Source: an uncultured Bacilli bacterium
Lineage (GTDB): Bacteria; Bacillota_I; Bacilli_A; RFN20; CAG-826
Length of the DNA stretch: 64,000 bases
NCBI GenBank assembly: GCA_934140155.1
Contig: CAKPBC010000001.1
Coordinates: 32,981-96,980, forward strand
Reading direction: 5' to 3'
In this document: positions 1-64,000 of the stretch, in pieces
Layout: each line of letters starts with the position of its first letter
How positions within the stretch are numbered: the stretch's first letter is position 1
Made by a program: the position numbers and the translations under genes
The notes under the pieces: generated by a model
Seen by the model: only the letters and a program-made list of their open reading frames with translations
The model's database searches: none
What the model was told of the DNA's origin: nothing

Positions 1-1734
1 ATAAGCAGCTTCAGATGAGTCGACATCATGGTAAGATCCATCGAATAATGTTGCTTTGATATCAACAACTGGATATCCAGCAATTAAGCCACGATTTAAT
101 GAATCACGTAAACCATCTTCAGTTGGTTTAATGTATTCACGTGGAACAGTACCACCGACGATAGCGTCGACGAATTCAAATCCCTTACCAGGGTTTGGTT
201 CGAATTTAATCCATACGTGACCATATTGTCCACGACCACCAGATTGTTTAATGTATTTACCTTCACATTCTGCGGCAGTTTTAATAGTTTCACGATATCC
301 AACTTGTGGAGCACCAACGTTACATTGAACGTTAAATTCTCTCTTTAAACGGTCAACAATAATATCTAAGTGTAATTCACCAACACCAGCAATAATAGTT
401 TGTCCAGTTTCGTTATTTGTATGAACACGGAATGTTGGATCTTCTTCAGCTAATTTAATTAAAGCTAAAGTCATTTTATCTTGGTCAGCTTTTGATTTTG
501 GTTCAATAGCTTCTTCGATAACTGGTTCTGGGAATTCCATTTTTTCTAATACAACATCTAATTTTTCATCACAAAGTGTATCACCAGTTGTAGTGTTCTT
601 TAAACCGATAACGGCTGCGATTTCACCAGCGTGTACTGATTCAACTTCTTGACGGTGGTTAGAGTGCATTAATACTAAACGTCCAAATCTTTCTTTGACA
701 CCTTTAGTTGAATTTAAGACATAACTACCAGCTTTAGCAACACCAGAATAAACTCTGAAGTAAGCTAAACGACCAACGAATGGGTCAGTAGCAATCTTAA
801 ATGCTAATGCTGCTAATGGAGCATTATCATCTGGAATACATTTATATTCTGATCCATCTGGTAATGTACCTACTGCAGGTGGGATATCAAGTGGGCTTGG
901 TAAGTAGTCAATGACTGCATCAAGTAATAATTGAATACCCTTATTTTTATAAGCAGATCCTGCTAAAACTGGGAAGAATTCGCCAGTTAAAACAGCTTTA
1001 CGAATAGTATTTTTGATTAAATCGACAGGAACTTCTTGTCCATCTAATACCATCATCATTAAATCATCATCGAAAGAAGCTAATCTTTCTAATAATTCTT
1101 GACGTAATACTTCAACTTTTTCTTTATATTCTTCAGGAATTGGTCCTTCAGTTGGAGCAGCAGCCTTATCACTAGAATAATTCCATGCTTTTCTTTCAAT
1201 AATATCGATAACACCGCTTAAGCTTGATTCAATTCCGATTGGATATTGAATAGCAGCAGCGTTAGCAGCTAATCTTGAGTGTAATGTTTCAACACACATA
1301 TCAAAATCAGCACCAATAGCGTCTAGTTTGTTTACGAAAACAATACGTGGAACGCCATATTTACTACCTTGTCTCCAAACAGTTTCAGTTTGTGGTTCAA
1401 CACCGTTTTTACCATCAAGTACTGTAACAGCACCATCAAGTACACGTAATGAACGTTCAACTTCTACAGTAAAGTCGACGTGTCCCGGAGTGTCGATAAC
1501 ATTAATACGGTTACCTTTCCAGAATGCAGTAGTTGCAGCGGAAGTAATTGTAATACCTCTTTCTTGTTCTTGAACCATCCAGTCCATAGTAGCTCCACCA
1601 TCATGGACTTCACCAATCTTATGAATCTTACCTGTATAGAACAAGATACGCTCTGTTGTTGTTGTTTTACCAGCATCAATATGGGCCATAATACCAATAT
1701 TACGGGTATGGGCTAAATCATATTCACGAGCCAT
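1..1734 (-). CDS. fusA: Elongation factor G, N-terminal 577 aa; C-terminus runs off the window edge
   Basis: Minus-strand translation from the ATG at 1732-1734 reads [31 protein letters not shown]... (G1-G5 GTPase motifs). It follows rpsL-rpsG in the str operon. No stop codon before position 1. Confidence 0.93.
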
Positions 1735-1752
1735 TTGAAATACTTCCTCCTA

Positions 1753-2223
1753 TTACCAACGATAATGTGCATAAGCTTTGTTAGCTTCTGCCATTTTGTG
1801 AGTATCTTCACGTTTCTTAACTGATGCACCTGTACCATTAGCGGCATCAATAATTTCGTTACAAAGTTTTTCTTCCATTGTTTTTTCGTTTCTTAAACGA
1901 GCATAGTTAACTAACCAGCGAAGACCTAATGTAATTTTTCTATCTGGAGATACTTCAATTGGAACTTGGTAGTTAGCGGCACCAATTCTACGAACTTTTA
2001 ATTCGTGTTCTGGCATAATGTTGTTAATTGCAGTTGCGAATACGTCCATTGCAGGTTTTTCTGTTTTGGCTTCGATTCTCTTAAATGCGTTATATAAGAT
2101 AGTTTGAGCAGTTCCTCTCTTACCATCTACCATTATTTTGTTAATTAATCGTGTTACTAGTTTTGAGTTATAAATTGGATCTGGTAACACATCGCGTTTT
2201 GCAACGCTTCCCTTACGTGGCAT
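1753..2223 (-). CDS. rpsG: 30S ribosomal protein S7
   Basis: 156-aa ORF with a typical S7 sequence; str operon context. Confidence 0.95.
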
Positions 2224-2267
2224 ATAATAAATCCTCCTTCCTTAAACAATTGTTATTTGTTTAATCA

Positions 2268-2687
2268 TTATTTGCTTTCTTTAGGTTTTTTAGTTCCGTA
2301 TAATGAACGAGATTGACGGCGTTTTTCAATACCTGCGCAGTCTAATGTTCCACGGATAATATGGTAACGAACACCTGGTAAATCCTTAACACGTCCACCA
2401 CGGATCATTACGGTTGAGTGCTCTTGTAAGTTATGTCCTTCACCACCAATATAAGCAGTTACTTCATAACCATTTGATAAACGTACACGAGCGTACTTAC
2501 GTAAAGCTGAGTTTGGTTTTTTAGGAGTCATAGTACCGACACGGGTACAGACACCACGTTTTTGTGCTGCATCTTGTGATGTTTCTTTCTTTCTTAAAGA
2601 ATTCCATCTCTTGTTTAATGCAGGAGCTTTGGATTTAAATGTAGTTTTGCTACGACCATTACGTACTAATTGATTAATAGTTGGCAT
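2268..2687 (-). CDS. rpsL: 30S ribosomal protein S12
   Basis: 139-aa [15 protein letters not shown]...; conserved S12. Confidence 0.95.
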
Positions 2688-2851
2688 TAGTATGTTCTCC
2701 TTTCAAATATTTCTTCTAGCAACACACAATTCCCGGTGTATCAATGTCATCTTTTTAAAAACGACCACTAGGTCTTGTGCACATGCGTAATAATTATACG
2801 ATATATAAATATATCAAGTCAACAATTTTTTTTAATTTATTCCGCTAGTGT

Positions 2852-2882
2852 CAAAAAAAATCCACATCTTATTGTGGACTTA
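2852..2882 (-). terminator. Rho-independent terminator after the M6-like lipoprotein gene
   Basis: Minus strand reads tccacaataagatgtgga (6-bp stem) followed by T8, immediately downstream of the stop at 2893. Confidence 0.6.
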
Positions 2883-2892
2883 AAAATTATAT

Positions 2893-4410
2893 TTATTTAT
2901 TTTTTTTAGTAAATGTTAATGTTGCCTTAGAAGAACTCAATTTATCAATTCTAATGTTATATTCTAATGTAGCGCCATTATTATATGTGAAGTCTTTTCT
3001 AAAAACATCTCCCCCAACATAAAGACTATCATTAGTAACCAAATTACCTTGCTTTAAATAATTATCACCATGCTTATCAATAATATAAACTAAAGGTATA
3101 TTGTCTTCTGAATAAGATAAAGTATTAGAATGCGCTAGTTTGCGATAATGGGGTTGCCCAGTAGAATCATATTTTTTTAGTGTTTCTGCTACTCCTTCAT
3201 CACCATCATAACCGATAAAAGGATTTTGAGCATATGTCATATAGTGACCAATACGCGCATCAACATGCATTATTTTAATTCCTGGTTTAGTCATTAAAGA
3301 AAAGTTTTTGTCTCCTGTAGTGTATTCTACTTTGCTATCATGAGCATTTAATCCTTTAGGAGAATATAATTCAATTAATAAATATTCATCCATTGCCGAT
3401 CCATTCCATGATTTAGAAGGTATCAAAATACAATCACCATTTTTATAAGAAGCATTAATAGTTATTGTTGTTTCATCTTGAATAACATAAGGCCTTGTCC
3501 AATTTAAAAGCATCTTGGAAAATGTATTTTCATCGCCTAGATTATAATCCATCATATCCATGCCACCCATTGGTTTAAATATTTGCGCAGCATCTTGAGA
3601 ATAATAATCACTTAGCCCTAACAAATGTCCTGTTTCATGAATATATGTATGAGTATCAACTTTAGCAAAATCTTCTTCACTATTCATATAATAATAACTT
3701 GCCCACAAATATGTTCTAGCTAGGTTATCATCATTTTTAAGTTCATTTGCAGTATAAGGCGGCATTGATGATTGATACGCCCATAAAGCTGTGTCTTTTT
3801 TTTGATAACGAGCCGCATAAATAAAAGCAATTCCATCAATATATTTATCGCTATCAGTGTTAAATTTAGATAAATCAACACCTTGACTCTTATAATATTT
3901 AATTGCGGATTTAGCAATTTCATTAACAATTTTTTTATCATTAAGTAAATCGTTTGTAGAATACTCACTATGATACCAATCCATTACTTCTCCACGCAAA
4001 TGCAATTTACCAAAACTAGAACTATTAAAATATGATGTAACTGAACTAAACACATTACGATTATCAACACCAAAAAAAGCATTATGGATTTTATTTTTAG
4101 CTTTGGTGCATCCACCATTTAATGTAGAGCAACTATAATCTGTAAAATCCACAGGAATAACTAATAATTGTCTTTCGCCAGTGGAAGGTATTGTGATGAT
4201 TTTTTCACTGCTTGAATATGGAAAATCTTGAAGTATTTCTTGATAATTCAAACTATATTTAGCTGGTTTATAATAACCTTCTTCTTGAATTTCTACATAT
4301 TTGTCTTTATCTTTCGAATAATTGTTAAAAGTCGATAAAGAAGATGCACTACAGCCTGATAAAAATAATACTAATCCTAAAACCAAAAAACTCTTTTTTT
4401 TCATTGTCAT
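2893..4410 (-). CDS. Secreted lipoprotein, M6-like (InhA-like) zinc metallopeptidase domain, paralog B
   Basis: Signal peptide plus lipobox (LFLSGC). HETGHLLGLSDYY zincin motif resembling the M6 HEXXHXXGXXD(E/Y)Y signature. N-terminal LVIPVDFTDY block shared with the paralog. Start chosen at MTMKKK (aggtaag RBS); the track ORF extends to 4470. Confidence 0.6.
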   Translation of the reverse strand: MTMKKKSFLVLGLVLFLSGCSASSLSTFNNYSKDKDKYVEIQEEGYYKPAKYSLNYQEILQDFPYSSSEKIITIPSTGERQLLVIPVDFTDYSCSTLNGGCTKAKNKIHNAFFGVDNRNVFSSVTSYFNSSSFGKLHLRGEVMDWYHSEYSTNDLLNDKKIVNEIAKSAIKYYKSQGVDLSKFNTDSDKYIDGIAFIYAARYQKKDTALWAYQSSMPPYTANELKNDDNLARTYLWASYYYMNSEEDFAKVDTHTYIHETGHLLGLSDYYSQDAAQIFKPMGGMDMMDYNLGDENTFSKMLLNWTRPYVIQDETTITINASYKNGDCILIPSKSWNGSAMDEYLLIELYSPKGLNAHDSKVEYTTGDKNFSLMTKPGIKIMHVDARIGHYMTYAQNPFIGYDGDEGVAETLKKYDSTGQPHYRKLAHSNTLSYSEDNIPLVYIIDKHGDNYLKQGNLVTNDSLYVGGDVFRKDFTYNNGATLEYNIRIDKLSSSKATLTFTKKNK

Positions 4411-4520
4411 CTTCTTACCTTTCATAGAAATAATTTTAACATAATTAGTGAGTAAAAAAAACCATATCATTTTAAATGATATAGTTTTTAGTAAATTTTA
4501 AAGTATTAATTTTTAGAATT

Positions 4521-6191
4521 TTAATTATTACCTGTTTTTTCAAATTTAATGGTTACACCATTCTTGTCCATTTTTTCAATAACAAATCTAAAGCCTAACT
4601 CATCGCCTTCATATCCATTTTTATCAACAGTTGGAACACCGGCTTTAGTAATAATATTTTGTCCTGTATGTAATTTGTAATTAGCGTAAGCTTTACCTTC
4701 ATAACCGAAGGAATCGCCTTCATGGAATAATGATGCATCTGTAGCGTAAGGAGTAATATATTGTCCTTTATCATTCTTTTGTTTAAATGAACATTCACCA
4801 GATGGTTCTAATAATTCAATTAATTTATATTCAGGAATTGCGCTTCTTGTAACTGAATTATCATTAGCAATATCACAATATGAGAATCTATTAGAAATAT
4901 CATCGATAAAATCAACGAAAATACCACTACTAGCAACTGTAACATTACCGCTTGCAAGGTCAAAACCAGCTAAGCGTGAGTCAACATGATATACTTTAAC
5001 ACCTGGTTTTTGGAATACTTGTGGATAAGAACCAGCAAATTGATGTTCTGAATCATATTTATTTAATCCTTCTGGTTGATAGTATTCTAATAATACATAT
5101 TCATCAAACATTGATCCACCCCAGTTAGCGTTAACAAGAATGAAATCACCTGAAGAATAGAAAGGTTTAATTGTAATTGTAGTTGAATCTCCTTTTACAG
5201 TAGAATTACTTACAACATATGGTTCAGTCCAACCATAAATCATTTTAGAATAAGCGTTATGATCACCAACGTTATTATCCATCATATCAATTCCACCTAA
5301 AGCACCATAGTCATCAATATAATTTTGTGGACCATAAGTGTAGTAGTCTGGTAGTCCCATAATGTGACCAGATTCATGAATAAATGTATGAGCATCTGGC
5401 AACCAGTCACCATTTTCATCTTTGCATTCAACATATTTTCCATCTTTAAGCATTTTGTCTTCATACATGAAGTCAACGCTAGCCCAGAAGTATGTTGATG
5501 CTACTGGTAATATATCTTTATCAGTATCAAGATTAATATCGGTATGTGAATTTGACCAGAATGTGTAAGCCCAGAACAAATCAGTTGTATCAATATTTGA
5601 GTTTGCTGGTAAAATTTGTGATCTCTTTGGAACAGTATAAATTAAATAAACAGAATCGATATATCCATCACCATTTTGATCGAAATCATCAATATCATCA
5701 TATTTACTCTTGTACCATTCAACCGCTTCATCTAGAATTCTATCAGAAATACCAGTATTATTGCCTTCCATTTGTAAAGCGTATTGTTGAGCTGATAATT
5801 CTGGTCTAAACCATTCTGTAACTTTACCACTAATATCTAATTTTCCATAACTTGACTTTTTATAGAATGATGATAAAGATTCCCAGTTTGTTTCTTCGGA
5901 TTTACCGAACATAGTTCTTCTAATATCATCTCTTAATCCATCACAGCCACCATATTTAGCAAGTTTAGTTGAACTACAAGGATAGTCAACGAATTCAACA
6001 GGAATAACTAATACTTTTTGTTTGCCAGTTGATGGTAAATCGGCTTTATGTCCTCTACTTTTACGAACTTGAGTTAATGAAGTTTTAAAGCTTGATCTTT
6101 TTACTCTACTTGGTCCTCCACAAGCAGTTAATGAAAAAGCTGTTGTAGCCACTACTGCAAGTGCAAATAAACTTTTTAAAAGTTTTTTCAT
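4521..6191 (-). CDS. Secreted lipoprotein, M6-like zinc metallopeptidase domain, paralog A
   Basis: MKKLLKSLFALAVVATTAFSLTAC lipobox. HESGHIMGLPDYY zincin motif. VLVIPVEFVDY block and overall similarity to the downstream paralog. Its own terminator hairpin lies at about 4478-4510. Confidence 0.6.
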   Translation of the reverse strand: MKKLLKSLFALAVVATTAFSLTACGGPSRVKRSSFKTSLTQVRKSRGHKADLPSTGKQKVLVIPVEFVDYPCSSTKLAKYGGCDGLRDDIRRTMFGKSEETNWESLSSFYKKSSYGKLDISGKVTEWFRPELSAQQYALQMEGNNTGISDRILDEAVEWYKSKYDDIDDFDQNGDGYIDSVYLIYTVPKRSQILPANSNIDTTDLFWAYTFWSNSHTDINLDTDKDILPVASTYFWASVDFMYEDKMLKDGKYVECKDENGDWLPDAHTFIHESGHIMGLPDYYTYGPQNYIDDYGALGGIDMMDNNVGDHNAYSKMIYGWTEPYVVSNSTVKGDSTTITIKPFYSSGDFILVNANWGGSMFDEYVLLEYYQPEGLNKYDSEHQFAGSYPQVFQKPGVKVYHVDSRLAGFDLASGNVTVASSGIFVDFIDDISNRFSYCDIANDNSVTRSAIPEYKLIELLEPSGECSFKQKNDKGQYITPYATDASLFHEGDSFGYEGKAYANYKLHTGQNIITKAGVPTVDKNGYEGDELGFRFVIEKMDKNGVTIKFEKTGNN

Positions 6192-6295
6192 AGAAATAAC
6201 CTCCTTAAAATTCTTAAAATCTATAAGTATATAGTATTATAGCAAATACACTTTATAAACACAAAGGTTTTGTAATTTTTTTCTAAATAATTAAG

Positions 6296-6330
6296 CTAAA
6301 AAACCACCTCATAACGAGATGGTTTAGTTT
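6296..6330 (-). terminator. Rho-independent terminator after rpoC
   Basis: Minus strand reads aaccatctc-gttat-gaggtggtt (9-bp stem with one G.U pair) followed by ttttt. Confidence 0.6.
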
Positions 6331-6346
6331 AGTGTTTAATTAATTA

Positions 6347-9300
6347 CTATTTTTGATCGAACTTTTCAATGTATTGTTGCTTTACTAAGTCCATCTTTGA
6401 TTTAACATCAAATGTTTCTAGTAATTCATCTTCTTGTTCATCGCTTAATAGTCCACGTCCTGCTGGAATTAATTTACCAGTAATAACGTTTTCTTTTAAG
6501 CCATGTAAGATATCAGTCTTACCTTTGATTGCGGCATCAGTAAGAATCTTTGCAGTTTCTTGGAATGAAGCAGCTGATAAGAATGATTCTGTTTCAAGAG
6601 CGGCTTTAGTAATACGTAAGATTTCTGGTACACATACTGCAGGTTTTCCACCTTTAAGTAAGATTTCTGTATTTGCTTCAGTAAATGCTTCTTTATCTAC
6701 TAAAGTATCTGGTAAGAGTTTTGTATCTCCACCATCAAGAATGTGTACTTTACGTAACATTTGAGAAACGATAACTTCAATGTGTTTATCAGAAATTTCA
6801 ATACCTTGAGCACGATATACTTTTTGTACTTCTTTAATGATGTATTTTTCAACTTCATAAACGCCAGCATTAATTAATAATTCAACTGGGTAAATAGCAC
6901 CTTCAGTAATCTTTTGACCAGGTTTTACTTCATCGCCAACTTTAACACGAAGTCTTGCACCAAATGTTGTTGTTTCAACTTTGGTATCATTTGTTTCTTC
7001 GTTTTCAATAGTGATTGTATAACAACCATTATTTTCCTTAATATCTTTAATTTTACCGCTAATCTTAGAAATAACGGCACGTCCTTTTGGATTACGTGAT
7101 TCAAATAATTCTTGAACACGAGGTAAACCTTGAGTAATATCGCTACCAGCAACACCACCAGTATGGAATGTACGCATGGTTAATTGAGTACCAGGTTCAC
7201 CAATTGATTGAGCAGCCATAATACCAACTGCTTCACCAATTTCAACTTCTTTACCAGTTGCTAAGTTCAAGCCATAGCAGTGTTTACATACGCCATGTTT
7301 TGTTTGACATCCAAGTAAAGATCTAATTTCAACGTGAGTAATACCAGCATCCACTACTCTTTGAGCATCAGCTTCAGACATTAATGTATTGCCTGGAACA
7401 AGAATTTCACCAGTAGTAGGATCAACGATATCATGTAATGAATATCTGCCAAATAAGCGGTCTTTTAATGGAACAATTACTTGATCTCTTGCAGTATCTC
7501 TAATTTCGCTTACTACAAATCCGACATCAGTACCACAATCTTCTTCTCTAACAACTACGTCATGAGAAACATCGACTAATCTTCTTGTTAAGTAACCAGA
7601 GTCAGCAGTCTTCAATGCAGTATCGGCTCCACCTTTACGGGCACCGTGAGTAGCAATGAAGAATTCGCTAACTTTAATACCTTCACGGAAACATGATTTA
7701 ATTGGTAATTCAATAGTTTCACCAGATGGGTTAGCCATAAGTCCACGCATAGCAGATAATTGAGTAAAGTTAGAAATGTTACCACGAGCGCCGGAATTAG
7801 CCATCATATAGATTGGGTTATCAATTTCGGTATCCATGTGTTTCTTAAGGGCAACTTCGAATTTCTTACGAATATTTTCCCAAATTTCAACAACTTTCTT
7901 ATGTCTTTCAGCATCGGTATAATAACCTTTTTTAGCCATGCTATTAACAGTATTAACAGCCTTATCTCCTTCTTCAATGTATGTTTTCTTTTCGTCAACA
8001 ACATTAATATCAGCAATAGAAACAGTAATACCAGCATAAGTAGAATACTTAAAGCCTTGGTCTTTCATCTTATCAAGAACGACAGATGTTTTAGTTGTAC
8101 CATATCTCTTAAAGATTTGATTGATAATTGTACCTAAATCTTTCTTACAATATGGTTTTCTAATTGGTTGATTAGCAATATATTCTTTGATATTTGTTCC
8201 TTTTGGTACAAAGTCACTAGCGATAGTTTTTTCAAAGTTTTTCTTATTACTTGGATCATTTAAATAAGGGAAATCAGCAGGATAAATCTTATTGAAGATT
8301 AACTTACCAACTGTAGTAATTAAATAACCATTATATTCTTCATCAGTTAAATTATCTTTATTGATTTCTTTACCTGGAATAGCAATACGGTTATGTAAAT
8401 TGATTTGTTTTGTTAAATAAGCACGTTCAACTTCATCAATGTTGCGGAATACTTTTCCTTCGCTTTCTGCATATAAGGTGAAGCGTTCAGCTTCTTCATG
8501 GTCGCCCATTTCTTCACACTTTTTAGCACGGCCTTCAAAGTATTCTTTAGTTGATTCAAGTGTTAAGTAGTAGTTACCAAGAACCATGTCTTGAGATGGA
8601 GTAACGATTGGTTTACCATCTTTAGGTCCTAAGATGTTATTACTTGCTAACATTAAATCAATAGCCTCTTCTTGAGCTGATTTTGATAATGGTAAGTGAA
8701 CAGCCATTTGGTCACCATCGAAGTCAGCGTTGAATCCAGTACAGACTAATGGGTGCAAACGAATTGCACGACCTGCTACTAACTTAGGTTGGAATGCTTG
8801 AATACCAAGTCTATGTAATGTAGGAGCACGGTTTAATAATACTGGGTGGTCGCTAATAATTTCTTCAACAATATCAAATACTTTTTCATCATAACGATCA
8901 ATCAATTTTTCTGCTTGTTTATGAGCAGATGCATATCCTCTTTTAATTAATAAAGAGACAATATATGGACGTAATAATTGAATAGCCATTTCACGTGGGA
9001 TACCACATTCATACATCTTTAAGTCTGGTCCAACAGCAATAACTGAACGACCTGAATAGTCAACACGTTTACCAAGTAAGTTTTGACGGAAACGACCTTG
9101 TTTACCTTTCAAGATACTTGTTAAACATTTAAATGTACGGCCATTAGGACCTTGTACAGGTTTATTTCTACGACCATTATCGATTAAAGCATCAACAGCT
9201 TCTTGCACCATACGTTTTTCATTTAAAAGAATAACAGATGGAGCATTCATTTCGATTAATCTTTTTAAACGATTATTACGAGTAATAACACGACGATATA

Positions 9301-10210
9301 ATTCGTTTAAATCAGAAACAGCGAAACGTCCACCTTCAAGTTTACACATTGGACGTAAGTCTGGTGGTAAAACAGGAATGCAGTCTAAGACCATCCATTC
9401 TGGTCTGTTTCCAGATGAACGGAAAGCTTCAATAACCGCTAAACGTTTCATTAATTTCTTTTGTTTATCTTTCTTAGAATCTTTAATTTGAGCACGAAGT
9501 TTTGCAGATTCAGCATCAAGATCAATTTCTTTTAATAATTTTTTGATTGCTTCTGCACCTTCGCCAAACTCAGCACCAGTGTGTTTAGAAATAAATGCTG
9601 CTGTAGTTTGGAAATCAAAAGGTTCTTGTGGATAGTTTTCTAATTTGCTAATTAACTCATTAGCGCGAGTATAGTCGTAACTATCTTTGTCTAATTTATC
9701 AACAAAGTCTTTAATTACAACTAATAAGTCTGCAGGACCATTCTTTTCAGAAATGTGTTGTCCTTTTGTTAAGAATTTAGATGTACCTGGATTAATAACA
9801 ACGTGAGCAGCGAAATAAATAATTTCTTCAAGTTGTTTTGCAGGTATATCAAGTACTAGACCAATACGTGATGGTACACTCTTTAAATACCAAATATGAG
9901 TTACTGGTGAAGCGAGCTCAATATGGCCCATTCTTTCACGTCTAACTTCTTTAGAAATAACTTCGACACCACATTTTTCACAAGTGACACCTTGATAACG
10001 AATTTTCTTATATTTACCGCAGTGACATTCGTAATCTTTAGAAGGTCCGAATATTTTTTCACAGAATAATCCGCCCATTTCTGGTTTTTGAGAACGGTAG
10101 TTAATAGTTTCAAACTTTTTAACTTCACCATGAGACCATGCACGAATTTTTTCTGGAGAAGCAAGAGAAATTTTAATTGACTTTAAATCATTAATATCAA
10201 ACATTTTCAT
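6347..10210 (-). CDS. rpoC: DNA-directed RNA polymerase subunit beta'
   Basis: 1287 aa with conserved beta' motifs (NADFDGD, Zn-finger CxxC...CxxC); adjacent to rpoB. Confidence 0.97.
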
Positions 10211-10218
10211 TGTCCTCC

Positions 10219-13200
10219 TTATTCTTCATCATTGATAGCATCAACAATGTCCATTGAATCTTCTTCATCAAAAGCATATTGATCAGTTAAATCTTTAACT
10301 GCTTGAGGAATACGATGTTCCTCTGCTTCTGCTTGTTTAGAAATTTCTGATGTATCAATTTCTGCACCATTTTGGTCATATAAACGGAAATCTAATGCTA
10401 AAGCTTGAAGTTCTTTTGTTAATAACTTGAATGCTTCTGGCATACCTGGTTTTGGTAATGGTTTTTGTTTAATAATAGCGTCATAAGCTTTACGACGTCC
10501 GACACGATCATCAGATTTGATTGTCATCATTTCTTGTAATGTGTGAGCGGCACCATAAGCTTCAAGAGCCCAAACTTCCATTTCACCAAATCTTTGTCCA
10601 CCTTTTTGTGCTTTACCACCTAAAGGTTGTTGAGTAATAATTGAGTAAGTACCAGTTGCACGAGCATGTAACTTATCATCGACCATGTGGACTAACTTAA
10701 TCATATACATGATACCAACAGAGATACGTTCATCAAAACGATCACCTGTACGTCCATCATAAAGAATGGTCTTACCATCTGGACTTAATCCAGCTCTATT
10801 CATTAAATCAAATATTTCTTCATTAGATATACCATCGAAAACTGGAGTAGCAATTTTCATGCCTAGTTTCTTAGCAGCCATACCTAAGTGAATTTCAAGA
10901 ATTTGACCAATATTCATACGAGAAGGAACACCTAATGGGTTTAACATAATATCAACTGGTGTACCATCTGGTAAGAATGGCATATCTTCTACAGGTAAAA
11001 TACGGGAAATAACACCTTTGTTACCATGACGTCCAGACATCTTATCACCTTCAGAGATTTTTCTCTTTTGGACAATATAGACACGAACTTTTTCATCAAC
11101 TTTTGGTGGAAGTTCATCACCGTTTTTACGTGAGAATACTTTAACATCAAGAACAACACCAGCACCACCATGTGGAACACGTAATGAAGTATCTTTACCA
11201 TCTTTAGTTTTATCAGCAAAGATAGCCATTAATAGTTTTTCTTCCGCAGTAGGTTCTGTTTGTCCTTTAGGAGTAATCTTACCAACAAGAATATCTCCTT
11301 CTTTTACTTCTGCGCCTGGAATAATAATTCCGCGCTCATCAAGATAAGTCTTAGCGTCTTCACTAATGTTAGGAACATCACGAGTATATTCTTCGTGACC
11401 AAGTTGAGTATTACGACATTCGCAATCATAAGATTCGATGTGAATTGTAGTATATACATCATCTTTAACTAATCTTTCAGACATAATTACAGCATCTTCG
11501 TAGTTATAACCATTCCAAGTCATAAATGCGATAGTGACGTTTTGTCCTAAAGCTAATTCGCCATTTTCCATTGCTGGACCATCAGCAAGAATTTGTCCGA
11601 CTTTAACTTGATCTCCAACTTTAACAATTGGATGTTGATTTATACAAGTTCCTTGGTTGGAACGCATAAATTTTTGTAAGTGATATGTACGATCTACGCC
11701 ATTATTAGTTGTAACAATCTTTGTAGAATCAACATATTTAACAATACCATCTTCCTTAGAAACAACAGCGATACCAGAGTCCTTAGCAATAAAGTGTTCC
11801 ATACCTGTTCCAATATAAGGAGCATGTGGATTTAATAAAGGTAAGGCTTGACGTTGCATGTTAGCACCCATCAAAGCACGGGTAGTATCATCGTTTTCAA
11901 GGAATGGAATACATGATGCAGCGATTGAAACGATTTGTTTTGGCGATACATCGATGTAGTCAATTTTTTCTTTTGGTGCTAAAACTGTTTCACCATTTTC
12001 ACGAGCAATAACTAAATCATTTTTGATGCAGTGATTTTCATCTAATGGAGTATTAGCTTCAGCAATAAGATACATTTTTTCTTGATCTGCTGTTAAGTAA
12101 TCAGCGGTTTCAAGGACACGGCATGTACCTTTTTCGACTCGACGATATGGAGTCTCAATAAATCCGTATTTATTAATCTTTGCATAACATGCAAGATTGT
12201 TAATAAGACCAATATTTTGTCCTTCAGGTGTTTCAATTGGACAAATACGTCCATAATGTGAATAGTGAACATCACGCACAGCGAATGAAGCACGTTCACG
12301 AGTAATACCACCAGGTCCTAAAGCAGAAATACGACGTTTATTTGTCAACTCTGCAAGAGGGTTTGTTTGGTCCATAAATTGCGATAATTGTGAACTAGCG
12401 AAAAATTCTTTAATTGCACTTGCAACAGGTCTAATGTTGATAAGTTGTTGTGGAGTAACTTCGGTTAAATCAGAAATAGACATTTTGTCTTTAACTGCTT
12501 TACACATTTTTGTTAATCCATTACGGAATTGATTTTGGATTAATTCACCAACACAACGAATACGACGATTACCTAAATGGTCAATATCATCTGTTTCACC
12601 AAATCCTTCTATAATATTCATAAAATATGAGAATGTAGCAAGGATATCAGAAATAGTTACACAGTTTAATGATTGATCTAAATCTGTACCAATAATATTT
12701 GTTGTTTTAGTTTGTTCTTCATCAACATAAACTTTAACAATATTAACTTTTCCATGTGCATCAAGGTTAGTATTGATTGGTAAAATTCTTTCATGAGCTC
12801 CTTTTTCAAAGAAACCAACATTTTGTAATTCATCAACCATTGCCTTAGTTAATAAAGTGCCTTTTTCATAAACGACTTCGCCATCAGCAGAAATTAAGTC
12901 TTCTGCTAAAACACGACCAGGTAAACGGTTATAAACTCCTAATTTTGAGGAATATTTATAACGACCAGCACATCCTAAATCATAACGTTTTGGATCAAAA
13001 AGTCTTTGAGTTAAGAATGTGATTGCACCAGCTTCGTTGTATGGTTCGCCTGGTTTTAATCTAATAAATATTTCTCTTAAAGCTCTAGTAGATGATTTTG
13101 TATCTTCATCTTTTTTAAGAGTATTTAAAAGCATTTGATTATCACCAAATAAATCAGTGATTAATTTATTACCTTCTTCAACATTTTGAACATCAAGAAT

Positions 13201-13794
13201 AGCCTTTAATAAAATAGTTGCAGGCATTTTTCTTTGTCTTTCAATACGAATTGATAATAAATCTTTGGAATCAGATTCGAATTGTAACCAAGTACCACGA
13301 GTTGGTAACAAATCGCCACCATAAATATATTTACCTGATTTTGTATCTAATTCTTTTCTTAAATAAGCACCTGGAGAACGAACGATTTGTGATACAATAG
13401 CACGTTCAGCACCATTGATAATAAAAGTACCACTGTCAGTCATTAATGGGAAATCACCCATGAAGACTTCTTTTTCTTTAATTTCACCAGAGTCTTTAAA
13501 ACATAATCTTAATGTAACCTTAAGTGGTGCACAATAAGTTAAATCACGACACTTACATTCTAACCAATCATATTTAGGTTCAAGAAATCTATAACTTACA
13601 TATTCAATAAATACATCATCAGCATAGTTAGAAATTGGGAATACATCTTTAAATGCTTCTTCAATTCCGGTCTTTAAAAACCATGCATATGATTCAGTTT
13701 GAATTTCAACCAAATATGGTAATGGTAATGTTCCAGAAATTTTTGAGAAATCAATACGATCGTTTGTAAGATGTTTATAATTTTTATAGTTCAT
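10219..13794 (-). CDS. rpoB: DNA-directed RNA polymerase subunit beta
   Basis: 1191 aa with typical beta subunit sequence. Confidence 0.97.
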
Positions 13795-13835
13795 ATAATG
13801 GCCCCTCTCTAAAAATTATCAGTTCATTGTTTTTA

Positions 13836-14435
13836 TTATTTGTTTTTAGTAGCCTGATAAATGTAATATCCTTTATCTCTTTTAAGTAAAGTACAATTAC
13901 CAAATATCGACGTTATATAATCACGAGCGCTAAATGCACCATGACTTTTTCTAATGACGATAAACAATGAACCGCCATCAATCAAATAGTCATATGCTCC
14001 TTTAAACATAGCGTAAATTACTTTTTTTCCCGCTCGTATCGGAGGATTAATAACTATTGAATCAAATAATCCTTCAATATTTTGATATATGTCACTTTGA
14101 AGGCAAGTGACATTTGCTAAATTTAATTTTTTTATGTTGTCTTTGGTAAGCTCTAGTGCCCGTTCATTTACATCCGCTAACACAAACTGTGCATTAGGTA
14201 TAAACGATGCGAGGGTCAATCCTAGGGCACCATAGCCACATCCGACGTCAAGAATGCGACCTTGCAAATGAAGAGGGACCAACACTTTTAAAAAAGCATA
14301 AGTTCCCTCATCAATACCATTTTTTGAAAAAACACCAAGGTCAGTTTTGAGGGTAAAATGTCGTTCATAAATATCATAATTTATCAATTTTGGAGACGAT
14401 TTTAAACTTGAATCATTTTCAAAATATTGTGACAT
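13836..14435 (-). CDS. ybxB: Class I SAM-dependent methyltransferase (YbxB/RsmC-like small methyltransferase)
   Basis: 199 aa with the VLDVGCGYGALGL SAM-binding motif. Lies between rplL and rpoB, exactly as ybxB does in B. subtilis. Confidence 0.65.
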   Translation of the reverse strand: MSQYFENDSSLKSSPKLINYDIYERHFTLKTDLGVFSKNGIDEGTYAFLKVLVPLHLQGRILDVGCGYGALGLTLASFIPNAQFVLADVNERALELTKDNIKKLNLANVTCLQSDIYQNIEGLFDSIVINPPIRAGKKVIYAMFKGAYDYLIDGGSLFIVIRKSHGAFSARDYITSIFGNCTLLKRDKGYYIYQATKNK

Positions 14436-14441
14436 TTTCGC

Positions 14442-14475
14442 ACCCCCTTAAAAAGCGATAAAAACCCGCAAAAGC
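14442..14475 (-). terminator. rplL-rpoB intercistronic attenuator or terminator hairpin
   Basis: Minus strand reads aaaccugc-uuuu-gcggguuu (7-bp stem) followed by a U-run, downstream of the rplL stop. Confidence 0.45.
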
Positions 14476-14512
14476 AGGTTTAAATCTTCTCATAAAAATT
14501 AGGTAGTTTAGA

Positions 14513-14887
14513 CTACTTAACTTCTACTTCAGCGCCAGCAGCTTCAAGAGCTTTCTTGTGTTCTTCTGCTTCAACTGGTGAAATATGTTCTTTAACTGCG
14601 ACAGGAGCACCATCGACTAATTTTTTAGCATCCATTAAGCCTAAGCCTGTGATAGCTTGAACAGCCTTAATAACTGGAACTTTAGAAGCACCGACAGATT
14701 TGAGCCATAAAGAAACTTCTGTTGGTCCTTTCTTTTCTTCTTCTTCAACTGGTGCAGCAGCTCCTGCAACTGGTGCAGCAGCAGTAACGCCAAATTCTTC
14801 TTCTACAGCCTTTACTAAATCATTTAATTCTACTACTGTCATTTCTTTAATAGCAGCAATAATTTCTTCGTTTGTTAACTTTGCCAT
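14513..14887 (-). CDS. rplL: 50S ribosomal protein L7/L12
   Basis: 124 aa with an Ala/Glu-rich hinge; typical L7/L12. Confidence 0.95.
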
Positions 14888-14907
14888 TGTTTTTTCCTCC
14901 TAATAAA

Positions 14908-15393
14908 TTAATTTTTTTCAGCAACTGCCTTAACAGCACAGGCGAAGTTGCGGATTGGTGCTTGTAAGCACGATAAGAACATTGAAATCAAACCTTCACG
15001 TCCTGGTAATGATGCGATGACTTTAATTTGGTCAGCATTCATCATCTTGCCTTCTACAAGGCCACCTTTGATGACTAGGTTTTCATGTTTCTTAGCAAAT
15101 TTTGCAATTACTTTAGGTCCATTGATTGTATCTTTAGAGAATACAATTGCATTTGGTCCTTCAAGAATTTCTCTTAGTTCGCTATGTCCTAATTCATCAC
15201 ATGCACGTTCAACAAGAGAATTCTTGTAAACACGTAATGTAGAATCAGTTGCTCTTAAAGCATGACGAACTTCAGTAATTTCATCAACTGTTAAGCCACG
15301 ATATTCGATAACTACAATAGAGTTAGCGCCTTTAATGCCTTCAGTAATTTCAGAAACTATTTCTTGTTTTGCTTTTAAAATTGCTTGATTCAT
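14908..15393 (-). CDS. rplJ: 50S ribosomal protein L10
   Basis: 161 aa; conserved L10, upstream of rplL. Confidence 0.93.
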   Translation of the reverse strand: MNQAILKAKQEIVSEITEGIKGANSIVVIEYRGLTVDEITEVRHALRATDSTLRVYKNSLVERACDELGHSELREILEGPNAIVFSKDTINGPKVIAKFAKKHENLVIKGGLVEGKMMNADQIKVIASLPGREGLISMFLSCLQAPIRNFACAVKAVAEKN

Positions 15394-15566
15394 AGTTCTA
15401 ACCTCCTAACCTTTCTTCAAAATTTTTATGAGGTTTCAATATACATTGAAGTTACTCGCGAAAAAGCGAGAGAATAAGTTTTTTTATTAAATTATCCTAC
15501 ACCTCGGTAACATTTTTAAACTATAGCGTCGTTACTGTCTTGGGTATATTGAATTCCTAACTTTAA
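15394..15566 (-). promoter_or_regulatory. Putative L10 (rplJ) leader or autoregulatory 5' UTR
   Basis: 173-nt untranslated gap between rplA and rplJ containing hairpins (cucgc-uuuuuc-gcgag; uucaau-guau-auugaa). Position matches the L10-leader of Firmicutes. Structure not verified. Confidence 0.35.
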
Positions 15567-16253
15567 TTAAATACGACCGTTAAATGTAATTTTGATAGCT
15601 GGTCCCATGGTCGTATGGATAACAGCGTTTTTAACATATGCGCCTTTTACAGATGCAGGTTTAACTTTAACGATTTGATCACAAATTGTATTTAAGTTAT
15701 CAATAATCTTGTCTGTATCAAATGAGCAACGTGCAATACTTACATGGATGTTTCCATCTTTATCAACACGGTATTCAACTTTACCTGCTTTGATTTCTTG
15801 AATAGCTTTTGCAATATCCATTGCAACAGTACCAGTTTTTGGGTTAGGCATTAAACCCTTAGGTCCTAAAATACGTCCCATTTTACCAAGTTCACCCATC
15901 ATATCAGGTGTGGCAACGATGACATCAAAATCGAACCAGTTTTCATTTTTGATTTTTTCTAACATTTCTTTACCACCAGCGAAATCAGCGCCAGCAGCAG
16001 TAGCTTCATCAACTTTGTGTGTAATAGCTAAAACTTTCTTTGTTTTACCATTTCCGTGAGGAAGAATAACTGTTCCTCTGATTTGTTGATCTGCTTGTTT
16101 TGGATCAACGTTTAAATGGAAAGATACATCGATTGTAGAATCAAACTTTGTAGTTGATGTAGTTTTGACGAGTTCAGCAGCTTCAGCAATTGTGTATAAC
16201 TTTGTTGCGTCAATTGCTTTTTCAGCGGCTAAATATTTTTTACCTTTCTTCAT
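15567..16253 (-). CDS. rplA: 50S ribosomal protein L1
   Basis: 228 aa, conserved L1. Confidence 0.95.
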
Positions 16254-16303
16254 ATTTTTTCCTCCTTAGTGGTAATAACGGGTATTGTCCCTTCCACCTA
16301 CAT

Positions 16304-16717
16304 TTATTCGTCAATTTCAATGCCCATGTTACGAGCTTGACCAGCAACTACTTTCATTGCTGCTTCAACATCGTTACAGTTAAGATCTGGCATTTTGTAT
16401 TCAGCAATCTTTCTTAATTCTTCTTTGCTAACTTTACCAACTTTTGTGGTTTTAGAATTTGCTGAACCTTTCTTAATTCCAGCAGCTTTTAATAACAAAC
16501 CTGCTACTGGTGAAGTTTTGATTACGAAGTCAAACGATTTGTCTTCGTAGGCTGTAATAATAACTGGAACTACTTCGCCTTTGCGGTCAGCTGTTTTTGC
16601 ATTAAAGTCTGTACAGAATTTAGGCATAACAATACCAGCAGTTGCAAGTTTTGGTCCTGGTTTAGCTTCTCCACCAGGTAACTCCAATTTTACTACCTTA
16701 GCGATCTTTTTACTCAC
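16304..16717 (-). CDS. rplK: 50S ribosomal protein L11 (GTG start)
   Basis: 137 aa, (V)SKKIAKVVKLELPGG...; GGAGG RBS 8 nt upstream of the GTG. Confidence 0.93.
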   Translation of the reverse strand: MSKKIAKVVKLELPGGEAKPGPKLATAGIVMPKFCTDFNAKTADRKGEVVPVIITAYEDKSFDFVIKTSPVAGLLLKAAGIKKGSANSKTTKVGKVSKEELRKIAEYKMPDLNCNDVEAAMKVVAGQARNMGIEIDE

Positions 16718-16893
16718 GTGACTTACCTCCTTATAGATTTTTTTGTCCGTGCCGTGGTCATTGGATTAATCGCTTAATCCTTCCACTAAGCATAGCTTAG
16801 AACTAATTAAACTAGCCCTATGCTTGTTTATTATATCTAATCGCATTTTGCAATGCAAGATTTTTTTTAATAACTTGTCTTGAAAGCAATCGA

Positions 16894-18729
16894 GTAGAAA
16901 GTGAAAAGTAAACTTTTCCGCTTCCTCTCACACCACCCTACGTACGGTCTTCCGTATAGGGCGGTTTAAATAAACATTCTATGCTATCGGTTTAAGATAG
17001 TATTCAAGGGGATTTAAAAGTCCTCTTTTCTTTAGTCGCTCATTAGTTATTGGCCTTTGTATAACACACGAATGTGCAATAAATTGATAACCTCTTCTAC
17101 AATAAGTAAGTCCTTTTGCTTGCTCTTCATCAATCCCTAGTTTGACTAATGATGAAACTTGTTTTAAAGGCATTTTCCATTGTTTCCATATAACTACTCT
17201 TATTGCATTTCTTAACCATTCGCCTAAGGAGGTTAATTTGCTCTTCATACTCGATTTACGGTAATAGTTAATCCAACCTCTTAAGACTTCATTTATCTTT
17301 TTAATTCGATAAGTTAGGTCAATACTCCAAGAACGTTTCATTAATTTCTTTAATTTAAAGAATAATCTTTTGAAACTTTCTTGATGAGGCATAGGTTTCC
17401 ATTCGTTTTTATCTTTCCAAAATGAAAATCCTAAGTATTTAAGTTTACTTGGTCTTGTAATATGAGTTTTCTCGGCATTAACTTTTAATTTAAGTTTATT
17501 TTCAATAAAAGTAACAATATTCTTCATTACTCTTTCCGCTGAAAACTTTGTCTTAACAAAGATAACACAATCATCTGCATACCTTGCAAAGTGTAGTTGT
17601 CTTCTTTCTAATTCTTTATCAAGCTCGTTTAAATATATGTTACTTAATAAAGGCGAAAGGTTTCCGCCTTGTGGTGTTCCTATGTTTGTTTCTTCAAAAT
17701 GTCCATTTACCATTACACCGGCTTTTAGATATTTATGTATAATCCACGTGATATCACTATCTTTTGCTACATTATCCACTATTCGGATGAGTTTGTCTTG
17801 TGGTACATTATCAAAGAACTTCTCTAAGTCTAAGTCAATTATCCATTCATAGCCTTGATTGATTACTTCTAATGCTCTATCTATTGCATTCTGACATCTT
17901 CTATTTGGTCTAAAACCATATGAGTATTCACTGAATGTTGGCTCAAATATTGGTGTTAGTTTTTGTACTAGGGCTTGTTGAATTATTCTATCCACTACTG
18001 TTGGTATTCCTAATTTTCTTATTCCACCATTTGGCTTTGGTATTTCCACCCTTTTTACTGGAAGTGGTTGATACTTGCGACTTAAGATTTGATTGATTAA
18101 GTCATTACCGTAGATTTTTAAATATCCTTTTACTTCTTCACAAGTCATTTCATCAATTCCTGATGCGCCTTTATTTCTTATGACTTGTTTATATGCTTCA
18201 TTTAAGTTGTCTTTAGATAAGACTTCTTCAATCAACTTCATAGTTTTGCTTTTCCTCCTTTTCGTTTGTCTACAGATTATCGTTTTAGGCTTATTTTCAT
18301 AAGTTACGCTTATTACTTTTATCCGTTCGGATTATGTAGACACAATTATTTGTACTACGCAAAGGTTTATTTATTCAGTCCTTCACTTTTCAGTTACTAT
18401 GACCTCTGCTGACTTCTTGGAGTAAACCTTTTTCGACTTTGAGTTTTCTCAAATCTCCAAGACCTCACGGGGTAAGCCATATATCTTTCTAGCCTTGAGT
18501 ACTTGATTTACTATCTAACTATTACGGTCGTTTGTGATTTTAGTATGTTTGGCTACTTCATCACTAGTTAATTGCCTTATATCAAGTTTCTATTCGCTAC
18601 CCAGTCTATTTGCTACACTCTTCTTTCATCTCATACCTCACGATAACAGACTTGAGTTTCGCTATGTAGTTATAACGACTTTCCTACTTGGGACTTCCAC
18701 CCTTTAGATATATGACGTGCCCGTCACAC
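16894..18729 (-). mobile_element. Group II intron, bacterial class C (IIC)-like, about 1.84 kb, ORF in domain IV
   Basis: 5' end GUGUG at 18729 on the minus strand, immediately after a terminator hairpin plus U8. About 510 nt of GC-richer structured RNA (domains I-III). An En-less RT/maturase ORF. Domain V at about 16931-16966 with a CGC catalytic triad, 8-bp lower stem, 2-nt AC bulge and 4-bp upper stem. Domain VI hairpin with a bulged A (ggaag-cg-gaaaagu-uu-acuuuuc-A-cuuuc). The 3' boundary is approximate. Confidence 0.75.
16979..18241 (-). CDS. Group II intron-encoded reverse transcriptase/maturase (no endonuclease domain)
   Basis: 420 aa with RT blocks including FARYADDCVIF (YADD) and maturase X motif RGWINYYR. 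Ends without an HNH/En domain. Confidence 0.88.
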   Translation of the reverse strand: MKLIEEVLSKDNLNEAYKQVIRNKGASGIDEMTCEEVKGYLKIYGNDLINQILSRKYQPLPVKRVEIPKPNGGIRKLGIPTVVDRIIQQALVQKLTPIFEPTFSEYSYGFRPNRRCQNAIDRALEVINQGYEWIIDLDLEKFFDNVPQDKLIRIVDNVAKDSDITWIIHKYLKAGVMVNGHFEETNIGTPQGGNLSPLLSNIYLNELDKELERRQLHFARYADDCVIFVKTKFSAERVMKNIVTFIENKLKLKVNAEKTHITRPSKLKYLGFSFWKDKNEWKPMPHQESFKRLFFKLKKLMKRSWSIDLTYRIKKINEVLRGWINYYRKSSMKSKLTSLGEWLRNAIRVVIWKQWKMPLKQVSSLVKLGIDEEQAKGLTYCRRGYQFIAHSCVIQRPITNERLKKRGLLNPLEYYLKPIA

Positions 18730-18730
18730 C

Positions 18731-18766
18731 AAAAAAAAGCCACATTTTTTTAGCGATAATGTGGCC
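18731..18766 (-). terminator. Rho-independent terminator of the lipoprotein gene; group II intron insertion site
   Basis: Minus strand reads ggccacat-tatcgctaaaaaa-atgtggc (7-bp stem) plus U8, directly abutting the intron 5' GUGUG. Confidence 0.7.
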
Positions 18767-18775
18767 TATTTTTTA

Positions 18776-20833
18776 CTAATTGTTTTGGTTATAAACAAGA
18801 GTGTTCATGGTTTTTACGCCATTAACTATGACCGATAATACACAGCCAGTGTAATAATTTTTACCATTCCAGTTGCATAGAGCCATTTCAATGGTGACAG
18901 TTTGATTATTAAACTCATCCAACCATTCATATTGATCGGCATTTGAACAATATAAACGGATTTTTGTATCACCATTTTTAACATACATATTAGAGTACTT
19001 TAGTTGTACAACTTTTTCAAAAGTTCCCTCGAATACATATACTTGTGCTGTAACGTCTTCTGTCGCTTTAATTTTAGCTAAATCCGCTAAAGTTTTGCTA
19101 CTATCAAATGATGCAGTTGAGTAATCATGTTTTCCATATAAATTTGAAACTAATTCACAGTTATCAAGGAAAATTTCGCCAACCGATTTATCTTGAACAA
19201 CTCCTAATTGCGAACGCGTTCCCTTTAATATGACTTCGTTCCCTAAACTAATAGAACTAATAGTTTCTGAAGATGCTGTAATTGCAATTGTGCCACTTTC
19301 ATCAATTAAATAAAATCCCACTTTATTCACTAATGATGGACCAGCAATACCTTTAACAGTTACAATAGAGTTAAGTTCACTATCAATAGCTTCTTTAACT
19401 GTTATAGATTCCGTAACATTTGGTAAAGTAACTGAAACATTAAATGTTTTAACAAATGTCGCATTATTTTCGTAATTAATCTTAACTGTTATCGTAGCAT
19501 TACCTACTTCATTAGTATGAAATGTTAAAGCACCTTCATCTTCGCTAAAATATGCAACTTTTTCATTACTAGAAGAATAACTAATGCTTGCGTTTTCAAA
19601 GCCTAAAAGTGATGAAGAAACGGTTACAGGAACTGCTATTTTTGGATCGCCTGTATATACATCTTCAAATAAGGTTTTAACCTTATAATCATATACGAAT
19701 TGTTCAACATTAGCTTTATCAAAAATAAATCCTTCATCTTTAACAGAAATTGGAATAAATCTCCAAAAACATCCAGATATTGTAGATTTAGCATTGATTG
19801 CTACAACTAAAACTGTACAAATCTTTCCATCAAATTCTTCAAGCCAATTCAAATCACTACCGTTACATTGTGTATAAACATAAGATCCTGTAGTTTCATC
19901 AAGATCATCAATATAATAGTTAACATATCCTTGCTTTTGAGATTTACCTATATATGCGTTTGCTTTAAAAATTTTATTTGTAATATTTTCAGTAACAGGG
20001 GTATCCATAATTTGTTTTATAGTTGTTTCTTCAACCCAGTTTATATCGATATCAGTATTACCTTCATCATTACTAACAATATGTCCTTTGGTTAATTGGC
20101 ATGATCCATTGTAACCATACTTTTCAGCAAAAGGCACTTCGTCTTCTAAAATCCAGTAGTCTTTTGTTGCCGCTAAAGTAATAGAATTGCCTTCTTCTAC
20201 TTTTAATACGGTTGATAAATCGTAAATATAAATAGAAGATGTATTATCAACAAGATAAAAGCCATTTTCTTTCTTTCCTGTCGCATATGTCTTTTTACTT
20301 ACAACACCTGACACTAAAACTTTTTTGCCTTTTTCCGCTTCTCTAGCTTTAGCAATAGTCATTTTTTCATATTCGCTAACATCAAATTGTGTACTACTAT
20401 CGACATAATCAATTAACCATGCGTTTTTTACTTCTGGTTGTCCACTATGAGTTTGAAGAGTAGCATAAATAACAATTTCATCATTTACATCTGGTTTATA
20501 TTCTAAATTTTTGTACTGGACACTTCCATCTTCACTATACGTTCCATAAATATAAATTTTACCAGTTTCGTCTTCAATTTTCATGCTTCCATAATCATAA
20601 TTGGAAACACTAGTAATTTTGCCATAAAGATAATATCTTTCTTGTGTTGGCTCACTAGCTTTAGAAGCAATTTCTAATGCTTCACTTATGTCAATACAGT
20701 TGTAACGTTCTTTCAAACTTGTTGAAGGTTGAGTAGATGCGTCACTGTTAGACGTAGATAATCCTCCTTGATCACAAGCACCAAGTGCTAACAAACAAGA
20801 AACACTTAATAGACAAAATAATTTTTTTCTCAT
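18776..20833 (-). CDS. Large surface lipoprotein with about 4 OB-fold-like repeats and an Ig-like segment; function unknown
   Basis: MRKKLFCLLSVSCLLALGAC lipobox. Repeated blocks of the (V/I)xGxVxxxxxxxxGFYLxDxTGxIxIY type. No recognizable catalytic motif. Confidence 0.5.
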   Translation of the reverse strand: MRKKLFCLLSVSCLLALGACDQGGLSTSNSDASTQPSTSLKERYNCIDISEALEIASKASEPTQERYYLYGKITSVSNYDYGSMKIEDETGKIYIYGTYSEDGSVQYKNLEYKPDVNDEIVIYATLQTHSGQPEVKNAWLIDYVDSSTQFDVSEYEKMTIAKAREAEKGKKVLVSGVVSKKTYATGKKENGFYLVDNTSSIYIYDLSTVLKVEEGNSITLAATKDYWILEDEVPFAEKYGYNGSCQLTKGHIVSNDEGNTDIDINWVEETTIKQIMDTPVTENITNKIFKANAYIGKSQKQGYVNYYIDDLDETTGSYVYTQCNGSDLNWLEEFDGKICTVLVVAINAKSTISGCFWRFIPISVKDEGFIFDKANVEQFVYDYKVKTLFEDVYTGDPKIAVPVTVSSSLLGFENASISYSSSNEKVAYFSEDEGALTFHTNEVGNATITVKINYENNATFVKTFNVSVTLPNVTESITVKEAIDSELNSIVTVKGIAGPSLVNKVGFYLIDESGTIAITASSETISSISLGNEVILKGTRSQLGVVQDKSVGEIFLDNCELVSNLYGKHDYSTASFDSSKTLADLAKIKATEDVTAQVYVFEGTFEKVVQLKYSNMYVKNGDTKIRLYCSNADQYEWLDEFNNQTVTIEMALCNWNGKNYYTGCVLSVIVNGVKTMNTLVYNQNN

Positions 20834-21002
20834 AATTTACCTCTCTTTCGAAAAAGGCATTATAAATTGAAAAAATGATCTTCTCAATAATAAAGTGCTT
20901 TCTAAAACTAAAAAATAGTTTTCCTCAACTGAGAACAAAATAATCTAAATAGCGTTTTTACTTTGAAGCGGTGGTTTATAATCCAAAATAAAAATCCTTT
21001 CG

Positions 21003-21060
21003 ATATAGCTAGTTTGAAATAAAAACTAAACTCGAAAGGATAATTCATTATTATGATTAG
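21003..21060 (-). terminator. Strong rho-independent terminator after nusG
   Basis: Minus strand reads atcctttcga...(28-nt loop with inner 6-bp stem)...tcgaaaggat (10-bp perfect stem) followed by ttttatttt. Confidence 0.7.
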
Positions 21061-21067
21061 AAAACCA

Positions 21068-21613
21068 TTAAATTTTATCTATTTCAGAAAAATCAACTTC
21101 AACTATAGTTGAACGTCCAAAGAATACAGTTTCAACTTTTACAGTACCAGTATCAGTATTAATTTCTGTAATATGACCTTCGCTACCTTCAAGTGGTCCA
21201 CGTAAAACTTTTACTAAATCACCAATGTCGTAACGTGAGTACATACTCTTATCAACCATACCTAATCCTTTAAGTACTGGTTCGATTTCTTCTGTTGGAA
21301 TTGGGAAAGGTTTAGTACCTCCACCAGATGATCCAACGAATCCAGTAACTCCTGGTGTATTTCTAACCATGAACCATGCTTCATCACTCATAATCATTTC
21401 AATAAAGACATAACCTGGATAAGAGTTTTTGATTTTTGTTTTTCCTGTTGGAACACCATCTTTTAAAACTGGTTGTTCAGTTTCCGCAACTATGATTCTG
21501 AAAACATAGTCTTCAAGTCCCATAGAAACAACACGTCTTTCAAGATTTACTTTAACCTTGTCTTCGTGACCAGAATAAGTATTAACAACATACCATTGTT
21601 TTTCACTTGCCAT
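21068..21613 (-). CDS. nusG: Transcription termination/antitermination factor NusG
   Basis: 181 aa with NGN domain (MASEKQWYVVNTYSGHE) and KOW motif. Confidence 0.93.
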   Translation of the reverse strand: MASEKQWYVVNTYSGHEDKVKVNLERRVVSMGLEDYVFRIIVAETEQPVLKDGVPTGKTKIKNSYPGYVFIEMIMSDEAWFMVRNTPGVTGFVGSSGGGTKPFPIPTEEIEPVLKGLGMVDKSMYSRYDIGDLVKVLRGPLEGSEGHITEINTDTGTVKVETVFFGRSTIVEVDFSEIDKI

Positions 21614-21635
21614 AATTTTTCCTCCTACCGCTCAA

Positions 21636-21830
21636 CTATTTAGAGAAAGTATTTTGTAATACTTTAATTAACACGGCGGCAATATAATCGTCTAAAGATA
21701 ACCATAAGGCAACTACAATAGTTATAACTAAGACAACGCCTAAAGATTTTAAAATTGTTTCACGGCTAGGCCATCTTACACGTTTTCCTTCTTTTACAAC
21801 ACCTTGTAAGTATTTTTTTGTTTTTCCCAT
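21636..21830 (-). CDS. secE: Preprotein translocase subunit SecE
   Basis: 64 aa with a single C-terminal TM helix; secE-nusG synteny. Confidence 0.85.
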   Translation of the reverse strand: MGKTKKYLQGVVKEGKRVRWPSRETILKSLGVVLVITIVVALWLSLDDYIAAVLIKVLQNTFSK

Positions 21831-21842
21831 AAAAAAACCTCC

Positions 21843-21992
21843 TTATTTGCTTTCTTTATGCAGTGTCGAAGCATTGCACTTCGGACAATATTTTTTTATC
21901 ATGAGACGATTAGTGGAATTTGTTTTTTGTTTTGTAGTCGTATAGTTTCTTGACAAACATTGCGAACAAATAAGAATGACTTTTTCACGCAT
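21843..21992 (-). CDS. rpmG: 50S ribosomal protein L33
   Basis: 49 aa [23 protein letters not shown]...CPKC (zinc ribbon). GAGGTG RBS before the internal ATG. The track ORF is longer (to 22028). Confidence 0.85.
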
Positions 21993-22238
21993 ACAAAAAC
22001 ACCTCATCTCGTGCCTAGAATATATCACGAAAGCATTAAATAGTCAATTTTATATTTTATAAATATTTATCACAGCGGTATTTTGATTAAAATGCTCCAA
22101 TTATTTTTAGCAAATGAGAAATAAATAGCGCTATTATAGTGCTAATTTTTTGTACACGAAAAAATACTGGTTTTTTTAAGCATAAAATCGCATTTTATAC
22201 AAAAAAATCAGTTTTAATTTTTCACATTAATCGTTATT

Positions 22239-22862
22239 TTATTTAACCTTTTTGATTTTTTCTTTTTTGAATTTTTTTAAAGCAATGTCAACCGATGATT
22301 CTTTAGTATTTATAATTTCACTTATTTCGCTATATTTATAGCCTGCTGCTTTGAGCAATAAAGCTGCTTTTTCTTTCTTAGATAAATAGTCTTCATCTAT
22401 TTCTTTAAACTCGTCATATTGCTCGTTTAATTCATACCATTGCGATGGACTTTTTTCATCGCTTGGTACTAAATCATCATTAGTAATATCACTTTCTTCA
22501 AAAGGTTTTTCATCTAAGAATAAGCATTGCTTTAACTCGTTTTGTCTTTTTATAAAATCAACAATGTGTTTTTTCACTTCTTGATTAACAATTAAACTAA
22601 TAAATGTTCTAAAAGACGAGCGATTTTCATCATAGTATTTCAAAAAAGAAAACACCGCTATTCTGGCAATATTTTTCAACTCAAAATATTCTATGCCTTT
22701 AGCACAGATGTTTGCCATTTGGTTAATAACGATTAATGTCAATAATGCATCATATTTTTCTAATAATGCACTCATTGCTTCTTGATTGCCTTGCTTTGCA
22801 AGTTCTACTAATTTTAATTCTTCTAATTTGTTATTCGGTTCCAACATGTATTTACGGCCCAT
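22239..22862 (-). CDS. sigH: Divergent sigma-70 family sigma factor, SigH-like by position
   Basis: 207 aa with region-2-like N-terminus and region-4 HTH-like C-terminus (AALLLKAAGYKYSEISEIINTKESSVDIAL). Sits between rlmB and rpmG as sigH does in B. subtilis. Confidence 0.5.
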   Translation of the reverse strand: MGRKYMLEPNNKLEELKLVELAKQGNQEAMSALLEKYDALLTLIVINQMANICAKGIEYFELKNIARIAVFSFLKYYDENRSSFRTFISLIVNQEVKKHIVDFIKRQNELKQCLFLDEKPFEESDITNDDLVPSDEKSPSQWYELNEQYDEFKEIDEDYLSKKEKAALLLKAAGYKYSEISEIINTKESSVDIALKKFKKEKIKKVK

Positions 22863-22877
22863 AATAAAGCCCTCCGT

Positions 22878-23603
22878 TTAAGAAGGAAACCTGTTGTTAA
22901 AAATTTGTGCTAAGTACACCGCGGTTGCGACTGAAGCATTTAAAGAATTAACATGACCGACCATAGGTATTTTAGTAATAAAATCACTATTTTGTAATAC
23001 TAGTCTTGAAATTCCTTCGCCTTCACTGCCTATCACTAATGCGATTGGTGAACGATAATCGACTTGACGATAATCTTCTTTAGCAGATCCGTCGGATGCA
23101 ACAATCCAATAACCTTGTTTTTTCAGAGTAGTAATAGTTTGTACCAAGTTAGTAACCTGACATATAGGTACATAATCAATAGCGCCAGTTGAGACTTTAG
23201 CTACCGTGCTATTAACTTGTACTTGTCCATTTTTTTTAATAATTATTCCATTTGCCCCATATGCATCAGCGCATCTTAATATTGCGCCTAAATTATGAGG
23301 GTCTTTTACGCCGTCAAGAATAATTAATAATGGATATTTTGATTTACTTGCTTTAGCAATTAAATCATTCAAAGAGCAATATTGATACTCTTCTACTTCC
23401 GCTACTACACCTTGATGATTCCCAAATTGGGAAAGTTTATCAAGGTCGTTTTTACTAACAAATTTAACACCAAATGAATTACTATTACTTATTAATTCAT
23501 TTATTGGTTTAAAATTAAAGTTATCAGTAATATAAATGGTTTTAACTTTATTCTCCTTAAGGGCACTAAGCACCGTGTTCCTTCCGTATATTAATTGTGC
23601 CAT
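22878..23603 (-). CDS. rlmB: TrmH-family (SpoU) 23S rRNA 2'-O-ribose methyltransferase, RlmB/YacO-like
   Basis: 241 aa with SpoU motifs (GNHQGV, DGVKDPHNLGAILR, LVIGSEGEGIS); synteny with sigH. Confidence 0.75.
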   Translation of the reverse strand: MAQLIYGRNTVLSALKENKVKTIYITDNFNFKPINELISNSNSFGVKFVSKNDLDKLSQFGNHQGVVAEVEEYQYCSLNDLIAKASKSKYPLLIILDGVKDPHNLGAILRCADAYGANGIIIKKNGQVQVNSTVAKVSTGAIDYVPICQVTNLVQTITTLKKQGYWIVASDGSAKEDYRQVDYRSPIALVIGSEGEGISRLVLQNSDFITKIPMVGHVNSLNASVATAVYLAQIFNNRFPS

Positions 23604-23643
23604 ATTTAAACTCCTTTTTGTCTCAAATTTGTCTCAATTTCGC

Positions 23644-24396
23644 TTAATATTTGATTTCAAAAGGTTTAAGAGCTATTCTAAGCTCTTCCCCGAATTGATC
23701 TACAGTTTCACGTTTAACATCGATTAACGAAATGCTAATGCTAATAGCATCTTTCCCATGATAATCACAAATTTGTGTATTAATGTTTTTAATAGCTATA
23801 TTAAATTTATCCGCTAAATCCTTAATGGTTTTAATAGCAAAAGCATTATAATCGCAAATCATAACTAAACGAGGTGTTCTTTCAAACGCCTTTGCTTCTG
23901 CATGCCTTAAAAATTTTAAGACAATTAAAACAATTAAGGTGGTGAATAACGCAACAGTGAATCTTCCTGCACCTGTAGCAAGACCAATAGCCATACAAAC
24001 CCAAAGTGTTGTTGCGGTAGTTAATCCCTTAATATCAACACCTGTTTTCAATATTGTTCCAGCGCCTAAAAAACCAATGCCAGTAACAACTTGAGCTGCT
24101 AATCTTGCTGGATCATGATTAGGAAATGATTCAAAACTAAATCCATAAATGGATACATACATAATTAATGACGAACCTGCCGCCACTAAAATGTGTGTTC
24201 TAAATCCTGCAAAATGTCCATGCGATTCACGTTCATAGCCGATTAATCCACTAAACACACAAGCAAGGAAAATGCTAATAAAAGCAAGTAATAAATTTCC
24301 CCACCATGCATATTGATTAAAAAAACCGATTATTTTATCGTCCAAACTGAAAATATTCGGTGGCACTACATCAAAAAAGTATGAAAAAATATTCAT
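23644..24396 (-). CDS. MgtC/SapB family membrane protein
   Basis: 250 aa with an N-terminal MgtC-type hydrophobic domain (GLIGYERESHGHFAGFRTHILVAAGSSLIM) plus a C-terminal soluble domain. Confidence 0.6.
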   Translation of the reverse strand: MNIFSYFFDVVPPNIFSLDDKIIGFFNQYAWWGNLLLAFISIFLACVFSGLIGYERESHGHFAGFRTHILVAAGSSLIMYVSIYGFSFESFPNHDPARLAAQVVTGIGFLGAGTILKTGVDIKGLTTATTLWVCMAIGLATGAGRFTVALFTTLIVLIVLKFLRHAEAKAFERTPRLVMICDYNAFAIKTIKDLADKFNIAIKNINTQICDYHGKDAISISISLIDVKRETVDQFGEELRIALKPFEIKY

Positions 24397-24405
24397 AAGC
24401 CCTCC

Positions 24406-25743
24406 TTATAATATCCTTTTATCTATCAATTGTTTTCGTAGTTCATCACTTTTAGCAAAATCTTTGTTTGTTTTGGCTAAGTTATATTCACTTAAAAGTT
24501 TCTTATCATCACTAGATAAAATAGGATATTCAATATTAATACCTAATATATAAAGCTCATCTTTAATTGTGGAAAATAAATCATTAATTTCTGACAAATC
24601 CACATCTTTTTTTCTTAATGCTTGATTAGCTAATTTAATAACATTATGTAATTCACTTAAGGCATTAGAGGTGTTTAAATCATCCGCTAAAGCGTTTAAG
24701 AATGGCTCAATAAATCTTGATTTACCATTAGCAAAAGACACGTCAAATTCTTGTAATTTAACTGCTAATTGACGCATAATATTAGTCATTTTTGTAATTT
24801 CATTATTACCTGCTACTAACAAGTCATAAGAAAAATTAACTGGTGCACGATAATGAGTGGAAATCAAAAGCAATCTAACATTATTGCCGCCATATTGGCT
24901 TAATGCATCGTGAGCGGTAATAACATTTCCTAGCGATTTAGACATTTTTTCATTATTAATATTAATAAATCCATTATGCATCCAATAATTAGCTAAGGAA
25001 CAGTTATTATATGCTTCTGATTGTGCAATTTCGTTTTCATGGTGTGGAAACTTTAAATCAAAACCTCCACCATGAACATCTATAAGTCCACCAGGGAATA
25101 TCGAATTAATCATCACAACACATTCTGTGTGCCAACCCGGTCTTCCTTTTGACCAAGGTGAATCCCAATTGATACCTACTTCTGTTTTCTTCCATAAAGT
25201 AAAGTCTAATGGCGATTCTTTTTTAGAATTTTCATCAATTCTAGCACCAACTAATAAATCTTCAATTTTTGTGTTGGATAATTTGCCATAATCTTTAATT
25301 TTTTCTACACGGAAATATACATCGCCATCAATAACATATGCATAATCAGTCTTTACAAGTTTGTCAATGAACGCAATTATTTGCGACATATACTCAGTAA
25401 CTCTTGGAGTTACATCTGGCTTTAAAGCATTAATATTATGCAAGTCATCTTCGAAAGCTTTAATGTAAAATTCAGTGATTTCTGATTCTGGCTTGTTTAA
25501 TTCTTGGGCACGTTTAATTATTTTATCATCTACATCTGTGTAATTACTAACATACTTGACGTCATAACCAATATAAGTAAGAAATTTTCTAAATGTATCA
25601 AATACCACTACTGGGCGCATATTGCCTATATGTACATAATTATAAACAGTTGGTCCGCAAACATACATATTAACTTTGTTTTCGTGTATTGGTTTAAATG
25701 CTTCAATTTTGTTAGTTAAAGAATTATAGATTTTAACTTCCAT
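24406..25743 (-). CDS. cysS: Cysteine--tRNA ligase
   Basis: 445 aa with HIGN (HIGH) motif, KMSKS motif and Zn-binding Cys; no T-box in the short leader. Confidence 0.93.
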   Translation of the reverse strand: MEVKIYNSLTNKIEAFKPIHENKVNMYVCGPTVYNYVHIGNMRPVVVFDTFRKFLTYIGYDVKYVSNYTDVDDKIIKRAQELNKPESEITEFYIKAFEDDLHNINALKPDVTPRVTEYMSQIIAFIDKLVKTDYAYVIDGDVYFRVEKIKDYGKLSNTKIEDLLVGARIDENSKKESPLDFTLWKKTEVGINWDSPWSKGRPGWHTECVVMINSIFPGGLIDVHGGGFDLKFPHHENEIAQSEAYNNCSLANYWMHNGFININNEKMSKSLGNVITAHDALSQYGGNNVRLLLISTHYRAPVNFSYDLLVAGNNEITKMTNIMRQLAVKLQEFDVSFANGKSRFIEPFLNALADDLNTSNALSELHNVIKLANQALRKKDVDLSEINDLFSTIKDELYILGINIEYPILSSDDKKLLSEYNLAKTNKDFAKSDELRKQLIDKRIL

Positions 25744-25850
25744 AAAATAATCCCCGCCTTAATAAATATTATAGCATTATCTTTTGTTAATAAAAAGTAT
25801 TTTGCTTCAAACTCATTAATTTTCAAATAATATATATTATTTGGTTTAAA

Positions 25851-25885
25851 AAATGGTGCCATTTTTGGCACCATTTCCACTTAAA
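25851..25885 (-). terminator. Rho-independent terminator after the hydrogenase operon
   Basis: Minus strand reads aatggtgcc-aaaa-atggcacca (9-bp stem) followed by tttttt, then the cysS promoter (TATAAT). Confidence 0.75.
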
Positions 25886-25895
25886 TTAAAATAAT

Positions 25896-27668
25896 TTATT
25901 TTTCAGGATAACGCTCTCTTGCGTGATATGAAGTATGTAACAATTCATGGGCTTTATGACTATTTGGTTCACCTAAATAATCTTTATAAAGTTGTTGAAT
26001 TTGAGTATTACGATGAGATTGTCTTAATACTTGCTTTTCATCTTCAGAATATAGCACTTTAGCGCGTTTTTCTTTATATGTATCTAATATATTATCATCT
26101 TCATTTGGTAAGAAGCATGGCTTAACAAATGGTTGTCCTCCACCATTAATACATCCGCCTGGACATCCCATAATTTCAATAAATGTATATGGTGATTTAC
26201 CAGCACGAATATCATCTAATAATGGTTTCGCATTTTTCATGCCATGAGCAACAGCGACTTTAATTTTTGTTCCATTTAAATCAATTTCTGCTTCTTTTAA
26301 GCCATCAAAGCCACGAACTTCTTTAAATGTAATTAATTCATGTTCTTTACCAGTAACTATGAAATATGCTGTTCTTAAAGCTGCTTCCATAACGCCGCCT
26401 GTTACACCAAATATAACACCAGCGCCAGTATATTCGCCTAATAAATCTTGATCAAATTCTTCATCAGGTAATCTTCTAAAATCAATACCAGATCTTTTAA
26501 TTAATCTTGCTAATTCACGTGTAGTTAAGACACAGTCTACATCTTTTAAGCCATCTTTAGAAGCATTTTCCGGACGTTCTTTTTCATATTTTTTAGCTGT
26601 ACAAGGCATAATTGATACAACAAAGATATTTTTTGGATCTAAGCCTTTTTTCTCGGCAAAATAAGATTTAATTATTGCACCTTCCATTTCATGAGGTGAT
26701 TTACAACTTGACAAATGTCCTAATAAATCACCATAGAAATATTCTGCATAATTAACCCAACCTGGTGAACATGAGGTAATCATTGGAAGTTGTCCGCCTT
26801 CTTTAATACGATGTAATAATTCAGTAGCTTCTTCCATAATTGTTAAATCCGCCGCAAAGTTTGTATCATAAACTTTATCAAAACCCAAACGTTTTAAAGC
26901 CGCGACCATTTTGCCAGTAACAGAAGTTCCAATTGGCATACCAAATTCTTCACCTAAAGCAGCACGTACTGCTGGAGCGGTTTGTACAACAATATATTTG
27001 CCTTCTTTTTTAGCTTGGTCAATTTTATCGATTTCGCTTTTTTCCATTAATGCACCAGTAGGACAAACGTTAACACATTGTCCACATAAAATACATGGTG
27101 AGTTTTTCATTGAACGATTATAAGCAGGCGCTACAATAGTTCTAAAGCCGCGATTTTCAAAGCCTAAAATACCAATTCCTTGTGCATTTTTACATCTTTC
27201 CACACATCTTCCACATAATACACATTTTGATGTATCACGAATGATAGATGGAGTTAATTCATCAATAGTAACTGGGGTTTTACTTCCTTCATACATGTTG
27301 TCTCTAGCACCAGTAATTTTAGCAACATTTAATAATTCACAATATTCATTTTTAGTGCATTGTTGGCAGTTCTTCGAGTGATTAGATAATAGCAATTCCA
27401 CACTAGTTCTACGCGCACTAACGGCTTTTGGAGAAGAAATAATAATCTCCATTCCGTCATTAACTGGATATACACAAGACGCTACTAAACCTCTTGCACC
27501 TTTAACCTCTACTAAACAAACTCGACATGAGCCTCTAGAGCATTCACCATGATTAAAAGCACATAAAGTAGGAATTGTATATCCACATTTTTTTGCAGCT
27601 TCTAAAATAGTTAAACCAGCATCAACTTGATAAGAGTGACCTTCAATTTTAATATTTACTTTTTCCAT
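25896..27668 (-). CDS. hydA: [FeFe]-hydrogenase catalytic subunit (HydA/HndD type, M3-like domain architecture)
   Basis: N-terminal [2Fe-2S] and [4Fe-4S] domains. H-cluster motifs L2 MPCTAKKYE and L3 EIMGCPGGCINGGGQP. L1 is TSCSPGW, a variant of TSCCPxW. Start placed at MEKVNIK after the hydB stop; the track starts at a GTG at 27680. Confidence 0.85.
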   Translation of the reverse strand: MEKVNIKIEGHSYQVDAGLTILEAAKKCGYTIPTLCAFNHGECSRGSCRVCLVEVKGARGLVASCVYPVNDGMEIIISSPKAVSARRTSVELLLSNHSKNCQQCTKNEYCELLNVAKITGARDNMYEGSKTPVTIDELTPSIIRDTSKCVLCGRCVERCKNAQGIGILGFENRGFRTIVAPAYNRSMKNSPCILCGQCVNVCPTGALMEKSEIDKIDQAKKEGKYIVVQTAPAVRAALGEEFGMPIGTSVTGKMVAALKRLGFDKVYDTNFAADLTIMEEATELLHRIKEGGQLPMITSCSPGWVNYAEYFYGDLLGHLSSCKSPHEMEGAIIKSYFAEKKGLDPKNIFVVSIMPCTAKKYEKERPENASKDGLKDVDCVLTTRELARLIKRSGIDFRRLPDEEFDQDLLGEYTGAGVIFGVTGGVMEAALRTAYFIVTGKEHELITFKEVRGFDGLKEAEIDLNGTKIKVAVAHGMKNAKPLLDDIRAGKSPYTFIEIMGCPGGCINGGGQPFVKPCFLPNEDDNILDTYKEKRAKVLYSEDEKQVLRQSHRNTQIQQLYKDYLGEPNSHKAHELLHTSYHARERYPEK

Positions 27669-27679
27669 CTTTTTCACCA

Positions 27680-29545
27680 CTATTTCTTAATAATTGCTTT
27701 AAATGGACATGCACTTATACACATACCACATTTAATACATTTAGCGGAATCAATGACATATGGAGTCTTACCAATTTCACCATGAATAGCATTAACTGGA
27801 CATCCACGTGCACATTTACTACATTTCTTACAAACTTCTGGTTGAATGTAGTATTCCATAAGTTTTTTACATACTTTTGCTGGACATTTTTTATCCACTA
27901 CGTGAGCAATATATTCGTCTTTAAAATGACTCATTGTCGAAATAATTGGATTCGCGGCAGTTTGTCCTAAAGCACATAATGAGCCAGCTTGTGTCGCTCT
28001 TCCTAATTCTTCTAAGCGATTAATATCTTCGAGTGTTCCTTGGCCATTAGTAATCTTAGTTAAAATTTCTAACATTCTTTTTGTACCAATACGACATGGA
28101 GAACATTTACCACATGATTCGTCACAAATAAACTCCATATAGAATTTAGCTACGTCAACCATACAATTATCCTCATCCATGACAATTGCGCCTCCAGAGC
28201 CCATCATTGAGCCAAGAGCGACTAAATTATCAAAATCAATTGGAGTATCTAAATATTCACTAGTTAAACATCCTCCTGATGGGCCACCGGTTTGAATAGC
28301 TTTGAATTTTTTATCATTTGGGATACCGCCACCAATATCATAAATTAATTCACGAAGTGTGGTTCCCATTGGAATTTCTACTAATCCAACATTATTAATT
28401 TTTCCACCTAAGGCAAATACTTTTGTACCTTTAGACTTTTCTGTGCCATACTTAGTAAATTCTTTAACGCCTTCACGAATAATATAAGGAACACAAGCTA
28501 AAGTTTCAACGTTATTAACAATAGTTGGTTTATCCCATAATCCTTTTACAGCTGGGAAAGGAGGACGAGGGCGTGGCATTCCACGTTGTCCTTGAATTGA
28601 GTTTAATAAGGCCGTTTCTTCACCACAAACGAAGGCACCAGCTCCTAATCTTAAATGAACTCTAAATGAGAAGTTTGTTCCTAAAATATTATCGCCGAGT
28701 AATCCTAATTCTTCCGCTTCTTTAATAGCAACAGTCAAACGATGTACAGCGATTGGATATTCAGCACGAACATAGAAATAGCCATTCTTTGCTCCAATTG
28801 CGTAGCCCGCAATCATCATACCTTCAATAACCGCTAATGGATTACCTTCTAAGATTGAACGATCCATAAAGGCACCTGGGTCGCCTTCATCACCATTACA
28901 TACAACATACTTTTCTTCGCTATCTTGGTTATAGGCAAATTGCCATTTTCTTCCTGTTGGGAATCCGCCACCACCACGACCGCGTAATCCAGAAGCAAGT
29001 ATTTCATTAATTACTTCTTGTCTATCCATTTTTAAAGCACGAGCTAAGCCTTGGAAAGCGCCATAGCCTAATCCTTCATTAATATCTTCTGGATTAATAA
29101 CGCCACAACCATGTAAAGCAATTCGTACTTGTTTTTTATAGAAATTCAAGTCATCTTGTTTAGCAACTTTTTGATGGGTATGTGGATCAGTAATTAATAA
29201 ACGATCGATTACTTCTTTACCCATGATATCTTTTTCAATAATTTCTTCACAGTCTTCTACTTTAACCATATGATATAAAGTATCTTCTGGGAAAATTTTA
29301 ACAAATGGTCCTTGAGAACAGAAGCCAAAACAACCAACTTGGTTAACCGTTACTTTATCTTCTAAATTATGTTCTTTAATTAATTCTTCTAATCGATTTT
29401 TAATTTCATCAGAGTGTGAAGATAAACAGCCCGTGCCACCACAAACCACAATAGCGCGTTTTCCATTTTCTCCACTAAATTTAATATCTAAGCAGTGAGT
29501 GCATTTAGCAATTTTATCTTTTAATTCTTGCTCTGTTTTAATCAT
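27680..29545 (-). CDS. hydB: NuoF-like NAD(P)H-binding flavoprotein subunit of a bifurcating-type hydrogenase (HydB/HndC)
   Basis: 621 aa with N-terminal thioredoxin-like [2Fe-2S], FMN/NADH motif GGGGFPTGRKW, and C-terminal 2x[4Fe-4S] ferredoxin motifs. Start overlaps the hydC stop (TAATG). Confidence 0.85.
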   Translation of the reverse strand: MIKTEQELKDKIAKCTHCLDIKFSGENGKRAIVVCGGTGCLSSHSDEIKNRLEELIKEHNLEDKVTVNQVGCFGFCSQGPFVKIFPEDTLYHMVKVEDCEEIIEKDIMGKEVIDRLLITDPHTHQKVAKQDDLNFYKKQVRIALHGCGVINPEDINEGLGYGAFQGLARALKMDRQEVINEILASGLRGRGGGGFPTGRKWQFAYNQDSEEKYVVCNGDEGDPGAFMDRSILEGNPLAVIEGMMIAGYAIGAKNGYFYVRAEYPIAVHRLTVAIKEAEELGLLGDNILGTNFSFRVHLRLGAGAFVCGEETALLNSIQGQRGMPRPRPPFPAVKGLWDKPTIVNNVETLACVPYIIREGVKEFTKYGTEKSKGTKVFALGGKINNVGLVEIPMGTTLRELIYDIGGGIPNDKKFKAIQTGGPSGGCLTSEYLDTPIDFDNLVALGSMMGSGGAIVMDEDNCMVDVAKFYMEFICDESCGKCSPCRIGTKRMLEILTKITNGQGTLEDINRLEELGRATQAGSLCALGQTAANPIISTMSHFKDEYIAHVVDKKCPAKVCKKLMEYYIQPEVCKKCSKCARGCPVNAIHGEIGKTPYVIDSAKCIKCGMCISACPFKAIIKK

Positions 29546-30033
29546 TATGCTTCTCCTCCTAACTTACGATATTCATTGATTACTTGTTGTACTTGATTAA
29601 CTGACATCTTAGGATATACTTTTCCATTAATGCTTACTGCTGGGGCAATACCACATGCTCCAATGCAACGTAAGGCATCAATAGTAAATAATCCATCTTC
29701 CGTTGTTTCTCCAGGTTTAATACCTAAAAGTTCGGAAAACTTGTCACATATTTGTTGTGCACCTTTAACGTAACATGCAGTTCCTAAACAAACTCCAATA
29801 ACAAATTTGCCTTTAGGTTTCAAAGAAAAAAATGAGTAAAAAGTAACTACACCATATATTTCTGAAACAGGTATACCTAATTTTTCAGATACGATTTCTT
29901 GAACTTCAAAAGGAATATAGCCATATTCTTTTTGAACCTGGCTCAAGATCATCATTAATGGTGTATTTTCGTTCTTATACTCAGCGATGATTTCTTCAAC
30001 CCTTTTGCAAGCGGCTGAACTCAATTTTGCCAT
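29545..30033 (-). CDS. hydC: NuoE-like [2Fe-2S] subunit (HydC/HndA)
   Basis: 162 aa with Cys motifs CLGTAC...CIGACGIAP; first gene of the hyd operon. Confidence 0.8.
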   Translation of the reverse strand: MAKLSSAACKRVEEIIAEYKNENTPLMMILSQVQKEYGYIPFEVQEIVSEKLGIPVSEIYGVVTFYSFFSLKPKGKFVIGVCLGTACYVKGAQQICDKFSELLGIKPGETTEDGLFTIDALRCIGACGIAPAVSINGKVYPKMSVNQVQQVINEYRKLGGEA

Positions 30034-30260
30034 ATTTTAAAAAATCCTCCTAGTAATAAGACATTTATATAAAATCTATATAAATACTATAAAATACTTT
30101 TTTAGTATAACATAAAAATATTGCATTTTGTAAATATTATTGCATATTTTGATAATTTTTTAATTTTTGCATATTTATAGCATTGTAAGTGCTTTAATTA
30201 ATAAAAAAAAGCACTTATTCTCTAGTAAAGAAAAGCGCTAATTCTTGAGCATTATTTCAA

Positions 30261-30713
30261 TTAATTTAATATAGCAATACTTATATTTAAAAATGTTGCA
30301 AAAGACAACCAAATAACATATGGAATCCATAAATACGCTAAGTTCTTATTGGTTTTAAATAAATAAATTAGCATATAAATGCATAATCCTAATAATATTA
30401 CAATATCTATTGCGCTCACCAATGATAAATGTAAACCAAAAAATAAAGGAGTCCATAAGACATTAAATAATAATTGAATATAAAATATTTTACTTCCTTT
30501 AACATCCGTTAGTTCATCTAATTTATAACTAACATATCCAATCATTAAATATAATATTGACCAAATAATCGGAAATAAAATCGATGGCACACGAACTAAA
30601 CTATTCAAATTACTATAATAAGAAGAAAAATCCCCTAAAAGCATAGAAATAACAAAATTTACTAATAATGGAAAAAGCAAATTAAAAACTAAATCAATAT
30701 TTATTTTTTTCAT
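30261..30713 (-). CDS. TspO/MBR (tryptophan-rich sensory protein) family membrane protein
   Basis: 150 aa with about 5 TM helices and conserved TspO blocks (NVLWTPLFF; WIPYVIWLSFATFLN). Confidence 0.55.
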   Translation of the reverse strand: MKKINIDLVFNLLFPLLVNFVISMLLGDFSSYYSNLNSLVRVPSILFPIIWSILYLMIGYVSYKLDELTDVKGSKIFYIQLLFNVLWTPLFFGLHLSLVSAIDIVILLGLCIYMLIYLFKTNKNLAYLWIPYVIWLSFATFLNISIAILN

Positions 30714-30740
30714 ATTATATCCCTAAATAAATATATGATG

Positions 30741-30775
30741 TAAGGTAAAAGAAAAGACTAACCAACTGGTTAGTC
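30741..30775 (-). terminator. Rho-independent terminator after rplQ (end of alpha operon)
   Basis: Minus strand reads agactaacc-agtt-ggttagtct (9-bp stem) followed by a U-rich tract. Confidence 0.7.
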
Positions 30776-30792
30776 TAAAAAATTATTAAAAA

Positions 30793-31200
30793 CTATTTTA
30801 CAAATTCAACAATAGCCATTTCAGCATTGTCACCACGACGTGGAACAAGCTTCAATACTCTTGTATATCCACCATTACGATCTTTATAACGTGGACCAAT
30901 TTCATTAAATAACTTGTCTAAAGCAGTTACTTTCTTTTCTGCATCACAATAAACCTCGGAGCGAACAACTGCAGCAGCTAAACGACGATTGTGTAAATCG
31001 CCAACTTTAGCCTTGCTAACTAATTTTTCTGCTAAATTTTTAACATCTTTAGCACAGCCAGCAGTAACAGTAACACGTTCATGAACGATTAATTCTGATA
31101 CAACGTTTCTTAACATTGCTTTATATTTGCTTGAAGTATAGGCAGCTTTAAAGCGAACGCCACCTTTACCATGTACATTCTTACGTCCTTGTGTAGCCAT
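30793..31200 (-). CDS. rplQ: 50S ribosomal protein L17
   Basis: 135 aa, conserved L17. Confidence 0.93.
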   Translation of the reverse strand: MATQGRKNVHGKGGVRFKAAYTSSKYKAMLRNVVSELIVHERVTVTAGCAKDVKNLAEKLVSKAKVGDLHNRRLAAAVVRSEVYCDAEKKVTALDKLFNEIGPRYKDRNGGYTRVLKLVPRRGDNAEMAIVEFVK

Positions 31201-31212
31201 TTAAACTTCCTC

Positions 31213-32205
31213 CTAATCAATGTAATCCTTGAAGCCTAAACCAATACCAAGAAGTTTTTCTTTAACTTCTTTAAGTGATTTCTTACCAAGGTTACGTACT
31301 TTCATCATATCTTCTTCTGTCTTTTGAGTTAATTCTAAGACAGTTGCAATACCTGCTCTCTTTAAGCAGTTATATGAACGAACTGATAAATCTAATTCTT
31401 CAATTGTCATATCTTCATATTTGTTAGATGTTTGTTCAACTGGTTCAGCAACAATGTTCATATCGCGAGTAATTTCGTTTAATTTTAAGAATTCTTCGAA
31501 ATGAGCGACTAAGATTTTTGCAGCAAGTGCTACAGCATCTTGTGGAAGCATAGAACCATTTGTCCAAACTTCTAATACTAAGTTTTCATAATTTGCATTA
31601 TGTCCAACACGAGTTGGTTGTACTTCATAATTTACTTTTGTAATTGGTGAATAGTTAGAATCTGTTGCGATTGTACCAATATTCATACCTGTACGAAGTA
31701 ATTTATTACCTTCTGAAGTTACATAACCACGTCCGTTACGAGCATAAAGTGTCATTTTTAATTTTCCACCTTCTGCAACGTGAGCAAGGACTAAATCAGG
31801 GTTAATAACTTCGACATCACCTGGAACAACTAAATCAGCGGCAGTAACGACTTTAGGTCCTTCTACTTCTAATTCAATTCTCTTAGTGACTGATTCTTCA
31901 TCGTCAATTTTTAAAACTAAATCTTTTAAGGAAAGGATAATCATTGTAACATCTTCTTCAACACCCTCAAGTGCAGAGAATTCGTGACGAGCTCCTTCAA
32001 CTTCAATAGCAAATACAGAAGCACCTGGTAATGAAGAAAGCATAACTCTTCTTAATGAATTTCCAATTGTTAAAGCATAACCTCTTTCTAATGGTCCAAC
32101 TACGAATTTACCATAGTTAGTGTTACCATCGAATTCAGCAATATCAAATTTAATTTTTGCGAATGGACTTACGATTTTGCTCATATTTTTTTCCTCCCTT
32201 TGCAA
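31213..32205 (-). CDS. rpoA: DNA-directed RNA polymerase subunit alpha
   Basis: 330 aa with NTD GKFVVGPLERGYALTIGNSLRRVMLSSLPGA and CTD; the exact start (M1 vs M8) is uncertain. Confidence 0.93.
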   Translation of the reverse strand: MQREEKNMSKIVSPFAKIKFDIAEFDGNTNYGKFVVGPLERGYALTIGNSLRRVMLSSLPGASVFAIEVEGARHEFSALEGVEEDVTMIILSLKDLVLKIDDEESVTKRIELEVEGPKVVTAADLVVPGDVEVINPDLVLAHVAEGGKLKMTLYARNGRGYVTSEGNKLLRTGMNIGTIATDSNYSPITKVNYEVQPTRVGHNANYENLVLEVWTNGSMLPQDAVALAAKILVAHFEEFLKLNEITRDMNIVAEPVEQTSNKYEDMTIEELDLSVRSYNCLKRAGIATVLELTQKTEEDMMKVRNLGKKSLKEVKEKLLGIGLGFKDYID

Positions 32206-32230
32206 TCGTTAGTAGACTAAATAATATTTA

Positions 32231-32620
32231 TTATCCACGTGGACGCTTTGGTGGGCGGCAACCATTGTGTGGAATAGGTGTAGTATCTGTAATCATTTGG
32301 ATTTGTAATCCAGCTGCTTGTAAACTACGAACTGCAGAATCACGACCAGATCCTGGTCCTTTTACGTTAACATCAACTGTTTTAATACCTTGATCAACAG
32401 CAACTTTAGCACAAGCTTCAGCTGCTAATTGAGCTGCAAATGGTGTAGATTTCTTAGCACCTTTAAATCCTAATGCACCAGCGCTTGACCAAGCAATTGC
32501 GTTACCTGCTTCGTCAGTGATAGTAACAATGGTATTATTAAATGTTGAGTGAATGTGAGCGATACCTTTAGTATAGCTTCTTTTAATTTTTTTCTTCTTA
32601 GAAACTGTGGTTTTAGCCAT
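32231..32620 (-). CDS. rpsK: 30S ribosomal protein S11
   Basis: 129 aa, conserved. Confidence 0.95.
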
Positions 32621-32639
32621 TTTTAATTATCCTCACTTT

Positions 32640-33014
32640 CTATTGAACTGCTTGCTTCTTATTCGCAATAGTCTTTTTAGGTCCTTTACGAGTACGAGCA
32701 TTAGTCTTTGTACGTTGTCCACGAACTGGTAAACCTTTACGGTGACGTAAGCCACGGTAACAACCAATTTCGGTTAAACGTTTAATGTTTAAAGCAACTT
32801 CACGACGTAAGTCACCTTCAACTTTGTGTTTTGCAACTTCTGTTCTAATTGCAGTTAATTGATCTTCTGTTAAATTCTTAACACGAATATCTTCATTAAT
32901 GTTTGTTTCTTTTAAAATCTTTTTAGATGTTGTTAAACCAATACCATAAATATAGGTTAAAGCAATAACAACTCTTTTTTCATTTGGAATATCGACTCCA
33001 ACAATACGTGCCAT
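32640..33014 (-). CDS. rpsM: 30S ribosomal protein S13
   Basis: 124 aa [10 protein letters not shown]... Confidence 0.95.
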
Positions 33015-33028
33015 ATAGCATGTCCTCC

Positions 33029-33402
<374 letters not shown>

Positions 33403-33409
33403 AGTTAGT

Positions 33410-34174
33410 TTAACACTCCTTTTTATTACTTTCTAGTGTAAGGATTTCAACGCCATCCTTAGTTACTACAAGAGTATTTTCATAGTGGCTAGCTAATTTG
33501 CCATCTACCATTTTGACAGTCCATTCATCACTCATTACACGGGTATCGTATTTTCCCATTGCCACCATTGGTTCAATTGCAAGGCACATGCCTTCTTTTA
33601 AAATTGGACCATGTCCAGGTAATCCATAATTTGGAATTGCTGGATCTTCATGCATTTCGGTACCAATACCATGTCCTGTATAATCTCTTGGTAATGAATA
33701 ACCATGTTTTTCGCAATATTCTTGAATTGTATGCGAGATATCTGATAAGTGAATACCTGGTTTAATAATTTTAACAGCTTCGAAGAAACTTTCTTCTGTT
33801 ACTCTTACTAAACGAGCAGCTTCATCAGATATTTTTCCAACAGCATAAGTTCTTGCTGCATCTCCGTTATAGCCTTTATAAATAGCTCCAACGTCGACAG
33901 AAATAATATCTCCTTCTTTTAAAGGTTTATTGTTTGGAATACCATGCACTAATACTTCATTTACTGAAGTGCATATAGAGGCAGGGAATCCGCCGTATCC
34001 TAAGAAAGATGGAATTGCGCCTTGATCACGTATGGTTTTTTCGGCGATACGATTAAGTTCATTAGTCGTAACACCTGGTTTGATGTGTGGCTTTAGTGCA
34101 TCAAATACACTAGCCACAATCCTACCAGCCTCACGCATCAACACAATTTCTCGTGGTGATTTTAAGGTTATCAT
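33410..34174 (-). CDS. map: Methionine aminopeptidase type I
   Basis: 254 aa with metal ligands in conserved blocks. Confidence 0.92.
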
Positions 34175-34180
34175 ACTTTT

Positions 34181-34834
34181 TTATTTGATCCTTTCAAAAA
34201 TATCACAAATGGTTTCGAAGACTTCATCTAATCCAAGTAAACCATCGACATTATGTAGAAGTCCACGTTTTTCGTAGAATTCCACTAATGGGAAGGTTTG
34301 ATGTTCATAAGCATCAAGTCTTACTGCTAAACTTTCTAATGTGTCATCTTTTCTTTGGACTAATTCGCCATTACAATAATCACAAACACCATCAACTTTT
34401 GGTTTTAATGTTTCGACATGGAATGGAGCTCCACAAGATTTACAAACACGTCTACCAGTAATTCTTTTTGTTAAGACATCACGATCAGCAGTGATATTAA
34501 CTACTGCTGTTATTGGACGATTAATTTCTTTTGTTAGTTCTTCTAATGCTTCTGCTTGAGGAATTGTTCTTGGGAATCCATCAAGTAAGAATCCATTAGC
34601 GCAATCATCTTTAGCAAGTCTTTCCTTAACTAAAGCGATTGTTACTTCATCAGGTACTAACAAACCTTTGTTGATATAACTTGCCGCTAAGACTCCAGTT
34701 GGAGTTTGAGCAGCTATCGCTTCTCTAAACATATCACCAGTTGAAATATGTGGGATATGATAAGAAGCAATAATCTTTTTAGCTTGTGTGCCTTTACCAG
34801 CACCAGGTGGGCCCATTAAAATAATGTTTAACAT
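34181..34834 (-). CDS. adk: Adenylate kinase (with Zn-binding LID Cys4)
   Basis: 217 aa with GPPGAGKGTQ P-loop and LID CKSCGAP...CDYC. Confidence 0.95.
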   Translation of the reverse strand: MLNIILMGPPGAGKGTQAKKIIASYHIPHISTGDMFREAIAAQTPTGVLAASYINKGLLVPDEVTIALVKERLAKDDCANGFLLDGFPRTIPQAEALEELTKEINRPITAVVNITADRDVLTKRITGRRVCKSCGAPFHVETLKPKVDGVCDYCNGELVQRKDDTLESLAVRLDAYEHQTFPLVEFYEKRGLLHNVDGLLGLDEVFETICDIFERIK

Positions 34835-34840
34835 TGTTTT

Positions 34841-36208
34841 TTACTCCCTTCCAGCACGGTTTTGAACTTCTTCGAAGCTCTTACCAGCAACCAAGCCATC
34901 AATTTGTGCACTAACTTCAAGAGCAACACCAACTACGATGATTAATCCTGTGCCACCTAGTGCTAATGATTGAGGAAGTAATCCAACCAATACTAACACA
35001 ACTGGTAACGCAGCAATAAATGCAAGAGCAAATGCACCAATGAAGGTTACACGATTTAATACTTTCTTTACGTATCTTTCTGTTTCATTACCAGGTTTAA
35101 TACCAGGAATGTAAGAACCATTCTTTTGGAAGTTTTCTGCCATTTGTTCTGGATTAATTTGTAATGAAGAATAGAAGAATGTAAAGGCTATAATGAGGAC
35201 AACATAGATAATCAAGCCCCATGGCATTTGCCATGTCTTTCCACCAAACCAAGGCATAGTGGTCATTTTTGAACTTGAGAATATGTTGAGCCATTCTGCA
35301 CTTGTATCCGCGCCATCAATGAAGCTCACAATTACTTGTGGTGCCATCATGATTGATGAAGCAAAGATAACAGGAATAACACCAGCAGAGTTAATCTTAA
35401 TTGGTAAGAAACTTGCTTGGCTATATCTCTGTCCAGTTCCACCGGATTTACCAGCATGTTGAACAGGGATTTTTCTTTTTGAACTTTCAATATAAATTAC
35501 GAATGTAATAATTGCTAAATAAGCAAGGATATATAATAAGAATCTTGCTCCACCTGCAACAATTAATGAAGGTTGTTTTGACAATAATGGGTTTGACATA
35601 TATTGTACAAACGCTTCAGCGATTTGTTTAGGTAATGAAACAACAATACCGGCAAAGATAATTACAGAAATACCATTACCAATACCTTTTACAGAAATTT
35701 GGTCACCTAACCACATAACTAACATACCACCAGCTACTAATACGGTAACTATATAGGCATAAGTTAAGAAGTCAGAGTTTGCAATCGTTGTAACTTCAAT
35801 GTATTCAGTAGCTTCCATGGTTTTTATAATACCATATGCTTGTACTGCACCAAGAAGTAAGGTTAAGTAACGAGTTGCCATTTCCATTTTCTTTCGACCA
35901 TATTGACCTTGTTTATTTAACTCGGTCAAGGCCGGTAATACATCCATTGAAAGTAATTGCACAATAATTTGTGCGGTAATATATGGTGACACACCCAAGG
36001 CGAATATGGAGAAACTTGATAATGCTCCACCGCCTAAAAGGTTCATCATACTTAAGACATCTAAACTATCAAATCCAGCATTATCACTGATTTTAACACC
36101 AGGAACTGAGATTGACGCTCCGATGCGGAAGACTAAGAGTATCATTAATGTAAAGAATATACGATCAACGATATCTTTATTTTTGAAGATTTGTCCGAGT
36201 TTTTTCAT
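34841..36208 (-). CDS. secY: Preprotein translocase subunit SecY
   Basis: Multi-TM protein. Start placed at MKKLGQIF, adjacent to the rplO stop; the track ORF extends to 36238. Confidence 0.92.
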   Translation of the reverse strand: MKKLGQIFKNKDIVDRIFFTLMILLVFRIGASISVPGVKISDNAGFDSLDVLSMMNLLGGGALSSFSIFALGVSPYITAQIIVQLLSMDVLPALTELNKQGQYGRKKMEMATRYLTLLLGAVQAYGIIKTMEATEYIEVTTIANSDFLTYAYIVTVLVAGGMLVMWLGDQISVKGIGNGISVIIFAGIVVSLPKQIAEAFVQYMSNPLLSKQPSLIVAGGARFLLYILAYLAIITFVIYIESSKRKIPVQHAGKSGGTGQRYSQASFLPIKINSAGVIPVIFASSIMMAPQVIVSFIDGADTSAEWLNIFSSSKMTTMPWFGGKTWQMPWGLIIYVVLIIAFTFFYSSLQINPEQMAENFQKNGSYIPGIKPGNETERYVKKVLNRVTFIGAFALAFIAALPVVLVLVGLLPQSLALGGTGLIIVVGVALEVSAQIDGLVAGKSFEEVQNRAGRE

Positions 36209-36209
36209 A

Positions 36210-36659
36210 TTACAATACCTCGGTTGTTCCGCCAGCATTCTTAATAGCTTCTTCGGCAGCCTTAGAGAACTTATGAGCAGAAACTTCTAACTTAACATTA
36301 AGTTTTCCGTTTCCTAAAATTTTAATTCCATCATATTCTTTACGGACTAAACCGACTTCTTTTAATAATGCAGGGGTGACTTTAGTGCCTTCTTCGAATT
36401 TATTTAACATTTCAACGTTAACTATTGCATAGTCAACATGTGAAATATTGTTAAATCCACGTTTTGGTAAACGACGATATAATGGGTTTTGTCCACCTTC
36501 AAATCCTAAACGGACTCCGCCGCCACTTCTAGAATTTTGACCTTTGGTACCTTTACCAGCAGTCTTTCCGTTTCCAGAACCAATTCCACGACCAGCGCGG
36601 AATGCTTTCTTACGTGATCCTTCTGTGTATTCGAGTTCATGCAGTTTCATATCTTGCAC
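36210..36659 (-). CDS. rplO: 50S ribosomal protein L15
   Basis: 149 aa, Gly/Arg-rich N-terminus. Confidence 0.93.
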
Positions 36660-36695
36660 CTCCCTATAAATTATTGATTTATTTTTGGTTATAAA

Positions 36696-37319
36696 CTATT
36701 TACGTAATTCTTTGACTACATTGTATGATTTAACGTTATTCAAACCATTAACGGTTGCACGAATAACATTAATTGGTGTACGTGAGCCATAGACTTTTGA
36801 GTAAATGTTTCTAACGCCAGCTAATTCTAAGACAGCACGGACTGGACCACCAGCGATGATACCAGTACCTTCAGGTGCAGGTTTTAATAAAACTTTGCAA
36901 GCACCAAATTCACCATTAATTTCATGAGCGATTGTTCCGCCTTTAACTAAATGGACATGGAGCAAGTTTTTCTTAGCAGCTTCTGTAGCTTTCTTAATTG
37001 CATCTGGGACTTCTCCAGCCTTTCCAGTACCATAACCGAAACGGCCTTTGCCATCACCGATAACCATAAGTGCAGCAAATCTCATACGGCGTCCGCCTTT
37101 TACAGTTTTGCTAACACGGTTAATTGCAACTACGCGTTCATTGAATTCCTTTTCAGGTTTTTCACGGCGATCTCTACGATCGCCTCTACGGCCACCATCA
37201 CGGCGATCTTTACGATCACCACGAGGACGACGATCAGCTCTAGGAGCTTTTTCTGAATCAGTGTTTTCAGTATTTTCTACCACAGTTTCTTCAACTGGTG
37301 TTACTTTTTCTTCTGCCAT
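36696..37319 (-). CDS. rpsE: 30S ribosomal protein S5 with an Arg/Asp-rich N-terminal extension of about 40 aa
   Basis: 207 aa. Conserved S5 core from about residue 60 ([21 protein letters not shown]...); preceded by [27 protein letters not shown]. Confidence 0.92.
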
Positions 37320-37330
37320 TTTCTTTCCTC

Positions 37331-37687
37331 CTAGAATTCTAAGCCAGCTTCACGAGCGGCTTCTGCAACAGCTTTGACACGTCCATGGTAAACATAACCA
37401 GAACGATCAAATACTACTTTCTTTATACCTAAGGCAACGGCTTTTTCACCGATGTCCTTACCAACGGCTTGAGCGGCTTCAATGTTACCACCATTTGCTA
37501 ATTTAAGAGCAACTGATGATGAACTTACTAAAGTTACGCCTTTAACATCGTCGATAATTTGAGCATGAATGTTAGCATTTGCACGATAAACACTTAAACG
37601 AGGTGTTTCAGCTGTTCCGCTAATTTTAGCACGAACACGTTCATGACGTCTTGCACGAACTACTTGTCTTGATTCTTTATTAATCAT
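37331..37687 (-). CDS. rplR: 50S ribosomal protein L18
   Basis: 118 aa. Confidence 0.93.
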
Positions 37688-37708
37688 GTTTCATTTCCTC
37701 CTTACCGA

Positions 37709-38251
37709 CTATTTCTTACCAGCACGTTTTCCTTCTTTACGAAGAATAAACTCATCAGTATATTTAATACCTTTTCCTTTATAAGGTTCAGGTTCACGAA
37801 CTGCACGAATTCTTGCAGCAGTTTGTCCAACTGCTTGACGATCTGCACCTTCAACAACTACTTCTGTAGCAGATGGTGTAGAAATTTTTGCGCCAACATC
37901 AGGTACGATAACTACTTCGTGAGAATAACCAATATTTAATACTAAGTTTTCCCCTCTCATAGCAGCACGATAACCGATACCGACGATTTCTAATTTTTTC
38001 TTAAATCCTTCAGAAACACCGACTACCATATTGTGAAGTAATGCTCTTGTTGTACCATGGATAGTCTTCATAGTAATTGTATCATCTGGACGAACACAAG
38101 TAATAGTATTTCCTTCAACTTTATATGTAATATGTGGATTAAAGGTATTTGTTAAAGTTCCTTTAGGTCCTTTAACTGTTACATGGTTACCATCGAAATC
38201 AACAGTAACACCTGCAGGTATTTCAATAACTTTATGACCAATACGTGACAT
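37709..38251 (-). CDS. rplF: 50S ribosomal protein L6
   Basis: Start placed at MSRIGHKVIEIP; the track ORF is 6 codons longer. Confidence 0.93.
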   Translation of the reverse strand: MSRIGHKVIEIPAGVTVDFDGNHVTVKGPKGTLTNTFNPHITYKVEGNTITCVRPDDTITMKTIHGTTRALLHNMVVGVSEGFKKKLEIVGIGYRAAMRGENLVLNIGYSHEVVIVPDVGAKISTPSATEVVVEGADRQAVGQTAARIRAVREPEPYKGKGIKYTDEFILRKEGKRAGKK

Positions 38252-38262
38252 ACTGTTACCTC

Positions 38263-38652
38263 CTACCAAACATAAGCGATAACTTCGCCGCCGATGCCAA
38301 GAGCACGGGCTTTCTTATCACTCATTAAACCTTGAGAAGTAGATATAATAGCAATACCTAATCCTCTTAATACACGTGGAAGTTTGTCAGCAGGGACATT
38401 AACACGTAATCCAGGTTTAGAGATTTTCTTTAAACCAGAGATAACACGTTCTCCACCAACGTATTTTAAAGTAATAGTTAATTCTTTCTTTACATCACCA
38501 AGAACGATGAAATCGTTAATGAAACCTTCTTCTTTTAAGATTTCAGCGATATGTACTTTCATATTTGAACTTGGCATTGTAACTGATTCATGACGCATCA
38601 CATTTGCGTTACGAATTCTTGTAAGCATATCTGCAATAGGATCTGTCATCAT
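38263..38652 (-). CDS. rpsH: 30S ribosomal protein S8
   Basis: 129 aa. Confidence 0.95.
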
Positions 38653-38672
38653 AACTCATTTTCCTCCTTTGC

Positions 38673-38858
38673 TTACCAGCTTGCCTTTTTCATACCTGGA
38701 ATTTCGCCTTTATAAGCTAATTCACGAAGGCAGATACGGCATAATTTGAATTTACGAATTACTGCGTGAGGACGTCCACAACGTTCGCAACGTGTGTATT
38801 CTCTAACTGCATATTTTTGTGGTCGTGCACAACGAACCTTAATAGATGTTTTTGCCAT
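38673..38858 (-). CDS. rpsN: 30S ribosomal protein S14 type Z (zinc-binding short form)
   Basis: 61 aa with CERCGRP...CRIC zinc ribbon. Confidence 0.93.
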
Positions 38859-38874
38859 TTAGATGTCCTCCTTC

Positions 38875-39414
38875 TTATTTATGGAATGGCATACCGATTA
38901 ATTCAAGCAATGTGAATGCTTCTTCATCAGTATTTGCTGTTGTTACAACAACAATATCCATACCACGTACTTTAGTGACTTTTTCATAACTAATTTCTGG
39001 GAAAATTAATTGTTCTTTGACGCCTAATGTGTAATTACCACGGCCATCAAAAGCATTTTTGCTAATACCACGGAAGTCTCTAACACGTGGTAATGAGATA
39101 GAGATTAACTTATCAAGGAATTCATACATTCTTTCTCCTCTTAAAGTAACCTTACAACCAATTGCTTGTCCTTCACGTAATTTGAAAGAAGCGATTGATT
39201 TCTTTGCTCTTGTAATAACAGGTTTTTGTCCTGTGATTTGAGCTAATTCTGCAACTGAATCATCTAATAACTTAGCATTAGAAGTTGCATCACCAACACC
39301 GACGTTAATAACGATTTTTTCGATGTGTGGAACTTGCATAACAGAAGCATAGTGATATTTTTCCATTAATGCAGGTACGATTTGGGTAGTGTATTTTTCT
39401 TTTAATCTATTCAT
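38875..39414 (-). CDS. rplE: 50S ribosomal protein L5
   Basis: 179 aa. Confidence 0.95.
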
Positions 39415-39428
39415 AATACTCTAACCTC

Positions 39429-39737
39429 CTATTTAACAACGCTCTTGCTAGCTTTTGTTACACGGACTTTTTCGCCCTTAACAACTTCATAGCCAACACG
39501 TGTTGCTTTCTTTGTTTTTGGATCTACAAGTGCTACATTACTAACATGAATAGGAGCATAGATATCAACAATACTTCCCTCTGGGTTAGTTTGTGTAGGT
39601 TTTTTATGTTTTTTGTGAACGTTAACGCCTTCAACAACGACACGGTCTAAACGAGGATATGCTTTTTGAACAATACCAGTTTTACCTTTGTCAGCGCCAG
39701 CGATAACGATGACTTTATCACCTTTTTTGATTTTCAT
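39429..39737 (-). CDS. rplX: 50S ribosomal protein L24
   Basis: 102 aa, KOW motif. Confidence 0.93.
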
Positions 39738-39752
39738 TTTGGCTACCTCCTA

Positions 39753-40127
39753 TTATAAGACTTCGATAGCTAAGGAAACGATCTTCATAAATTTATCGCC
39801 CTTATCACGAAGTTCACGAGCAACAGGTCCAAAGACACGTGTGCCACGTGGAGTACCATCATCATTGATTAAGACAATTGCATTGTCATCAAATCTAATG
39901 GTTGAACCATCAGGTCTGTTATAAGCCTTTTTAGTTCTAACGATAACACCTTTAACGATGTCACCTTTTTTAACTTTTCCGTTTGGAATAGCATCTTTTA
40001 CTGAGCATAAGACAATGTCTCCAACGCCAGAACTTTTACGGTGAGAACCACCGAATAAGTGGAAGACACGAACTGATTTAGCACCAGTATTATCTGCTAC
40101 AACAAGATTTGTTTCTGTTTGTATCAT
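39753..40127 (-). CDS. rplN: 50S ribosomal protein L14
   Basis: 124 aa [17 protein letters not shown]... Confidence 0.95.
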
Positions 40128-40141
40128 ACTTTATCTTCCTC

Positions 40142-40405
40142 CTATTTTTCATTTTCTGTGTTTACGACAGCAACTAAACGATAACGTTTTCTAGCTGATA
40201 AAGGACGAGTTTCCATGATAGTAACAACATCACCAATTTTTGCAACATTGTTTTCATCGTGTGCTAAATATTTCTTAGCGTATTTAACTCTCTTACCATA
40301 CTTTGGATGTCTTTTGTGAGTTTCGACTAAAACAGTAATTGTTTTGTCCATTTTGTCAGATGTAACTACGCCTTGAATAACACGGCGGGTATTTCTTTCT
40401 TCCAT
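40142..40405 (-). CDS. rpsQ: 30S ribosomal protein S17
   Basis: 87 aa. Confidence 0.93.
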
Positions 40406-40417
40406 GTTTCAGTCCTC

Positions 40418-40615
40418 CTATTTAATTCCCAATTCACGTTCTCTAAGAACGGTATTGATACGGGCAATATCCTTACGGATATAATTCAATTGCATAGGTT
40501 TTTCAAGTTGTCCAACAGCTTGTTTACGGCGTAAGTTGAATAACTCTTCCTTCAATTGATAAACTTTTTCATTAAGTTCAGAAGTGCTTAACTCTCTAAT
40601 TTCGCTTAATTTCAT
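40418..40615 (-). CDS. rpmC: 50S ribosomal protein L29
   Basis: 65 aa. Confidence 0.9.
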   Translation of the reverse strand: MKLSEIRELSTSELNEKVYQLKEELFNLRRKQAVGQLEKPMQLNYIRKDIARINTVLRERELGIK

Positions 40616-40617
40616 GT

Positions 40618-41037
40618 TTATTCACCCTTTCCTTCTTTTGCTATGACACGAGTTCTAATTGGTAATTTGTAAGCTGCTAAGCGAAGTGCTTCGCGAGCAT
40701 TTGCTTCTCCAACTCCACCAATTTCAAACATGACACGGCCAGTTTTAACAACTGCAACCCATGACTCTGGGCTACCTTTACCAGAACCCATACGAACTTC
40801 GGCAGGTTTCTTTGTTTTTGCCATTTGTGGGAATATACGAATCCAAACTTGTCCGCCTCTTTTTGTGTATCTTGATAATACAACACGGGCAGCTTCGATT
40901 TGGCGAGCTGTAATATAATTTCCCGAAGTAGCTTGGAGACCGAATTCACCAAATGATACTTCATTACCAGCTTTAGATTTTCCTTCATATTTTAAACTAT
41001 GAGGTCTTCTATACTTAACTCTCTTTGGTTGTAACAT
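40618..41037 (-). CDS. rplP: 50S ribosomal protein L16
   Basis: 139 aa. Confidence 0.95.
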
Positions 41038-41042
41038 GTGAA

Positions 41043-41714
41043 TTATTCTCCTTTCTTAACTACGTTTTTAACAGGACGAACTTCACCACGGCAGATCCAG
41101 ACTTTAACGCCTAAACGACCATAGGTAGTTGCAGCTTCTGCTAATGCATAGTCAATATCAGAACGAAGTGTATGTAGAGGGATGATACCTTCTTTATAAC
41201 CTTCGCTACGAGCAATATCAGCTCCGCCTAAACGACCAGAGACAACTGTTCTACAGCCTTTTGCGCCAGCTTTACGAACATCTCTAATTGCCATTTTTTG
41301 AGCAGTTCTGAATGAAGCACGTTCTTCTAATTTACGTGCGATTGTTTGAGCAACAATATTTGCATCAAGATTTGGTTCTTTAACATCAACAACTTCTAAG
41401 CCGAATTTTTGTTTCTTTAAAATTTTGCTTAATTGTTTTTTGACAGCGTTAATATTGTCACCATTTTGACCGAGCGCGACGCCAACACGAGCGACGTGAA
41501 CCATAATTTTAATATAGTTATTAGTTTCGGTTTTTTGTCTTTCGATATCAATGTGAGATACTAAAGCATCTTTAAGAGCTTTAGATAAGAATTCACGGAT
41601 TTTAATATCTTCGTTTAAGAAGGTTGCGAAATCTTGGTTATTTGCATACCATCTTGAATGCCAATCACGATTGACACCAAAACGCATACCATTTGGATTA
41701 ACTTTTTGACCCAT
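41043..41714 (-). CDS. rpsC: 30S ribosomal protein S3
   Basis: 223 aa with KH domain. Confidence 0.95.
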
Positions 41715-41728
41715 AAAATTGCTTCCTC

Positions 41729-42070
41729 CTATCTTTCTTTGACCACAACGGTAATGTGGGCAGTTCTTTTTACTAAGCCAGATGCTGATCCTTTAGCACG
41801 AGGTAAGTATCTCTTCATGCGTGGACCATCATTTGCATAAATTTCAGCGACGTATAATTTATCTTCATCCATTTCGTGGTTGTTGATAGCATTTGCGGCA
41901 GCTGATCTAATTAATTTGTCTACGATTGGTGTAGCAGATTTATTAGTATTAGCTAAGATTCCTAATGCAACCTTAACATCTTTTCCACGAACTAAATCGA
42001 TAACTAAGCGGCACTTTCTAGGAGTGACTCTTACTGATGTAACTGTTGCTTTTGCTTCTGTTGCTTTCAT
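41729..42070 (-). CDS. rplV: 50S ribosomal protein L22
   Basis: 113 aa. Confidence 0.93.
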   Translation of the reverse strand: MKATEAKATVTSVRVTPRKCRLVIDLVRGKDVKVALGILANTNKSATPIVDKLIRSAAANAINNHEMDEDKLYVAEIYANDGPRMKRYLPRAKGSASGLVKRTAHITVVVKER

Positions 42071-42083
42071 ATTTTAACACTCC

Positions 42084-42377
42084 TTACTTAGCGGCATTTG
42101 CAGCTTTATCTTCTGCAGTATGTCCGGTATGACCTTTGTAGGTACGAGTAGGTGCAAATTCACCTAATTTATGACCGACCATATCTTCTGTTACATAAAC
42201 AGTAATATGTTCGTGACCATTGTAAACTGCAAAGGTATGTTCAACGAATTGTGGATAAATAACTGATCTTCTTGACCAAGTTTTAATAATTTCTTTTTTG
42301 TTTGCAGCATTTAGTGCTTCAACTTTTTTCATTAAGTGTTCATCACAGAATGCGCCTTTTTTCAAACTACGAGCCAT
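42084..42377 (-). CDS. rpsS: 30S ribosomal protein S19
   Basis: 97 aa. Confidence 0.95.
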
Positions 42378-42399
42378 GTTTCATTTCCTCCTTTGCCTA

Positions 42400-43230
42400 T
42401 TAACGGTCTCTTCTTCTAACGATTAAACGGTTAGATGCTTTCTTTGTGTTTCTTGTCTTGACACCAAGAGCTCTCTTACCCCAAGGTGTACGAGGTGCAT
42501 CACGTCCGACAGGACATTTACCTTCACCACCACCATGTGGGTGATCACATGGGTTCATTACAGAACCACGAACTGTTGGACGGACACCGTACCAACGATT
42601 TTTACCAGCCTTACCTAAGTTGACTAAGTTCCAGTCTTCATTACCAACTTCACCAACTGTAGCACGGCAAGTATTTAATACTTTACGAACTTCAGAACTT
42701 GCTAAACGGATAATAACATATTTTCCTTCTTTACCAAGAACTTGAGCACTTGTACCAGCAGCACGGCATAATTGACCGCCTTTGCCAGGATAAAGTTCAA
42801 CGTTATGAACTAAGGTACCTTCAGGGATATTACCAATGTTCATGGCATTACCCACTTTAATATCAACTGCTTCGCCAGATACTACTTTGTCTCCAACTTT
42901 GATTCCTTTTGGAGCAATGATGTAAGACTTTGTACCATCAACATAGTTGATTAAGCAAATATTTGCATTTCTGTTTGGATCGTATTCAACAGTAGCAACT
43001 GTTGCAGGGATTCCATCTTTTACTCTCTTGAAGTCAACAAGACGGTACTTACGTTTATTTCCTCCACCAATATGGCGAGTTGTGATGCGGCCGTTGTTAT
43101 TACGACCACCAGTTTTCTTAATGCTAACTAATAAACTTTTTTCAGGAGTACTTGTTGTAATTTCTTCAAATGTCGAGTTTGTCATTTGGCGACGGCTTGG
43201 AGTCGTCGGTTTGTATGTTCTAATTGACAT
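42400..43230 (-). CDS. rplB: 50S ribosomal protein L2
   Basis: 276 aa. Confidence 0.95.
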
Positions 43231-43280
43231 AATATCTTTCTCCTATATTTAAATTTTTCTATATCCTTATATATAAAGGA

Positions 43281-43619
43281 CTATTCTTTGAATAAATCTA
43301 AGGCTTCACCATCAGCAAGTGTAACAATTGCTTTTTTGTATCCAGGAATCATACCAGGATAACGTGTGCCTCTTTTAGCTGCTTTTGTATCAACATTAAT
43401 AATGTTGACTTCTTTTACTTTGACTTGGAATACTGATTCGAAAGCCATTTTGATTTCAGCACGATTAGCTGACTTTAATACTTCAACAACAATCTTGTTT
43501 TGGTTTTGAGCCATAGCCATTGATTTTTCAGTGATAACTGGACGAACAATGACATCAAATTGTTTTGGAGTTGGTTTTGCGAAGCGCTTTTCTGCGGCTT
43601 CTTGAGTTTTCTTTGCCAT
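43281..43619 (-). CDS. rplW: 50S ribosomal protein L23 (about 17-aa N-terminal extension)
   Basis: 112 aa; conserved L23 core. Confidence 0.9.
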   Translation of the reverse strand: MAKKTQEAAEKRFAKPTPKQFDVIVRPVITEKSMAMAQNQNKIVVEVLKSANRAEIKMAFESVFQVKVKEVNIINVDTKAAKRGTRYPGMIPGYKKAIVTLADGEALDLFKE

Positions 43620-44263
43620 TATTTAAGTGCCTCCTCAACTGCTTTGATAGCTGCCTTTGTTGCAACGACAGTATCAACATTTAATAAGTCATAAACACAA
43701 ACATTATCAGTTGGAACAATCATTGTACCAGGAATATTTCTTGCAGCCTTAATAACATTTTCATTTTCTTCATCTAATACGATTAGGACTTTCTTACCAG
43801 CGTTAACTGCTTTTAAAACACTAACCATATTTTTTGTTTTTGCATCTGCTAAATCTAATTTATCAAATACAACAACTGCTTTTTCTTTTACTTTTAAAGA
43901 TAAAGCTGAACGAAGAGCTAAGTTGTGAGCTGCTTTATTCATTGATAATGAGTAATTTTGTCTTCCGTCTGGTCCAAATACGGTACCACCGCCAACCCAA
44001 ATTGGAGAACGGCTAGATCCTGCACGAGCACGACCTGTACCTTTTTGTTTCCATGGTTTTTTACCGCCACCGCTAACTTCAGAACGAACTTTAGTTTTTG
44101 CAGTAGCTTGACGTTTGTTAGCTTGATAAACTTGAACAGCATCAAACATAACTGATTTATTAGGTTCAATGTTAAATACTTCACCTTTAAGTAACATATT
44201 TGAAACATTTTCGCCAGTCATAGATACGACTGGAACCTTAACGTTCTTTACTTTCTCTGCCAT
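43619..44263 (-). CDS. rplD: 50S ribosomal protein L4
   Basis: 214 aa. Confidence 0.95.
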   Translation of the reverse strand: MAEKVKNVKVPVVSMTGENVSNMLLKGEVFNIEPNKSVMFDAVQVYQANKRQATAKTKVRSEVSGGGKKPWKQKGTGRARAGSSRSPIWVGGGTVFGPDGRQNYSLSMNKAAHNLALRSALSLKVKEKAVVVFDKLDLADAKTKNMVSVLKAVNAGKKVLIVLDEENENVIKAARNIPGTMIVPTDNVCVYDLLNVDTVVATKAAIKAVEEALK

Positions 44264-44275
44264 AGTTATACCTCA

Positions 44276-44962
44276 CTATTCTGCTGCAGCAGCAGTGTTG
44301 TTTACTAAAGTCTTAATAACTTTTGCGCTTTTTTGAGCTTTAACAGCACTTCTTACTGTAACGATTGATTTTGTAGGTCCAGGAATTGCACCTTTTACTA
44401 AGAGAGCATTCTTTGATGCATCAACTGCAACAACAACTAAGTTTAAGATAGTTGCGGTTTTGTTACCGTGATGACCAGCAGATTTCTTACCAGGATGAAT
44501 ACGGTTGTTTGTTCTACCGATTGTTGCATAAGATCCTGAGCCTCTGTGATAGCCAGATCCATGTCCTTTAGGTCCGATTGTGTAGCCATAGCGTTTAATA
44601 GCACCAGAGAAACCTTTACCTTTGCTTGTACCAGTAACGTCGATTACGTCACCAGCTTGGAAAATATCAACAGTGATTGAATCACCAACGTTGTATTTAG
44701 CCATTTCATCACCCTTAAGTTCTCTTAATTCGTACTTAGGTGTGGTGTTTGCTTTAGCGAAGATACCCTTTTCAGCTTTGTTAGCACGATTTTCTTTCTT
44801 TTCTTCGTAGCCAACTTGGATAGCTTCATAACCATCTTTTTCGATGGTTTTCTTTTGAGTTACGACATTTGGTAAAACTTCGATAACTGTAACTGGATAC
44901 ATTGTTCCATCAGTAGCGAAGACTTGAGTCATACCCATTTTACGTCCTACTATTTGTTTCAC
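44276..44962 (-). CDS. rplC: 50S ribosomal protein L3
   Basis: 228 aa. Confidence 0.95.
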   Translation of the reverse strand: MKQIVGRKMGMTQVFATDGTMYPVTVIEVLPNVVTQKKTIEKDGYEAIQVGYEEKKENRANKAEKGIFAKANTTPKYELRELKGDEMAKYNVGDSITVDIFQAGDVIDVTGTSKGKGFSGAIKRYGYTIGPKGHGSGYHRGSGSYATIGRTNNRIHPGKKSAGHHGNKTATILNLVVVAVDASKNALLVKGAIPGPTKSIVTVRSAVKAQKSAKVIKTLVNNTAAAAE

Positions 44963-44976
44963 GATGTTTTACCTCC

Positions 44977-45288
44977 TTATAACTTGATATCGATATTGAC
45001 ACCACTTGGTAAGGATAATCTACGTAATGCATCTACTGTTTCCTTAGTTGGGTTAACAATATCAATTAGTCTCTTGTGAGTTCTAATTTCAAATTGTTCA
45101 CGAGCATCTTTATATTTGTGAACAGCTCTTAAGATTGTATAAACTTGTTTTTCCGTTGGTAGTGGAATAGGACCTACAACCTTGGCCCCAGATTTAGTTG
45201 CCGCATCAATGATCTTTTCGACTGAAACATCGACTAATTTGTGATCATAAGCTTGTAAGCGGACTCTAATCTTTTTACTTTTAGCCAT
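44977..45288 (-). CDS. rpsJ: 30S ribosomal protein S10
   Basis: 103 aa, first gene of the S10 operon. Confidence 0.95.
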
Positions 45289-45450
45289 GAATAATTCCTC
45301 CTTTGTCTAAATCAGGCTTAGACGTTGCTCCGTGTAAATTCCCTGAACGCCTCATTCATGACAACAGCCTTCGGCGTATCAGCAACCTTGCACTTCATCG
45401 CAAGCATCAAACATTGAAAGTTTATCAAAAACGCATTATATAGTCAAGCA
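45289..45450 (-). promoter_or_regulatory. GC-rich structured 5' leader of the S10 operon (candidate r-protein autoregulatory RNA)
   Basis: About 150-nt leader at roughly 50% GC against about 33% background, with several predicted stems (acgcc...ggcgt; gcuugcgaug...). Confidence 0.35.
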
Positions 45451-45559
45451 TTTTTTCACTATTTATTGAATAAATATTATATTTATAATATAAGGTCGAT
45501 TTTTAGAACAAGTTTGTTAGTTCTTTAAGGAAGCATCTTTATTATAAGCAAAATTTAAA

Positions 45560-45596
45560 TTACAAAAAAAGCAAGTTTTTTCAACTCGCTTAATCG
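45560..45596 (-). terminator. Terminator after queH
   Basis: Minus strand reads gcgaguu-gaaaa-aacuugc (7-bp stem with a G.U pair) followed by U7. Confidence 0.6.
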
Positions 45597-46253
45597 TTAT
45601 TTTTGTTCTTCTTTTTGATGATTTTTTACTAAAAATTGCTTGTGATAAGTATACTTGCAACCGCAATAAAGTTGTTGATAAAGATTATATTTAATACGCA
45701 TTTCACGTGCTTCATCTATGCCTTTGTTTTTCTTAAAATCAGAATAAAAATATTTTGTATAGTCGTATTTTTTCTCTAATTCTTTACCAATAGCATTTAA
45801 AATTTGGCTATTCTTTTGCCTAGAAATAGTCATAACTGTTGTAAAATAATCAAACCTATGCTCGTTAGCGTACTTAAACGCTTCATCCATTCTTTTGGTA
45901 TAGCAAATCTTACAGCGATCTAATCCTTCTGGTTGATCTTTGTATGGTTCTAAGTCTTTGTTATACGTATCATTATCATAAGGCGTTTCAATCACTTCCA
46001 CGCGCACGTTATAATCTTTATAGAAATATTCTAAAAATTTTTTAAGTTCATCTTTTCTTCTTTGATATTCACTTTCAGGATAAATATTTGAGTTATTATA
46101 AAAGATAGTAACATCAAAATATTGACTTAAAAATTTAATTGGAAAAGTAAGACAAGGTCCACAGCAAGCATGTAAAAGTAATGTTGGACGCTTGCCATTT
46201 AATGCTTCTATTTCTTTAAGAGATTCTAAATAATAGTTAATTTTCTTTTCCAT
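45597..46253 (-). CDS. queH: Epoxyqueuosine reductase QueH (DUF208 family)
   Basis: [14 protein letters not shown] plus CKIC...CGCKY Cys motifs typical of DUF208/QueH. Lies downstream of tgt-queA. Start uncertain: TTG at 46274 or ATG at 46268 or 46253. Confidence 0.75.
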
Positions 46254-47273
46254 AAATAAACATTGCATCTCCAAAAGAGAAGAAACGATATTTTTCTTTA
46301 ACGGCTTCTTTATAACATTCTAAAATAAATTCACGTCCCGCAAGAGCGGATACAAGCATAATTAAAGTAGATTTAGGCAAATGGAAATTAGTAATTAGTC
46401 CATCAATCGCTAAATACTTATATCCTGGATAAATAAATATTGAGGTATTGCCAGAGCATGCCTTAAAAGTTCCATATTCTTGCATAACAGATTCTAAAAC
46501 ACGTGTTGAGGTTGTACCAATTGAAATAATTCGGCGATGTTCTTTTTTTGCTTTATTTAAGATATCCGCAGTTTCTTGGCTCATAACATAATATTCTGAG
46601 TGCATATGATGTTCTAAAACATCATTCACTTTTACTGGTCTAAATGTTCCTAAACCAATATGTAAAGTAACATCTACAACAATAACACCTTTTTGTTTTA
46701 ATTTTTCAAATAATTCTTCCGTAAAATGAAATCCTGCAGTCGGAGCGGCGGCACTTCCTTCCACTTTAGCATAGACAGTTTGATAACGTGAATTATCATC
46801 ACATTGTTTACGAATATATGGAGGTAAAGGCATTTTGCCTAATTTATCGAGCACTTCATAAAATACACCTTCATAAATCATATGCATAATACGAATGCCT
46901 TCTTCTTTAATTTCTAAACATTCTGCTTTTAATTCACCATTTCCAAAAGAAACGATAGTGCCAACTTTAACCGTTTTAGCATTACCAACTAAACATTCCC
47001 AGTTGTCATTTTCTAATTGTTTTAACAATAACAATTCAACATGAGCATGAGTTTTTTCTTTTTCACCTAACAATCGAGCCGGTATAACCTTAGTGTTATT
47101 TCTAACCAAAACATCACCCGCATGTAAGTAATCAACAATATCATAAAAATGCTTATGTTCATAAGTTTTTGTATCTTTATTAATAACCATTAAACTAGAT
47201 TCATCACGTTTTTTCGCTGGCGATTGCGCAATTAACTCTTCTGGTAAATCAAAATCAAATAAACTAATATCCA

Positions 47274-47274
<1 letters not shown>
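46237..47274 (-). CDS. queA: S-adenosylmethionine:tRNA ribosyltransferase-isomerase
   Basis: 345 aa [20 protein letters not shown]... Confidence 0.93.
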
Positions 47275-48434
<1,160 letters not shown>

Positions 48435-48439
48435 TTAAT

Positions 48440-48475
48440 AGTCTTTAAGCAAAAGAAAAAAGCACAACTAAGGTG
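48440..48475 (-). terminator. Weak terminator after the MBL gene (end of the phn-type operon)
   Basis: Minus strand reads agcacc-uuaguug-ugcu (5-bp stem) followed by U6. Confidence 0.4.
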
Positions 48476-48510
48476 CTAATCTCAAAAAGTTATTGAAAAC
48501 AAGGTAATCA

Positions 48511-49197
48511 TTAAATTACTCTTGCTATGTTAAATCCTTCATCAATGCATTTTTTTATTAACAAATCGCTATCAAAATGCATTAGAAATACTCTATTACG
48601 ATATTCAAGCGGTATTTCTTTACATAAAGTATTTAAACCGATATGAAAATTAGAATCTTTATCACTAACTTCATGATAGAGAGTATCTAATTCACCTGCA
48701 AAAAACATTTGTTTTGCTTTCTTATTTAATAAACATGTGTCTCCAGAATAAAAGAATTTTTCTAAAGGAGAATAAACAAAATAACTACGACTATCCGATA
48801 TGTGTTTTGCCTCAACTGATTCAATAGTAACATTCTTATCTTTATAAATCTTATCTTCAATAATTTTGACCAATTCATAGTTATAATCTGTTAATTTTAA
48901 AAATGCTATCATTTTGTTTTTATTTGAGCACAAAATAGTTACATTATGGACCGGATTTATAATAGTTAAATAAACGAGCAATGCTTCAAGTGAGCCAATA
49001 TGATCCCCATGCATATGTGTTATAGAAATAACCACATCATTTTCTTTGCTAAAATTGATATATTTTACAATTTTGCTAGCAATTTTTTCTCCGCAATCAA
49101 AAATATAAAAAGTATTATCATATTTAAAATAAGCTGCTGTGTTATCTAAATCATAATTAAATGCTGAACCATTACCTAAAAATTTTAAACTAGTCAT
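48511..49197 (-). CDS. MBL-fold metallo-hydrolase, short form (phosphodiesterase-like; HxHxDH)
   Basis: 228 aa with FLGNGSAF glycine-rich start and THMHGDH metal motif. Start overlaps the upstream kinase stop by 8 nt. Confidence 0.7.
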   Translation of the reverse strand: MTSLKFLGNGSAFNYDLDNTAAYFKYDNTFYIFDCGEKIASKIVKYINFSKENDVVISITHMHGDHIGSLEALLVYLTIINPVHNVTILCSNKNKMIAFLKLTDYNYELVKIIEDKIYKDKNVTIESVEAKHISDSRSYFVYSPLEKFFYSGDTCLLNKKAKQMFFAGELDTLYHEVSDKDSNFHIGLNTLCKEIPLEYRNRVFLMHFDSDLLIKKCIDEGFNIARVI

Positions 49198-49660
49198 TTA
49201 CATAAACCACCTTAATAAAATTGTAGCGGTAAATATTATCTGAACTTGGATCTTTATATCTTTCCATCATTGATAATATAACATCTTCTGGCACCCATTT
49301 TTCTTCTTGTCTTTTATGATTTCGCTTTAGAATTGTATCAATATTTGCTTTTAACATTACTAATTGAATGTAGTCAGCGCCTTTTATTTTATCAAGAAAA
49401 TAGTTTCTTCTTTTGTCATCTAAAAATGTCGAGTCTAAAACAACTGTAATATTTTCATTATTAGTTAATAATACATTAGCAGTTTCAATCATTTTATCAT
49501 AAACAATATTCATATCTTCAAGAATTACACGATAATCATGAGTAATAGCAAAACGTGTTTCATCACTTGAAATAATATGACAATTCTCATCTTTTATTGA
49601 TTGAGCATAATATGATTTTCCTGTTCCAGGAAGTCCCGCTAAAAGAATTAATTTACGCAT
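49190..49660 (-). CDS. P-loop kinase resembling the 5'-OH polynucleotide kinase domain (T4 Pnk kinase-domain-like, AAA_33-type)
   Basis: 156 aa. MRKLILLAGLPGTGKSY Walker A at residues 8-16. SSDETR (general-base Asp region). C-terminal KRNHKRQEEKWVPEDVILSMMERY recalling T4 Pnk [26 protein letters not shown]. Start lies 2 nt after the phnE stop. Confidence 0.55.
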   Translation of the reverse strand: MRKLILLAGLPGTGKSYYAQSIKDENCHIISSDETRFAITHDYRVILEDMNIVYDKMIETANVLLTNNENITVVLDSTFLDDKRRNYFLDKIKGADYIQLVMLKANIDTILKRNHKRQEEKWVPEDVILSMMERYKDPSSDNIYRYNFIKVVYVND

Positions 49661-49662
49661 AA

Positions 49663-50553
49663 CTACACTAATTTCTTTCTTAAGAATGATGATAATAAAT
49701 CGACAGCAATAACCAATATAATTACACCATATAAAACCGCGGCTAATTCACTCCAGTGTTCATTTTGTGAATAAACATTAATCGGATAACCAACACCGCC
49801 AGCACCAACTAATCCTAAAATTGAAGCGGTACGAATATTTAAATCAAAACGATATAAAATAACATTGGCAAAGTTAGGAGCTATTTGTGGTACTACACCA
49901 TATTGAATTCGTGTAAAAGGAGTTGCACCAACCGCATCAAGCGCTTCAATAGGTTCATTAGAAATTAAGTCTAATTGTTCCGAATACATTTTCCCAATCA
50001 TACCAACGGAATGGATTGAAAGTACAGCAACACCAGTAACTGGTCCAAAGCCAAACACTTGAATAAATATATATCCTAATAACAATTCCGGGAAAGTTCT
50101 AATCAAAATTAAAAAGGTTTCCGAAATAATTGCATATTTTCCAACTATTTTGCGGCTTGCCAAAAATCCAAACGGAATAGAAAGCAAAGAAGATATTGTT
50201 GTTCCAACAAACGCTATTGCAAATGTTTGAATCACTTGATAAATAACTGATGTTGAAAAATCAAATAATTCTCCAAAGCCAAACATATATTCAAAATTAG
50301 GATGTAAAAAGCCTTCAAGCATTTTTCCTAATTTACCCCAGTTTGGGTTTCTAAAATGGTTAAATAAATCTACATCTAGACTAAAATATAAAACAATCCC
50401 AACAAGCAATACAATAAATACTAAATTATAAATCCATTTTTTCGGTCTTGCTTTGTATGCCTCATCAATTGTTGTAAAATGGTGTTGGACTTTATAAAAC
50501 ATTTTCTTGTACCAAGGCAACTTAGTATATGCATTTTCTTCTATAGTTTTCAT
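49663..50553 (-). CDS. phnE: Phosphonate/phosphite-type ABC transporter permease PhnE
   Basis: 296 aa, multi-TM, with EALDAVGATPFTRIQYGVVPQIAPNF EAA-loop motif. Confidence 0.85.
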   Translation of the reverse strand: MKTIEENAYTKLPWYKKMFYKVQHHFTTIDEAYKARPKKWIYNLVFIVLLVGIVLYFSLDVDLFNHFRNPNWGKLGKMLEGFLHPNFEYMFGFGELFDFSTSVIYQVIQTFAIAFVGTTISSLLSIPFGFLASRKIVGKYAIISETFLILIRTFPELLLGYIFIQVFGFGPVTGVAVLSIHSVGMIGKMYSEQLDLISNEPIEALDAVGATPFTRIQYGVVPQIAPNFANVILYRFDLNIRTASILGLVGAGGVGYPINVYSQNEHWSELAAVLYGVIILVIAVDLLSSFLRKKLV

Positions 50554-50554
50554 A

Positions 50555-51436
50555 TTAACTAATTTTCCTCCTTAAGTAACTAGAAATAAGTTGTAAAACG
50601 AATACAACAATAAATAATGGGACTAAAATAGCACCAATCTTATCATATTGTGTTGATTCCATTGCATCGGATAATAATTGGCCAATACCACCAGCGCCAA
50701 CGAATCCTAATACAACTGAAGCACGAATGTTGATTTCAAATGTGTAGATGAAATTTGAAATAAACATTGGATTTGCTTGTGGGTGAATAGCTAATGCATA
50801 AGCTTGTAATCTATTCGCACCATTAGATATTGCTACTTCAAAAGGATTCATATCTACAGTTTCTACGTATTCATACATTAATTTAAAAATAATACCAAAT
50901 GTAAATAAGGTCATCGCAAAAACACCTGCTGTTTCACTATAGCCATAAAATATAGCTCCGATAATAGCTAATACAAATGTCGGAATAGTACGCAAAATAT
51001 TCACTAATACACGCACAATTTGATTAACAACTTTGTTTTTCATAACATTAGAAGATGCTAACATATAAAAAGGAACAGCTAGCAAAGTACCAAATACTGT
51101 GGCAATAAAAATCATTTCGACAGTTTGCCATATTTTAAAACACGCCACATTCCATAAATAATCCCACCATGCATCTCTTGTTTTTAGCGACCACTCTGAT
51201 GGTACAAATAGTTGAGAAACAATTTCACCTAATTTATCAAATCTTATCTTATTGTCCATTGGTAAAAATATAAAACATAGACCAAATATTAGCGCATACA
51301 AAAGAACCCATACTAAAATTAGTGATCTTTTCTTTTCCACTACTTTAGTAGGATTTCCAAATTCATCCGTGCTAACAACCATGGTTTTATGAGTTAGGCG
51401 ATATAAAAAACCATTATTTTGTGGTTCCATTATCAT
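50555..51436 (-). CDS. phnE: Phosphonate/phosphite-type ABC transporter permease PhnE (second copy)
   Basis: 293 aa with EVAISNGANRLQAYALAIHPQANPMF motif. Confidence 0.85.
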   Translation of the reverse strand: MIMEPQNNGFLYRLTHKTMVVSTDEFGNPTKVVEKKRSLILVWVLLYALIFGLCFIFLPMDNKIRFDKLGEIVSQLFVPSEWSLKTRDAWWDYLWNVACFKIWQTVEMIFIATVFGTLLAVPFYMLASSNVMKNKVVNQIVRVLVNILRTIPTFVLAIIGAIFYGYSETAGVFAMTLFTFGIIFKLMYEYVETVDMNPFEVAISNGANRLQAYALAIHPQANPMFISNFIYTFEINIRASVVLGFVGAGGIGQLLSDAMESTQYDKIGAILVPLFIVVFVLQLISSYLRRKIS

Positions 51437-52199
51437 CCACTCCTAATTTCTCATTATGGTTTAAAGAACGGCCATAAATTTTGATTAATGCTTCTTCTGT
51501 TACTTCTTCTGGCTTTCCGTCAAATACAATTTCACCTGCACGAATACCAATAATTCTTGTTGCATATTTAAGTGCTAAATCTACATGGTGCATATTAGCA
51601 ACAATAGTAATTTTTTCTTCTTGATTAATTCTTTTAAAGTCATCCATAACTGATAAAGTAGTGATTGGGTCAAGAGACGCAACTGGCTCATCAGCTAATA
51701 TCAATGATGGTTGTTGAGTTAAGGCTCTTGCAAGAGCAACTCTTTGCATTTGTCCTCCACTTAATTGATCAGCACGAACAAATGCTTTATCGAGAATGCC
51801 TAACTTATCAAGTGATTGTAAGGCAAGCATTTTTTCTTCCTTTGAATATAGGCCAAAAATACACTCAAAGGTAGAGTGATAACCCACTCTACCTGAGAGA
51901 ACATTTTTATAGACACTAGAACGTTTCACCAAATTGAATGATTGGAATATCATACCGATATTTTTACGGATTGAACGAAGTTCTTTACCTTTAGCAGCAG
52001 AAATATCTTTTCCATTAACCATTAGTTTTCCGCTAGTAATCGGATGCATTTTGTTAATAGTTCTAATTATTGTTGATTTTCCAGCGCCTGATAGGCCAAT
52101 AATACAAACGAAATCTCCATCATTGATAGTCAATTTTACATTTTTCAAAGCCGTAAATCCATTTGGGTACGTCTTTGTAACATTTTCAAAGACTATCAT
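51414..52199 (-). CDS. phnC: Phosphonate ABC transporter ATP-binding protein PhnC
   Basis: 261 aa with Walker A GLSGAGKST, signature LSGGQMQRVALARAL, and PhnC-like IFQSFNLVKRSSVYKNVLSG block. Confidence 0.88.
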   Translation of the reverse strand: MIVFENVTKTYPNGFTALKNVKLTINDGDFVCIIGLSGAGKSTIIRTINKMHPITSGKLMVNGKDISAAKGKELRSIRKNIGMIFQSFNLVKRSSVYKNVLSGRVGYHSTFECIFGLYSKEEKMLALQSLDKLGILDKAFVRADQLSGGQMQRVALARALTQQPSLILADEPVASLDPITTLSVMDDFKRINQEEKITIVANMHHVDLALKYATRIIGIRAGEIVFDGKPEEVTEEALIKIYGRSLNHNEKLGVDDNGTTK

Positions 52200-52232
52200 A
52201 ATTTCATTTCCTTTTTAATTAATTTTTATTTC

Positions 52233-53318
52233 TTATTTTGTATTTAATAAACCTTTGTCAACACAGAATTGATAGAATTTTCTTTCGTTTTCAAAATCAG
52301 AATCTTTAGCATCAGTATAGCCTGTGTGTGAATATAAGTTATAAAGATAGAAAGCACCTGTGCCTTCTTTATCAATGCTACCATCTTTAACTAATTCTTT
52401 GAAAGCATGTTTAACAGCTTCTTTGATTTTTGGATCAAGATTAGCACGGCAAGAAATAGTATCATTATAAATACCATCAGTAATTGCTACTACTTTATAA
52501 TCTTCAAATAATTTATCATCTTTGTAGTGTTTACTATCTGATTTAGAATAGAAGTTAGAATATCTAACATCAGTATAACCCCAGAATCCAGCAATTTCGC
52601 CATTCATCATAGCTTCACAAGCTGCAGTATAACCAGATTGGAAATATTTACCTTTGATTTGTTTTGTTGCATCTGTGATATCATCAACCATTTCCATACC
52701 ATGTTCATATAAATAATGTAATGGTCTTAAATAGCCAGCGCCTGAAGTTGTTCCCATTCTACCAATAGTTAAACCAGCCATATCAAGAATATCAATTTTT
52801 CCATCTTTATTAGCATCTTTATAATATTCATTTCTTACTACTAATTGTGAAGAGTACCAGTTAACATCTGTATTAGATTGTTCACCATGATAAGTATATC
52901 CTTCGATTTCTTGGTTCATAGCTTTAATTTGGTCAGCTTCAGTTGTGTAATCTTCTTGAACTTTATAACCTTTACGAACAGAAGTCATTAATACTTCTAC
53001 TTTTCCTGGATTCTTTAATGTTGCTTCAGCATAACCAGAAGCTGTTAAGAAACCAATATCAAGTTGATCAGATAATAAACCTTGAGTTGTAGCAGCATAG
53101 CTTGTACCAGTAGTAATATTGAATCTGTATTCTGGTTCAATTTTCGAAAGCATTGGTGCCATTTTTTTAGCTAAAGTAGCTAATTTACCTGGGTCATTAG
53201 ATGGTACGAATTGGATGTTAATAACTTGTCTGTTATCTTTGTTACATGAAGATAATCCAGCAGCACCACATAATAACATTAATGCAGTCATAGACATTGT
53301 AAAAATAGATTTTTTCAT
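52233..53318 (-). CDS. phnD: PhnD-family substrate-binding lipoprotein (phosphonate/phosphite/organophosphate)
   Basis: 361 aa with LLCGAAGLSSC lipobox and PhnD-like TSGAGYLRPLHYL block. Confidence 0.8.
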   Translation of the reverse strand: MKKSIFTMSMTALMLLCGAAGLSSCNKDNRQVINIQFVPSNDPGKLATLAKKMAPMLSKIEPEYRFNITTGTSYAATTQGLLSDQLDIGFLTASGYAEATLKNPGKVEVLMTSVRKGYKVQEDYTTEADQIKAMNQEIEGYTYHGEQSNTDVNWYSSQLVVRNEYYKDANKDGKIDILDMAGLTIGRMGTTSGAGYLRPLHYLYEHGMEMVDDITDATKQIKGKYFQSGYTAACEAMMNGEIAGFWGYTDVRYSNFYSKSDSKHYKDDKLFEDYKVVAITDGIYNDTISCRANLDPKIKEAVKHAFKELVKDGSIDKEGTGAFYLYNLYSHTGYTDAKDSDFENERKFYQFCVDKGLLNTK

Positions 53319-53740
53319 AAATTTCCTCCTGCGACATTTGCGCGTTCTTATCTATTTTGAATTAGGAAGATTTAATACTGTAGTCTTCTCTTCCTTCTTC
53401 TAATTTATTATACACAATATTATCTACTATACAAAATGTTTTTTTATAAAAAACGTCGATTGCAAGCCACTTTTTTATAAAATTTTGTGGTTGGTTCACT
53501 TCTATTATACTATAGAACAAACTAAAAAAAATAGTCTTTTTTATATAAAATCGTTTTCATAATTTTTTACTAGACTTTATCAACAAATTGTTATAAACTT
53601 AAAATGAACCCACCAAAAATAGAAAAATAATTATTATAATAACGCTCAATTTTTTTAAAATGTTTTTTTTAATGTTTTTTTATTTTTTTCATAAACTAAT
53701 TATATGTACTTTAATTACCATGGAATTATAAAAAAGAAAA

Positions 53741-53812
53741 TAAAAGCAGGTCTATTAATACGATATGAGTATCTTGACTCATTTCATAACATTAAACCTG
53801 CTTTAGTTTTGT
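53741..53812 (-). terminator. Bidirectional hairpin terminator downstream of udk
   Basis: aaagcaggt...(46 nt with inner 6-bp stem atgagt/actcat)...acctgcttt 9-bp stem. U-rich on the minus strand (uuuuauuuucuuuuuu) and T-rich on the plus strand. Confidence 0.5.
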
Positions 53813-53875
53813 ATTTTAAGGATGGAAGTGTTTATCCAATTAGGGAATATCGCTGGCACGAATATTACGAGTTTC

Positions 53876-54505
53876 TTAACGATTTATAAGCTCGTTAATT
53901 CTACGCATAACTTTTTCAATTTGTATTTCATCTAAGCCATTATTATCATTATTAATAAAGACAATATCACAATCATCTTTTGTTGGTTCTATATATTGAT
54001 AATGACATGGCTTAACAGTAGTTAAGTATTGATCAATTACTGATTCGATTGTGCGTCCTCTTTCTTTAACATCTCGAGATAATCTTCTTAATACGCGTAC
54101 ATCAGCATCAGTATCTACATAAATAGATAAATCTAATAAATCACGAATACCCGGTACTTGATAAATCATAATACCTTCAACAATGATAATTTTTTTAGGC
54201 TCCACTAATTGGGTTTCTTTGATTCGTGAGTGAGTTTTAAAATCGTAAATTGGTTTTTGGATACTTTTGCCTTCTAATAATTCTTTTAAATGTTTACTAA
54301 ATAATGGTGCATCATATGATTCTGGAACATCATAATTGCTTTTGGCTCTTTCTTCTGGAGATAAGTGACTGCGGTCATTACAATAGGTGTCATAAGAGAC
54401 ACGAACTAAATCATCTTTGAATATTGTTTCTAGATAATCAGATAAAGTTGTTTTTCCTGAACCCGAGCCTCCGCCAATGGCAATTAGTATACTTTTTCTT
54501 TCCAT
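53876..54505 (-). CDS. udk: Uridine kinase
   Basis: 209 aa with IAIGGGSGSGKTTLS P-loop. Confidence 0.92.
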   Translation of the reverse strand: MERKSILIAIGGGSGSGKTTLSDYLETIFKDDLVRVSYDTYCNDRSHLSPEERAKSNYDVPESYDAPLFSKHLKELLEGKSIQKPIYDFKTHSRIKETQLVEPKKIIIVEGIMIYQVPGIRDLLDLSIYVDTDADVRVLRRLSRDVKERGRTIESVIDQYLTTVKPCHYQYIEPTKDDCDIVFINNDNNGLDEIQIEKVMRRINELINR

Positions 54506-54781
54506 AGTGATTCCAACTTTCCGATAAAATTATTTACCGTAAGTTAGTTTATATTGTTGCTCGCATAAAGTAAACTATTTTATGATTTTTTTAAAATCAA
54601 TAATAAAATTAGCAAATTGAATTTTTAAAATTTGATTTGTTATATATCACTTCAAACAATTAAAACATCCAGAAAACATCCAGAAAAACAATTTAAAATT
54701 TTTAATTTATATAATTAACATAATGCAAATCACTTTAAAAATTTTTTAACATCTAATATAATATGAACGGAGATGAGACTA

Positions 54782-55618
54782 ATGATTATTAAAGACGTAA
54801 CTGATGGCAAAGAAAGAGCGTTTTATCACTCTGTTGATACAATATTTGATAACTGTAAAATTAAAGGCGAAGAAGATGGTGAATCAGCTTTTAAAGAATG
54901 CCGTAATATTAAAATTCAAAATTCAGAACTATGTTTAAGATATCCGATTTGGCATAATCATAACTTTGAATTGGTTAACAATTTATTTCATATCGATTGT
55001 CGTGCAAGTTTATGGTATTGCGTAAATGGTAGTATAAAAGATTGTGTACTTGACGGAGTCAAAGCTGTACGTGAATGTAAAGATATAACTATTACTAATT
55101 CTAAAATTAATTCCACAGAATTTGGTTGGAAAAGTGATAATTTAACTCTTACTAATTGTAGTTTAGTTGGAGAATATGCTTTCCTTGATAGTAAAAATAT
55201 AACTATTAAAAATATCGATTTTGCTGGTAAGTATTCTTATCAATATGTAGAAAATATGACTATTGAAGATTCAAAATTAGATACTAAAGATGCTTTCTGG
55301 CATACAAAAAATGTCACTGTTAAAAACAGTTACATTAAAGGAGAATATTTAGGTTGGTATTCTGAAAATCTTACTTTAATTAATTGCACTATAGAAGGAA
55401 CACAACCTCTATGCTATTGCAAAAATCTTACTCTTAAAAATTGTAAAATGATTAAATGTGATTTAAGTTTTGAATATAGCGAAGTTAATGCCACAATCGT
55501 GGGACATGTTGATAGTATTAAAAATCCATTAAGCGGATTTATAAGCGTAGAAAGTGTTGATGAAATCATTAAAGAAGATAGCATTTATAATGATACATGC
55601 AAAATAAAAATTGGCTAA
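54782..55618 (+). CDS. Cytoplasmic right-handed parallel beta-helix repeat protein (DUF3737-like)
   Basis: About 278 aa, no signal peptide. About 8 tandem N(I/L/M/V)T(I/L/V)xN(S/C) beta-helix turns (NITIKNS, NLTLTNCS, NMTIEDSK, NVTVKNSY, NLTLINCT, NLTLKNCK). The only plus-strand CDS in the window. Start at the second ATG (GGAG 9 nt upstream). Confidence 0.55.
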   Translation: MIIKDVTDGKERAFYHSVDTIFDNCKIKGEEDGESAFKECRNIKIQNSELCLRYPIWHNHNFELVNNLFHIDCRASLWYCVNGSIKDCVLDGVKAVRECKDITITNSKINSTEFGWKSDNLTLTNCSLVGEYAFLDSKNITIKNIDFAGKYSYQYVENMTIEDSKLDTKDAFWHTKNVTVKNSYIKGEYLGWYSENLTLINCTIEGTQPLCYCKNLTLKNCKMIKCDLSFEYSEVNATIVGHVDSIKNPLSGFISVESVDEIIKEDSIYNDTCKIKIG

Positions 55619-55631
55619 AGCGCCAATTTTT

Positions 55632-56930
55632 TTAATTGTCTTGAGTGTTTAAATCAGGATTAGATCCTGCTTCTTTTAGTTGAAGTTTTTCTTCTTTTTT
55701 CTTATCGTGATTATATATTAATTTTAAGAATATTGGTGATAACAAACTTGTAACAATAATTAATATCACAATGAATGGCATAATGTTATTATCAATAATT
55801 CCCGCTCCCTTAGAAGCTGTAACAAGACATACTTCCGCTCGAGCCATCATGCCAACACCAATTTTTACAGAATCAGAGAATGAGTATTTGCAGCATTTTG
55901 CGGCAATTCCACATCCAATAAGTTTGCCAACAATACCTGCAATAATAAATAAACAACCAAATAATACAAACGAGCCACTTATTGCTTCAAATTTAGTGGA
56001 TATGCCAATGTTAGCAAAAAACACTGGAACAAATAACATATAACTTAATATGTCTGTCTTTCTTTCAATATATCCGCTTTCGTTATTAGTGGATAAGATT
56101 AATCCAACAATATATGCACCTGTAATATCAGCAATACCAAAATATTTTTCACTTAAATAAGCAATAATAAAGCAAAATGCTAAACTGAATATTGGAACCA
56201 AACGATGGTGTTCAAATCTCTTATCAAGCCACTTAAAGGCTTTACTAGCCACAAATGATAAAACAGCAATAACTGCGAAATATCCAATTGTTTTTAAAAC
56301 AACAATCCAAGGATTAACTGCTTCTCCGCCATTCCCTTTGAATGCAAGAACGAACGATAAAACAATAATGCCTAATACATCATCAATAATTGCTGCCGCA
56401 ACAATTGTAGATCCTACTCTACTATTAAGTTTTCCCATTTCACGTAATGTTTGAACAGTAATACCAACTGATGTTGCCGTTAAAATAGTTCCGTAAAATA
56501 AATTAGTAAGTAATGCATCATGAGTAAGATTAGCAAAGCCACCATTACATAATGTTGCAACTAAAAATCCTAAGCCCATTGGAACAACAACACCCGCAAT
56601 CGTAATAATGACTGCTGGGCCGCCCACTGACTTAATCTGTTTTAAGTCTGTCTCTAAACCTGCAGAGAAAAGAATTAAGATTGCACCAATTTTAGATAAG
56701 AAGCCTAATCCTTCTTGAGTTGTCTCATTTAATATATCTTGATTAGGTATGTAAGAAATTAACCCAATTAATAAACCTGCGACAATCATACCAATTACCG
56801 ATGGTAGATTTAATTTTTTACATATTTTCATAAATATTTTTGAAAATATAAGAATTAGTGCTAGTGGCAACAATATAATATAATAATCACTAGCAATGCC
56901 TTCTAAAAACATATTAAACATCTTAAACAT
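55632..56930 (-). CDS. Cation:proton antiporter (Na+/H+ exchanger family)
   Basis: 432 aa with about 12 TM helices and a C-terminal short soluble tail; typical CPA-fold sequence. Confidence 0.8.
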   Translation of the reverse strand: MFKMFNMFLEGIASDYYIILLPLALILIFSKIFMKICKKLNLPSVIGMIVAGLLIGLISYIPNQDILNETTQEGLGFLSKIGAILILFSAGLETDLKQIKSVGGPAVIITIAGVVVPMGLGFLVATLCNGGFANLTHDALLTNLFYGTILTATSVGITVQTLREMGKLNSRVGSTIVAAAIIDDVLGIIVLSFVLAFKGNGGEAVNPWIVVLKTIGYFAVIAVLSFVASKAFKWLDKRFEHHRLVPIFSLAFCFIIAYLSEKYFGIADITGAYIVGLILSTNNESGYIERKTDILSYMLFVPVFFANIGISTKFEAISGSFVLFGCLFIIAGIVGKLIGCGIAAKCCKYSFSDSVKIGVGMMARAEVCLVTASKGAGIIDNNIMPFIVILIIVTSLLSPIFLKLIYNHDKKKEEKLQLKEAGSNPDLNTQDN

Positions 56931-57126
56931 CTCCTTGCAAATTCACAACTTTGTATTATACCACTATGCATATTTAATGGAAGAAAAATCATAATAAAAA
57001 TTTATTTATGAAAAACGTTTTCTTTTCGTTAATAAGTTATCAATGATTAAATCTTATATAAGCAAAATAATTTATTTAACAAATTATTTATTTTTTTTAT
57101 CCAATTAATTATAATATTAACTACAT

Positions 57127-57202
57127 GGGGCCATAGCTCAGTTGGGAGAGCGCTTCGTTCGCAACGAAGAGGTCGCGAGTTCGATCCTCGTTGGCTCCAC
57201 CA
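57127..57202 (+). tRNA. tRNA-Ala (anticodon CGC)
   Basis: 76-nt cloverleaf ggggccauagcucaguugggagagcg-cuucg-uuCGCaa-cgaag-aggucgcgaguucgauccucguuggcuccacca. G3:U70 identity pair, encoded CCA end. Confidence 0.9.
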
Positions 57203-57215
57203 GTTTAATTGATAT

Positions 57216-57262
57216 ATCCACTAAAATTTTACTTAAATAAAGTGATTTAGTGGATTTTTTAT
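57216..57262 (+). terminator. Terminator after the tRNA
   Basis: atccactaaa...tttagtggat 10-bp stem followed by ttttttatt. Confidence 0.55.
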
Positions 57263-57275
57263 TTAATGATAAAAA

Positions 57276-57312
57276 GAGAACTAGAATTCCATCTAGTTCC
57301 CTCAAAAATCGA
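57276..57312 (-). terminator. Terminator of the glycoside-hydrolase operon
   Basis: Minus strand reads gaactaga-uggaauuc-uaguuc (8-bp stem) followed by ucuuuuu, directly after the stop at 57331. Confidence 0.6.
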
Positions 57313-57330
57313 ATCTTCGAATCTTGTTTT

Positions 57331-59394
57331 TTAGAAGACTGGAGCAAATGGCAAGTCATCTACACTACATTCTGTAATTGTAAATGATTTATTACTTGAC
57401 CATTGCCATTGTCCATTGGTCTCTTTAATACATGATTGTAATGTTACTCTAACACCATCTGCCAAATCTCCAGATAATGTATATGTACATTGCATTTCTT
57501 GAGTTTGTGGTCCTTGATATGTAAATGTCCACATAACATCAACTTTTTCATTAGCTAAATCAAAGATAAAATATGTATTACCATCTTGAGAATATGGGTT
57601 AGCTTTTGTTGTACTTGTGAAATATCTCTTTTCTGGTATTACTAAGTTTCCATCTTTTTCGACCATTGAGATTTTAGATGGCAATGAATTAAATAAGTCA
57701 TCATCACCACTAATTTTTTCACCAATTACAATTGCTTTAAGTTTAGATGATCCTGTTAGTTCGATTTTAACATCAACTGTCTTATCGCCCGAGACTACTT
57801 TCATTGTATCTAAAGATTTAACAATATATTTGGTTTCCACTTCGCCAATCTTACCAGTGATTGTATTTGATGCTTCTGAATCATCAAGTGTAATGTCATA
57901 AGATTGAACTGTCTTATTAGGCATAATTACATTAACTTTTTTATTTACTAAATCTAATTCGCTCTTTAATAAACTTGTATCTAAAATTTCTTCTTTTGTT
58001 TCAGTAATACGCTTTACTAATATTCCAGAAGTATCAAGTCCATCAACGAAACGATATGTTTTCTTAACTGCTTCATTTGATGCATCGAGTACATAAGTAC
58101 CTTGATCAACACCAATTGTAACTTTAGTATCCCAAGTAAATGTATCCCAGTTTGCTCTAACTATTTGCTTTCCTGGATATTTTTTAGTATTTGGAATTGA
58201 CCATTTAATTGTTTTATCTGGATCAAATACAGCACCAACACGTAAATCATTTCTTACTTGCATTGCTGTCCACTTGGTTGTATCAATTTCTTCGCCATAT
58301 TCATAAGTTAAGTCATCCGTTCCGGTATCGATATACATACCAATTGCCGGTGTATATAAGAATCCATTAACTTTTAACGAACGAGTTCCCCATGAGAAAT
58401 CAAGTTTAATATCCGCTGTCCAATCATAGAATTTAGAATTTGATTTTACGCACATCATATTTGCGTTTGTTCCACGATTATCAATCATAACTAAACAATC
58501 CGAGCCATCTTCTTCAATGTTATACCAATATCCAAAGATGTTTTTATTGTCTTGAACGCCATTATATAATCCATCATCCCAAAGCGATAGATAGCCATAA
58601 GTTTTAGAATAGTTTCCTTGATATCCTTCAGCATAGAATCCTTCAAATTGATAAACAATGAAACGATCGTTATCTCTACGTTCACTTCTATTAGTGCCTA
58701 CAGCTTTTTCAATTTCGCCCGTGGTTTTCTTTGCCCAAGGATTATTAGCCTTGCTAAATTTAACAGAAGCAGGATCATAAGGATAATCAGTAACTACATC
58801 ACCAAATTCTTTTTCTACGTCAATTTTAAATCCTAATGTATTATCATTATAAGAATTGTTTCTAGCTTTACACGATGCGATTGTTGCTCCACTTGCAGAA
58901 GTGGCAATAATAATAGCTAACGCACCAATACTATAGCGAATAATATTTGGTTTATTAAATTTAATTGGTTCTTCTTTTTCTGTTACATCTTTAAAAGATG
59001 CTACAATTGCTATAGTTATTATTGCTATTTGCATTACTGTGTACACGCAGTTAAGTGGGAAATTACCACCTTGGAATTCAACATGGTTAATTTGGTCAGC
59101 AATAAGATTAGGAAATAAATATATTTGCTTCATAAATGAGAAACACATAGCGAGTAAAGCTCCTAAATGAATCCATTTATGTTCTGGCATTGCTAAGGCC
59201 ACTACTTCAATTACAAAGCATAATAATGCACAAATCCCAATTACTTCTGGCGTATGTGGTACAGCGTTATTAGCCATAGACGTCTTATAAGTGGCTAAGA
59301 ATAATATACCAAATATAAGTGCAAGTATAGCATCTAACATCATGAGATAGAATCCAACTTTTTTGCCTTTAAATATTTTCTTAAGCATTTCCAT
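57331..59394 (-). CDS. Polytopic membrane protein (about 5 N-terminal TM helices) with a roughly 500-aa extracytoplasmic domain; function unknown
   Basis: Hydrophobic N-terminal 190 aa, then a Thr/Asp/Tyr-rich soluble domain. Start lies 12 nt after the GH3 stop, so same operon. Confidence 0.5.
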   Translation of the reverse strand: MEMLKKIFKGKKVGFYLMMLDAILALIFGILFLATYKTSMANNAVPHTPEVIGICALLCFVIEVVALAMPEHKWIHLGALLAMCFSFMKQIYLFPNLIADQINHVEFQGGNFPLNCVYTVMQIAIITIAIVASFKDVTEKEEPIKFNKPNIIRYSIGALAIIIATSASGATIASCKARNNSYNDNTLGFKIDVEKEFGDVVTDYPYDPASVKFSKANNPWAKKTTGEIEKAVGTNRSERRDNDRFIVYQFEGFYAEGYQGNYSKTYGYLSLWDDGLYNGVQDNKNIFGYWYNIEEDGSDCLVMIDNRGTNANMMCVKSNSKFYDWTADIKLDFSWGTRSLKVNGFLYTPAIGMYIDTGTDDLTYEYGEEIDTTKWTAMQVRNDLRVGAVFDPDKTIKWSIPNTKKYPGKQIVRANWDTFTWDTKVTIGVDQGTYVLDASNEAVKKTYRFVDGLDTSGILVKRITETKEEILDTSLLKSELDLVNKKVNVIMPNKTVQSYDITLDDSEASNTITGKIGEVETKYIVKSLDTMKVVSGDKTVDVKIELTGSSKLKAIVIGEKISGDDDLFNSLPSKISMVEKDGNLVIPEKRYFTSTTKANPYSQDGNTYFIFDLANEKVDVMWTFTYQGPQTQEMQCTYTLSGDLADGVRVTLQSCIKETNGQWQWSSNKSFTITECSVDDLPFAPVF

Positions 59395-59405
59395 TTTATT
59401 CACCC

Positions 59406-62321
59406 CTATTTCACCAATTCTTTTGGCTTTTTAACAAATTCATAGATAATGAACAATGATATAGCCGCTAAGGTAAATGCGCCAAATACACCATCAATAG
59501 TATAAATAACTGGTTTCCACCATTTAAATGTTTCTTCTAAATCTTTGCCACTATCAGCGACATCACCCATCCATGATCTAGATAAAGCATACATGATATT
59601 TTTATTCGCTTTTTGACATAGTTCTAATAAATATCCATCATCAGTAGATGTAATAGCATTTTTAATTTGTTGACCTCTATTTCCATCAAGACAGAATACC
59701 TCAGTTCCACCAACAATCATATCACGAGTTGAAGTATATGATCCTTCACCTTGCAATGCATCATCAATAATTAAACCTTTATATTTCCATTCAGTTCTAA
59801 GTATTTGATTTGATAAAGTTTGATGACATGCAGCATAAGTTAAACCAATTCTATTATATGAAGTCATAATACCAAGGCCTTCGCCTTTTGTTAAGGCGCC
59901 TTCAAATGGCTTTAAATAAATTTCACGAATGGCTTGTTCATTAGAGAATGTTGCAACACCTTGACGATTAGTTTCTTGGTTGTTTAAGAAACAGTGTTTA
60001 ATATTCATAATTAAGCCTTTTTTTCTAGCTTCTTTTACTATATTACTTGCAACATAATAGTTCATAATACCATCTTCCGACATATATTCTGAAGCACGTG
60101 ATCCATAAGGTGTTCTATTGATGTTTGCTCCTGGAGCATTAACAGCAGCAACACCACAGTGCAAAGCTTCTTCACCATAGAAATAACCAAATTTCTTTTG
60201 CATTTCATGGTCCCATGTTGCAGTATAGATTGGTCCAGTAGCAAATCCAGTTGCCCATCTTCCATCACCATAAGCAAATGGAGACAATAAACCTTCTGGT
60301 CCTTCATTAATAGAGTTAGATGGTTTTGATACTGAAGTAACCGCTAAAATGCCACGGTTATCAGACATTGAAATTACTAAATCATCTAATGTCATTTGTT
60401 TAATGAATAAATCCCATTTAGGATCATCATATTCTAGTTTAGCCATATCAGAGAATTTAAGACGATATGGATTTCCTTCTTCATCTTTTAATTGAACTCC
60501 ATACTTTGTACCAGCACCCGCACTATATGATTCTGCATCATCGGCTTTTGTGTACATTCTCATATCGAGTCCTTTTTTCATTTTATCGTTAAGCTTCAAC
60601 CCTTCTAATTTTTTAGGGAAAGTTGCTTGCCAATCTTTTCTTGTTAAATATGTAATTTTTTGGTCATCATTTGCCCAGTAATTAACATCTGCATCATCAA
60701 ATTGGTTAGTAACTTCAACTGAGTCATCATAGTGTGAATACTTATATGCATCCATAGCGCCAGAAATAGCTACTTTTTGCACACAATTTGCGCTTGCTTG
60801 ATAATTTGTACCATTATGGTCAGTTAATGCCGCAGATGGGTTTTTAACTCCTATAACATTATTAAGTGCTTCGTGAGCGCCATTACCAAGTGCAAAGTAA
60901 TAATCACCATCTTCTAAAATGTATTGTTTTTTATTAATTCGATCATATGAAGCTAAGAAATAACGATCAAATTCAATATCCAATGTTTTTGACTCATTTG
61001 GTTCAAGAAGCACTTTATCATAAGCACATAATTGAATTGATGATTTTTCCACTAAATGTTCTTTATCATATTCTGTATATGGGCTTTGGCAGTACACTTG
61101 AATTGATGATCTTCCTTCAACCTCGCCAGTGTTCTTAACAGTTACATTAGCTACAAAAGTATCTTCATCAGCTTTATAAGTAACGCTATTAAGCTTTTGC
61201 TCAAATGTTGTATATGATAAACCAAAACCAAATGGATATGCTACTTCGCGGTCATAAGTCCAATTAGTTTCTCCATCATAAGTTCCGGCATCACCATTTG
61301 CATTTCCTTGATTTAAAACACAATCTTCATATCTTGTTTCATAATATTTATATCCAACATAAATACCTTCTGCATAAGATACGTATTTGTTTGATCTATC
61401 TACGCCTGCACTACCATCAAAATTAATATCGCCAAAGTTTTGATAAGCAGCAGAATTTGATGCATGAGCGGAGAAAGTATCAGGTGTATGTCCGCTTGGA
61501 TTAGCTTCCCCTGTTAAAATATGAACAACACCATCTAAAGAATAGTATCCTGGAACTCCAAACCATAATACAGCATCTACGCCGTATTCTTCTTTGTTGG
61601 CCCAATCTAAACTCATTGGCATCGCACCATTTAATAAGACAATTGTTTTCTTAAACTTACCTGATTCTTTAATCATTTTTAATAAGTTAGCTTCATTTTC
61701 TTGTAAATCAAGAATTCCGGCTTTCGGATCACTATTTTCTGTACCAACACGTACAAATGTTACAATTGCAGCATCGCCAAAAGTATCAAATGATGCTTTA
61801 ATACCTGCTGTATATGCACTTACAGCAACCTCAGGAATATTAGTTTCTGATGGTTCTCCTCCACCAGTATACATATTCCAAATAGTCTTATTATAATTAA
61901 AACCATTATTTTCAAATGCATCGTTTAAATGAACAACTAATTTTTCATTTGGAGCAGCACCTCCGGCACCAGAACGTAAACACAAGTGTGCACTATTACG
62001 TCCAAATAATGTGACGTTTCTTTCTTCTTTTGTTAAAGGTAAACATCCATTATCATTTTTTAATAAAACGGCACCCTGCTCTTCTTGTTCAACACAGTAC
62101 TTATAAGAATCTTGAATCATTCTTTTCCAGCCTGCATCGGATAAACTTCCATCTTCTTCAGCATAGTCAGAACGTTTGGAACTAATTTGACGAACATTCA
62201 ATCCTAAAACGTCGTTAATTAATCCTTCGTTATCCATAGCAACATTAGTTAATGAAATAAATGCTGTTGTTAGCAAAATGCCAACTGAGGATAACCCTAA
62301 CCAAAGTTTGTTTTTTTTCAT
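59406..62321 (-). CDS. Glycoside hydrolase family 3 (beta-glucosidase/beta-xylosidase-like), membrane-anchored
   Basis: 971 aa. N-terminal signal-anchor. GH3 TIM-barrel block ...NIKHCFLNNQETNRQ...EIYLKPFEGAL...GIMTSYNRIGLTYAACHQTLSNQILRTEWKYKGLIIDDAL in the C-terminal half, indicating permuted domain order. C-terminal TM helix (VFGAFTLAAISLFIIY). Confidence 0.75.
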   Translation of the reverse strand: MKKNKLWLGLSSVGILLTTAFISLTNVAMDNEGLINDVLGLNVRQISSKRSDYAEEDGSLSDAGWKRMIQDSYKYCVEQEEQGAVLLKNDNGCLPLTKEERNVTLFGRNSAHLCLRSGAGGAAPNEKLVVHLNDAFENNGFNYNKTIWNMYTGGGEPSETNIPEVAVSAYTAGIKASFDTFGDAAIVTFVRVGTENSDPKAGILDLQENEANLLKMIKESGKFKKTIVLLNGAMPMSLDWANKEEYGVDAVLWFGVPGYYSLDGVVHILTGEANPSGHTPDTFSAHASNSAAYQNFGDINFDGSAGVDRSNKYVSYAEGIYVGYKYYETRYEDCVLNQGNANGDAGTYDGETNWTYDREVAYPFGFGLSYTTFEQKLNSVTYKADEDTFVANVTVKNTGEVEGRSSIQVYCQSPYTEYDKEHLVEKSSIQLCAYDKVLLEPNESKTLDIEFDRYFLASYDRINKKQYILEDGDYYFALGNGAHEALNNVIGVKNPSAALTDHNGTNYQASANCVQKVAISGAMDAYKYSHYDDSVEVTNQFDDADVNYWANDDQKITYLTRKDWQATFPKKLEGLKLNDKMKKGLDMRMYTKADDAESYSAGAGTKYGVQLKDEEGNPYRLKFSDMAKLEYDDPKWDLFIKQMTLDDLVISMSDNRGILAVTSVSKPSNSINEGPEGLLSPFAYGDGRWATGFATGPIYTATWDHEMQKKFGYFYGEEALHCGVAAVNAPGANINRTPYGSRASEYMSEDGIMNYYVASNIVKEARKKGLIMNIKHCFLNNQETNRQGVATFSNEQAIREIYLKPFEGALTKGEGLGIMTSYNRIGLTYAACHQTLSNQILRTEWKYKGLIIDDALQGEGSYTSTRDMIVGGTEVFCLDGNRGQQIKNAITSTDDGYLLELCQKANKNIMYALSRSWMGDVADSGKDLEETFKWWKPVIYTIDGVFGAFTLAAISLFIIYEFVKKPKELVK

Positions 62322-62415
62322 AAATTCCCTTTCCGCGCTTTTTTGCGCATATTTGTTATTATCAAGAAAGTAAAAGACCCTTTTTGATAATTATTACACT
62401 ATAATAATGCTTTAA

Positions 62416-62429
62416 GATAGCGCTTACAA
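62416..62429 (-). promoter_or_regulatory. Candidate catabolite-responsive element (cre) upstream of the GH3 gene
   Basis: Minus-strand TGTAAGCGCTATCT matches cre consensus TGWAANCGNTNWCA at 13 of 14 positions. A nearby direct repeat CAAGATTGTC occurs twice (62437-62446; about 62566-62575). Confidence 0.3.
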
Positions 62430-62579
62430 AAATGACAATCTTGCTATTTTAGTTATGCTTTTATAAACTATGCCATAATTTTAAAAATATAGGTTTTTAA
62501 CGCTATAACTTATAAATATATGCAAAATGTTGATAAAAAATACATAAAGACAATCTTGTTATTTTTACTATTCGCCTTT

Positions 62580-64000
62580 TTATCCTAAAACAAATTTAAA
62601 AAATGACAATTTTCCTTTGCCTTCATACTTAAAAATCAAAGGATGAATACCATCAGTTATCTCTAATTTTGATTCATATAAAACATCTTTGCCTTTATGA
62701 ATAGCAAAAGACGCTACTTTATTTTTATTTTCATCATAAACTCTCATTGTTCCATTATTTGTTGAAGAAACCAAAATCTTAATATTTTTTGAATTATCAA
62801 ATTTAAAATATTTAAAAGTTATTGTTGTTCCATCTTTAATGTTAGCAATATACTGATCTCCATCAATTTCGCGATCTTTTCCACTTTGCGTAAAGTATGG
62901 CCTTCCAAATCCTTTAAATAGTCGATAGAATGTTCCACCATTTTTACATTTTAAATTGCAGGCAATACGAGCTTCATATTCTCCTTTACCTAATAATGGT
63001 CCATTATTTAATCCACAAGATGTTATCTCAACTTGTGGAATTGTGCCATCTTCTAGAATCATAATTTTTTCTGCGCAAGCTTGTCTAGAAAAGCAATGGC
63101 GATTTGTCTGTCGATGATAGAAAATATAATGATTATCATTAATTGATAATATAGAACCATGTGTATTTCCGGTCATATTATTAGCACTTCTAACTTCTTT
63201 GATATCTCCTAATCCAACATCTCCAATTGAGACAATAGTGCCTCCATATTCAAAATCTCGATCAGGATAATTGGAAATCGCATAACATAATTCATGGCCT
63301 AAAATAGATGAATAAATAAAATAATATTTACCGTTTATTTTACGCATTGATGATGCTTCAAAAAATTCGTGTCCTTTATACTTGGTATTCTTAGAATTAT
63401 AAACACTTTTTACTCCAATTTCGTGTGGAGTTTCTTTGATAGTACACATGTCTGTCTCTAATTTGATGCATAAAGGTCCTACTTTTGATACTCTTTTTCC
63501 ACCAGTAACAAACACTCCTAATAAATCTGGACAAAAACCTGAATATAAGTACACATCATTTCCTTCTACAAATATTCCTGGATCGAATTGAAAAACATCG
63601 TTCTTACCTTTTCCTAAGATTGTTCCATTTTTATATTTTACATGACTATAAAACTCAAATGGCCCTGCTGGAGAATTAGATACAGCAACACCAATTACGT
63701 TTGTGCCAATGGCGCTATAATATAGATAATACCTTCCATCTACTCCTTGAATGCAATCTGGAGCGTATAAAGCTCTTTTTCTTTTATTTAGTGGATCTTG
63801 TTCTTTTTTAAAAATTACACCTTCGTATCTCCAAGAAGTTAAATCATCAATTGGAGCGGAATATGTAACATAATCACCTAAGCAAAAATTCTTTCCATTA
63901 AATAAATCATGTGATCCATAAATATAAACTCTTCCGTTAAAAATTCTTGGCTCAGCATCAGGTATATATTCATGTGATGGTAAATAGGGATTAACAATTT
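62580..64000 (-). CDS. Glycoside hydrolase family 43-like (beta-xylosidase/arabinofuranosidase type); N-terminus beyond the window
   Basis: Frame is open from 64000 down to the stop at 62580; the track starts at an internal GTG at 63554. Upstream in-frame translation ...DAEPRIFNGRVYIYGSHD...DGRYYLYYSAIG... shows GH43-type five-bladed propeller hallmarks. Confidence 0.65.
   Translation of the reverse strand, partial: IVNPYLPSHEYIPDAEPRIFNGRVYIYGSHDLFNGKNFCLGDYVTYSAPIDDLTSWRYEGVIFKKEQDPLNKRKRALYAPDCIQGVDGRYYLYYSAIGTNVIGVAVSNSPAGPFEFYSHVKYKNGTILGKGKNDVFQFDPGIFVEGNDVYLYSGFCPDLLGVFVTGGKRVSKVGPLCIKLETDMCTIKETPHEIGVKSVYNSKNTKYKGHEFFEASSMRKINGKYYFIYSSILGHELCYAISNYPDRDFEYGGTIVSIGDVGLGDIKEVRSANNMTGNTHGSILSINDNHYIFYHRQTNRHCFSRQACAEKIMILEDGTIPQVEITSCGLNNGPLLGKGEYEARIACNLKCKNGGTFYRLFKGFGRPYFTQSGKDREIDGDQYIANIKDGTTITFKYFKFDNSKNIKILVSSTNNGTMRVYDENKNKVASFAIHKGKDVLYESKLEITDGIHPLIFKYEGKGKLSFFKFVLG

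Follow-up and report, generated by a model that had tools for sequence, protein, structure and literature searches.

A complete, probably active group IIC intron behind a lipoprotein-gene terminator upstream of rplK in an uncultured member of the Bacilli

Results

Identity and boundaries of the intron

The window, that is, the whole 64-kb stretch of DNA that was analyzed, carries upstream of rplK an element that we identify with high confidence as a complete, probably active class C (group IIC) intron, which was inserted recently and in sense orientation behind the terminator of a lipoprotein gene. Filled and intron-free alleles were compared to define its ends. The empty alleles read ...ATGTGGC-T8-G/TGCTTTC and the window reads ...T8-G/GTGTG...CTCGAT/TGCTTTC (slashes mark the junctions), so that the intron spans 18729..16889 on the minus strand, is 1841 nt long and has no alternative register. 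An earlier note on this DNA had correctly given the sense orientation and a compact size of about 1.84 kb; the span that it proposed, 16894-18766, stopped 5 nt short of the intron 3′ end and wrongly included the hairpin in front of the 5′ end.

The features that define group II introns were all observed, namely the 5′ GUGUG, a 3′ end in ...GAU, six domains and a bulged A as the seventh nucleotide from the 3′ end. A covariance-model search with Rfam, the check that the earlier note had proposed, recovered both D1-D4 and D5/D6 on the minus strand (Table 1). A permissive Rfam search of 16650-18800 showed no other credible RNA family and no known leader family upstream of rplK. The non-coding part of the intron comprises 578 nt including the D4 arms, with 353 nt in D1-D3 and ~75 nt in D5-D6, which is the abbreviated ribozyme size of class IIC. 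Because the element is intact, is under selection and occupies a polymorphic site, it is probably still active.

Table 1. Positions of the intron, its parts and the neighboring signals in the window. A slash marks an insertion junction.
Feature	Position	Strand	Basis or remark
Complete group IIC intron	16889..18729	-	5′ GUGUG ... CUCGAU 3′; filled/empty site comparison and Rfam
Rfam group-II-D1D4-3 (RF02001)	18647-18477	-	101 bits, E 1.7e-19, gathering-level
Rfam group-II-D1D4-1 (RF01998)	18440-18378	-	gathering-level
Rfam Intron_gpII (RF00029; D5/D6)	16966-16889	-	gathering-level
Domain I (intron 6-263)	18467..18724	-	Alifold helices with compensatory changes; RF02001 match
AGGAA motif (intron 45-49)	18681..18685	-	5′ part of domain I; invariant in 8 relatives, kept in 16/17
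EBS1 loop GCCAAACA (intron 177-184)	18546..18553	-	N4 hypervariable in invariant R-C-NNNN-C-A loop
EBS1, C179-A182 (CAAA)	18551-18548	-	pairs with IBS1
Domains II and III with J2/3 (intron 264-353)	18377..18466	-	helices 13, 14, 16 and 17 with 3-5 compensatory pairs each; RF01998 match
GAAGUCAGCAGAGGUCAUAGUA	18416-18395	-	within domains II/III region
Domain IV basal helix, 5′ strand UAAAUAAAC (intron 357-365)	18365..18373	-	pairs with 16975-16967
Domain IV basal helix, 3′ strand GUUUAUUUA (intron 1755-1763)	16967..16975	-	pairs with UAAAUAAAC strand
Shine-Dalgarno AAGGAGG of IEP	18260-18254	-	
Intron-encoded protein (IEP), 420 aa	16979-18241	-	RVT_1 and GIIM; X/thumb and DNA-binding domains
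Domain V, 32 nt	16933..16964	-	Rfam alignment, fold, compensatory C-G/G-C/A-U changes among copies
Domain VI	16892..16929	-	holds the bulged branch-point A (intron 1835, window 16895), seventh nucleotide from the 3′ end
Terminator hairpin of 685-aa gene, DNA stem-loop target motif	18737..18767	-	fold; 10 bp, 11-nt loop
Hairpin strands GGCCACAUU...AAUGUGGCU, then U8-G/U		-	target stem and insertion point
U8 tract	18731..18738	-	last UUU and G18730 form IBS1
IBS1 (UUUG)	18733-18730	-	pairs with EBS1 CAAA, 4/4
Exons flanking the insertion point ...UUUUUUUUG/UGCUUUCAAG		-	predicted ligated-exon junction
IBS3 (U, 3′ exon nt 1)	16888..16888	-	T at 11 of the 12 distinct 3′ junctions in the lineage
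Host rplK promoter-like element TTGCAT-17 nt-TATAAT	16830..16858	-	read from sequence; outside intron, downstream of insertion

Ribozyme structure

The secondary structure was then evaluated by comparison among copies. Across D1-D3, 98.8% of the cells were paired, and compensatory changes occurred in 36 of the 97 pairs, compared with 16.8 ± 2.2 in shuffled controls and 2-8 in slid controls. One Alifold helix, helix 15 (intron 321-325 with 367-371), had no compensatory support and was rejected, being probably an artefact of an alignment that ended before D4. The basal helix of D4 was found by inspection and then checked separately among the copies, where three (L018, L033 and L040) showed compensatory changes. 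In domain VI, an A-U pair was replaced by G-C among the copies (GGAAG/CUUUC versus GGGAG/CUCUC).

Domain V is built from a 9-bp basal stem that holds the catalytic triad, an AC bulge, a 4-bp distal stem (ACGG/CCGU) and an AAGA loop. In the Rfam alignment, the C-G-C of CCGCCCUAU stands opposite the consensus A-G-C, and it is kept in all 12 of the 12 copies listed, confirming the CGC rather than AGC triad that the earlier note had read. The distal stem of IIC introns is typically 2 bp shorter than that of IIA and IIB introns (PMC1702495); here D5 has 32 nt against a 34-nt consensus and is thus 1 bp shorter, not 2, with 4 bp in the distal stem against the 3 bp implied for typical IIC. The IIC-specific epsilon-prime motif, AGGAA in a bulge of domain I (Toor et al. 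2006, PMC1702495), was found at intron 45-49, in the 5′ part of that domain. The D1d arm is small, and it was from this alone that an EBS2 subdomain was judged absent.

Intron-encoded protein

The earlier note had described the IEP as an endonuclease-less RT/maturase of 420 aa, and the domain search agreed with this, detecting RVT_1 and GIIM in the 420 residues and no HNH/En endonuclease domain. The YADD motif is intact and directly followed by Cys (YADDC), a residue that IIC IEPs conserve at this place (PMC12590461). The protein scored 421 bits against TIGR04416 (cut-off 300) and 81 bits against retron_St85 (cut-off 235), and ribozyme domains flank its ORF; the possibility, raised in the earlier note as one that would overturn the intron reading, that the protein belongs with retron or other RTs was therefore rejected. 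Likewise, its scores as a Drt-family RT lay far under the Drt cut-offs. The best solved relative was the MarathonRT RNP of Eubacterium rectale (7UIM; 2e-141, residues 3-417), followed by GsI-IIC RT (2e-107) and 5HHJ/5HHL (1e-106). The top four are all IIC, compared with 1e-45 for the IIA protein LtrA and 9e-38 for a IIB maturase; the class of the IEP is read from these PDB sequence matches. Against copies ~90% identical in amino acids, dN/dS was ~0.14, within an overall range of 0.14-0.31.

Exon recognition

The EBS1 loop contains C178, which is likely the delta nucleotide, and then the four nucleotides that pair perfectly with IBS1. After only half of the first 8 copies had matched by eye, the EBS1/IBS1 sample was enlarged and a permutation test was applied. 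Over 18 sites, 61 of 72 positions were paired, compared with 38.3 ± 3.5 expected, and none of 10,000 permutations reached 61, indicating that EBS1 and IBS1 covary. Pairing was imperfect at 8 of the 18 sites, where 1-3 of the 4 positions were paired. By analogy with A231 of the E. rectale intron, EBS3 may correspond to the invariant A221/A222 in the coordination loop; because these positions are invariant, the IBS3-EBS3 pairing would leave no covariation signal.

Terminator hairpin and insertion point

Between nusG and rplK there is a gene for a lipoprotein-like protein of 685 aa (18776-20833, minus strand), whose terminator is the hairpin that precedes the intron and begins 9 nt past the stop codon of this gene. 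The earlier placement of the intron inside the nusG-rplK cluster was accordingly not upheld, since the terminator belongs to the intervening gene. The host is a human-gut, low-GC member of the Bacilli. The hairpin has 10 bp including one G-U, with a core of 7 bp (GCCACAU/AUGUGGC), and folds at -16.1 kcal/mol (z = -2.7). The earlier description of a 7-bp hairpin plus U8 directly followed by the intron therefore holds for the core stem and for the presence of both elements, but the full stem is longer and G18730 stands between U8 and GUGUG. From the stem end to the junction there are 7 nt by our strict rule (stem 10, loop 11), or 9 nt from the core stem. A simple terminator scan did not flag this hairpin because its 11-nt loop exceeds the scanner limit of 8 nt. 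Among the nine empty alleles shown, the loop varies, whereas the stem hardly changes.

Target choice and mobility of the lineage

The insertion sites of the lineage were then analyzed with a strict hairpin rule of our own and random-position controls. A strict hairpin and T-run 4-11 nt upstream was present at 28 of 35 independent sites, compared with 59 of 5000 random positions (1.2%), which bears out the earlier expectation that other copies would also be terminator-adjacent. The sites that failed the rule mostly have bulged hairpins, and terminator-like T-runs were observed at all 35, none of which looked like an integron setting.

The site in the window is polymorphic: among the sampled contigs with identical L11, ~5 are filled and 17 are empty, i.e. 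about three quarters lack the intron. Furthermore, a copy 99.35% identical is present at a different hairpin (L035). Together, the polymorphic site and the second-site copy point to movement in the very recent past. A 685-aa ORF beside the L035 copy was considered as a paralogue of the 685-aa gene in the window and rejected; the two show no similarity, and their equal length is coincidental. The 64-kb window has one intron copy, and all contigs with an identical IEP carry it at this locus. A scan of genome contigs gave IEP relatives 75-96% identical in MAGs of Bacilli, 'Mollicutes', Enterosoma and Enteromonas, and a check of viral contigs for phage carriage gave no match. Because the GC skew of the plus strand is negative throughout the window, making the intron sense strand the G-rich strand, the orientation is consistent with insertion into the lagging-strand template, as far as a skew over 64 kb can indicate.

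Some relatives are decayed: L021 and L024 have internal deletions, and L043 carries a 2.2-kb interruption of IS21 type. A nested intron (twintron) was considered for this interruption and rejected, as Rfam gave no second intron there and the ORFs look like IS21 IstA/IstB.

Alternative readings of the element

An immobile IIC relic, passively carried and no longer splicing or moving, would agree with the presence of a single copy with the exact IEP, always at the same locus, and with the existence of the decayed relatives L021, L024 and L043. We consider such a relic unlikely, since the ORF is uninterrupted and matches an active IIC maturase from one end to the other, with YADD intact and dN/dS at 0.14-0.31, and since none of the six domains is missing, the branch A is present and EBS1/IBS1 pair perfectly over 4 bp; the polymorphic site and the 99.35% copy at a second site likewise argue for a mobile element. 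It is scarcely credible that the element is instead an endonuclease-less intron of class D, E or F, or of the CL-type IIB, placed after a terminator by chance. Introns of classes D, E and F also have no En domains (PMC4424553) and offer no solved IEP structures for comparison, and the D5 distal stem is less short than in canonical IIC. However, the CGC triad, AGGAA and 4-bp EBS1 are IIC marks, 28 of 35 sites have a stem-loop where IBS2 would lie, the top IEP matches, all IIC, are better than those to IIA or IIB by ~100 orders of magnitude in E-value, and the EBS1 loop has the same layout as in the E. rectale IIC intron. The earlier class C reading is thus sustained by the triad, AGGAA, EBS1, the IIC-like IEP and the terminator-type target.

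The earlier note had also proposed that the intron may modulate L11/L1 expression. It lies in sense orientation 31 nt upstream of the rplK -35 hexamer, and read-through transcripts of the lipoprotein gene would include it, so that it could act on rplK-rplA through splicing-dependent read-through or by insulation from upstream transcription. Nevertheless, the upstream terminator and the downstream promoter and leader are kept. The promoter-like element, which falls under the -35 threshold of the promoter scanner, and the leader are base-for-base identical to those of the intron-free L010, L012 and L014. The intron is also dispensable, because most sampled contigs bearing identical L11 are without it, and relatives stand behind unrelated terminators beside unrelated genes, indicating that position reflects target choice, not function. 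We therefore regard co-option as very improbable and found no support for the proposed modulation. Lying between a terminator and the following promoter, the intron interrupts no gene or promoter, and its insertion is therefore probably nearly neutral for the host. There is a slim chance, counted jointly, for a non-neutral reading, in which the terminator would be leaky and L11/L1 read-through would depend on splicing, or the intron would add an outward signal of its own, and for its weaker variant, in which the hypervariable 4-nt EBS1 would reflect rapid re-tuning of the lineage to each terminator tail after insertion. Under the non-neutral reading, expression of the ribosomal-protein operon would not be the same in filled and empty strains of this gut species.

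Discussion

Targeting of terminator stem-loops by IIC introns has been known since 2006-2007 and was seen structurally in 2022, and the present element is an ordinary IIC intron with textbook behavior for its class. Beyond annotation, its value is modest. The filled/empty polymorphism, together with the near-identical second-site copy, is clean evidence, obtained in situ, that IIC introns still move in uncultured gut Bacilli, and the 35-site set shows EBS1/IBS1 covariation and 4-11 nt spacing in nature. As a new relative of MarathonRT, moderately diverged from it, the IEP could appeal to collectors of processive RTs. For annotation, the 1.84 kb in front of rplK should be read as a mobile element, not as part of a ribosomal operon leader.

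The defining features of IIC introns and their terminator targeting have been described (PMC1702495, PMC4424553). They use 3-4 bp of EBS1-IBS1 without EBS2/IBS2, read the 3′ exon through a single IBS3-EBS3 pair, have a stem-loop (terminator or attC) at the IBS2 position and insert 3-11 nt downstream; recognition of a DNA stem-loop together with EBS1/EBS3, and lagging-strand priming, have also been reported (PMC10190682). We propose for the intron in the window the mechanism shown for relatives, in which it would first be transcribed by occasional terminator read-through. The 420-aa maturase/RT would bind the intron RNA and promote splicing, yielding an RNP, which would recognize single-stranded DNA with a terminator-type stem-loop followed, a few nucleotides later, by a 4-nt IBS1 (for EBS1 CAAA) and T (IBS3). 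At that target, the intron RNA would reverse-splice and, because the protein has no endonuclease, cDNA synthesis would be primed by nascent DNA at the replication fork.

Among known systems, the E. rectale IIC intron with MarathonRT (7UIM/7UIN; Chung et al. 2022, PMC10190682) likewise combines RT, thumb and DBD without En. Its EBS1 loop is alike, with a conserved C, a 4-nt EBS1 and then A (C183-A184..G187-A188); an A of its D1 coordination loop serves as EBS3, and the DNA that it targets has a stem-loop and then, past a short spacer, a 4-nt IBS1 and T. In contrast, it belongs to another lineage with clearly diverged proteins, has AAAG as EBS1 instead of CAAA, and resides in a Lachnospiraceae host rather than in an uncultured low-GC member of the Bacilli.

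B.h.I1 of Bacillus halodurans (Toor et al. 2006, PMC1702495; Robart et al. 2007) also chooses intrinsic terminators, and its splice sites lie 3-11 nt past the stem-loop. It shares CGC in D5, AGGAA, a 3-4 bp EBS1-IBS1 without EBS2, and an En-less IEP, and its copies also lie by operons of the translation apparatus (after rrn operons for B.h.I1, before the L11 operon here). However, B.h.I1 has five near-identical copies in one genome, whereas one is documented for the present genome. O.i.I1 of Oceanobacillus iheyensis and Ta.it.I1 of Thermoanaerobacter italicus are compact IIC ribozymes with En-less IEPs, as here, and the present ribozyme is presumably similar in sequence to O.i.I1. The mobility substrate of Ta.it.I1 is a stem-loop followed by TTTTTTAT (PMC12590461), and the same junction was observed in four relatives of the present intron (L019, L021, L037 and L038). 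IIC-attC introns such as S.ma.I2 are of the same class and also recognize a DNA stem-loop, inserting at integron attC sites.

Boundaries and insertion locus of the intron

Rfam covariance models at curated thresholds matched group II ribozyme segments on the minus strand, with group-II-D1D4-3 at 18647-18477 (101 bits, E 1.7e-19) and the further matches listed in the table. Many contigs from human-gut metagenomes carry a gene for the same L11 protein, and in most of them rplK directly follows the 685-aa gene, so that the site is empty (L006-L008 and L010-L015). With junctions marked by a caret, the empty alleles read ...AATGTGGC-T(7-9)-G^TGCTTT(C/T)AAG..., and the filled allele in the window reads ...AATGTGGC-T8-G^GTGTGACGG......CTACTCGAT^TGCTTTCAAG..., indicating that the intron spans window 18729..16889 (1841 nt), with no other register possible. 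No second copy was found within the 64-kb window. The upstream hairpin begins 9 nt past the stop codon of the 685-aa gene (18776-20833); among the nine empty alleles shown, its stem was nearly invariant and its loop variable, as would be expected of a functional terminator. Downstream, the promoter-like element and the rplK leader were the same at every base as in the intron-free loci L010, L012, and L014.

The Rfam matches and the filled and empty alleles thus bore out the earlier note in placing a group II intron behind a terminator. However, its 3′ end fell 5 nt short, one G intervenes between the U8 tract and the GUGUG that it had set directly after it, and the terminator belongs to the intervening 685-aa gene rather than to nusG.

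Features of the intron and its flanks (window positions unless marked as intron positions)
Feature	Position	Strand	Remark
Hairpin, 10 bp, 11-nt loop	18767-18737		upstream of intron
U8 tract	18738-18731		after hairpin
group-II-D1D4-1	18440-18378	minus	Rfam covariance model, curated threshold
IEP ORF, 420 aa	16979-18241	minus	between ribozyme pieces
Intron_gpII (domains V and VI)	16966-16889	minus	Rfam covariance model, curated threshold
Promoter-like TTGCAT-17-TATAAT	16858-16830		downstream of intron
D1	intron 6-263		consensus structure with compensatory changes
D2	intron 264-319		consensus structure with compensatory changes
D3	intron 326-353		consensus structure with compensatory changes
D4 basal helix	intron 357-365 with 1755-1763		brackets ORF
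D5	intron 1766-1797		conserved with compensatory changes
D6, branch A at 1835	intron 1801-1838		conserved with compensatory changes

Ribozyme structure and intron-encoded protein

An alignment was made of 17 lineage copies (75-93% identical; drawn from GTDB genomes and metagenomes), covering their initial ~380 nt. In the consensus structure, 98.8% of cells were paired and 36 of 97 pairs showed compensatory changes, compared with 16.8 ± 2.2 after column shuffles and 2-8 when partners were slid by 1-3 columns. The D4 basal helix also showed such changes, e.g., UAAAUAAAC/GUUUAUUUA versus UGAACAAAC/GUUUGUUCA. An alifold helix pairing 321-325 with 367-371 was not backed by covariation and is probably artefactual.

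The only domains in the IEP were RVT_1 and GIIM, and NCBIfam TIGR04416 (group II intron reverse transcriptase/maturase) scored 421 bits against a cut-off of 300; retron and DRT models scored far under their cut-offs. All four top-ranking relatives of solved structure belong to IIC: MarathonRT from the E. rectale RNP (7UIM; E 2e-141, residues 3-417 of 420 aligned), the GsI-IIC RT (2e-107), and the R. intestinalis and E. rectale RT fragments (1e-106). IIA LtrA (1e-45) and a IIB maturase (9e-38) matched more weakly. A Cys directly follows YADD, a residue noted as conserved among IIC IEPs. Judged from substitution ratios, purifying selection acts on the IEP: dN/dS was 0.14 in comparison with two copies of ~90% amino-acid identity, and 0.31, from very few changes, against the 99% copy. 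No promoter-like site was found 5′ of the IEP inside the intron; therefore, its expression probably relies on read-through of the terminator.

Target choice

Target choice was examined at 35 distinct 5′ junctions: that of the window, 9 from GTDB loci, and 25 from metagenome loci. The rule required a perfectly paired stem (≥6 bp, ≥2 of them G-C), a loop of 3-13 nt, and ≥4 T among the 6 nt that follow, with the stem ending at most 12 nt from the junction. Such a hairpin stood at 28 of the 35 sites, 4-11 nt from the junction, compared with 59 of 5000 random positions from the same loci; MFE folding showed mostly bulged hairpins at the other seven. No relation was seen from site to site in hairpin sequence or adjoining genes; what the intron recognises is therefore a hairpin/T-run motif rather than a homing sequence. 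The terminator-adjacent position, which the earlier note proposed to look for in other copies, does recur there.

Mobility and relatives

In all contigs that carry the exact IEP, it lies at the rplK-upstream locus, and roughly 5 of the identical-L11 contigs are filled and 17 empty. A full-length copy (L035:5519-7359, minus strand; 99.35% identical) follows another hairpin, in the space between two convergent genes, with the same junction, TTTG^TGCT. Together with dN/dS, this polymorphism and copy indicate that the intron inserted in the very recent past. The ORF adjoining the L035 copy is also 685 aa long and is unrelated to that in the window. GC skew of the plus strand was negative over the whole window, so that the intron sense strand is G-rich and presumably leading-strand sequence, i.e., the lagging-strand template. 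IIC RNPs are thought to invade this template, priming from nascent lagging-strand DNA, and the intron would have entered it likewise.

Relatives occurred in MAGs labelled Bacilli, 'Mollicutes', Candidatus Enterosoma, and Enteromonas. All close ones were in Bacilli-type MAGs except a copy in L020 (CAVCDW010000049.1), binned as 'Elusimicrobiaceae bacterium', sharing 96% IEP and 92% intron identity with the window; either the contig was mis-binned or the intron was transferred between phyla. Assemblies typically break near multi-copy repeats. Over half of the 27 metagenome contigs with the intron 5′ end stop within ~140 nt of it (L032, L034, L036, L041, L042, L044-L049, L054, L056-L058), which suggests that many gut communities contain the lineage in multiple copies.

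Decayed copies were also observed. At L043:2748-6733 (minus strand), just downstream of a tRNA gene, a 93% copy is split at intron ~116-122 by a 2.2-kb insertion with 402-aa and 259-aa ORFs, IS21 IstA/IstB-like by eye. Two MAGs share one hairpin site with different internal deletions, of intron positions 79-475 (L024:2899-4326) and 222-660 (L021:2870-4285); most of the IEP gene is retained, and the ribozyme is unable to fold.

Neighbouring genes and host effect

Nothing suggests a host function for the intron. The modulation of L11/L1 expression that had been proposed is unsupported, as the terminator before the intron and the promoter and leader after it are intact, most sampled contigs of the population lack the intron, and relatives adjoin unrelated genes. 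The 685-aa gene (18776-20833, minus strand) encodes a predicted lipoprotein with a signal peptide ending ...LALGAC; no Pfam or NCBIfam family matched, with only a sub-threshold OB-fold match. The secE-nusG-rplK-rplA cluster is usually contiguous. In every allele seen, this gene lies between nusG and rplK, and the cluster is thus interrupted in this species. The rplK leader (16718-16830, minus strand), identical across all alleles, contains a strong conserved hairpin (AAGCAUAG...CUAUGCUU). No Rfam family matched the leader even at E ≤ 1; autoregulation through L1 binding, of a type outside current models, may be its role.

Comparison with known class C introns

IIC ribozymes are marked by small size and by CGC, not AGC, in D5; the distal stem of D5 is shortened, AGGAA is conserved in the ε′ bulge, EBS1 pairs with IBS1 over 3-4 bp, and EBS3 is as in IIB. 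EBS2 is absent, and a terminator stem-loop takes the place of IBS2, its stem and the splice sites being 3-11 nt apart (PMC1702495). Here, the D5 triad is CGC, and AGGAA at intron 45-49 was invariant in an 8-copy alignment and present in 16 of 17 copies. In the terminal loop of D1d, R-C-NNNN-C-A, the frame is invariant and N4 is hypervariable. This layout is shared with the E. rectale IIC intron (C183 as δ, A184-G187 as EBS1, then A188). The N4 of the window, CAAA, is fully complementary to UUUG, the final four bases of the 5′ exon. Over the 18 distinct sites with both parts readable, 61 of 72 positions were paired, compared with 38.3 ± 3.5 for permuted site/intron combinations, and none of 10,000 permutations reached this value; matched EBS1/exon-end sets included CAAA/TTTG, ATAA/TTAT, AACA/TGTT, GAAA/TTTT, and AGTA/TATT. 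The 3′ exon opens with T at 11 of 12 sites, and the invariant A (A221/A222) in the coordination loop is, by analogy, consistent with acting as EBS3. The D5 distal stem has 4 bp (the consensus minus 1 bp, not minus 2) and is the sole imperfect fit to the listed ribozyme marks; this and the analogy for EBS3 are the two caveats on the IIC fit. The intron is of value chiefly for annotating the locus correctly and as a tidy set of natural data on IIC targeting. It belongs to an uncultured, low-GC human-gut lineage, probably works like the IIC introns B.h.I1, O.i.I1, Ta.it.I1, and E.r., and, with those two caveats, shares their defining features.

What the first reader, a model, noticed from the sequence alone, without database searches (positions are those of the whole stretch)
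26703..26777. [FeFe]-hydrogenase with H-cluster motif L1 = TSCSPGW instead of TSCCPxW (plus Ala-to-Cys in the downstream LSSCKSP block)
Read directly from DNA: tca tgt tca cca ggt tgg on the minus strand. In prototypical and bifurcating group A enzymes the two adjacent Cys are the proton-relay Cys (CpI C299) and a [4Fe-4S]H ligand (C300). Here only one Cys is present in an otherwise perfectly conserved context (PMITSCSPGWVNY vs [13 protein letters not shown]). About 20 residues later a Cys replaces the Ala of LSSAKSP. Motifs L2 (MPCTAKKYE) and L3 (EIMGCPGGCINGGGQP) are canonical. The gene sits in a classic NuoE/NuoF/HydA bifurcating-type operon. This may indicate altered proton transfer or cluster ligation, for example a sensory-like or slow variant, in an otherwise standard HydABC context.
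Basis: partly seen in the sequence, partly recalled or inferred. Interest (0 to 1): 0.6.

Follow-up and report, generated by a model that had tools for sequence, protein, structure and literature searches.

The report
Common serine variant of hydrogenase motif
The hydrogenase gene really does read TSCSPGW instead of TSCCPxW, but this serine-for-cysteine change is a common natural variant, already described and seen in the solved structure of an active enzyme, so the finding is ordinary.

Summary
Observation confirmed. The minus-strand hydA gene (25896..27668) encodes PMITSCSPGW...HLSSCKSP, with canonical L2 and L3 motifs, in a hydC-hydB-hydA operon.

Interpretation mostly not supported.
- The retained Cys aligns with the proton-relay Cys (CpI C299). 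The Ser sits at the [4Fe-4S]H ligand position (CpI C300). All proton-pathway residues are conserved.
- The best solved-structure match for all three subunits is the active electron-bifurcating HydABC of Acetobacterium woodii. Its HydA1 has the same TSCSPGW and LSSCKSP. The cryo-EM paper reports Ser301 in place of the Cys ligand and a normal H-cluster infrared signature.
- Kertess et al. 2017 already stated that Ser occupies this position in about 20% of sequences.
- The "Ala-to-Cys" change is not special. Cys is the majority residue there (55%) and occurs in canonical enzymes (CrHydA1, HDCR HydA2).
- Four independent assemblies (about 94% nucleotide identity) keep the TCA codon, so this is not an assembly error.
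- The protein passes NCBIfam's curated model for NADH-dependent [FeFe] hydrogenase group A6.

Residual curiosity: an engineered Ser at this site kills CrHydA1. Natural Ser variants carry co-varying neighbours (Ile296, Gly302, Ile496, Gly498).

The parts
25896..27668 (-). hydA: catalytic subunit of a trimeric group A [FeFe]-hydrogenase, 590 aa from the ATG at 27668 (the ORF finder extends it to a GTG at 27680)
   Evidence: Pfam Fe_hyd_lg_C 8.9e-102, Fe_hyd_SSU, Fer2_4, NADH-G_4Fe-4S_3 and Fer4 domains. NCBIfam NF040763 FeFe_hydrog_A6 scores 857.6 bits against a cut-off of 765. Best PDB hit is A. woodii HydA1 7q4v_A, E 1.9e-193.
26757..26777 (-). L1 motif TSCSPGW. Cys300 (26769..26771) corresponds to the proton-relay Cys (CpI C299). 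Ser301 (26766..26768) sits at the [4Fe-4S]H ligand position (CpI C300, A. woodii Ser301).
   Evidence: Ungapped alignment to CpI, T. kivui and A. woodii HydA. PMC10021017 states that Ser301Aw replaces ligand Cys299Tk.
26694..26714 (-). LSSCKSP block. Ser320 corresponds to proton-pathway S319 of CpI. Cys322 (26703..26705) is at the CpI A321 position.
   Evidence: Cys is the majority residue at this column (83 of 150 representatives). It is also Cys in CrHydA1 and HDCR HydA2.
26805..26837 (-). MEEATELLHRI: carries the conserved proton-pathway residues equivalent to CpI E279, E282 and R286
   Evidence: sequence, alignment to CpI, and column counts E 135, E 139, R 135 of 150.
26583..26609 (-). L2 motif MPCTAKKYE (Cys356 = CpI C355 ligand; M354 and K359 conserved)
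26130..26177 (-). L3 motif EIMGCPGGCINGGGQP (Cys502 and Cys506 = CpI C499 and C503). Ile499 and Gly501 are the variants that co-vary with Ser301.
27680..29545 (-). hydB: NuoF-like flavoprotein subunit with an N-terminal [2Fe-2S] thioredoxin-like domain and a C-terminal 2x[4Fe-4S] ferredoxin domain (bifurcating-type architecture)
   Evidence: Pfam Complex1_51K, NADH_4Fe-4S, 2Fe-2S_thioredx and Fer4 at residues 566-618. Best PDB hit is A. woodii HydB 7q4v_B, E 5.3e-245, near full length.
29545..30033 (-). hydC: NuoE-like [2Fe-2S] subunit
   Evidence: Pfam 2Fe-2S_thioredx 3.6e-51. Best PDB hit is A. woodii HydC 7q4v_C, E 4.6e-50.

Best explanation
This is an ordinary, presumably fully active catalytic subunit (HydA) of a trimeric, flavin-based electron-bifurcating-type HydABC [FeFe]-hydrogenase from an Erysipelotrichales bacterium. 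It carries the common natural 'Ser300' version of H-cluster motif L1. The first Cys of TSCSP is the proton-relay Cys next to the bridging amine. The Ser replaces one of the four Cys ligands of the [4Fe-4S] part of the H-cluster and most likely ligates iron through its oxygen, as modelled in the A. woodii HydABC cryo-EM structure. The Cys in LSSCKSP is the usual family residue at that position and is not a new feature. Shown here: sequence, alignment, frequency, relation to A. woodii, and conservation of the proton pathway. Inferred: Ser-O ligation and activity in this particular protein.
For: - Ungapped alignment places Cys300/Ser301 on CpI C299/C300 and on A. woodii Cys300/Ser301.
- PMC10021017 reports that Ser301Aw replaces the Cys ligand, with no apparent influence on the FTIR signature, in an active bidirectional enzyme.
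- HydA, HydB and HydC all have A. woodii HydABC as their best solved-structure match.
- The protein passes NCBIfam FeFe_hydrog_A6 above its curated cut-off.
- PMC5855289 says Ser occupies this position in about 20% of sequences. My own count is 27 of 150 representatives, scattered over at least 17 state changes on a rough tree.
- Proton-pathway residues and M353, K358 and M497 equivalents are conserved.
- Cys at the A321 position occurs in 55% of representatives and in the canonical enzymes CrHydA1 and HDCR HydA2.
Against: - No biochemical data exist for this protein.
- Ser-O ligation rests on a 3.4 A cryo-EM model of a relative at roughly 50% identity.
- Engineered C115S (the equivalent position) in CrHydA1 loses the cluster and all activity, so Ser is not tolerated in every context.
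- No hydE, hydF or hydG maturase turned up among the ORFs I annotated (about 30 of the 45 ORFs of at least 150 aa); the window was not searched exhaustively.
- My AlphaFold model was poor (mean pLDDT 59.8), so I have no structural check of my own.
Confidence: 0.85

Rival explanations
1. Ligand swap: in Ser300-type enzymes the fourth ligand of the [4Fe-4S]H cubane is really the Cys of LSSCKSP (Cys322), and Ser301 is a bystander.
For: Cys at the 321 position is enriched among Ser300 sequences. It is 21 of 27 against 60 of 119 among representatives (odds ratio 3.4, p = 0.01, not corrected for phylogeny), and 89 of 98 in the genome scan. The A. woodii map is only 3.4 A, and the paper's main text does not mention Cys322.
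Against: About 10-20% of Ser300 enzymes have Ala or Ser at 321 with L2 and L3 otherwise intact. Cys321 is the majority state even when all four canonical Cys are present. CrHydA1 natively has this Cys, yet its C115S variant loses the cluster. The published model assigns Ser301 as the residue replacing the ligand. Geometry could not be checked here because no coordinates were accessible.
Confidence: 0.08
2. Functionally divergent enzyme: sensory-like, slow, or with altered proton transfer.
For: Only the deviation from the textbook TSCCP motif. Engineered Cys-to-Ser exchanges at cubane ligands change bias and rates in CrHydA1.
Against: The relay Cys and the E279, E282, R286 and S319 equivalents are all conserved. 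There is no PAS or other sensory domain. The gene sits in a HydABC operon whose three subunits match the active A. woodii complex. A. woodii HydABC with the same motif shows catalytic activities and infrared signatures similar to T. kivui HydABC, which has TSCCP.
Confidence: 0.04
3. Sequencing or assembly error (tgt tgc misread as tgt tca).
For: None.
Against: The same TCA codon is present in four independent assemblies at about 94% nucleotide identity. The motif is present in 115 of the 120 closest database relatives (Cys300, Ser301 and Cys322 are invariant).
Confidence: 0.01

Closest known systems
Acetobacterium woodii electron-bifurcating hydrogenase HydABC(D), HydA1 (PDB 7Q4V, 7Q4W, 8A5E; Katsyv et al. 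2023, PMC10021017)
   Same: Identical L1 variant TSCSPGW and identical LSSCKSP block. Same residue numbers (Cys300, Ser301, Cys322). Same domain architecture. HydB and HydC are also the best PDB matches (E 1.9e-193, 5.3e-245 and 4.6e-50).
   Different: A different organism (Erysipelotrichales rather than Eubacteriales), with roughly half of the residues identical. No HydD-like fourth subunit is evident in the operon. This protein has not been studied biochemically.
Thermoanaerobacter kivui HydABC (PDB 8A6T) and Thermotoga maritima HydABC (PDB 7P5H)
   Same: Same trimeric HydABC type and the same M3-type HydA architecture (E 8.4e-177 and 1.5e-125).
   Different: T. kivui HydA has the canonical TSCCPSW and ISTARSP, that is, a Cys ligand and Ala at the 321 position.
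   Same: Same fold and accessory-cluster domains. All proton-pathway and H-cluster pocket residues align without gaps around L1.
   Different: CpI is monomeric, with TSCCPGW and LSSAKSP. Its Ala321 is a minority state in the family (29 of 150).
CrHydA1 C115S engineered variant (Kertess et al. 2017, PMC5855289)
   Same: Ser at the same ligand position, and Cys already present at the 321-equivalent position (VSSCKSP).
   Different: The engineered variant has low [4Fe-4S] occupancy, no [2Fe] insertion and no activity. Natural Ser300 enzymes differ at neighbouring positions: Ile rather than Phe at 296, Gly302, Ile496 and Gly498.

Membership tests
Group A (prototypical/bifurcating) [FeFe]-hydrogenase catalytic subunit | H-domain with large- and small-subunit regions (Pfam Fe_hyd_lg_C + Fe_hyd_SSU; TIGR02512) | tested here: met
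   PF02906 8.9e-102 and PF02256 2.4e-23. TIGR02512 scores 547 bits against a cut-off of 406.
Group A (prototypical/bifurcating) [FeFe]-hydrogenase catalytic subunit | H-cluster motifs L1 TSCCPxW, L2 MPCxxKxxE, L3 ExMxCxxGCxxG with four Cys ligands | tested here: inconclusive
   L2 and L3 are canonical. L1 has Ser at the ligand position, so the textbook four-Cys rule is not met literally. However, about 18-20% of family members, including active A. woodii HydA1, share this state.
Group A (prototypical/bifurcating) [FeFe]-hydrogenase catalytic subunit | Conserved proton-transfer pathway (CpI C299, E279, S319, E282, R286) | tested here: met
   All five are conserved in the ungapped alignment to CpI and in column statistics.
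Trimeric electron-bifurcating HydABC (Greening group A3; NCBIfam 'group A6') | hydA co-operonic with NuoF-like hydB and NuoE-like hydC | tested here: met
   hydC 29545..30033, hydB 27680..29545 and hydA 25896..27668 are adjacent on one strand; hydC's stop overlaps hydB's start, and hydB is followed within 12 bases by the likely hydA ATG. The same synteny is seen in independent assemblies.
Trimeric electron-bifurcating HydABC (Greening group A3; NCBIfam 'group A6') | HydB carries the extra N-terminal [2Fe-2S] and C-terminal 2x[4Fe-4S] domains | tested here: met
   2Fe-2S_thioredx at residues 27-105 and Fer4 domains at 566-618. The match to A. woodii HydB is near full length (7-598 of 599). That these domains distinguish bifurcating from non-bifurcating HydB is from my recollection of Losey et al. 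2020 (PMC7311640), which appeared in the list but was not opened.
Trimeric electron-bifurcating HydABC (Greening group A3; NCBIfam 'group A6') | Curated family model score above cut-off | tested here: met
   NF040763 scores 857.6 bits against a cut-off of 765.
Trimeric electron-bifurcating HydABC (Greening group A3; NCBIfam 'group A6') | NAD(P)H- and ferredoxin-coupled (bifurcating/confurcating) H2 turnover | not testable with these tools
   Requires enzyme assays.
Sensory [FeFe]-hydrogenase HydS (groups C/D) | C-terminal PAS or other signalling domain, with a non-conserved proton pathway and pocket residues | tested here: not met
   No PAS or signalling domain among the Pfam hits. The proton pathway and the M353, K358 and M497 equivalents are conserved.
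Group B [FeFe]-hydrogenase (TSCCCP type) | Three adjacent Cys in L1 | tested here: not met
   L1 is TSCSPGW. TIGR04105 FeFe_hydrog_B1 scores 185 bits, far below its cut-off of 450.

The most novel reading that the evidence does not exclude
Natural Ser300-type HydA enzymes (about one fifth of the family) use a co-adapted cubane pocket (Ile296, Gly302, Ile496, Gly498 and usually Cys321). This pocket either allows Ser-O ligation or lets Cys321 take over as the fourth ligand. Either way it would shift the [4Fe-4S]H potential or bias in a physiologically meaningful manner. It would also explain why the single C115S exchange fails in CrHydA1.
Probability: 0.12. Interest if true: 0.45.

Novelty: already known. 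Interest (0 to 1): 0.1.

Why it matters
It matters little as a discovery. The serine variant of L1 is documented in the literature (about 20% of sequences, per Kertess et al. 2017 citing Winkler et al. 2013). It is also present in a structurally and spectroscopically characterised active enzyme, A. woodii HydABC.

The useful outcome is a correction. The textbook motif should be read as TSC[CS]PxW, and CpI's LSSAKSP is not the family norm.

A modest open question remains. Natural Ser300 enzymes work, yet the engineered Ser at the same site destroys CrHydA1. The co-varying neighbours listed here give a testable set of compensatory changes.

Tried and rejected
- **Structure prediction.** I ran AlphaFold2 to measure which Cys or Ser could reach the cubane. 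Only close relatives (80% identity or more) were allowed in the alignment, so the model was poor (mean pLDDT 59.8, H-domain loops below 50). No coordinates are exposed to scripts, so no distances could be measured.
- **Cys322 as a compensatory ligand.** I rejected it as the main explanation because Cys is the majority residue regardless of the L1 state, Ser300 with Ala321 exists, and CrHydA1 (which has that Cys) does not tolerate C115S.
- **Biopython NJ tree.** It timed out. I replaced it with UPGMA on p-distances plus Fitch counts. That tree is rough, so the number of independent origins (at least 17) is only indicative.
- **Literature searches.** Searches for 'TSCSP' and 'serine ligand' found only the Melainabacteria paper and the A. 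woodii structure paper. A call to search the A. woodii paper's supplement failed on a term-length rule and I did not repeat it.
- **Organism name.** No species name was obtained. Cluster look-up gave only 'Erysipelotrichaceae/Erysipelotrichales bacterium' for relatives at 86-88% identity.

Full report
**Observation.** The reverse complement of window 26694..26777 translates to TSCSPGWVNYAEYFYGDLLGHLSSCKSP. The surrounding ORF (25896..27680, minus strand) encodes a 590-aa protein if started at the ATG at 27668. That is the length of essentially all database relatives. In this numbering the residues of interest are Cys300, Ser301 and Cys322. L2 (MPCTAKKYE, 26583..26609) and L3 (EIMGCPGGCINGGGQP, 26130..26177) are canonical.

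**Gene and neighbours.**
- Pfam finds Fer2_4, NADH-G_4Fe-4S_3, two Fer4 regions, Fe_hyd_lg_C (8.9e-102) and Fe_hyd_SSU in HydA.
- The upstream gene (27680..29545) has the Nuo51 FMN domain, the NuoF [4Fe-4S] region, an N-terminal thioredoxin-like [2Fe-2S] domain and a C-terminal 2x[4Fe-4S] ferredoxin domain.
- The gene before it (29545..30033) is NuoE-like.
- NCBIfam's curated model NF040763, 'NADH-dependent [FeFe] hydrogenase, group A6', scores 857.6 bits against a cut-off of 765.
- Against solved structures, all three proteins have the A. woodii HydABC complex as best match: HydA1 7q4v_A at 1.9e-193, HydB 7q4v_B at 5.3e-245, HydC 7q4v_C at 4.6e-50.
- Relatives at 86-88% identity are labelled Erysipelotrichales or Erysipelotrichaceae.
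- The same TspO-hydC-hydB-hydA-cysS-mgtC synteny recurs in independent metagenome assemblies.

**Which cysteine is missing.** The HMMER alignments have no gaps around L1.
- CpI reads [33 protein letters not shown]. Counting from the printed coordinates gives C299, C300, S319 and A321.
- The query's Cys aligns with C299 (the proton relay), its Ser with C300 (the [4Fe-4S]H ligand), and its later Cys with A321.
- The proton-pathway residues E279, E282, R286 and S319 are all present in the query (MEEATELLHRI...LSS). They are conserved in 135-139 of 150 diverse representatives.
- So proton transfer is not the affected feature. The cluster ligand position is.

**This is a known state.** A. woodii HydA1 reads PMITSCSPGWIKF...HLSSCKSPQ in the same alignment, identical to the window in both blocks.
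- The cryo-EM paper on HydABC (Katsyv et al. 2023, PMC10021017) states that in the A. woodii enzyme one Cys ligand of the A1 cluster (Cys299 in T. kivui) is replaced by Ser301.
[quoted passage not shown] The anaerobic A. woodii map is at 3.4 A.
- Kertess et al. 2017 (PMC5855289) wrote that sequence alignments show serine at this position in about 20% of sequences, citing Winkler et al. 2013.
- A 2013 metagenomics paper also remarked on TSCSPGW in Melainabacteria hydrogenases.

**My own frequency estimates agree.**
- A full HMMER search of 1.84 billion cluster representatives returned the 150 best relatives at 50% or less mutual identity. After alignment, the C300 column holds Cys 119, Ser 27, Thr 1 and Ala 1, so Ser is 18%.
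- On a rough UPGMA tree the Ser state needs at least 17 changes. It is scattered across the family, not one odd clade.
Of these, 98 are genuine hydrogenase contexts, from Clostridia, Bacteroidales, Spirochaetes, Elusimicrobia, Ignavibacteria, Omnitrophota, Caldisericota, Cloacimonetes, Erysipelotrichaceae and others. The rest are out-of-frame chance hits in high-GC genomes.

**The 'Ala-to-Cys' change.** At the A321 column the representatives have Cys 83, Ala 29, Thr 16, Ser 9 and Val 6. CpI's Ala is therefore the minority state.
- Cys is present together with canonical TSCCP in CrHydA1 (MFTSCCPGW...VSSCKSP, PDB 2n0s).
- It is also present in HDCR HydA2 of T. kivui (TSCCPAW...ISTCKSP, PDB 7qv7_D).
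- There is some enrichment of Cys321 among Ser300 sequences: 21 of 27 against 60 of 119 (Fisher odds ratio 3.4, p = 0.01, not phylogeny-corrected), and 89 of 98 in the genome scan.
- However, Ser300 with Ala321 exists (8 loci, for example L007, L030, L047, L068, L078, L080, L104 and L119).

**A residual puzzle.** In CrHydA1 the ligand equivalent to CpI C300 is C115 in the numbering of Kertess et al. PDB 2n0s shows C114-C115 in TSCC, and the spacings 115/170/362/366 match CpI 300/355/499/503.
- C115S (and C115A, C115D) gave pale protein, 40-60% or lower [4Fe-4S] occupancy, no [2Fe] insertion and no measurable H2 evolution. The authors found this surprising given the natural serine.
- CrHydA1 has the Cys321 equivalent, so that Cys is not sufficient to rescue a Ser at 300.
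- I scanned every alignment column for association with Ser versus Cys at 300. The strongest partners are immediate neighbours of the cubane ligands, listed below.

| Position (CpI numbering) | Ser300 set (n = 23) | Cys300 set (n = 109) | p |
|---|---|---|---|
| 296 | Phe in 4; mostly Ile or Leu | Phe in 84 | 1e-7 |
| 302 | Gly in 21 | Gly in 39 | 9e-7 |
| 496 | Ile in 10, Val in 4 | Val in 78 | 2e-6 |
| 498 | Gly in 7 | Gly in 0 | 2e-6 |

- The window protein has all four Ser-associated states (PMI-TSCSPG-W and E-I-M-G-C).
- In the genome scan, Ile296 occurs in 67 of 98 loci, and EIMGC or EIMAC in 58 of the 85 loci where L3 was in range.
- These statistics are not corrected for shared ancestry. 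The idea that they form a compensatory pocket is an inference.

**Artefact check.** Four independent assemblies carrying a 98%-identical protein (about 94% nucleotide identity over the gene) have the same ACC TCA TGT TCA CCA GGT TGG. They differ at synonymous sites in the LSSCKSP block. Cys300, Ser301 and Cys322 are invariant in a 25-sequence alignment of relatives at 80-89% identity.

**What could not be done.** The AlphaFold2 model built from the permitted shallow alignment was poor (mean pLDDT 59.8). Coordinates are not exposed. I therefore could not measure whether Cys322 can reach the cubane. That remains the one open structural point, and it can be answered from the deposited A. woodii coordinates.

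**Verdict.** The sensory, slow and proton-transfer readings are not supported. Interest is low.

Noticed in passing
window 16979..18241 (-): A 420-aa ORF matches group II intron reverse transcriptase/maturase (TIGR04416, 421 bits against a cut-off of 300). It lies between the rplA/rplJ ribosomal-protein genes and the nusG region, so a mobile intron is inserted in a core gene cluster. Intron RNA boundaries were not mapped.
   Followed up: partly
window 18776..20833 (-): A 685-aa ORF with a lipoprotein-like N-terminus (MRKKLFCLLSVSCLLALGAC) has no NCBIfam match at all. It sits between the intron ORF and nusG.
   Followed up: partly
window 30261..30713 (-): A TspO/MBR-family membrane protein lies immediately upstream of hydC. 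The TspO-hydCBA-cysS-mgtC order is conserved in independent assemblies. Whether TspO is co-transcribed with the hydrogenase is unknown.
   Followed up: partly
window 2893..6191 (-): Two tandem paralogous ORFs (525 and 556 aa) carry an M6-family metalloprotease domain (TIGR03296); the second just clears the model's cut-off (111.1 against 110.8 bits) and the first does not (83.8).
   Followed up: no
P0121 (representative library): A 4122-aa predicted protein has seven separate stretches matching the hydrogenase query (2173 bits). It is either a giant multi-H-domain protein or a mis-assembly or mis-call.
   Followed up: no
P0181, P0124, P0193, P0209 (representatives): A few HydA-like representatives also lack the proton-relay Cys. 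P0181 reads ISSSSPAW with LSSCKSP, and others have Asn, Ala or Tyr at the C299 position together with Ser at C300. These, unlike the window protein, could be truly non-canonical or non-catalytic.
   Followed up: no
The partners are Ile/Leu instead of Phe at 296, Gly302, Ile496 and Gly498. The test was not phylogeny-corrected.
   Followed up: partly
window 27668..27680 (-): The ORF finder starts hydA at a GTG that overlaps the hydB stop (594 aa). All database relatives are 589-590 aa and start at the ATG at 27668.
   Followed up: yes

What the first reader, a model, noticed from the sequence alone, without database searches (positions are those of the whole stretch)
48511..53318. A phnDCEE ABC transporter operon extended by a Pnk-like P-loop kinase and an MBL-fold hydrolase
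The six genes are packed tightly: phnE2 stop to kinase start is 2 nt, and the kinase and MBL overlap by 8 nt. A terminator appears only after the MBL gene, so they are very likely one transcript. The unit comprises a PhnD-type binding lipoprotein, PhnC, two PhnE permeases, a small kinase and a metallo-phosphoesterase. There is no C-P lyase (phnGHIJKLM) or phosphonatase nearby. This suggests uptake of an organophosphate or phosphonate followed by kinase/phosphodiesterase processing, a pairing I do not recognise as a described pathway. An alternative is a minimal PhnN/PhnP-like salvage pair acting on a cyclic ribosyl phosphate.
Basis: partly seen in the sequence, partly recalled or inferred. Interest (0 to 1): 0.7.

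Follow-up and report, generated by a model that had tools for sequence, protein, structure and literature searches.

The report
Phosphonate-type importer with nucleotide-kinase partner
An uncultured gut bacterium has a conserved operon joining a "phosphonate-type" ABC importer to a kinase resembling phage T4 polynucleotide kinase and a phosphodiesterase. This pairing has not been described, and it most likely takes up and re-phosphorylates nucleotide breakdown products rather than phosphonates.

Summary
Six tightly packed minus-strand genes (48511-53318) encode a PhnD-fold lipoprotein, PhnC, two PhnE permeases, a 156-aa P-loop kinase and a 228-aa MBL hydrolase.

- **Conservation:** phnD-C-E-E-kinase is colinear in 32 of 55 kinase-anchored genome loci and in 29 binding-protein-anchored metagenome loci. 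Flanking genes differ and kinase identity falls to about 40%. The MBL gene follows only in the kinase clade that contains the window.
- **Kinase:** its closest solved relative is the T4 polynucleotide 5'-kinase domain. The general base, the arginine that binds the acceptor's 3'-phosphate, and the base pocket are all conserved.
- **MBL:** it is an Apyc1-like class II phosphodiesterase with all metal ligands. It is not PhnP or RNase Z.
- **Binding protein:** it fails the PhnD equivalog cut-off. It has 29 invariant residues that are almost fully kept (25 identical) in a 32-38% identical clade.
- **Independent link:** in that distant clade, five loci carry a cytoplasmic CpdB-like 2',3'-cyclic-nucleotide phosphodiesterase/3'-nucleotidase gene transcribed divergently from phnD.
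- **No phosphonate catabolism:** no such gene occurs in the window.

Best reading (confidence about 0.35): uptake of 5'-OH, 3'-phosphorylated or 2',3'-cyclic nucleotides, followed by intracellular "end healing". The ligand is inferred, not shown. I rate this a new variant of a known kind.

The parts
53319..53875 (-). Leader and intergenic region between udk and the binding-protein gene. It presumably holds the operon promoter. No known riboswitch is present.
   Evidence: The best promoter-like site on the minus strand is TAGACC-18-TATAAT at 53754-53725. A second TATAAT lies at 53412-53407 (read). Rfam finds nothing at gathering or E <= 1 thresholds, and nothing upstream of phnD in nine related loci. 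nhmmer finds the leader conserved only in near-identical strains.
52233..53318 (-). Substrate-binding lipoprotein of the PhnT (PhnD-fold) family, strongly diverged. It keeps the TSG phosphoryl-binding motif (residues 191-195) and carries about 80-100 extra residues.
   Evidence: - Pfam PF12974 at 2e-20.
- Below the PhnD cut-offs: TIGR03431 53.2 against 261.1 and TIGR01098 85.9 against 112.
- AF2 model with pLDDT 90.3.
- 29 invariant residues, almost fully kept (25 identical) in 32-38% identical relatives.
51414..52199 (-). PhnC-type ABC ATPase
   Evidence: TIGR02315 at 3e-104, 347.7 bits against a 266.1 cut-off.
50555..51436 (-). PhnE-type permease 1
   Evidence: TIGR01097 at 4e-65, 219.8 bits against a 216.7 cut-off.
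49663..50553 (-). PhnE-type permease 2
   Evidence: TIGR01097 at 5.5e-68, 229.2 bits against a 216.7 cut-off.
49190..49660 (-). Stand-alone Pnk-like P-loop kinase of 156 aa. It starts 2 nt after the phnE2 stop.
   Evidence: - AAA_33 at 1e-15.
- The family profile's best PDB hit is the T4 polynucleotide kinase domain 1ly1 (7e-13), followed by PSTK and Clostridium Pnkp.
- K15/S16, D33, R36, T78, R117 and V123-P124 align with T4 K15/S16, D35, R38, T86, R126 and V131-P132. The roles of these residues are given in PMC2831316.
- It lies directly after phnE in 32/55 and 29 loci.
48511..49197 (-). Apyc1-like class II MBL-fold phosphodiesterase of 228 aa. It overlaps the kinase gene by 8 nt and has its own Shine-Dalgarno sequence.
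   Evidence: - Invariant D34, H61xH63xD65H66, H132, D153, H185 and H207.
- PDB 7fct at 4e-21; Apyc1 7t28/7u2s/7u2r at 1e-10 to 1e-12.
- AF2 pLDDT 95. Foldseek TM 0.87 to 7fct, 0.77 to Apyc1, 0.70 to PhnP.
- It follows the kinase in every locus of three 50%-identity kinase clusters.
48426..48477 (-). Operon boundary: a weak terminator-like hairpin plus T-run (48477-48461), then an extended -10 promoter TGgTATAAT (48434-48426) for tgt-queA-queH.
   Evidence: The true tgt start is probably the ATG at 48398, behind the Shine-Dalgarno sequence acgaggag (read; the NCBIfam match starts at residue 15).

Best explanation
This is an "import-and-heal" nucleotide salvage operon.

**Proposed mechanism**
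1. A PhnT-family ABC importer (lipoprotein receptor, PhnC ATPase, two PhnE permeases) has been retargeted from phosphonates to a larger phosphate ester.
2. The ligand is most likely a nucleoside 3'-phosphate or 2',3'-cyclic phosphate, and possibly very short 5'-OH oligonucleotides. RNase A/T1/T2-type and staphylococcal-nuclease-type enzymes release these products in the gut.
3. Inside the cell, the Pnk-like kinase phosphorylates the free 5'-OH, as T4 Pnk does with 3'-NMPs.
4. In the clade containing the window, the translationally coupled MBL diesterase opens the 2',3'-cyclic phosphate or cleaves a dinucleotide.
5. Housekeeping 3'-phosphatases or nanoRNases would then yield 5'-NMPs.

**Shown**
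- Gene order and its conservation.
- Family and fold of each protein.
- Conservation of the catalytic residues.
- Absence of phosphonate catabolism genes.

**Inferred**
- The identity of the ligand.
- The order of the enzymatic steps.
- Co-transcription.
For: 1. phnD-C-E-E-kinase is colinear and abutting across diverged genomes.
   - It occurs in 32 of 55 loci found with the kinase. It also occurs in 29 loci found independently with the binding protein.
   - Kinase identity falls to about 40%, binding-protein identity to about 38%, and flanking genes differ.
   - Clustering shows whole kinase clades that are always transporter-linked.
2. The kinase family profile matches T4 Pnk best (7e-13).
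[quoted passage not shown] That Arg is the residue that lets T4 Pnk use mononucleoside 3'-phosphates.
   - It also conserves T4 R126 and the V-P nucleobase pocket.
3. More distant relatives of the kinase are fused to HD or calcineurin-like phosphoesterase domains. This is the kinase-plus-phosphoesterase end-healing architecture. The kinase plus MBL gene pair would be a split analogue of it.
4. The MBL is a metal-complete class II phosphodiesterase. It is closest to Apyc1-type cyclic-nucleotide diesterases.
5. The binding protein's 29 invariant residues are almost fully kept (25 identical) in a 32-38% identical clade.
   - In that clade, five loci carry a signal-peptide-less CpdB-like gene divergently abutting phnD. 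Its best NCBIfam match is NF006938 (2',3'-cyclic-nucleotide 2'-phosphodiesterase/3'-nucleotidase, 5.9e-60), below the curated cut-off. The five copies are 37-51% identical to each other.
   - 3'-NMP and 2',3'-cNMP are the substrates shared by a Pnk-type kinase and a CpdB-type enzyme.
6. There is precedent that PhnT-family "phosphonate" transporters carry phosphate esters or nucleotide-sized ligands.
   - GpxB carries G1P/G3P (PMC12718374).
   - XAC2383 has been crystallised with ATP, and p37/MG289 are fold neighbours.
7. The uridine kinase gene lies directly upstream in the window. No phosphonate catabolic gene is present.
Against: - There is no direct evidence for the ligand. The binding pocket could not be inspected or docked.
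- The kinase is missing after phnE2 in about a dozen loci of the same binding-protein clades, and in all loci sampled of the 32-37% clade.
- The MBL is present in fewer than half of the transporter-kinase loci.
- The CpdB-like neighbour occurs in only 5 of about 20 loci of its clade, and its match is below the curated cut-off.
- Stand-alone kinase paralogues exist in housekeeping neighbourhoods. The kinase family is therefore not restricted to the transporter.
- T4 E57 has no conserved counterpart, and the essential T4 D85 aligns one residue out of register.
- No extracellular nuclease gene was found in any locus.
- One kinase homologue sits next to a PdxK/ThiD-like gene instead.
Confidence: 0.35

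Rival explanations
1. The importer carries a different organophosphate ester, such as glycerol or sugar phosphates, glycerophosphodiesters, or a phosphorylated vitamin like TPP or PLP. The kinase traps or activates that molecule, and the MBL splits a diester form of it.
For: - PhnT-family relatives bind G1P/G3P (GpxB). The fold also matches the Mycoplasma p37/MG289 proteins, which I recall bind thiamine or TPP (own knowledge).
- One kinase homologue (45% identical) follows a Phos_pyr_kin (PdxK/ThiD-like) gene.
- Some loci have lipid-related genes downstream: alpha/beta hydrolases and a cardiolipin-synthase-like gene.
- AAA_33 kinases as a superfamily also include small-molecule kinases.
Against: - The kinase's specific relatives all act next to a nucleotide phosphate: T4 Pnk, bacterial Pnkp and PSTK.
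- p37/MG289 are weaker structural matches than PtxB, PhnD and XAC2383.
- Downstream genes vary between loci, so they are not part of the unit.
- No TPP or other riboswitch precedes the operon.
- This reading does not explain the CpdB-like neighbour in the distant clade.
Confidence: 0.22
2. The kinase and MBL are housekeeping RNA end-processing or repair enzymes: a 5'-OH RNA kinase plus an RNase-Z-like nuclease. They ride on the transporter's transcript in compact genomes without sharing its substrate.
For: - Stand-alone paralogues of the kinase occur in housekeeping contexts.
- The MBL's N-terminal half matches RNase Z models.
- A 41% identical MBL homologue lies near a Pnkp-Hen1 RNA repair pair.
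- The genomes are compact and mostly transcribed in one direction.
Against: - The kinase abuts phnE2 (a gap of 0-20 nt or an overlap) in dozens of loci whose other neighbours all differ. Entire kinase clades are exclusively transporter-linked. Chance hitch-hiking would not be kept over this divergence.
- The MBL lacks the RNase Z exosite and C-terminal half (228 aa; 60.9 bits against a 293 cut-off).
Confidence: 0.15
3. This is a classical phosphonate, phosphite or hypophosphite uptake system (PhnCDE/PtxABC-like) serving phosphorus acquisition.
For: - PhnC and PhnE pass the NCBIfam equivalog cut-offs.
- The best fold matches include PtxB, HtxB and PhnD.
- The TSG phosphoryl-binding motif is conserved.
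Against: - The binding protein fails both PhnD-type cut-offs and is at most 19% identical to any characterised member.
- It has about 80-100 extra residues and 29 invariant residues, more than a small-anion site needs.
- No C-P lyase, phosphonatase, PhnW/X/A or PtxD gene is in the window, and none recurs in about 150 related loci.
- A Pnk-like kinase has no role in phosphonate or phosphite use.
Confidence: 0.07
4. The operon salvages queuosine-related nucleotides, for example queuosine 3'-phosphate from tRNA turnover. These would feed the adjacent tgt-queA-queH genes.
For: - tgt-queA-queH follow the MBL gene directly in the window and its close relatives.
- In five more distant genomes, two kinase paralogues lie within 6 kb of tgt-queA-queH and a putative QueT gene (my reading of the ORF sequence, not profile-tested).
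Against: - The tgt adjacency holds only in species-level relatives (L010, L070, L071, L080). All other operon copies have unrelated flanks.
- A terminator-like hairpin and a promoter separate the two units.
- The kinases near tgt in other genomes are paralogues not linked to a transporter.
Confidence: 0.04

Closest known systems
E. coli PhnCDE and the PtxABC/HtxBCDE transporters (PhnT family, TC 3.A.1.9)
   Different: - The binding protein is at most 19% identical, about 80-100 residues longer, and fails the PhnD cut-offs.
- No phosphonate or phosphite catabolic genes are linked.
- A Pnk-like kinase gene is attached to the permease genes.
GpxBCD glycerol-1/3-phosphate transporter of marine bacteria (PMC12718374)
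   Different: It is 13% identical. It is linked to glycerol-phosphate use, not to a kinase or an MBL. The ligand here is probably larger.
T4 polynucleotide kinase-phosphatase (Pnkp) and bacterial Pnkp/HD-Pnk end-healing enzymes
   Same: This is the best sequence-profile match of the kinase. The P-loop, general base Asp, 3'-phosphate-binding Arg, beta-phosphate Arg and base pocket are conserved. It follows the same logic of pairing a 5'-kinase with a 2',3'/3'-phosphoesterase.
   Different: - The kinase here is stand-alone (156 aa). Its partner phosphoesterase is a separate MBL-fold protein, not a HAD, calcineurin-like or HD domain.
- It is encoded with an importer rather than with a ligase or Hen1.
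- The presumed substrates are imported small nucleotides rather than broken RNA.
Apyc1 anti-Pycsar nucleases and class II MBL phosphodiesterases (YhfI, MBLBt2/7fct)
   Same: Same fold (TM 0.77-0.87), similar size, an HxHxDH binuclear site, and a sequence match of 1e-10 to 4e-21.
   Different: It is not phage-encoded and not in a defence context in this operon. It scores just below the Pfam Apyc1 gathering score (45.7 against 50). Its substrate is unknown.
PhnP/PhnN of the C-P lyase pathway
   Same: An MBL diesterase that opens a cyclic phosphate, plus a P-loop kinase, encoded with a PhnCDE-type transporter.
   Different: Neither protein matches the PhnP or PhnN models. PhnP is only a distant fold neighbour (TM 0.70). 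PhnN belongs to a different kinase family. No C-P lyase exists to make the PhnP substrate.
Mycoplasma surface-nuclease plus ABC-transporter operons postulated to take up nucleotides (review PMC9740415)
   Same: The same ecological logic in related wall-less or reduced Bacilli: nucleic acid breakdown products imported by an ABC system.
   Different: Those operons use a different class of ABC transporter (own knowledge, not checked here). They include the nuclease itself, which this operon lacks, and they have no kinase or MBL.

Membership tests
PhnCDE phosphonate ABC transporter (PhnT family) | PhnC-type ATPase | tested here: met
   TIGR02315 at 347.7 bits against a 266.1 cut-off.
PhnCDE phosphonate ABC transporter (PhnT family) | PhnE-type permease(s) | tested here: met
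   TIGR01097 at 229.2 and 219.8 bits against a 216.7 cut-off.
PhnCDE phosphonate ABC transporter (PhnT family) | PhnD-equivalog binding protein | tested here: not met
   TIGR03431 scores 53.2 against 261.1, and TIGR01098 scores 85.9 against 112.05. The fold and the Pfam PF12974 domain are present, so it belongs to the superfamily but not to the PhnD equivalog.
PhnCDE phosphonate ABC transporter (PhnT family) | Genomic link to phosphonate or phosphite catabolism (C-P lyase, phosphonatase, PtxD) | tested here: not met
   None was found among the window ORFs scanned: 45.6-63.6 kb and the ORFs of at least 150 aa at 1-32 kb. No such gene cluster recurs in related loci. The rest of the genome was not available.
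T4-type polynucleotide 5'-hydroxyl kinase (Pnk clade) | P-loop GxxGxGKS with Lys and Ser | tested here: met
   G9-x-x-G12-x-G14-K15-S16 is invariant.
T4-type polynucleotide 5'-hydroxyl kinase (Pnk clade) | General base Asp35 and 3'-phosphate-binding Arg38 (DxxR) | tested here: met
   Invariant D33 and R36 align with T4 D35 and R38. Their roles are given in PMC2831316.
T4-type polynucleotide 5'-hydroxyl kinase (Pnk clade) | Arg126 (NTP beta-phosphate) and the Val131-Pro132 base pocket | tested here: met
   Invariant N114, R117 and P124 and near-invariant V123 align with T4 N123, R126, P132 and V131.
T4-type polynucleotide 5'-hydroxyl kinase (Pnk clade) | Essential Asp85 | tested here: inconclusive
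   Invariant D76-S77-T78 aligns with T4 S84-D85-T86, so the Asp is one position out of register.
T4-type polynucleotide 5'-hydroxyl kinase (Pnk clade) | Fused 3'-phosphatase or phosphoesterase domain (bifunctional Pnkp) | tested here: not met
   The protein is a 156-aa single domain. TIGR04075 scores 26.1 against 750. Fusions to HD or Metallophos occur only in more distant relatives.
T4-type polynucleotide 5'-hydroxyl kinase (Pnk clade) | 5'-OH nucleotide or polynucleotide kinase activity | not testable with these tools
   This needs an enzyme assay.
L-seryl-tRNA(Sec) kinase (PSTK) | Full-length match including the C-terminal tRNA-binding domain | tested here: not met
   TIGR03574 scores 48.5 against 290.5. 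Only the N-terminal kinase domain aligns (156 against about 250 aa).
Apyc1 / class II MBL phosphodiesterase | HxHxDH motif and the remaining binuclear metal ligands | tested here: met
   D34, H61, H63, D65, H66, H132, D153, H185 and H207 are invariant in 25 homologues.
Apyc1 / class II MBL phosphodiesterase | Family-level sequence and fold match | tested here: inconclusive
   PF23023 scores 45.7 bits against a gathering score of 50. PDB Apyc1 hits are 1e-10 to 1e-12 with TM 0.77. The closest structure is MBLBt2 (7fct, TM 0.87), whose function I do not know.
Apyc1 / class II MBL phosphodiesterase | Hydrolysis of cyclic mononucleotides | not testable with these tools
   This needs an enzyme assay.
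PhnP / PhnN pair | Match to the PhnP and PhnN family models | tested here: not met
   Neither model appears among the NCBIfam hits at E <= 0.01. PhnP ranks 26 by fold with TM 0.70.
RNase Z | Full-length equivalog match with exosite and C-terminal half | tested here: not met
   TIGR02651 scores 60.9 against 292.95. Only residues 4-142 align, and the protein is 228 aa against about 300.

The most novel reading that the evidence does not exclude
The operon defines a previously unrecognised nucleotide-salvage route in reduced-genome gut Bacilli. It would be a dedicated ABC importer for 3'-phosphorylated or 2',3'-cyclic nucleotides, the products of RNase A/T2-type and staphylococcal-type nucleases. 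The importer is coupled to a base-agnostic Pnk-like 5'-kinase and, in one clade, to an MBL-fold "healing" diesterase. Imported nucleotides would be converted to 5'-NMPs without passing through nucleosides or free bases. This would also be the first physiological role for a Pnk-type kinase on mononucleotides, and the first nucleotide-specific member of the PhnT transporter family.
Probability: 0.3. Interest if true: 0.8.

Novelty: new variant of a known kind. Interest (0 to 1): 0.62.

Why it matters
- **Annotation:** automatic annotation calls this system a phosphonate transporter. Dozens of gut and rumen MAGs of reduced-genome Bacilli (labelled Mollicutes, Acholeplasmatales and similar) would then be credited with phosphonate use that they probably lack.
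- **Biology, if the nucleotide reading is right:** it would explain how such auxotrophic bacteria use the 3'-phosphorylated nucleotides that host and microbial RNases and nucleases release. Uptake of these products has long been postulated for mycoplasmas without an identified mechanism.
- **Enzymology:** it would give Pnk-type kinases a metabolic role outside RNA repair.
- **Testability:** the hypothesis can be tested directly with three small soluble proteins.

Tried and rejected
- **Riboswitch or conserved leader as a clue to the ligand.** Rfam found nothing in the window leader at gathering or E <= 1 thresholds, and nothing upstream of phnD in nine related loci. nhmmer with the 557-nt leader matched only near-identical strains.
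- **Literature.** A search for the closest MBL structure (7fct) gave only unrelated hits. Searches for PhnD combined with p37 or nucleotide uptake gave no paper describing this gene combination.
- **Staphylococcal-nuclease-like gene.** phmmer against all ORFs of about 150 loci and tblastn against the window found none.
- **Genes downstream of the kinase or MBL.** They proved variable and mostly unrelated: SbcD-like, fumarase/malic enzyme, rimP-nusA-infB, MFS and cardiolipin synthase. I did not count them as part of the unit.
- **tgt-queA-queH link.** I considered a functional link and largely rejected it, because the adjacency is limited to species-level relatives.
- **PhnN/PhnP, RNase Z and PSTK membership.** All were rejected on model scores and domain content.
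- **ORF caller.** My simple ORF caller missed a few kinase genes that are overlapped by longer antisense ORFs. The locus counts therefore come from tblastn.

Full report
**Observation**

The six ORFs are present on the minus strand exactly as described:

| Gene | Coordinates | Size |
|---|---|---|
| Binding lipoprotein | 52233-53318 | 361 aa |
| PhnC | 51414-52199 | 261 aa |
| PhnE 1 | 50555-51436 | 293 aa |
| PhnE 2 | 49663-50553 | 296 aa |
| Kinase | 49190-49660 | 156 aa |
| MBL hydrolase | 48511-49197 | 228 aa |

- The junctions, in gene order, are +33, -23, +1, +2 and -8 nt.
- The phnE2 stop and the kinase start read TAG-tt-ATG.
- The kinase stop overlaps the MBL start (ATGACTAG), with an AAGGTGG ribosome-binding site 10 nt upstream.
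- PhnC and both PhnE copies pass NCBIfam equivalog cut-offs. The binding protein matches Pfam Phosphonate-bd but fails the PhnD equivalog and subfamily cut-offs.
- After the MBL gene there is a weak hairpin plus T-run (48477-48461). An extended -10 element (TGgTATAAT, 48434-48426) follows it, ahead of tgt.
- The terminator evidence is modest. The scan finds 7 sites in 10 kb against 3.6 +/- 1.9 expected, including two weak ones inside phnD and phnC.
- Promoter-like hits are not enriched, so nothing argues for an internal promoter.
- The scanned rest of the window is housekeeping: rpoBC, ribosomal proteins, nusG, cysS, an HydABC-type hydrogenase, tgt-queA-queH and udk. It also holds a group II intron. 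No phosphonate catabolic gene was found.
- GC content is about 32%.
- Identical or near-identical proteins occur only in human-gut metagenome assemblies. These are labelled uncultured Mollicutes or Bacilli.

**Conservation**

The kinase family is small. A word-indexed search found 65 homologues. An exhaustive profile search found only 17 cluster representatives at E < 1e-30.

*Kinase-anchored sample.*
- Look-ups of individual homologues found the full six-gene unit next to unrelated flanking genes, at 53-62% kinase identity.
- phnDCEE plus the kinase without the MBL occurs at 46% identity.
- Two more distant homologues (42-45%) lie outside any transporter.
- A scan of one genome per species gave 55 loci, all from gut or rumen MAGs.
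- By tblastn, the kinase directly follows phnD-C-E-E in 32 of these, and the MBL follows in 14.

*Binding-protein-anchored sample.*
- An independent metagenome scan gave 80 loci.
- The kinase follows phnE2 in 29 of them, with binding-protein identity from 93% down to 38%.
- It is absent in about 12 loci of the same clades, and in all loci sampled of a 32-37% identical clade.

*Clustering of all kinase copies at 50% identity.*
- Three clusters are always transporter plus MBL.
- One cluster is always transporter without MBL.
- One cluster is mixed.
- Two clusters are stand-alone.

The conserved core is therefore transporter plus kinase. The MBL is a clade-specific addition that includes the window. 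Genes further downstream vary and are not part of the unit.

**The kinase**

- Alone, it matches AAA_33, KTI12, PSTK and Pnkp models.
- A profile of 20 family members hits the T4 polynucleotide kinase domain best (1ly1, 7e-13). PSTK, Clostridium Pnkp1 and the C. thermocellum Pnk domain follow.
- Invariant residues K15/S16, D33, R36, T78, N114/R117 and P124, and near-invariant V123, align with T4 K15/S16, D35, R38, T86, N123/R126, P132 and V131.
- According to PMC2831316:
  - D35 is the general base on the 5'-OH.
[quoted passage not shown] It is the reason T4 Pnk, unlike mammalian Pnkp, accepts mononucleoside 3'-phosphates.
  - R126 binds the NTP beta-phosphate.
  - V131/P132 line the base pocket.
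- Two features do not match. T4 E57 has no conserved counterpart. The essential D85 aligns one position out of register (D76-S77-T78 against S84-D85-T86).
- T4 R34, which contacts the second phosphate of an oligonucleotide, is Ser or Thr here. This may hint at a mononucleotide acceptor, but that is speculation.
- More distant relatives from the exhaustive search are often about 300 aa long and fused to HD or calcineurin-like phosphoesterase domains. This is the end-healing architecture of a 5'-kinase plus a 2',3'/3'-phosphoesterase.

**The MBL protein**

- All binuclear-site ligands are invariant: D34, HxHxDH 61-66, H132, D153, H185 and H207.
- The closest solved sequence is 7fct (MBLBt2, 4e-21), followed by three Apyc1 structures.
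- The AF2 model (pLDDT 95) superposes on 7fct at TM 0.87 and on Apyc1 at 0.77. ELAC1, YhfI and RNase Z follow. PhnP appears only at rank 26 with TM 0.70.
- Apyc1-type enzymes are class II phosphodiesterases that hydrolyse cyclic mononucleotides, and bacterial homologues are known (PMC9117128).
- The window protein scores just under the Pfam Apyc1 gathering score. It is far below the RNase Z cut-offs and does not hit PhnP.
- A 41% identical homologue elsewhere overlaps a TIR-STAND gene. The MBL family is therefore not tied to transporters in general.

**The binding protein**

- The AF2 model is confident (pLDDT 90.3).
- The TSG phosphoryl-binding motif is conserved. This argues for a phosph(on)ate-bearing ligand.
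- Twenty-nine residues are invariant across 39 homologues. They include R115, Q121, N135, Y155, D250, R252, N285-D286-T287, Y329 and H331.
- These positions are almost fully kept (25 of 29 identical) in the 32-38% identical clade. The whole family therefore probably binds the same or a very similar, fairly elaborate ligand.
- PMC12718374 shows that a PhnT-family "phosphonate" transporter, GpxB, actually imports glycerol phosphates through an enlarged pocket. One XAC2383 structure carries ATP. The family is not restricted to phosphonates.

**An independent neighbour**

- In five loci of the distant binding-protein clade (L069, L125, L128, L135, L139), a 509-521-aa gene lies head-to-head with phnD.
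- It has no signal peptide and begins directly with the metallophosphoesterase motif.
- Its best NCBIfam matches are the CpdB-type bifunctional 2',3'-cyclic-nucleotide 2'-phosphodiesterase/3'-nucleotidases (NF006938, 5.9e-60, 203 bits; UshA scores only 91 bits). The match is below the curated cut-off.
- The five copies are 37-51% identical to each other, so the pairing has been kept over considerable divergence.
- Because the binding-site residues are shared, this association can be read together with the kinase association. A Pnk-type kinase needs a 5'-OH next to a 3'-phosphate. A CpdB-type enzyme acts on 2',3'-cNMP and 3'-NMP. The overlap is nucleoside 3'-phosphates and their cyclic precursors.

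**Mechanism proposed**

1. The lipoprotein captures 3'-NMPs and/or 2',3'-cNMPs, and perhaps dinucleotides with a 5'-OH. PhnC and the two PhnE permeases import them.
2. The kinase phosphorylates the 5'-OH.
3. In the window's clade, the translationally coupled MBL opens the cyclic phosphate or a diester bond.
4. Housekeeping pAp-type phosphatases or nanoRNases finish the conversion to 5'-NMPs.

Other clades use a CpdB-like enzyme, or unknown enzymes encoded elsewhere. The uridine kinase gene directly upstream fits a salvage neighbourhood but is weak evidence. Mycoplasma reviews describe surface nuclease plus ABC transporter operons postulated to take up nucleotides, with no mechanism established (PMC9740415).

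All steps after transport are inferred. I put the confidence in this reading at about 0.35.

**Rivals**

- **A different phosphate ester (0.22).** The importer may carry glycerol or sugar phosphates, or a phosphorylated vitamin. Support comes from GpxB, the p37/MG289 fold neighbours, and one kinase homologue next to a PdxK/ThiD-like gene. This does not explain the Pnk-specific residues or the CpdB-like neighbour.
- **Unrelated RNA-end enzymes hitch-hiking on the operon (0.15).** Stand-alone paralogues support this. Strict abutment across dozens of loci with otherwise different neighbours argues against it.
- **Classical phosphonate or phosphite uptake (0.07).** This is unlikely given the failed PhnD cut-offs, the extra conserved residues and the missing catabolic genes.
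- **A queuosine-related role suggested by tgt-queA-queH next door (0.04).** The adjacency is confined to species-level relatives, and a hairpin plus a promoter separate the units.

**Novelty and verdict**

- The components are known kinds, but I found no description of a PhnT-family importer genetically coupled to a Pnk-like kinase, with or without an Apyc1-like MBL. Sources give the proteins no specific names.
- I rate it a new variant of a known kind, with interest about 0.6.
- If the nucleotide import-and-heal reading is confirmed, it would be a new salvage route, the first metabolic role for a Pnk-type kinase, and a correction to "phosphonate transporter" annotations in many gut MAGs.

Noticed in passing
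window 16889-18647 (minus strand): A group II intron. Rfam domains lie at 16889-16966, 18378-18440 and 18477-18647 around an ORF (16979-18241, 420 aa) with RVT_1 and GIIM maturase domains. It sits between the ribosomal protein L1 gene and a 685-aa ORF with no family match.
   Followed up: partly
window 45597-48422 (minus strand): tgt-queA-queH (a queuosine insertion and maturation module) directly follows the operon. No preQ1 synthesis or QueT gene was seen among the genes scanned around the operon. In relatives L031, L044, L045, L049 and L059, a putative QueT gene (my reading of the ORF sequence, not profile-tested) lies next to tgt-queA-queH. The listed TTG start of tgt (48422) is probably wrong. 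The ATG at 48398, behind the Shine-Dalgarno sequence acgaggag, fits better.
   Followed up: partly
L031, L044, L045, L049, L059 (and L038, L039): Genomes without a transporter-linked kinase at this locus carry two kinase paralogues (about 40% and about 27-32% identical to the window kinase) a few kb apart. They lie next to a DtxR-like regulator, glutamine synthetase and FAD proteins, within 6 kb of tgt-queA-queH. The function of these stand-alone paralogues is unknown.
   Followed up: partly
L064 8001-12302: A 41% identical MBL homologue in a Clostridiales MAG overlaps a TIR plus NPHP3_N STAND NTPase gene, followed by an inositol-monophosphatase-family gene. A Pnkp-Hen1 RNA repair pair lies 4 kb away. 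This looks like a defence or signal-degrading context for the same MBL family.
   Followed up: no
L069, L125, L128, L135, L139 (upstream of phnD): A cytoplasmic CpdB-like 2',3'-cyclic-nucleotide phosphodiesterase/3'-nucleotidase homologue is transcribed divergently from the phnD-like gene in five diverged loci. Characterised CpdB-type enzymes are exported (own knowledge), so a signal-peptide-less form beside an importer is unusual.
   Followed up: yes
L006 5214-8477: A 45% identical kinase homologue lies downstream of a PdxK/ThiD-like Phos_pyr_kin gene. Three genes of unknown family (123, 275 and 219 aa) precede that gene, the last a membrane protein. This may be a different substrate for that kinase branch.
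   Followed up: partly
L032, L042, L099-L101 (phnC): In one sub-lineage PhnC is about 65 aa longer (324-331 aa). It matches the window PhnC in two separate pieces, which indicates an insertion within the ATPase.
   Followed up: no
window 54773-55618 (+) and 57331-59403 (-): A DUF3737 protein is the only plus-strand gene in the neighbourhood. A 690-aa membrane-anchored protein with no Pfam or NCBIfam match lies upstream of a GH3-like 971-aa glycosidase.
   Followed up: no
window 25896-30033 (minus strand): A three-gene HydABC-type [FeFe]-hydrogenase cluster (Fe_hyd_lg_C, Nuo51-like and 2Fe-2S thioredoxin-like subunits). This is consistent with a strictly fermentative anaerobe.
   Followed up: no
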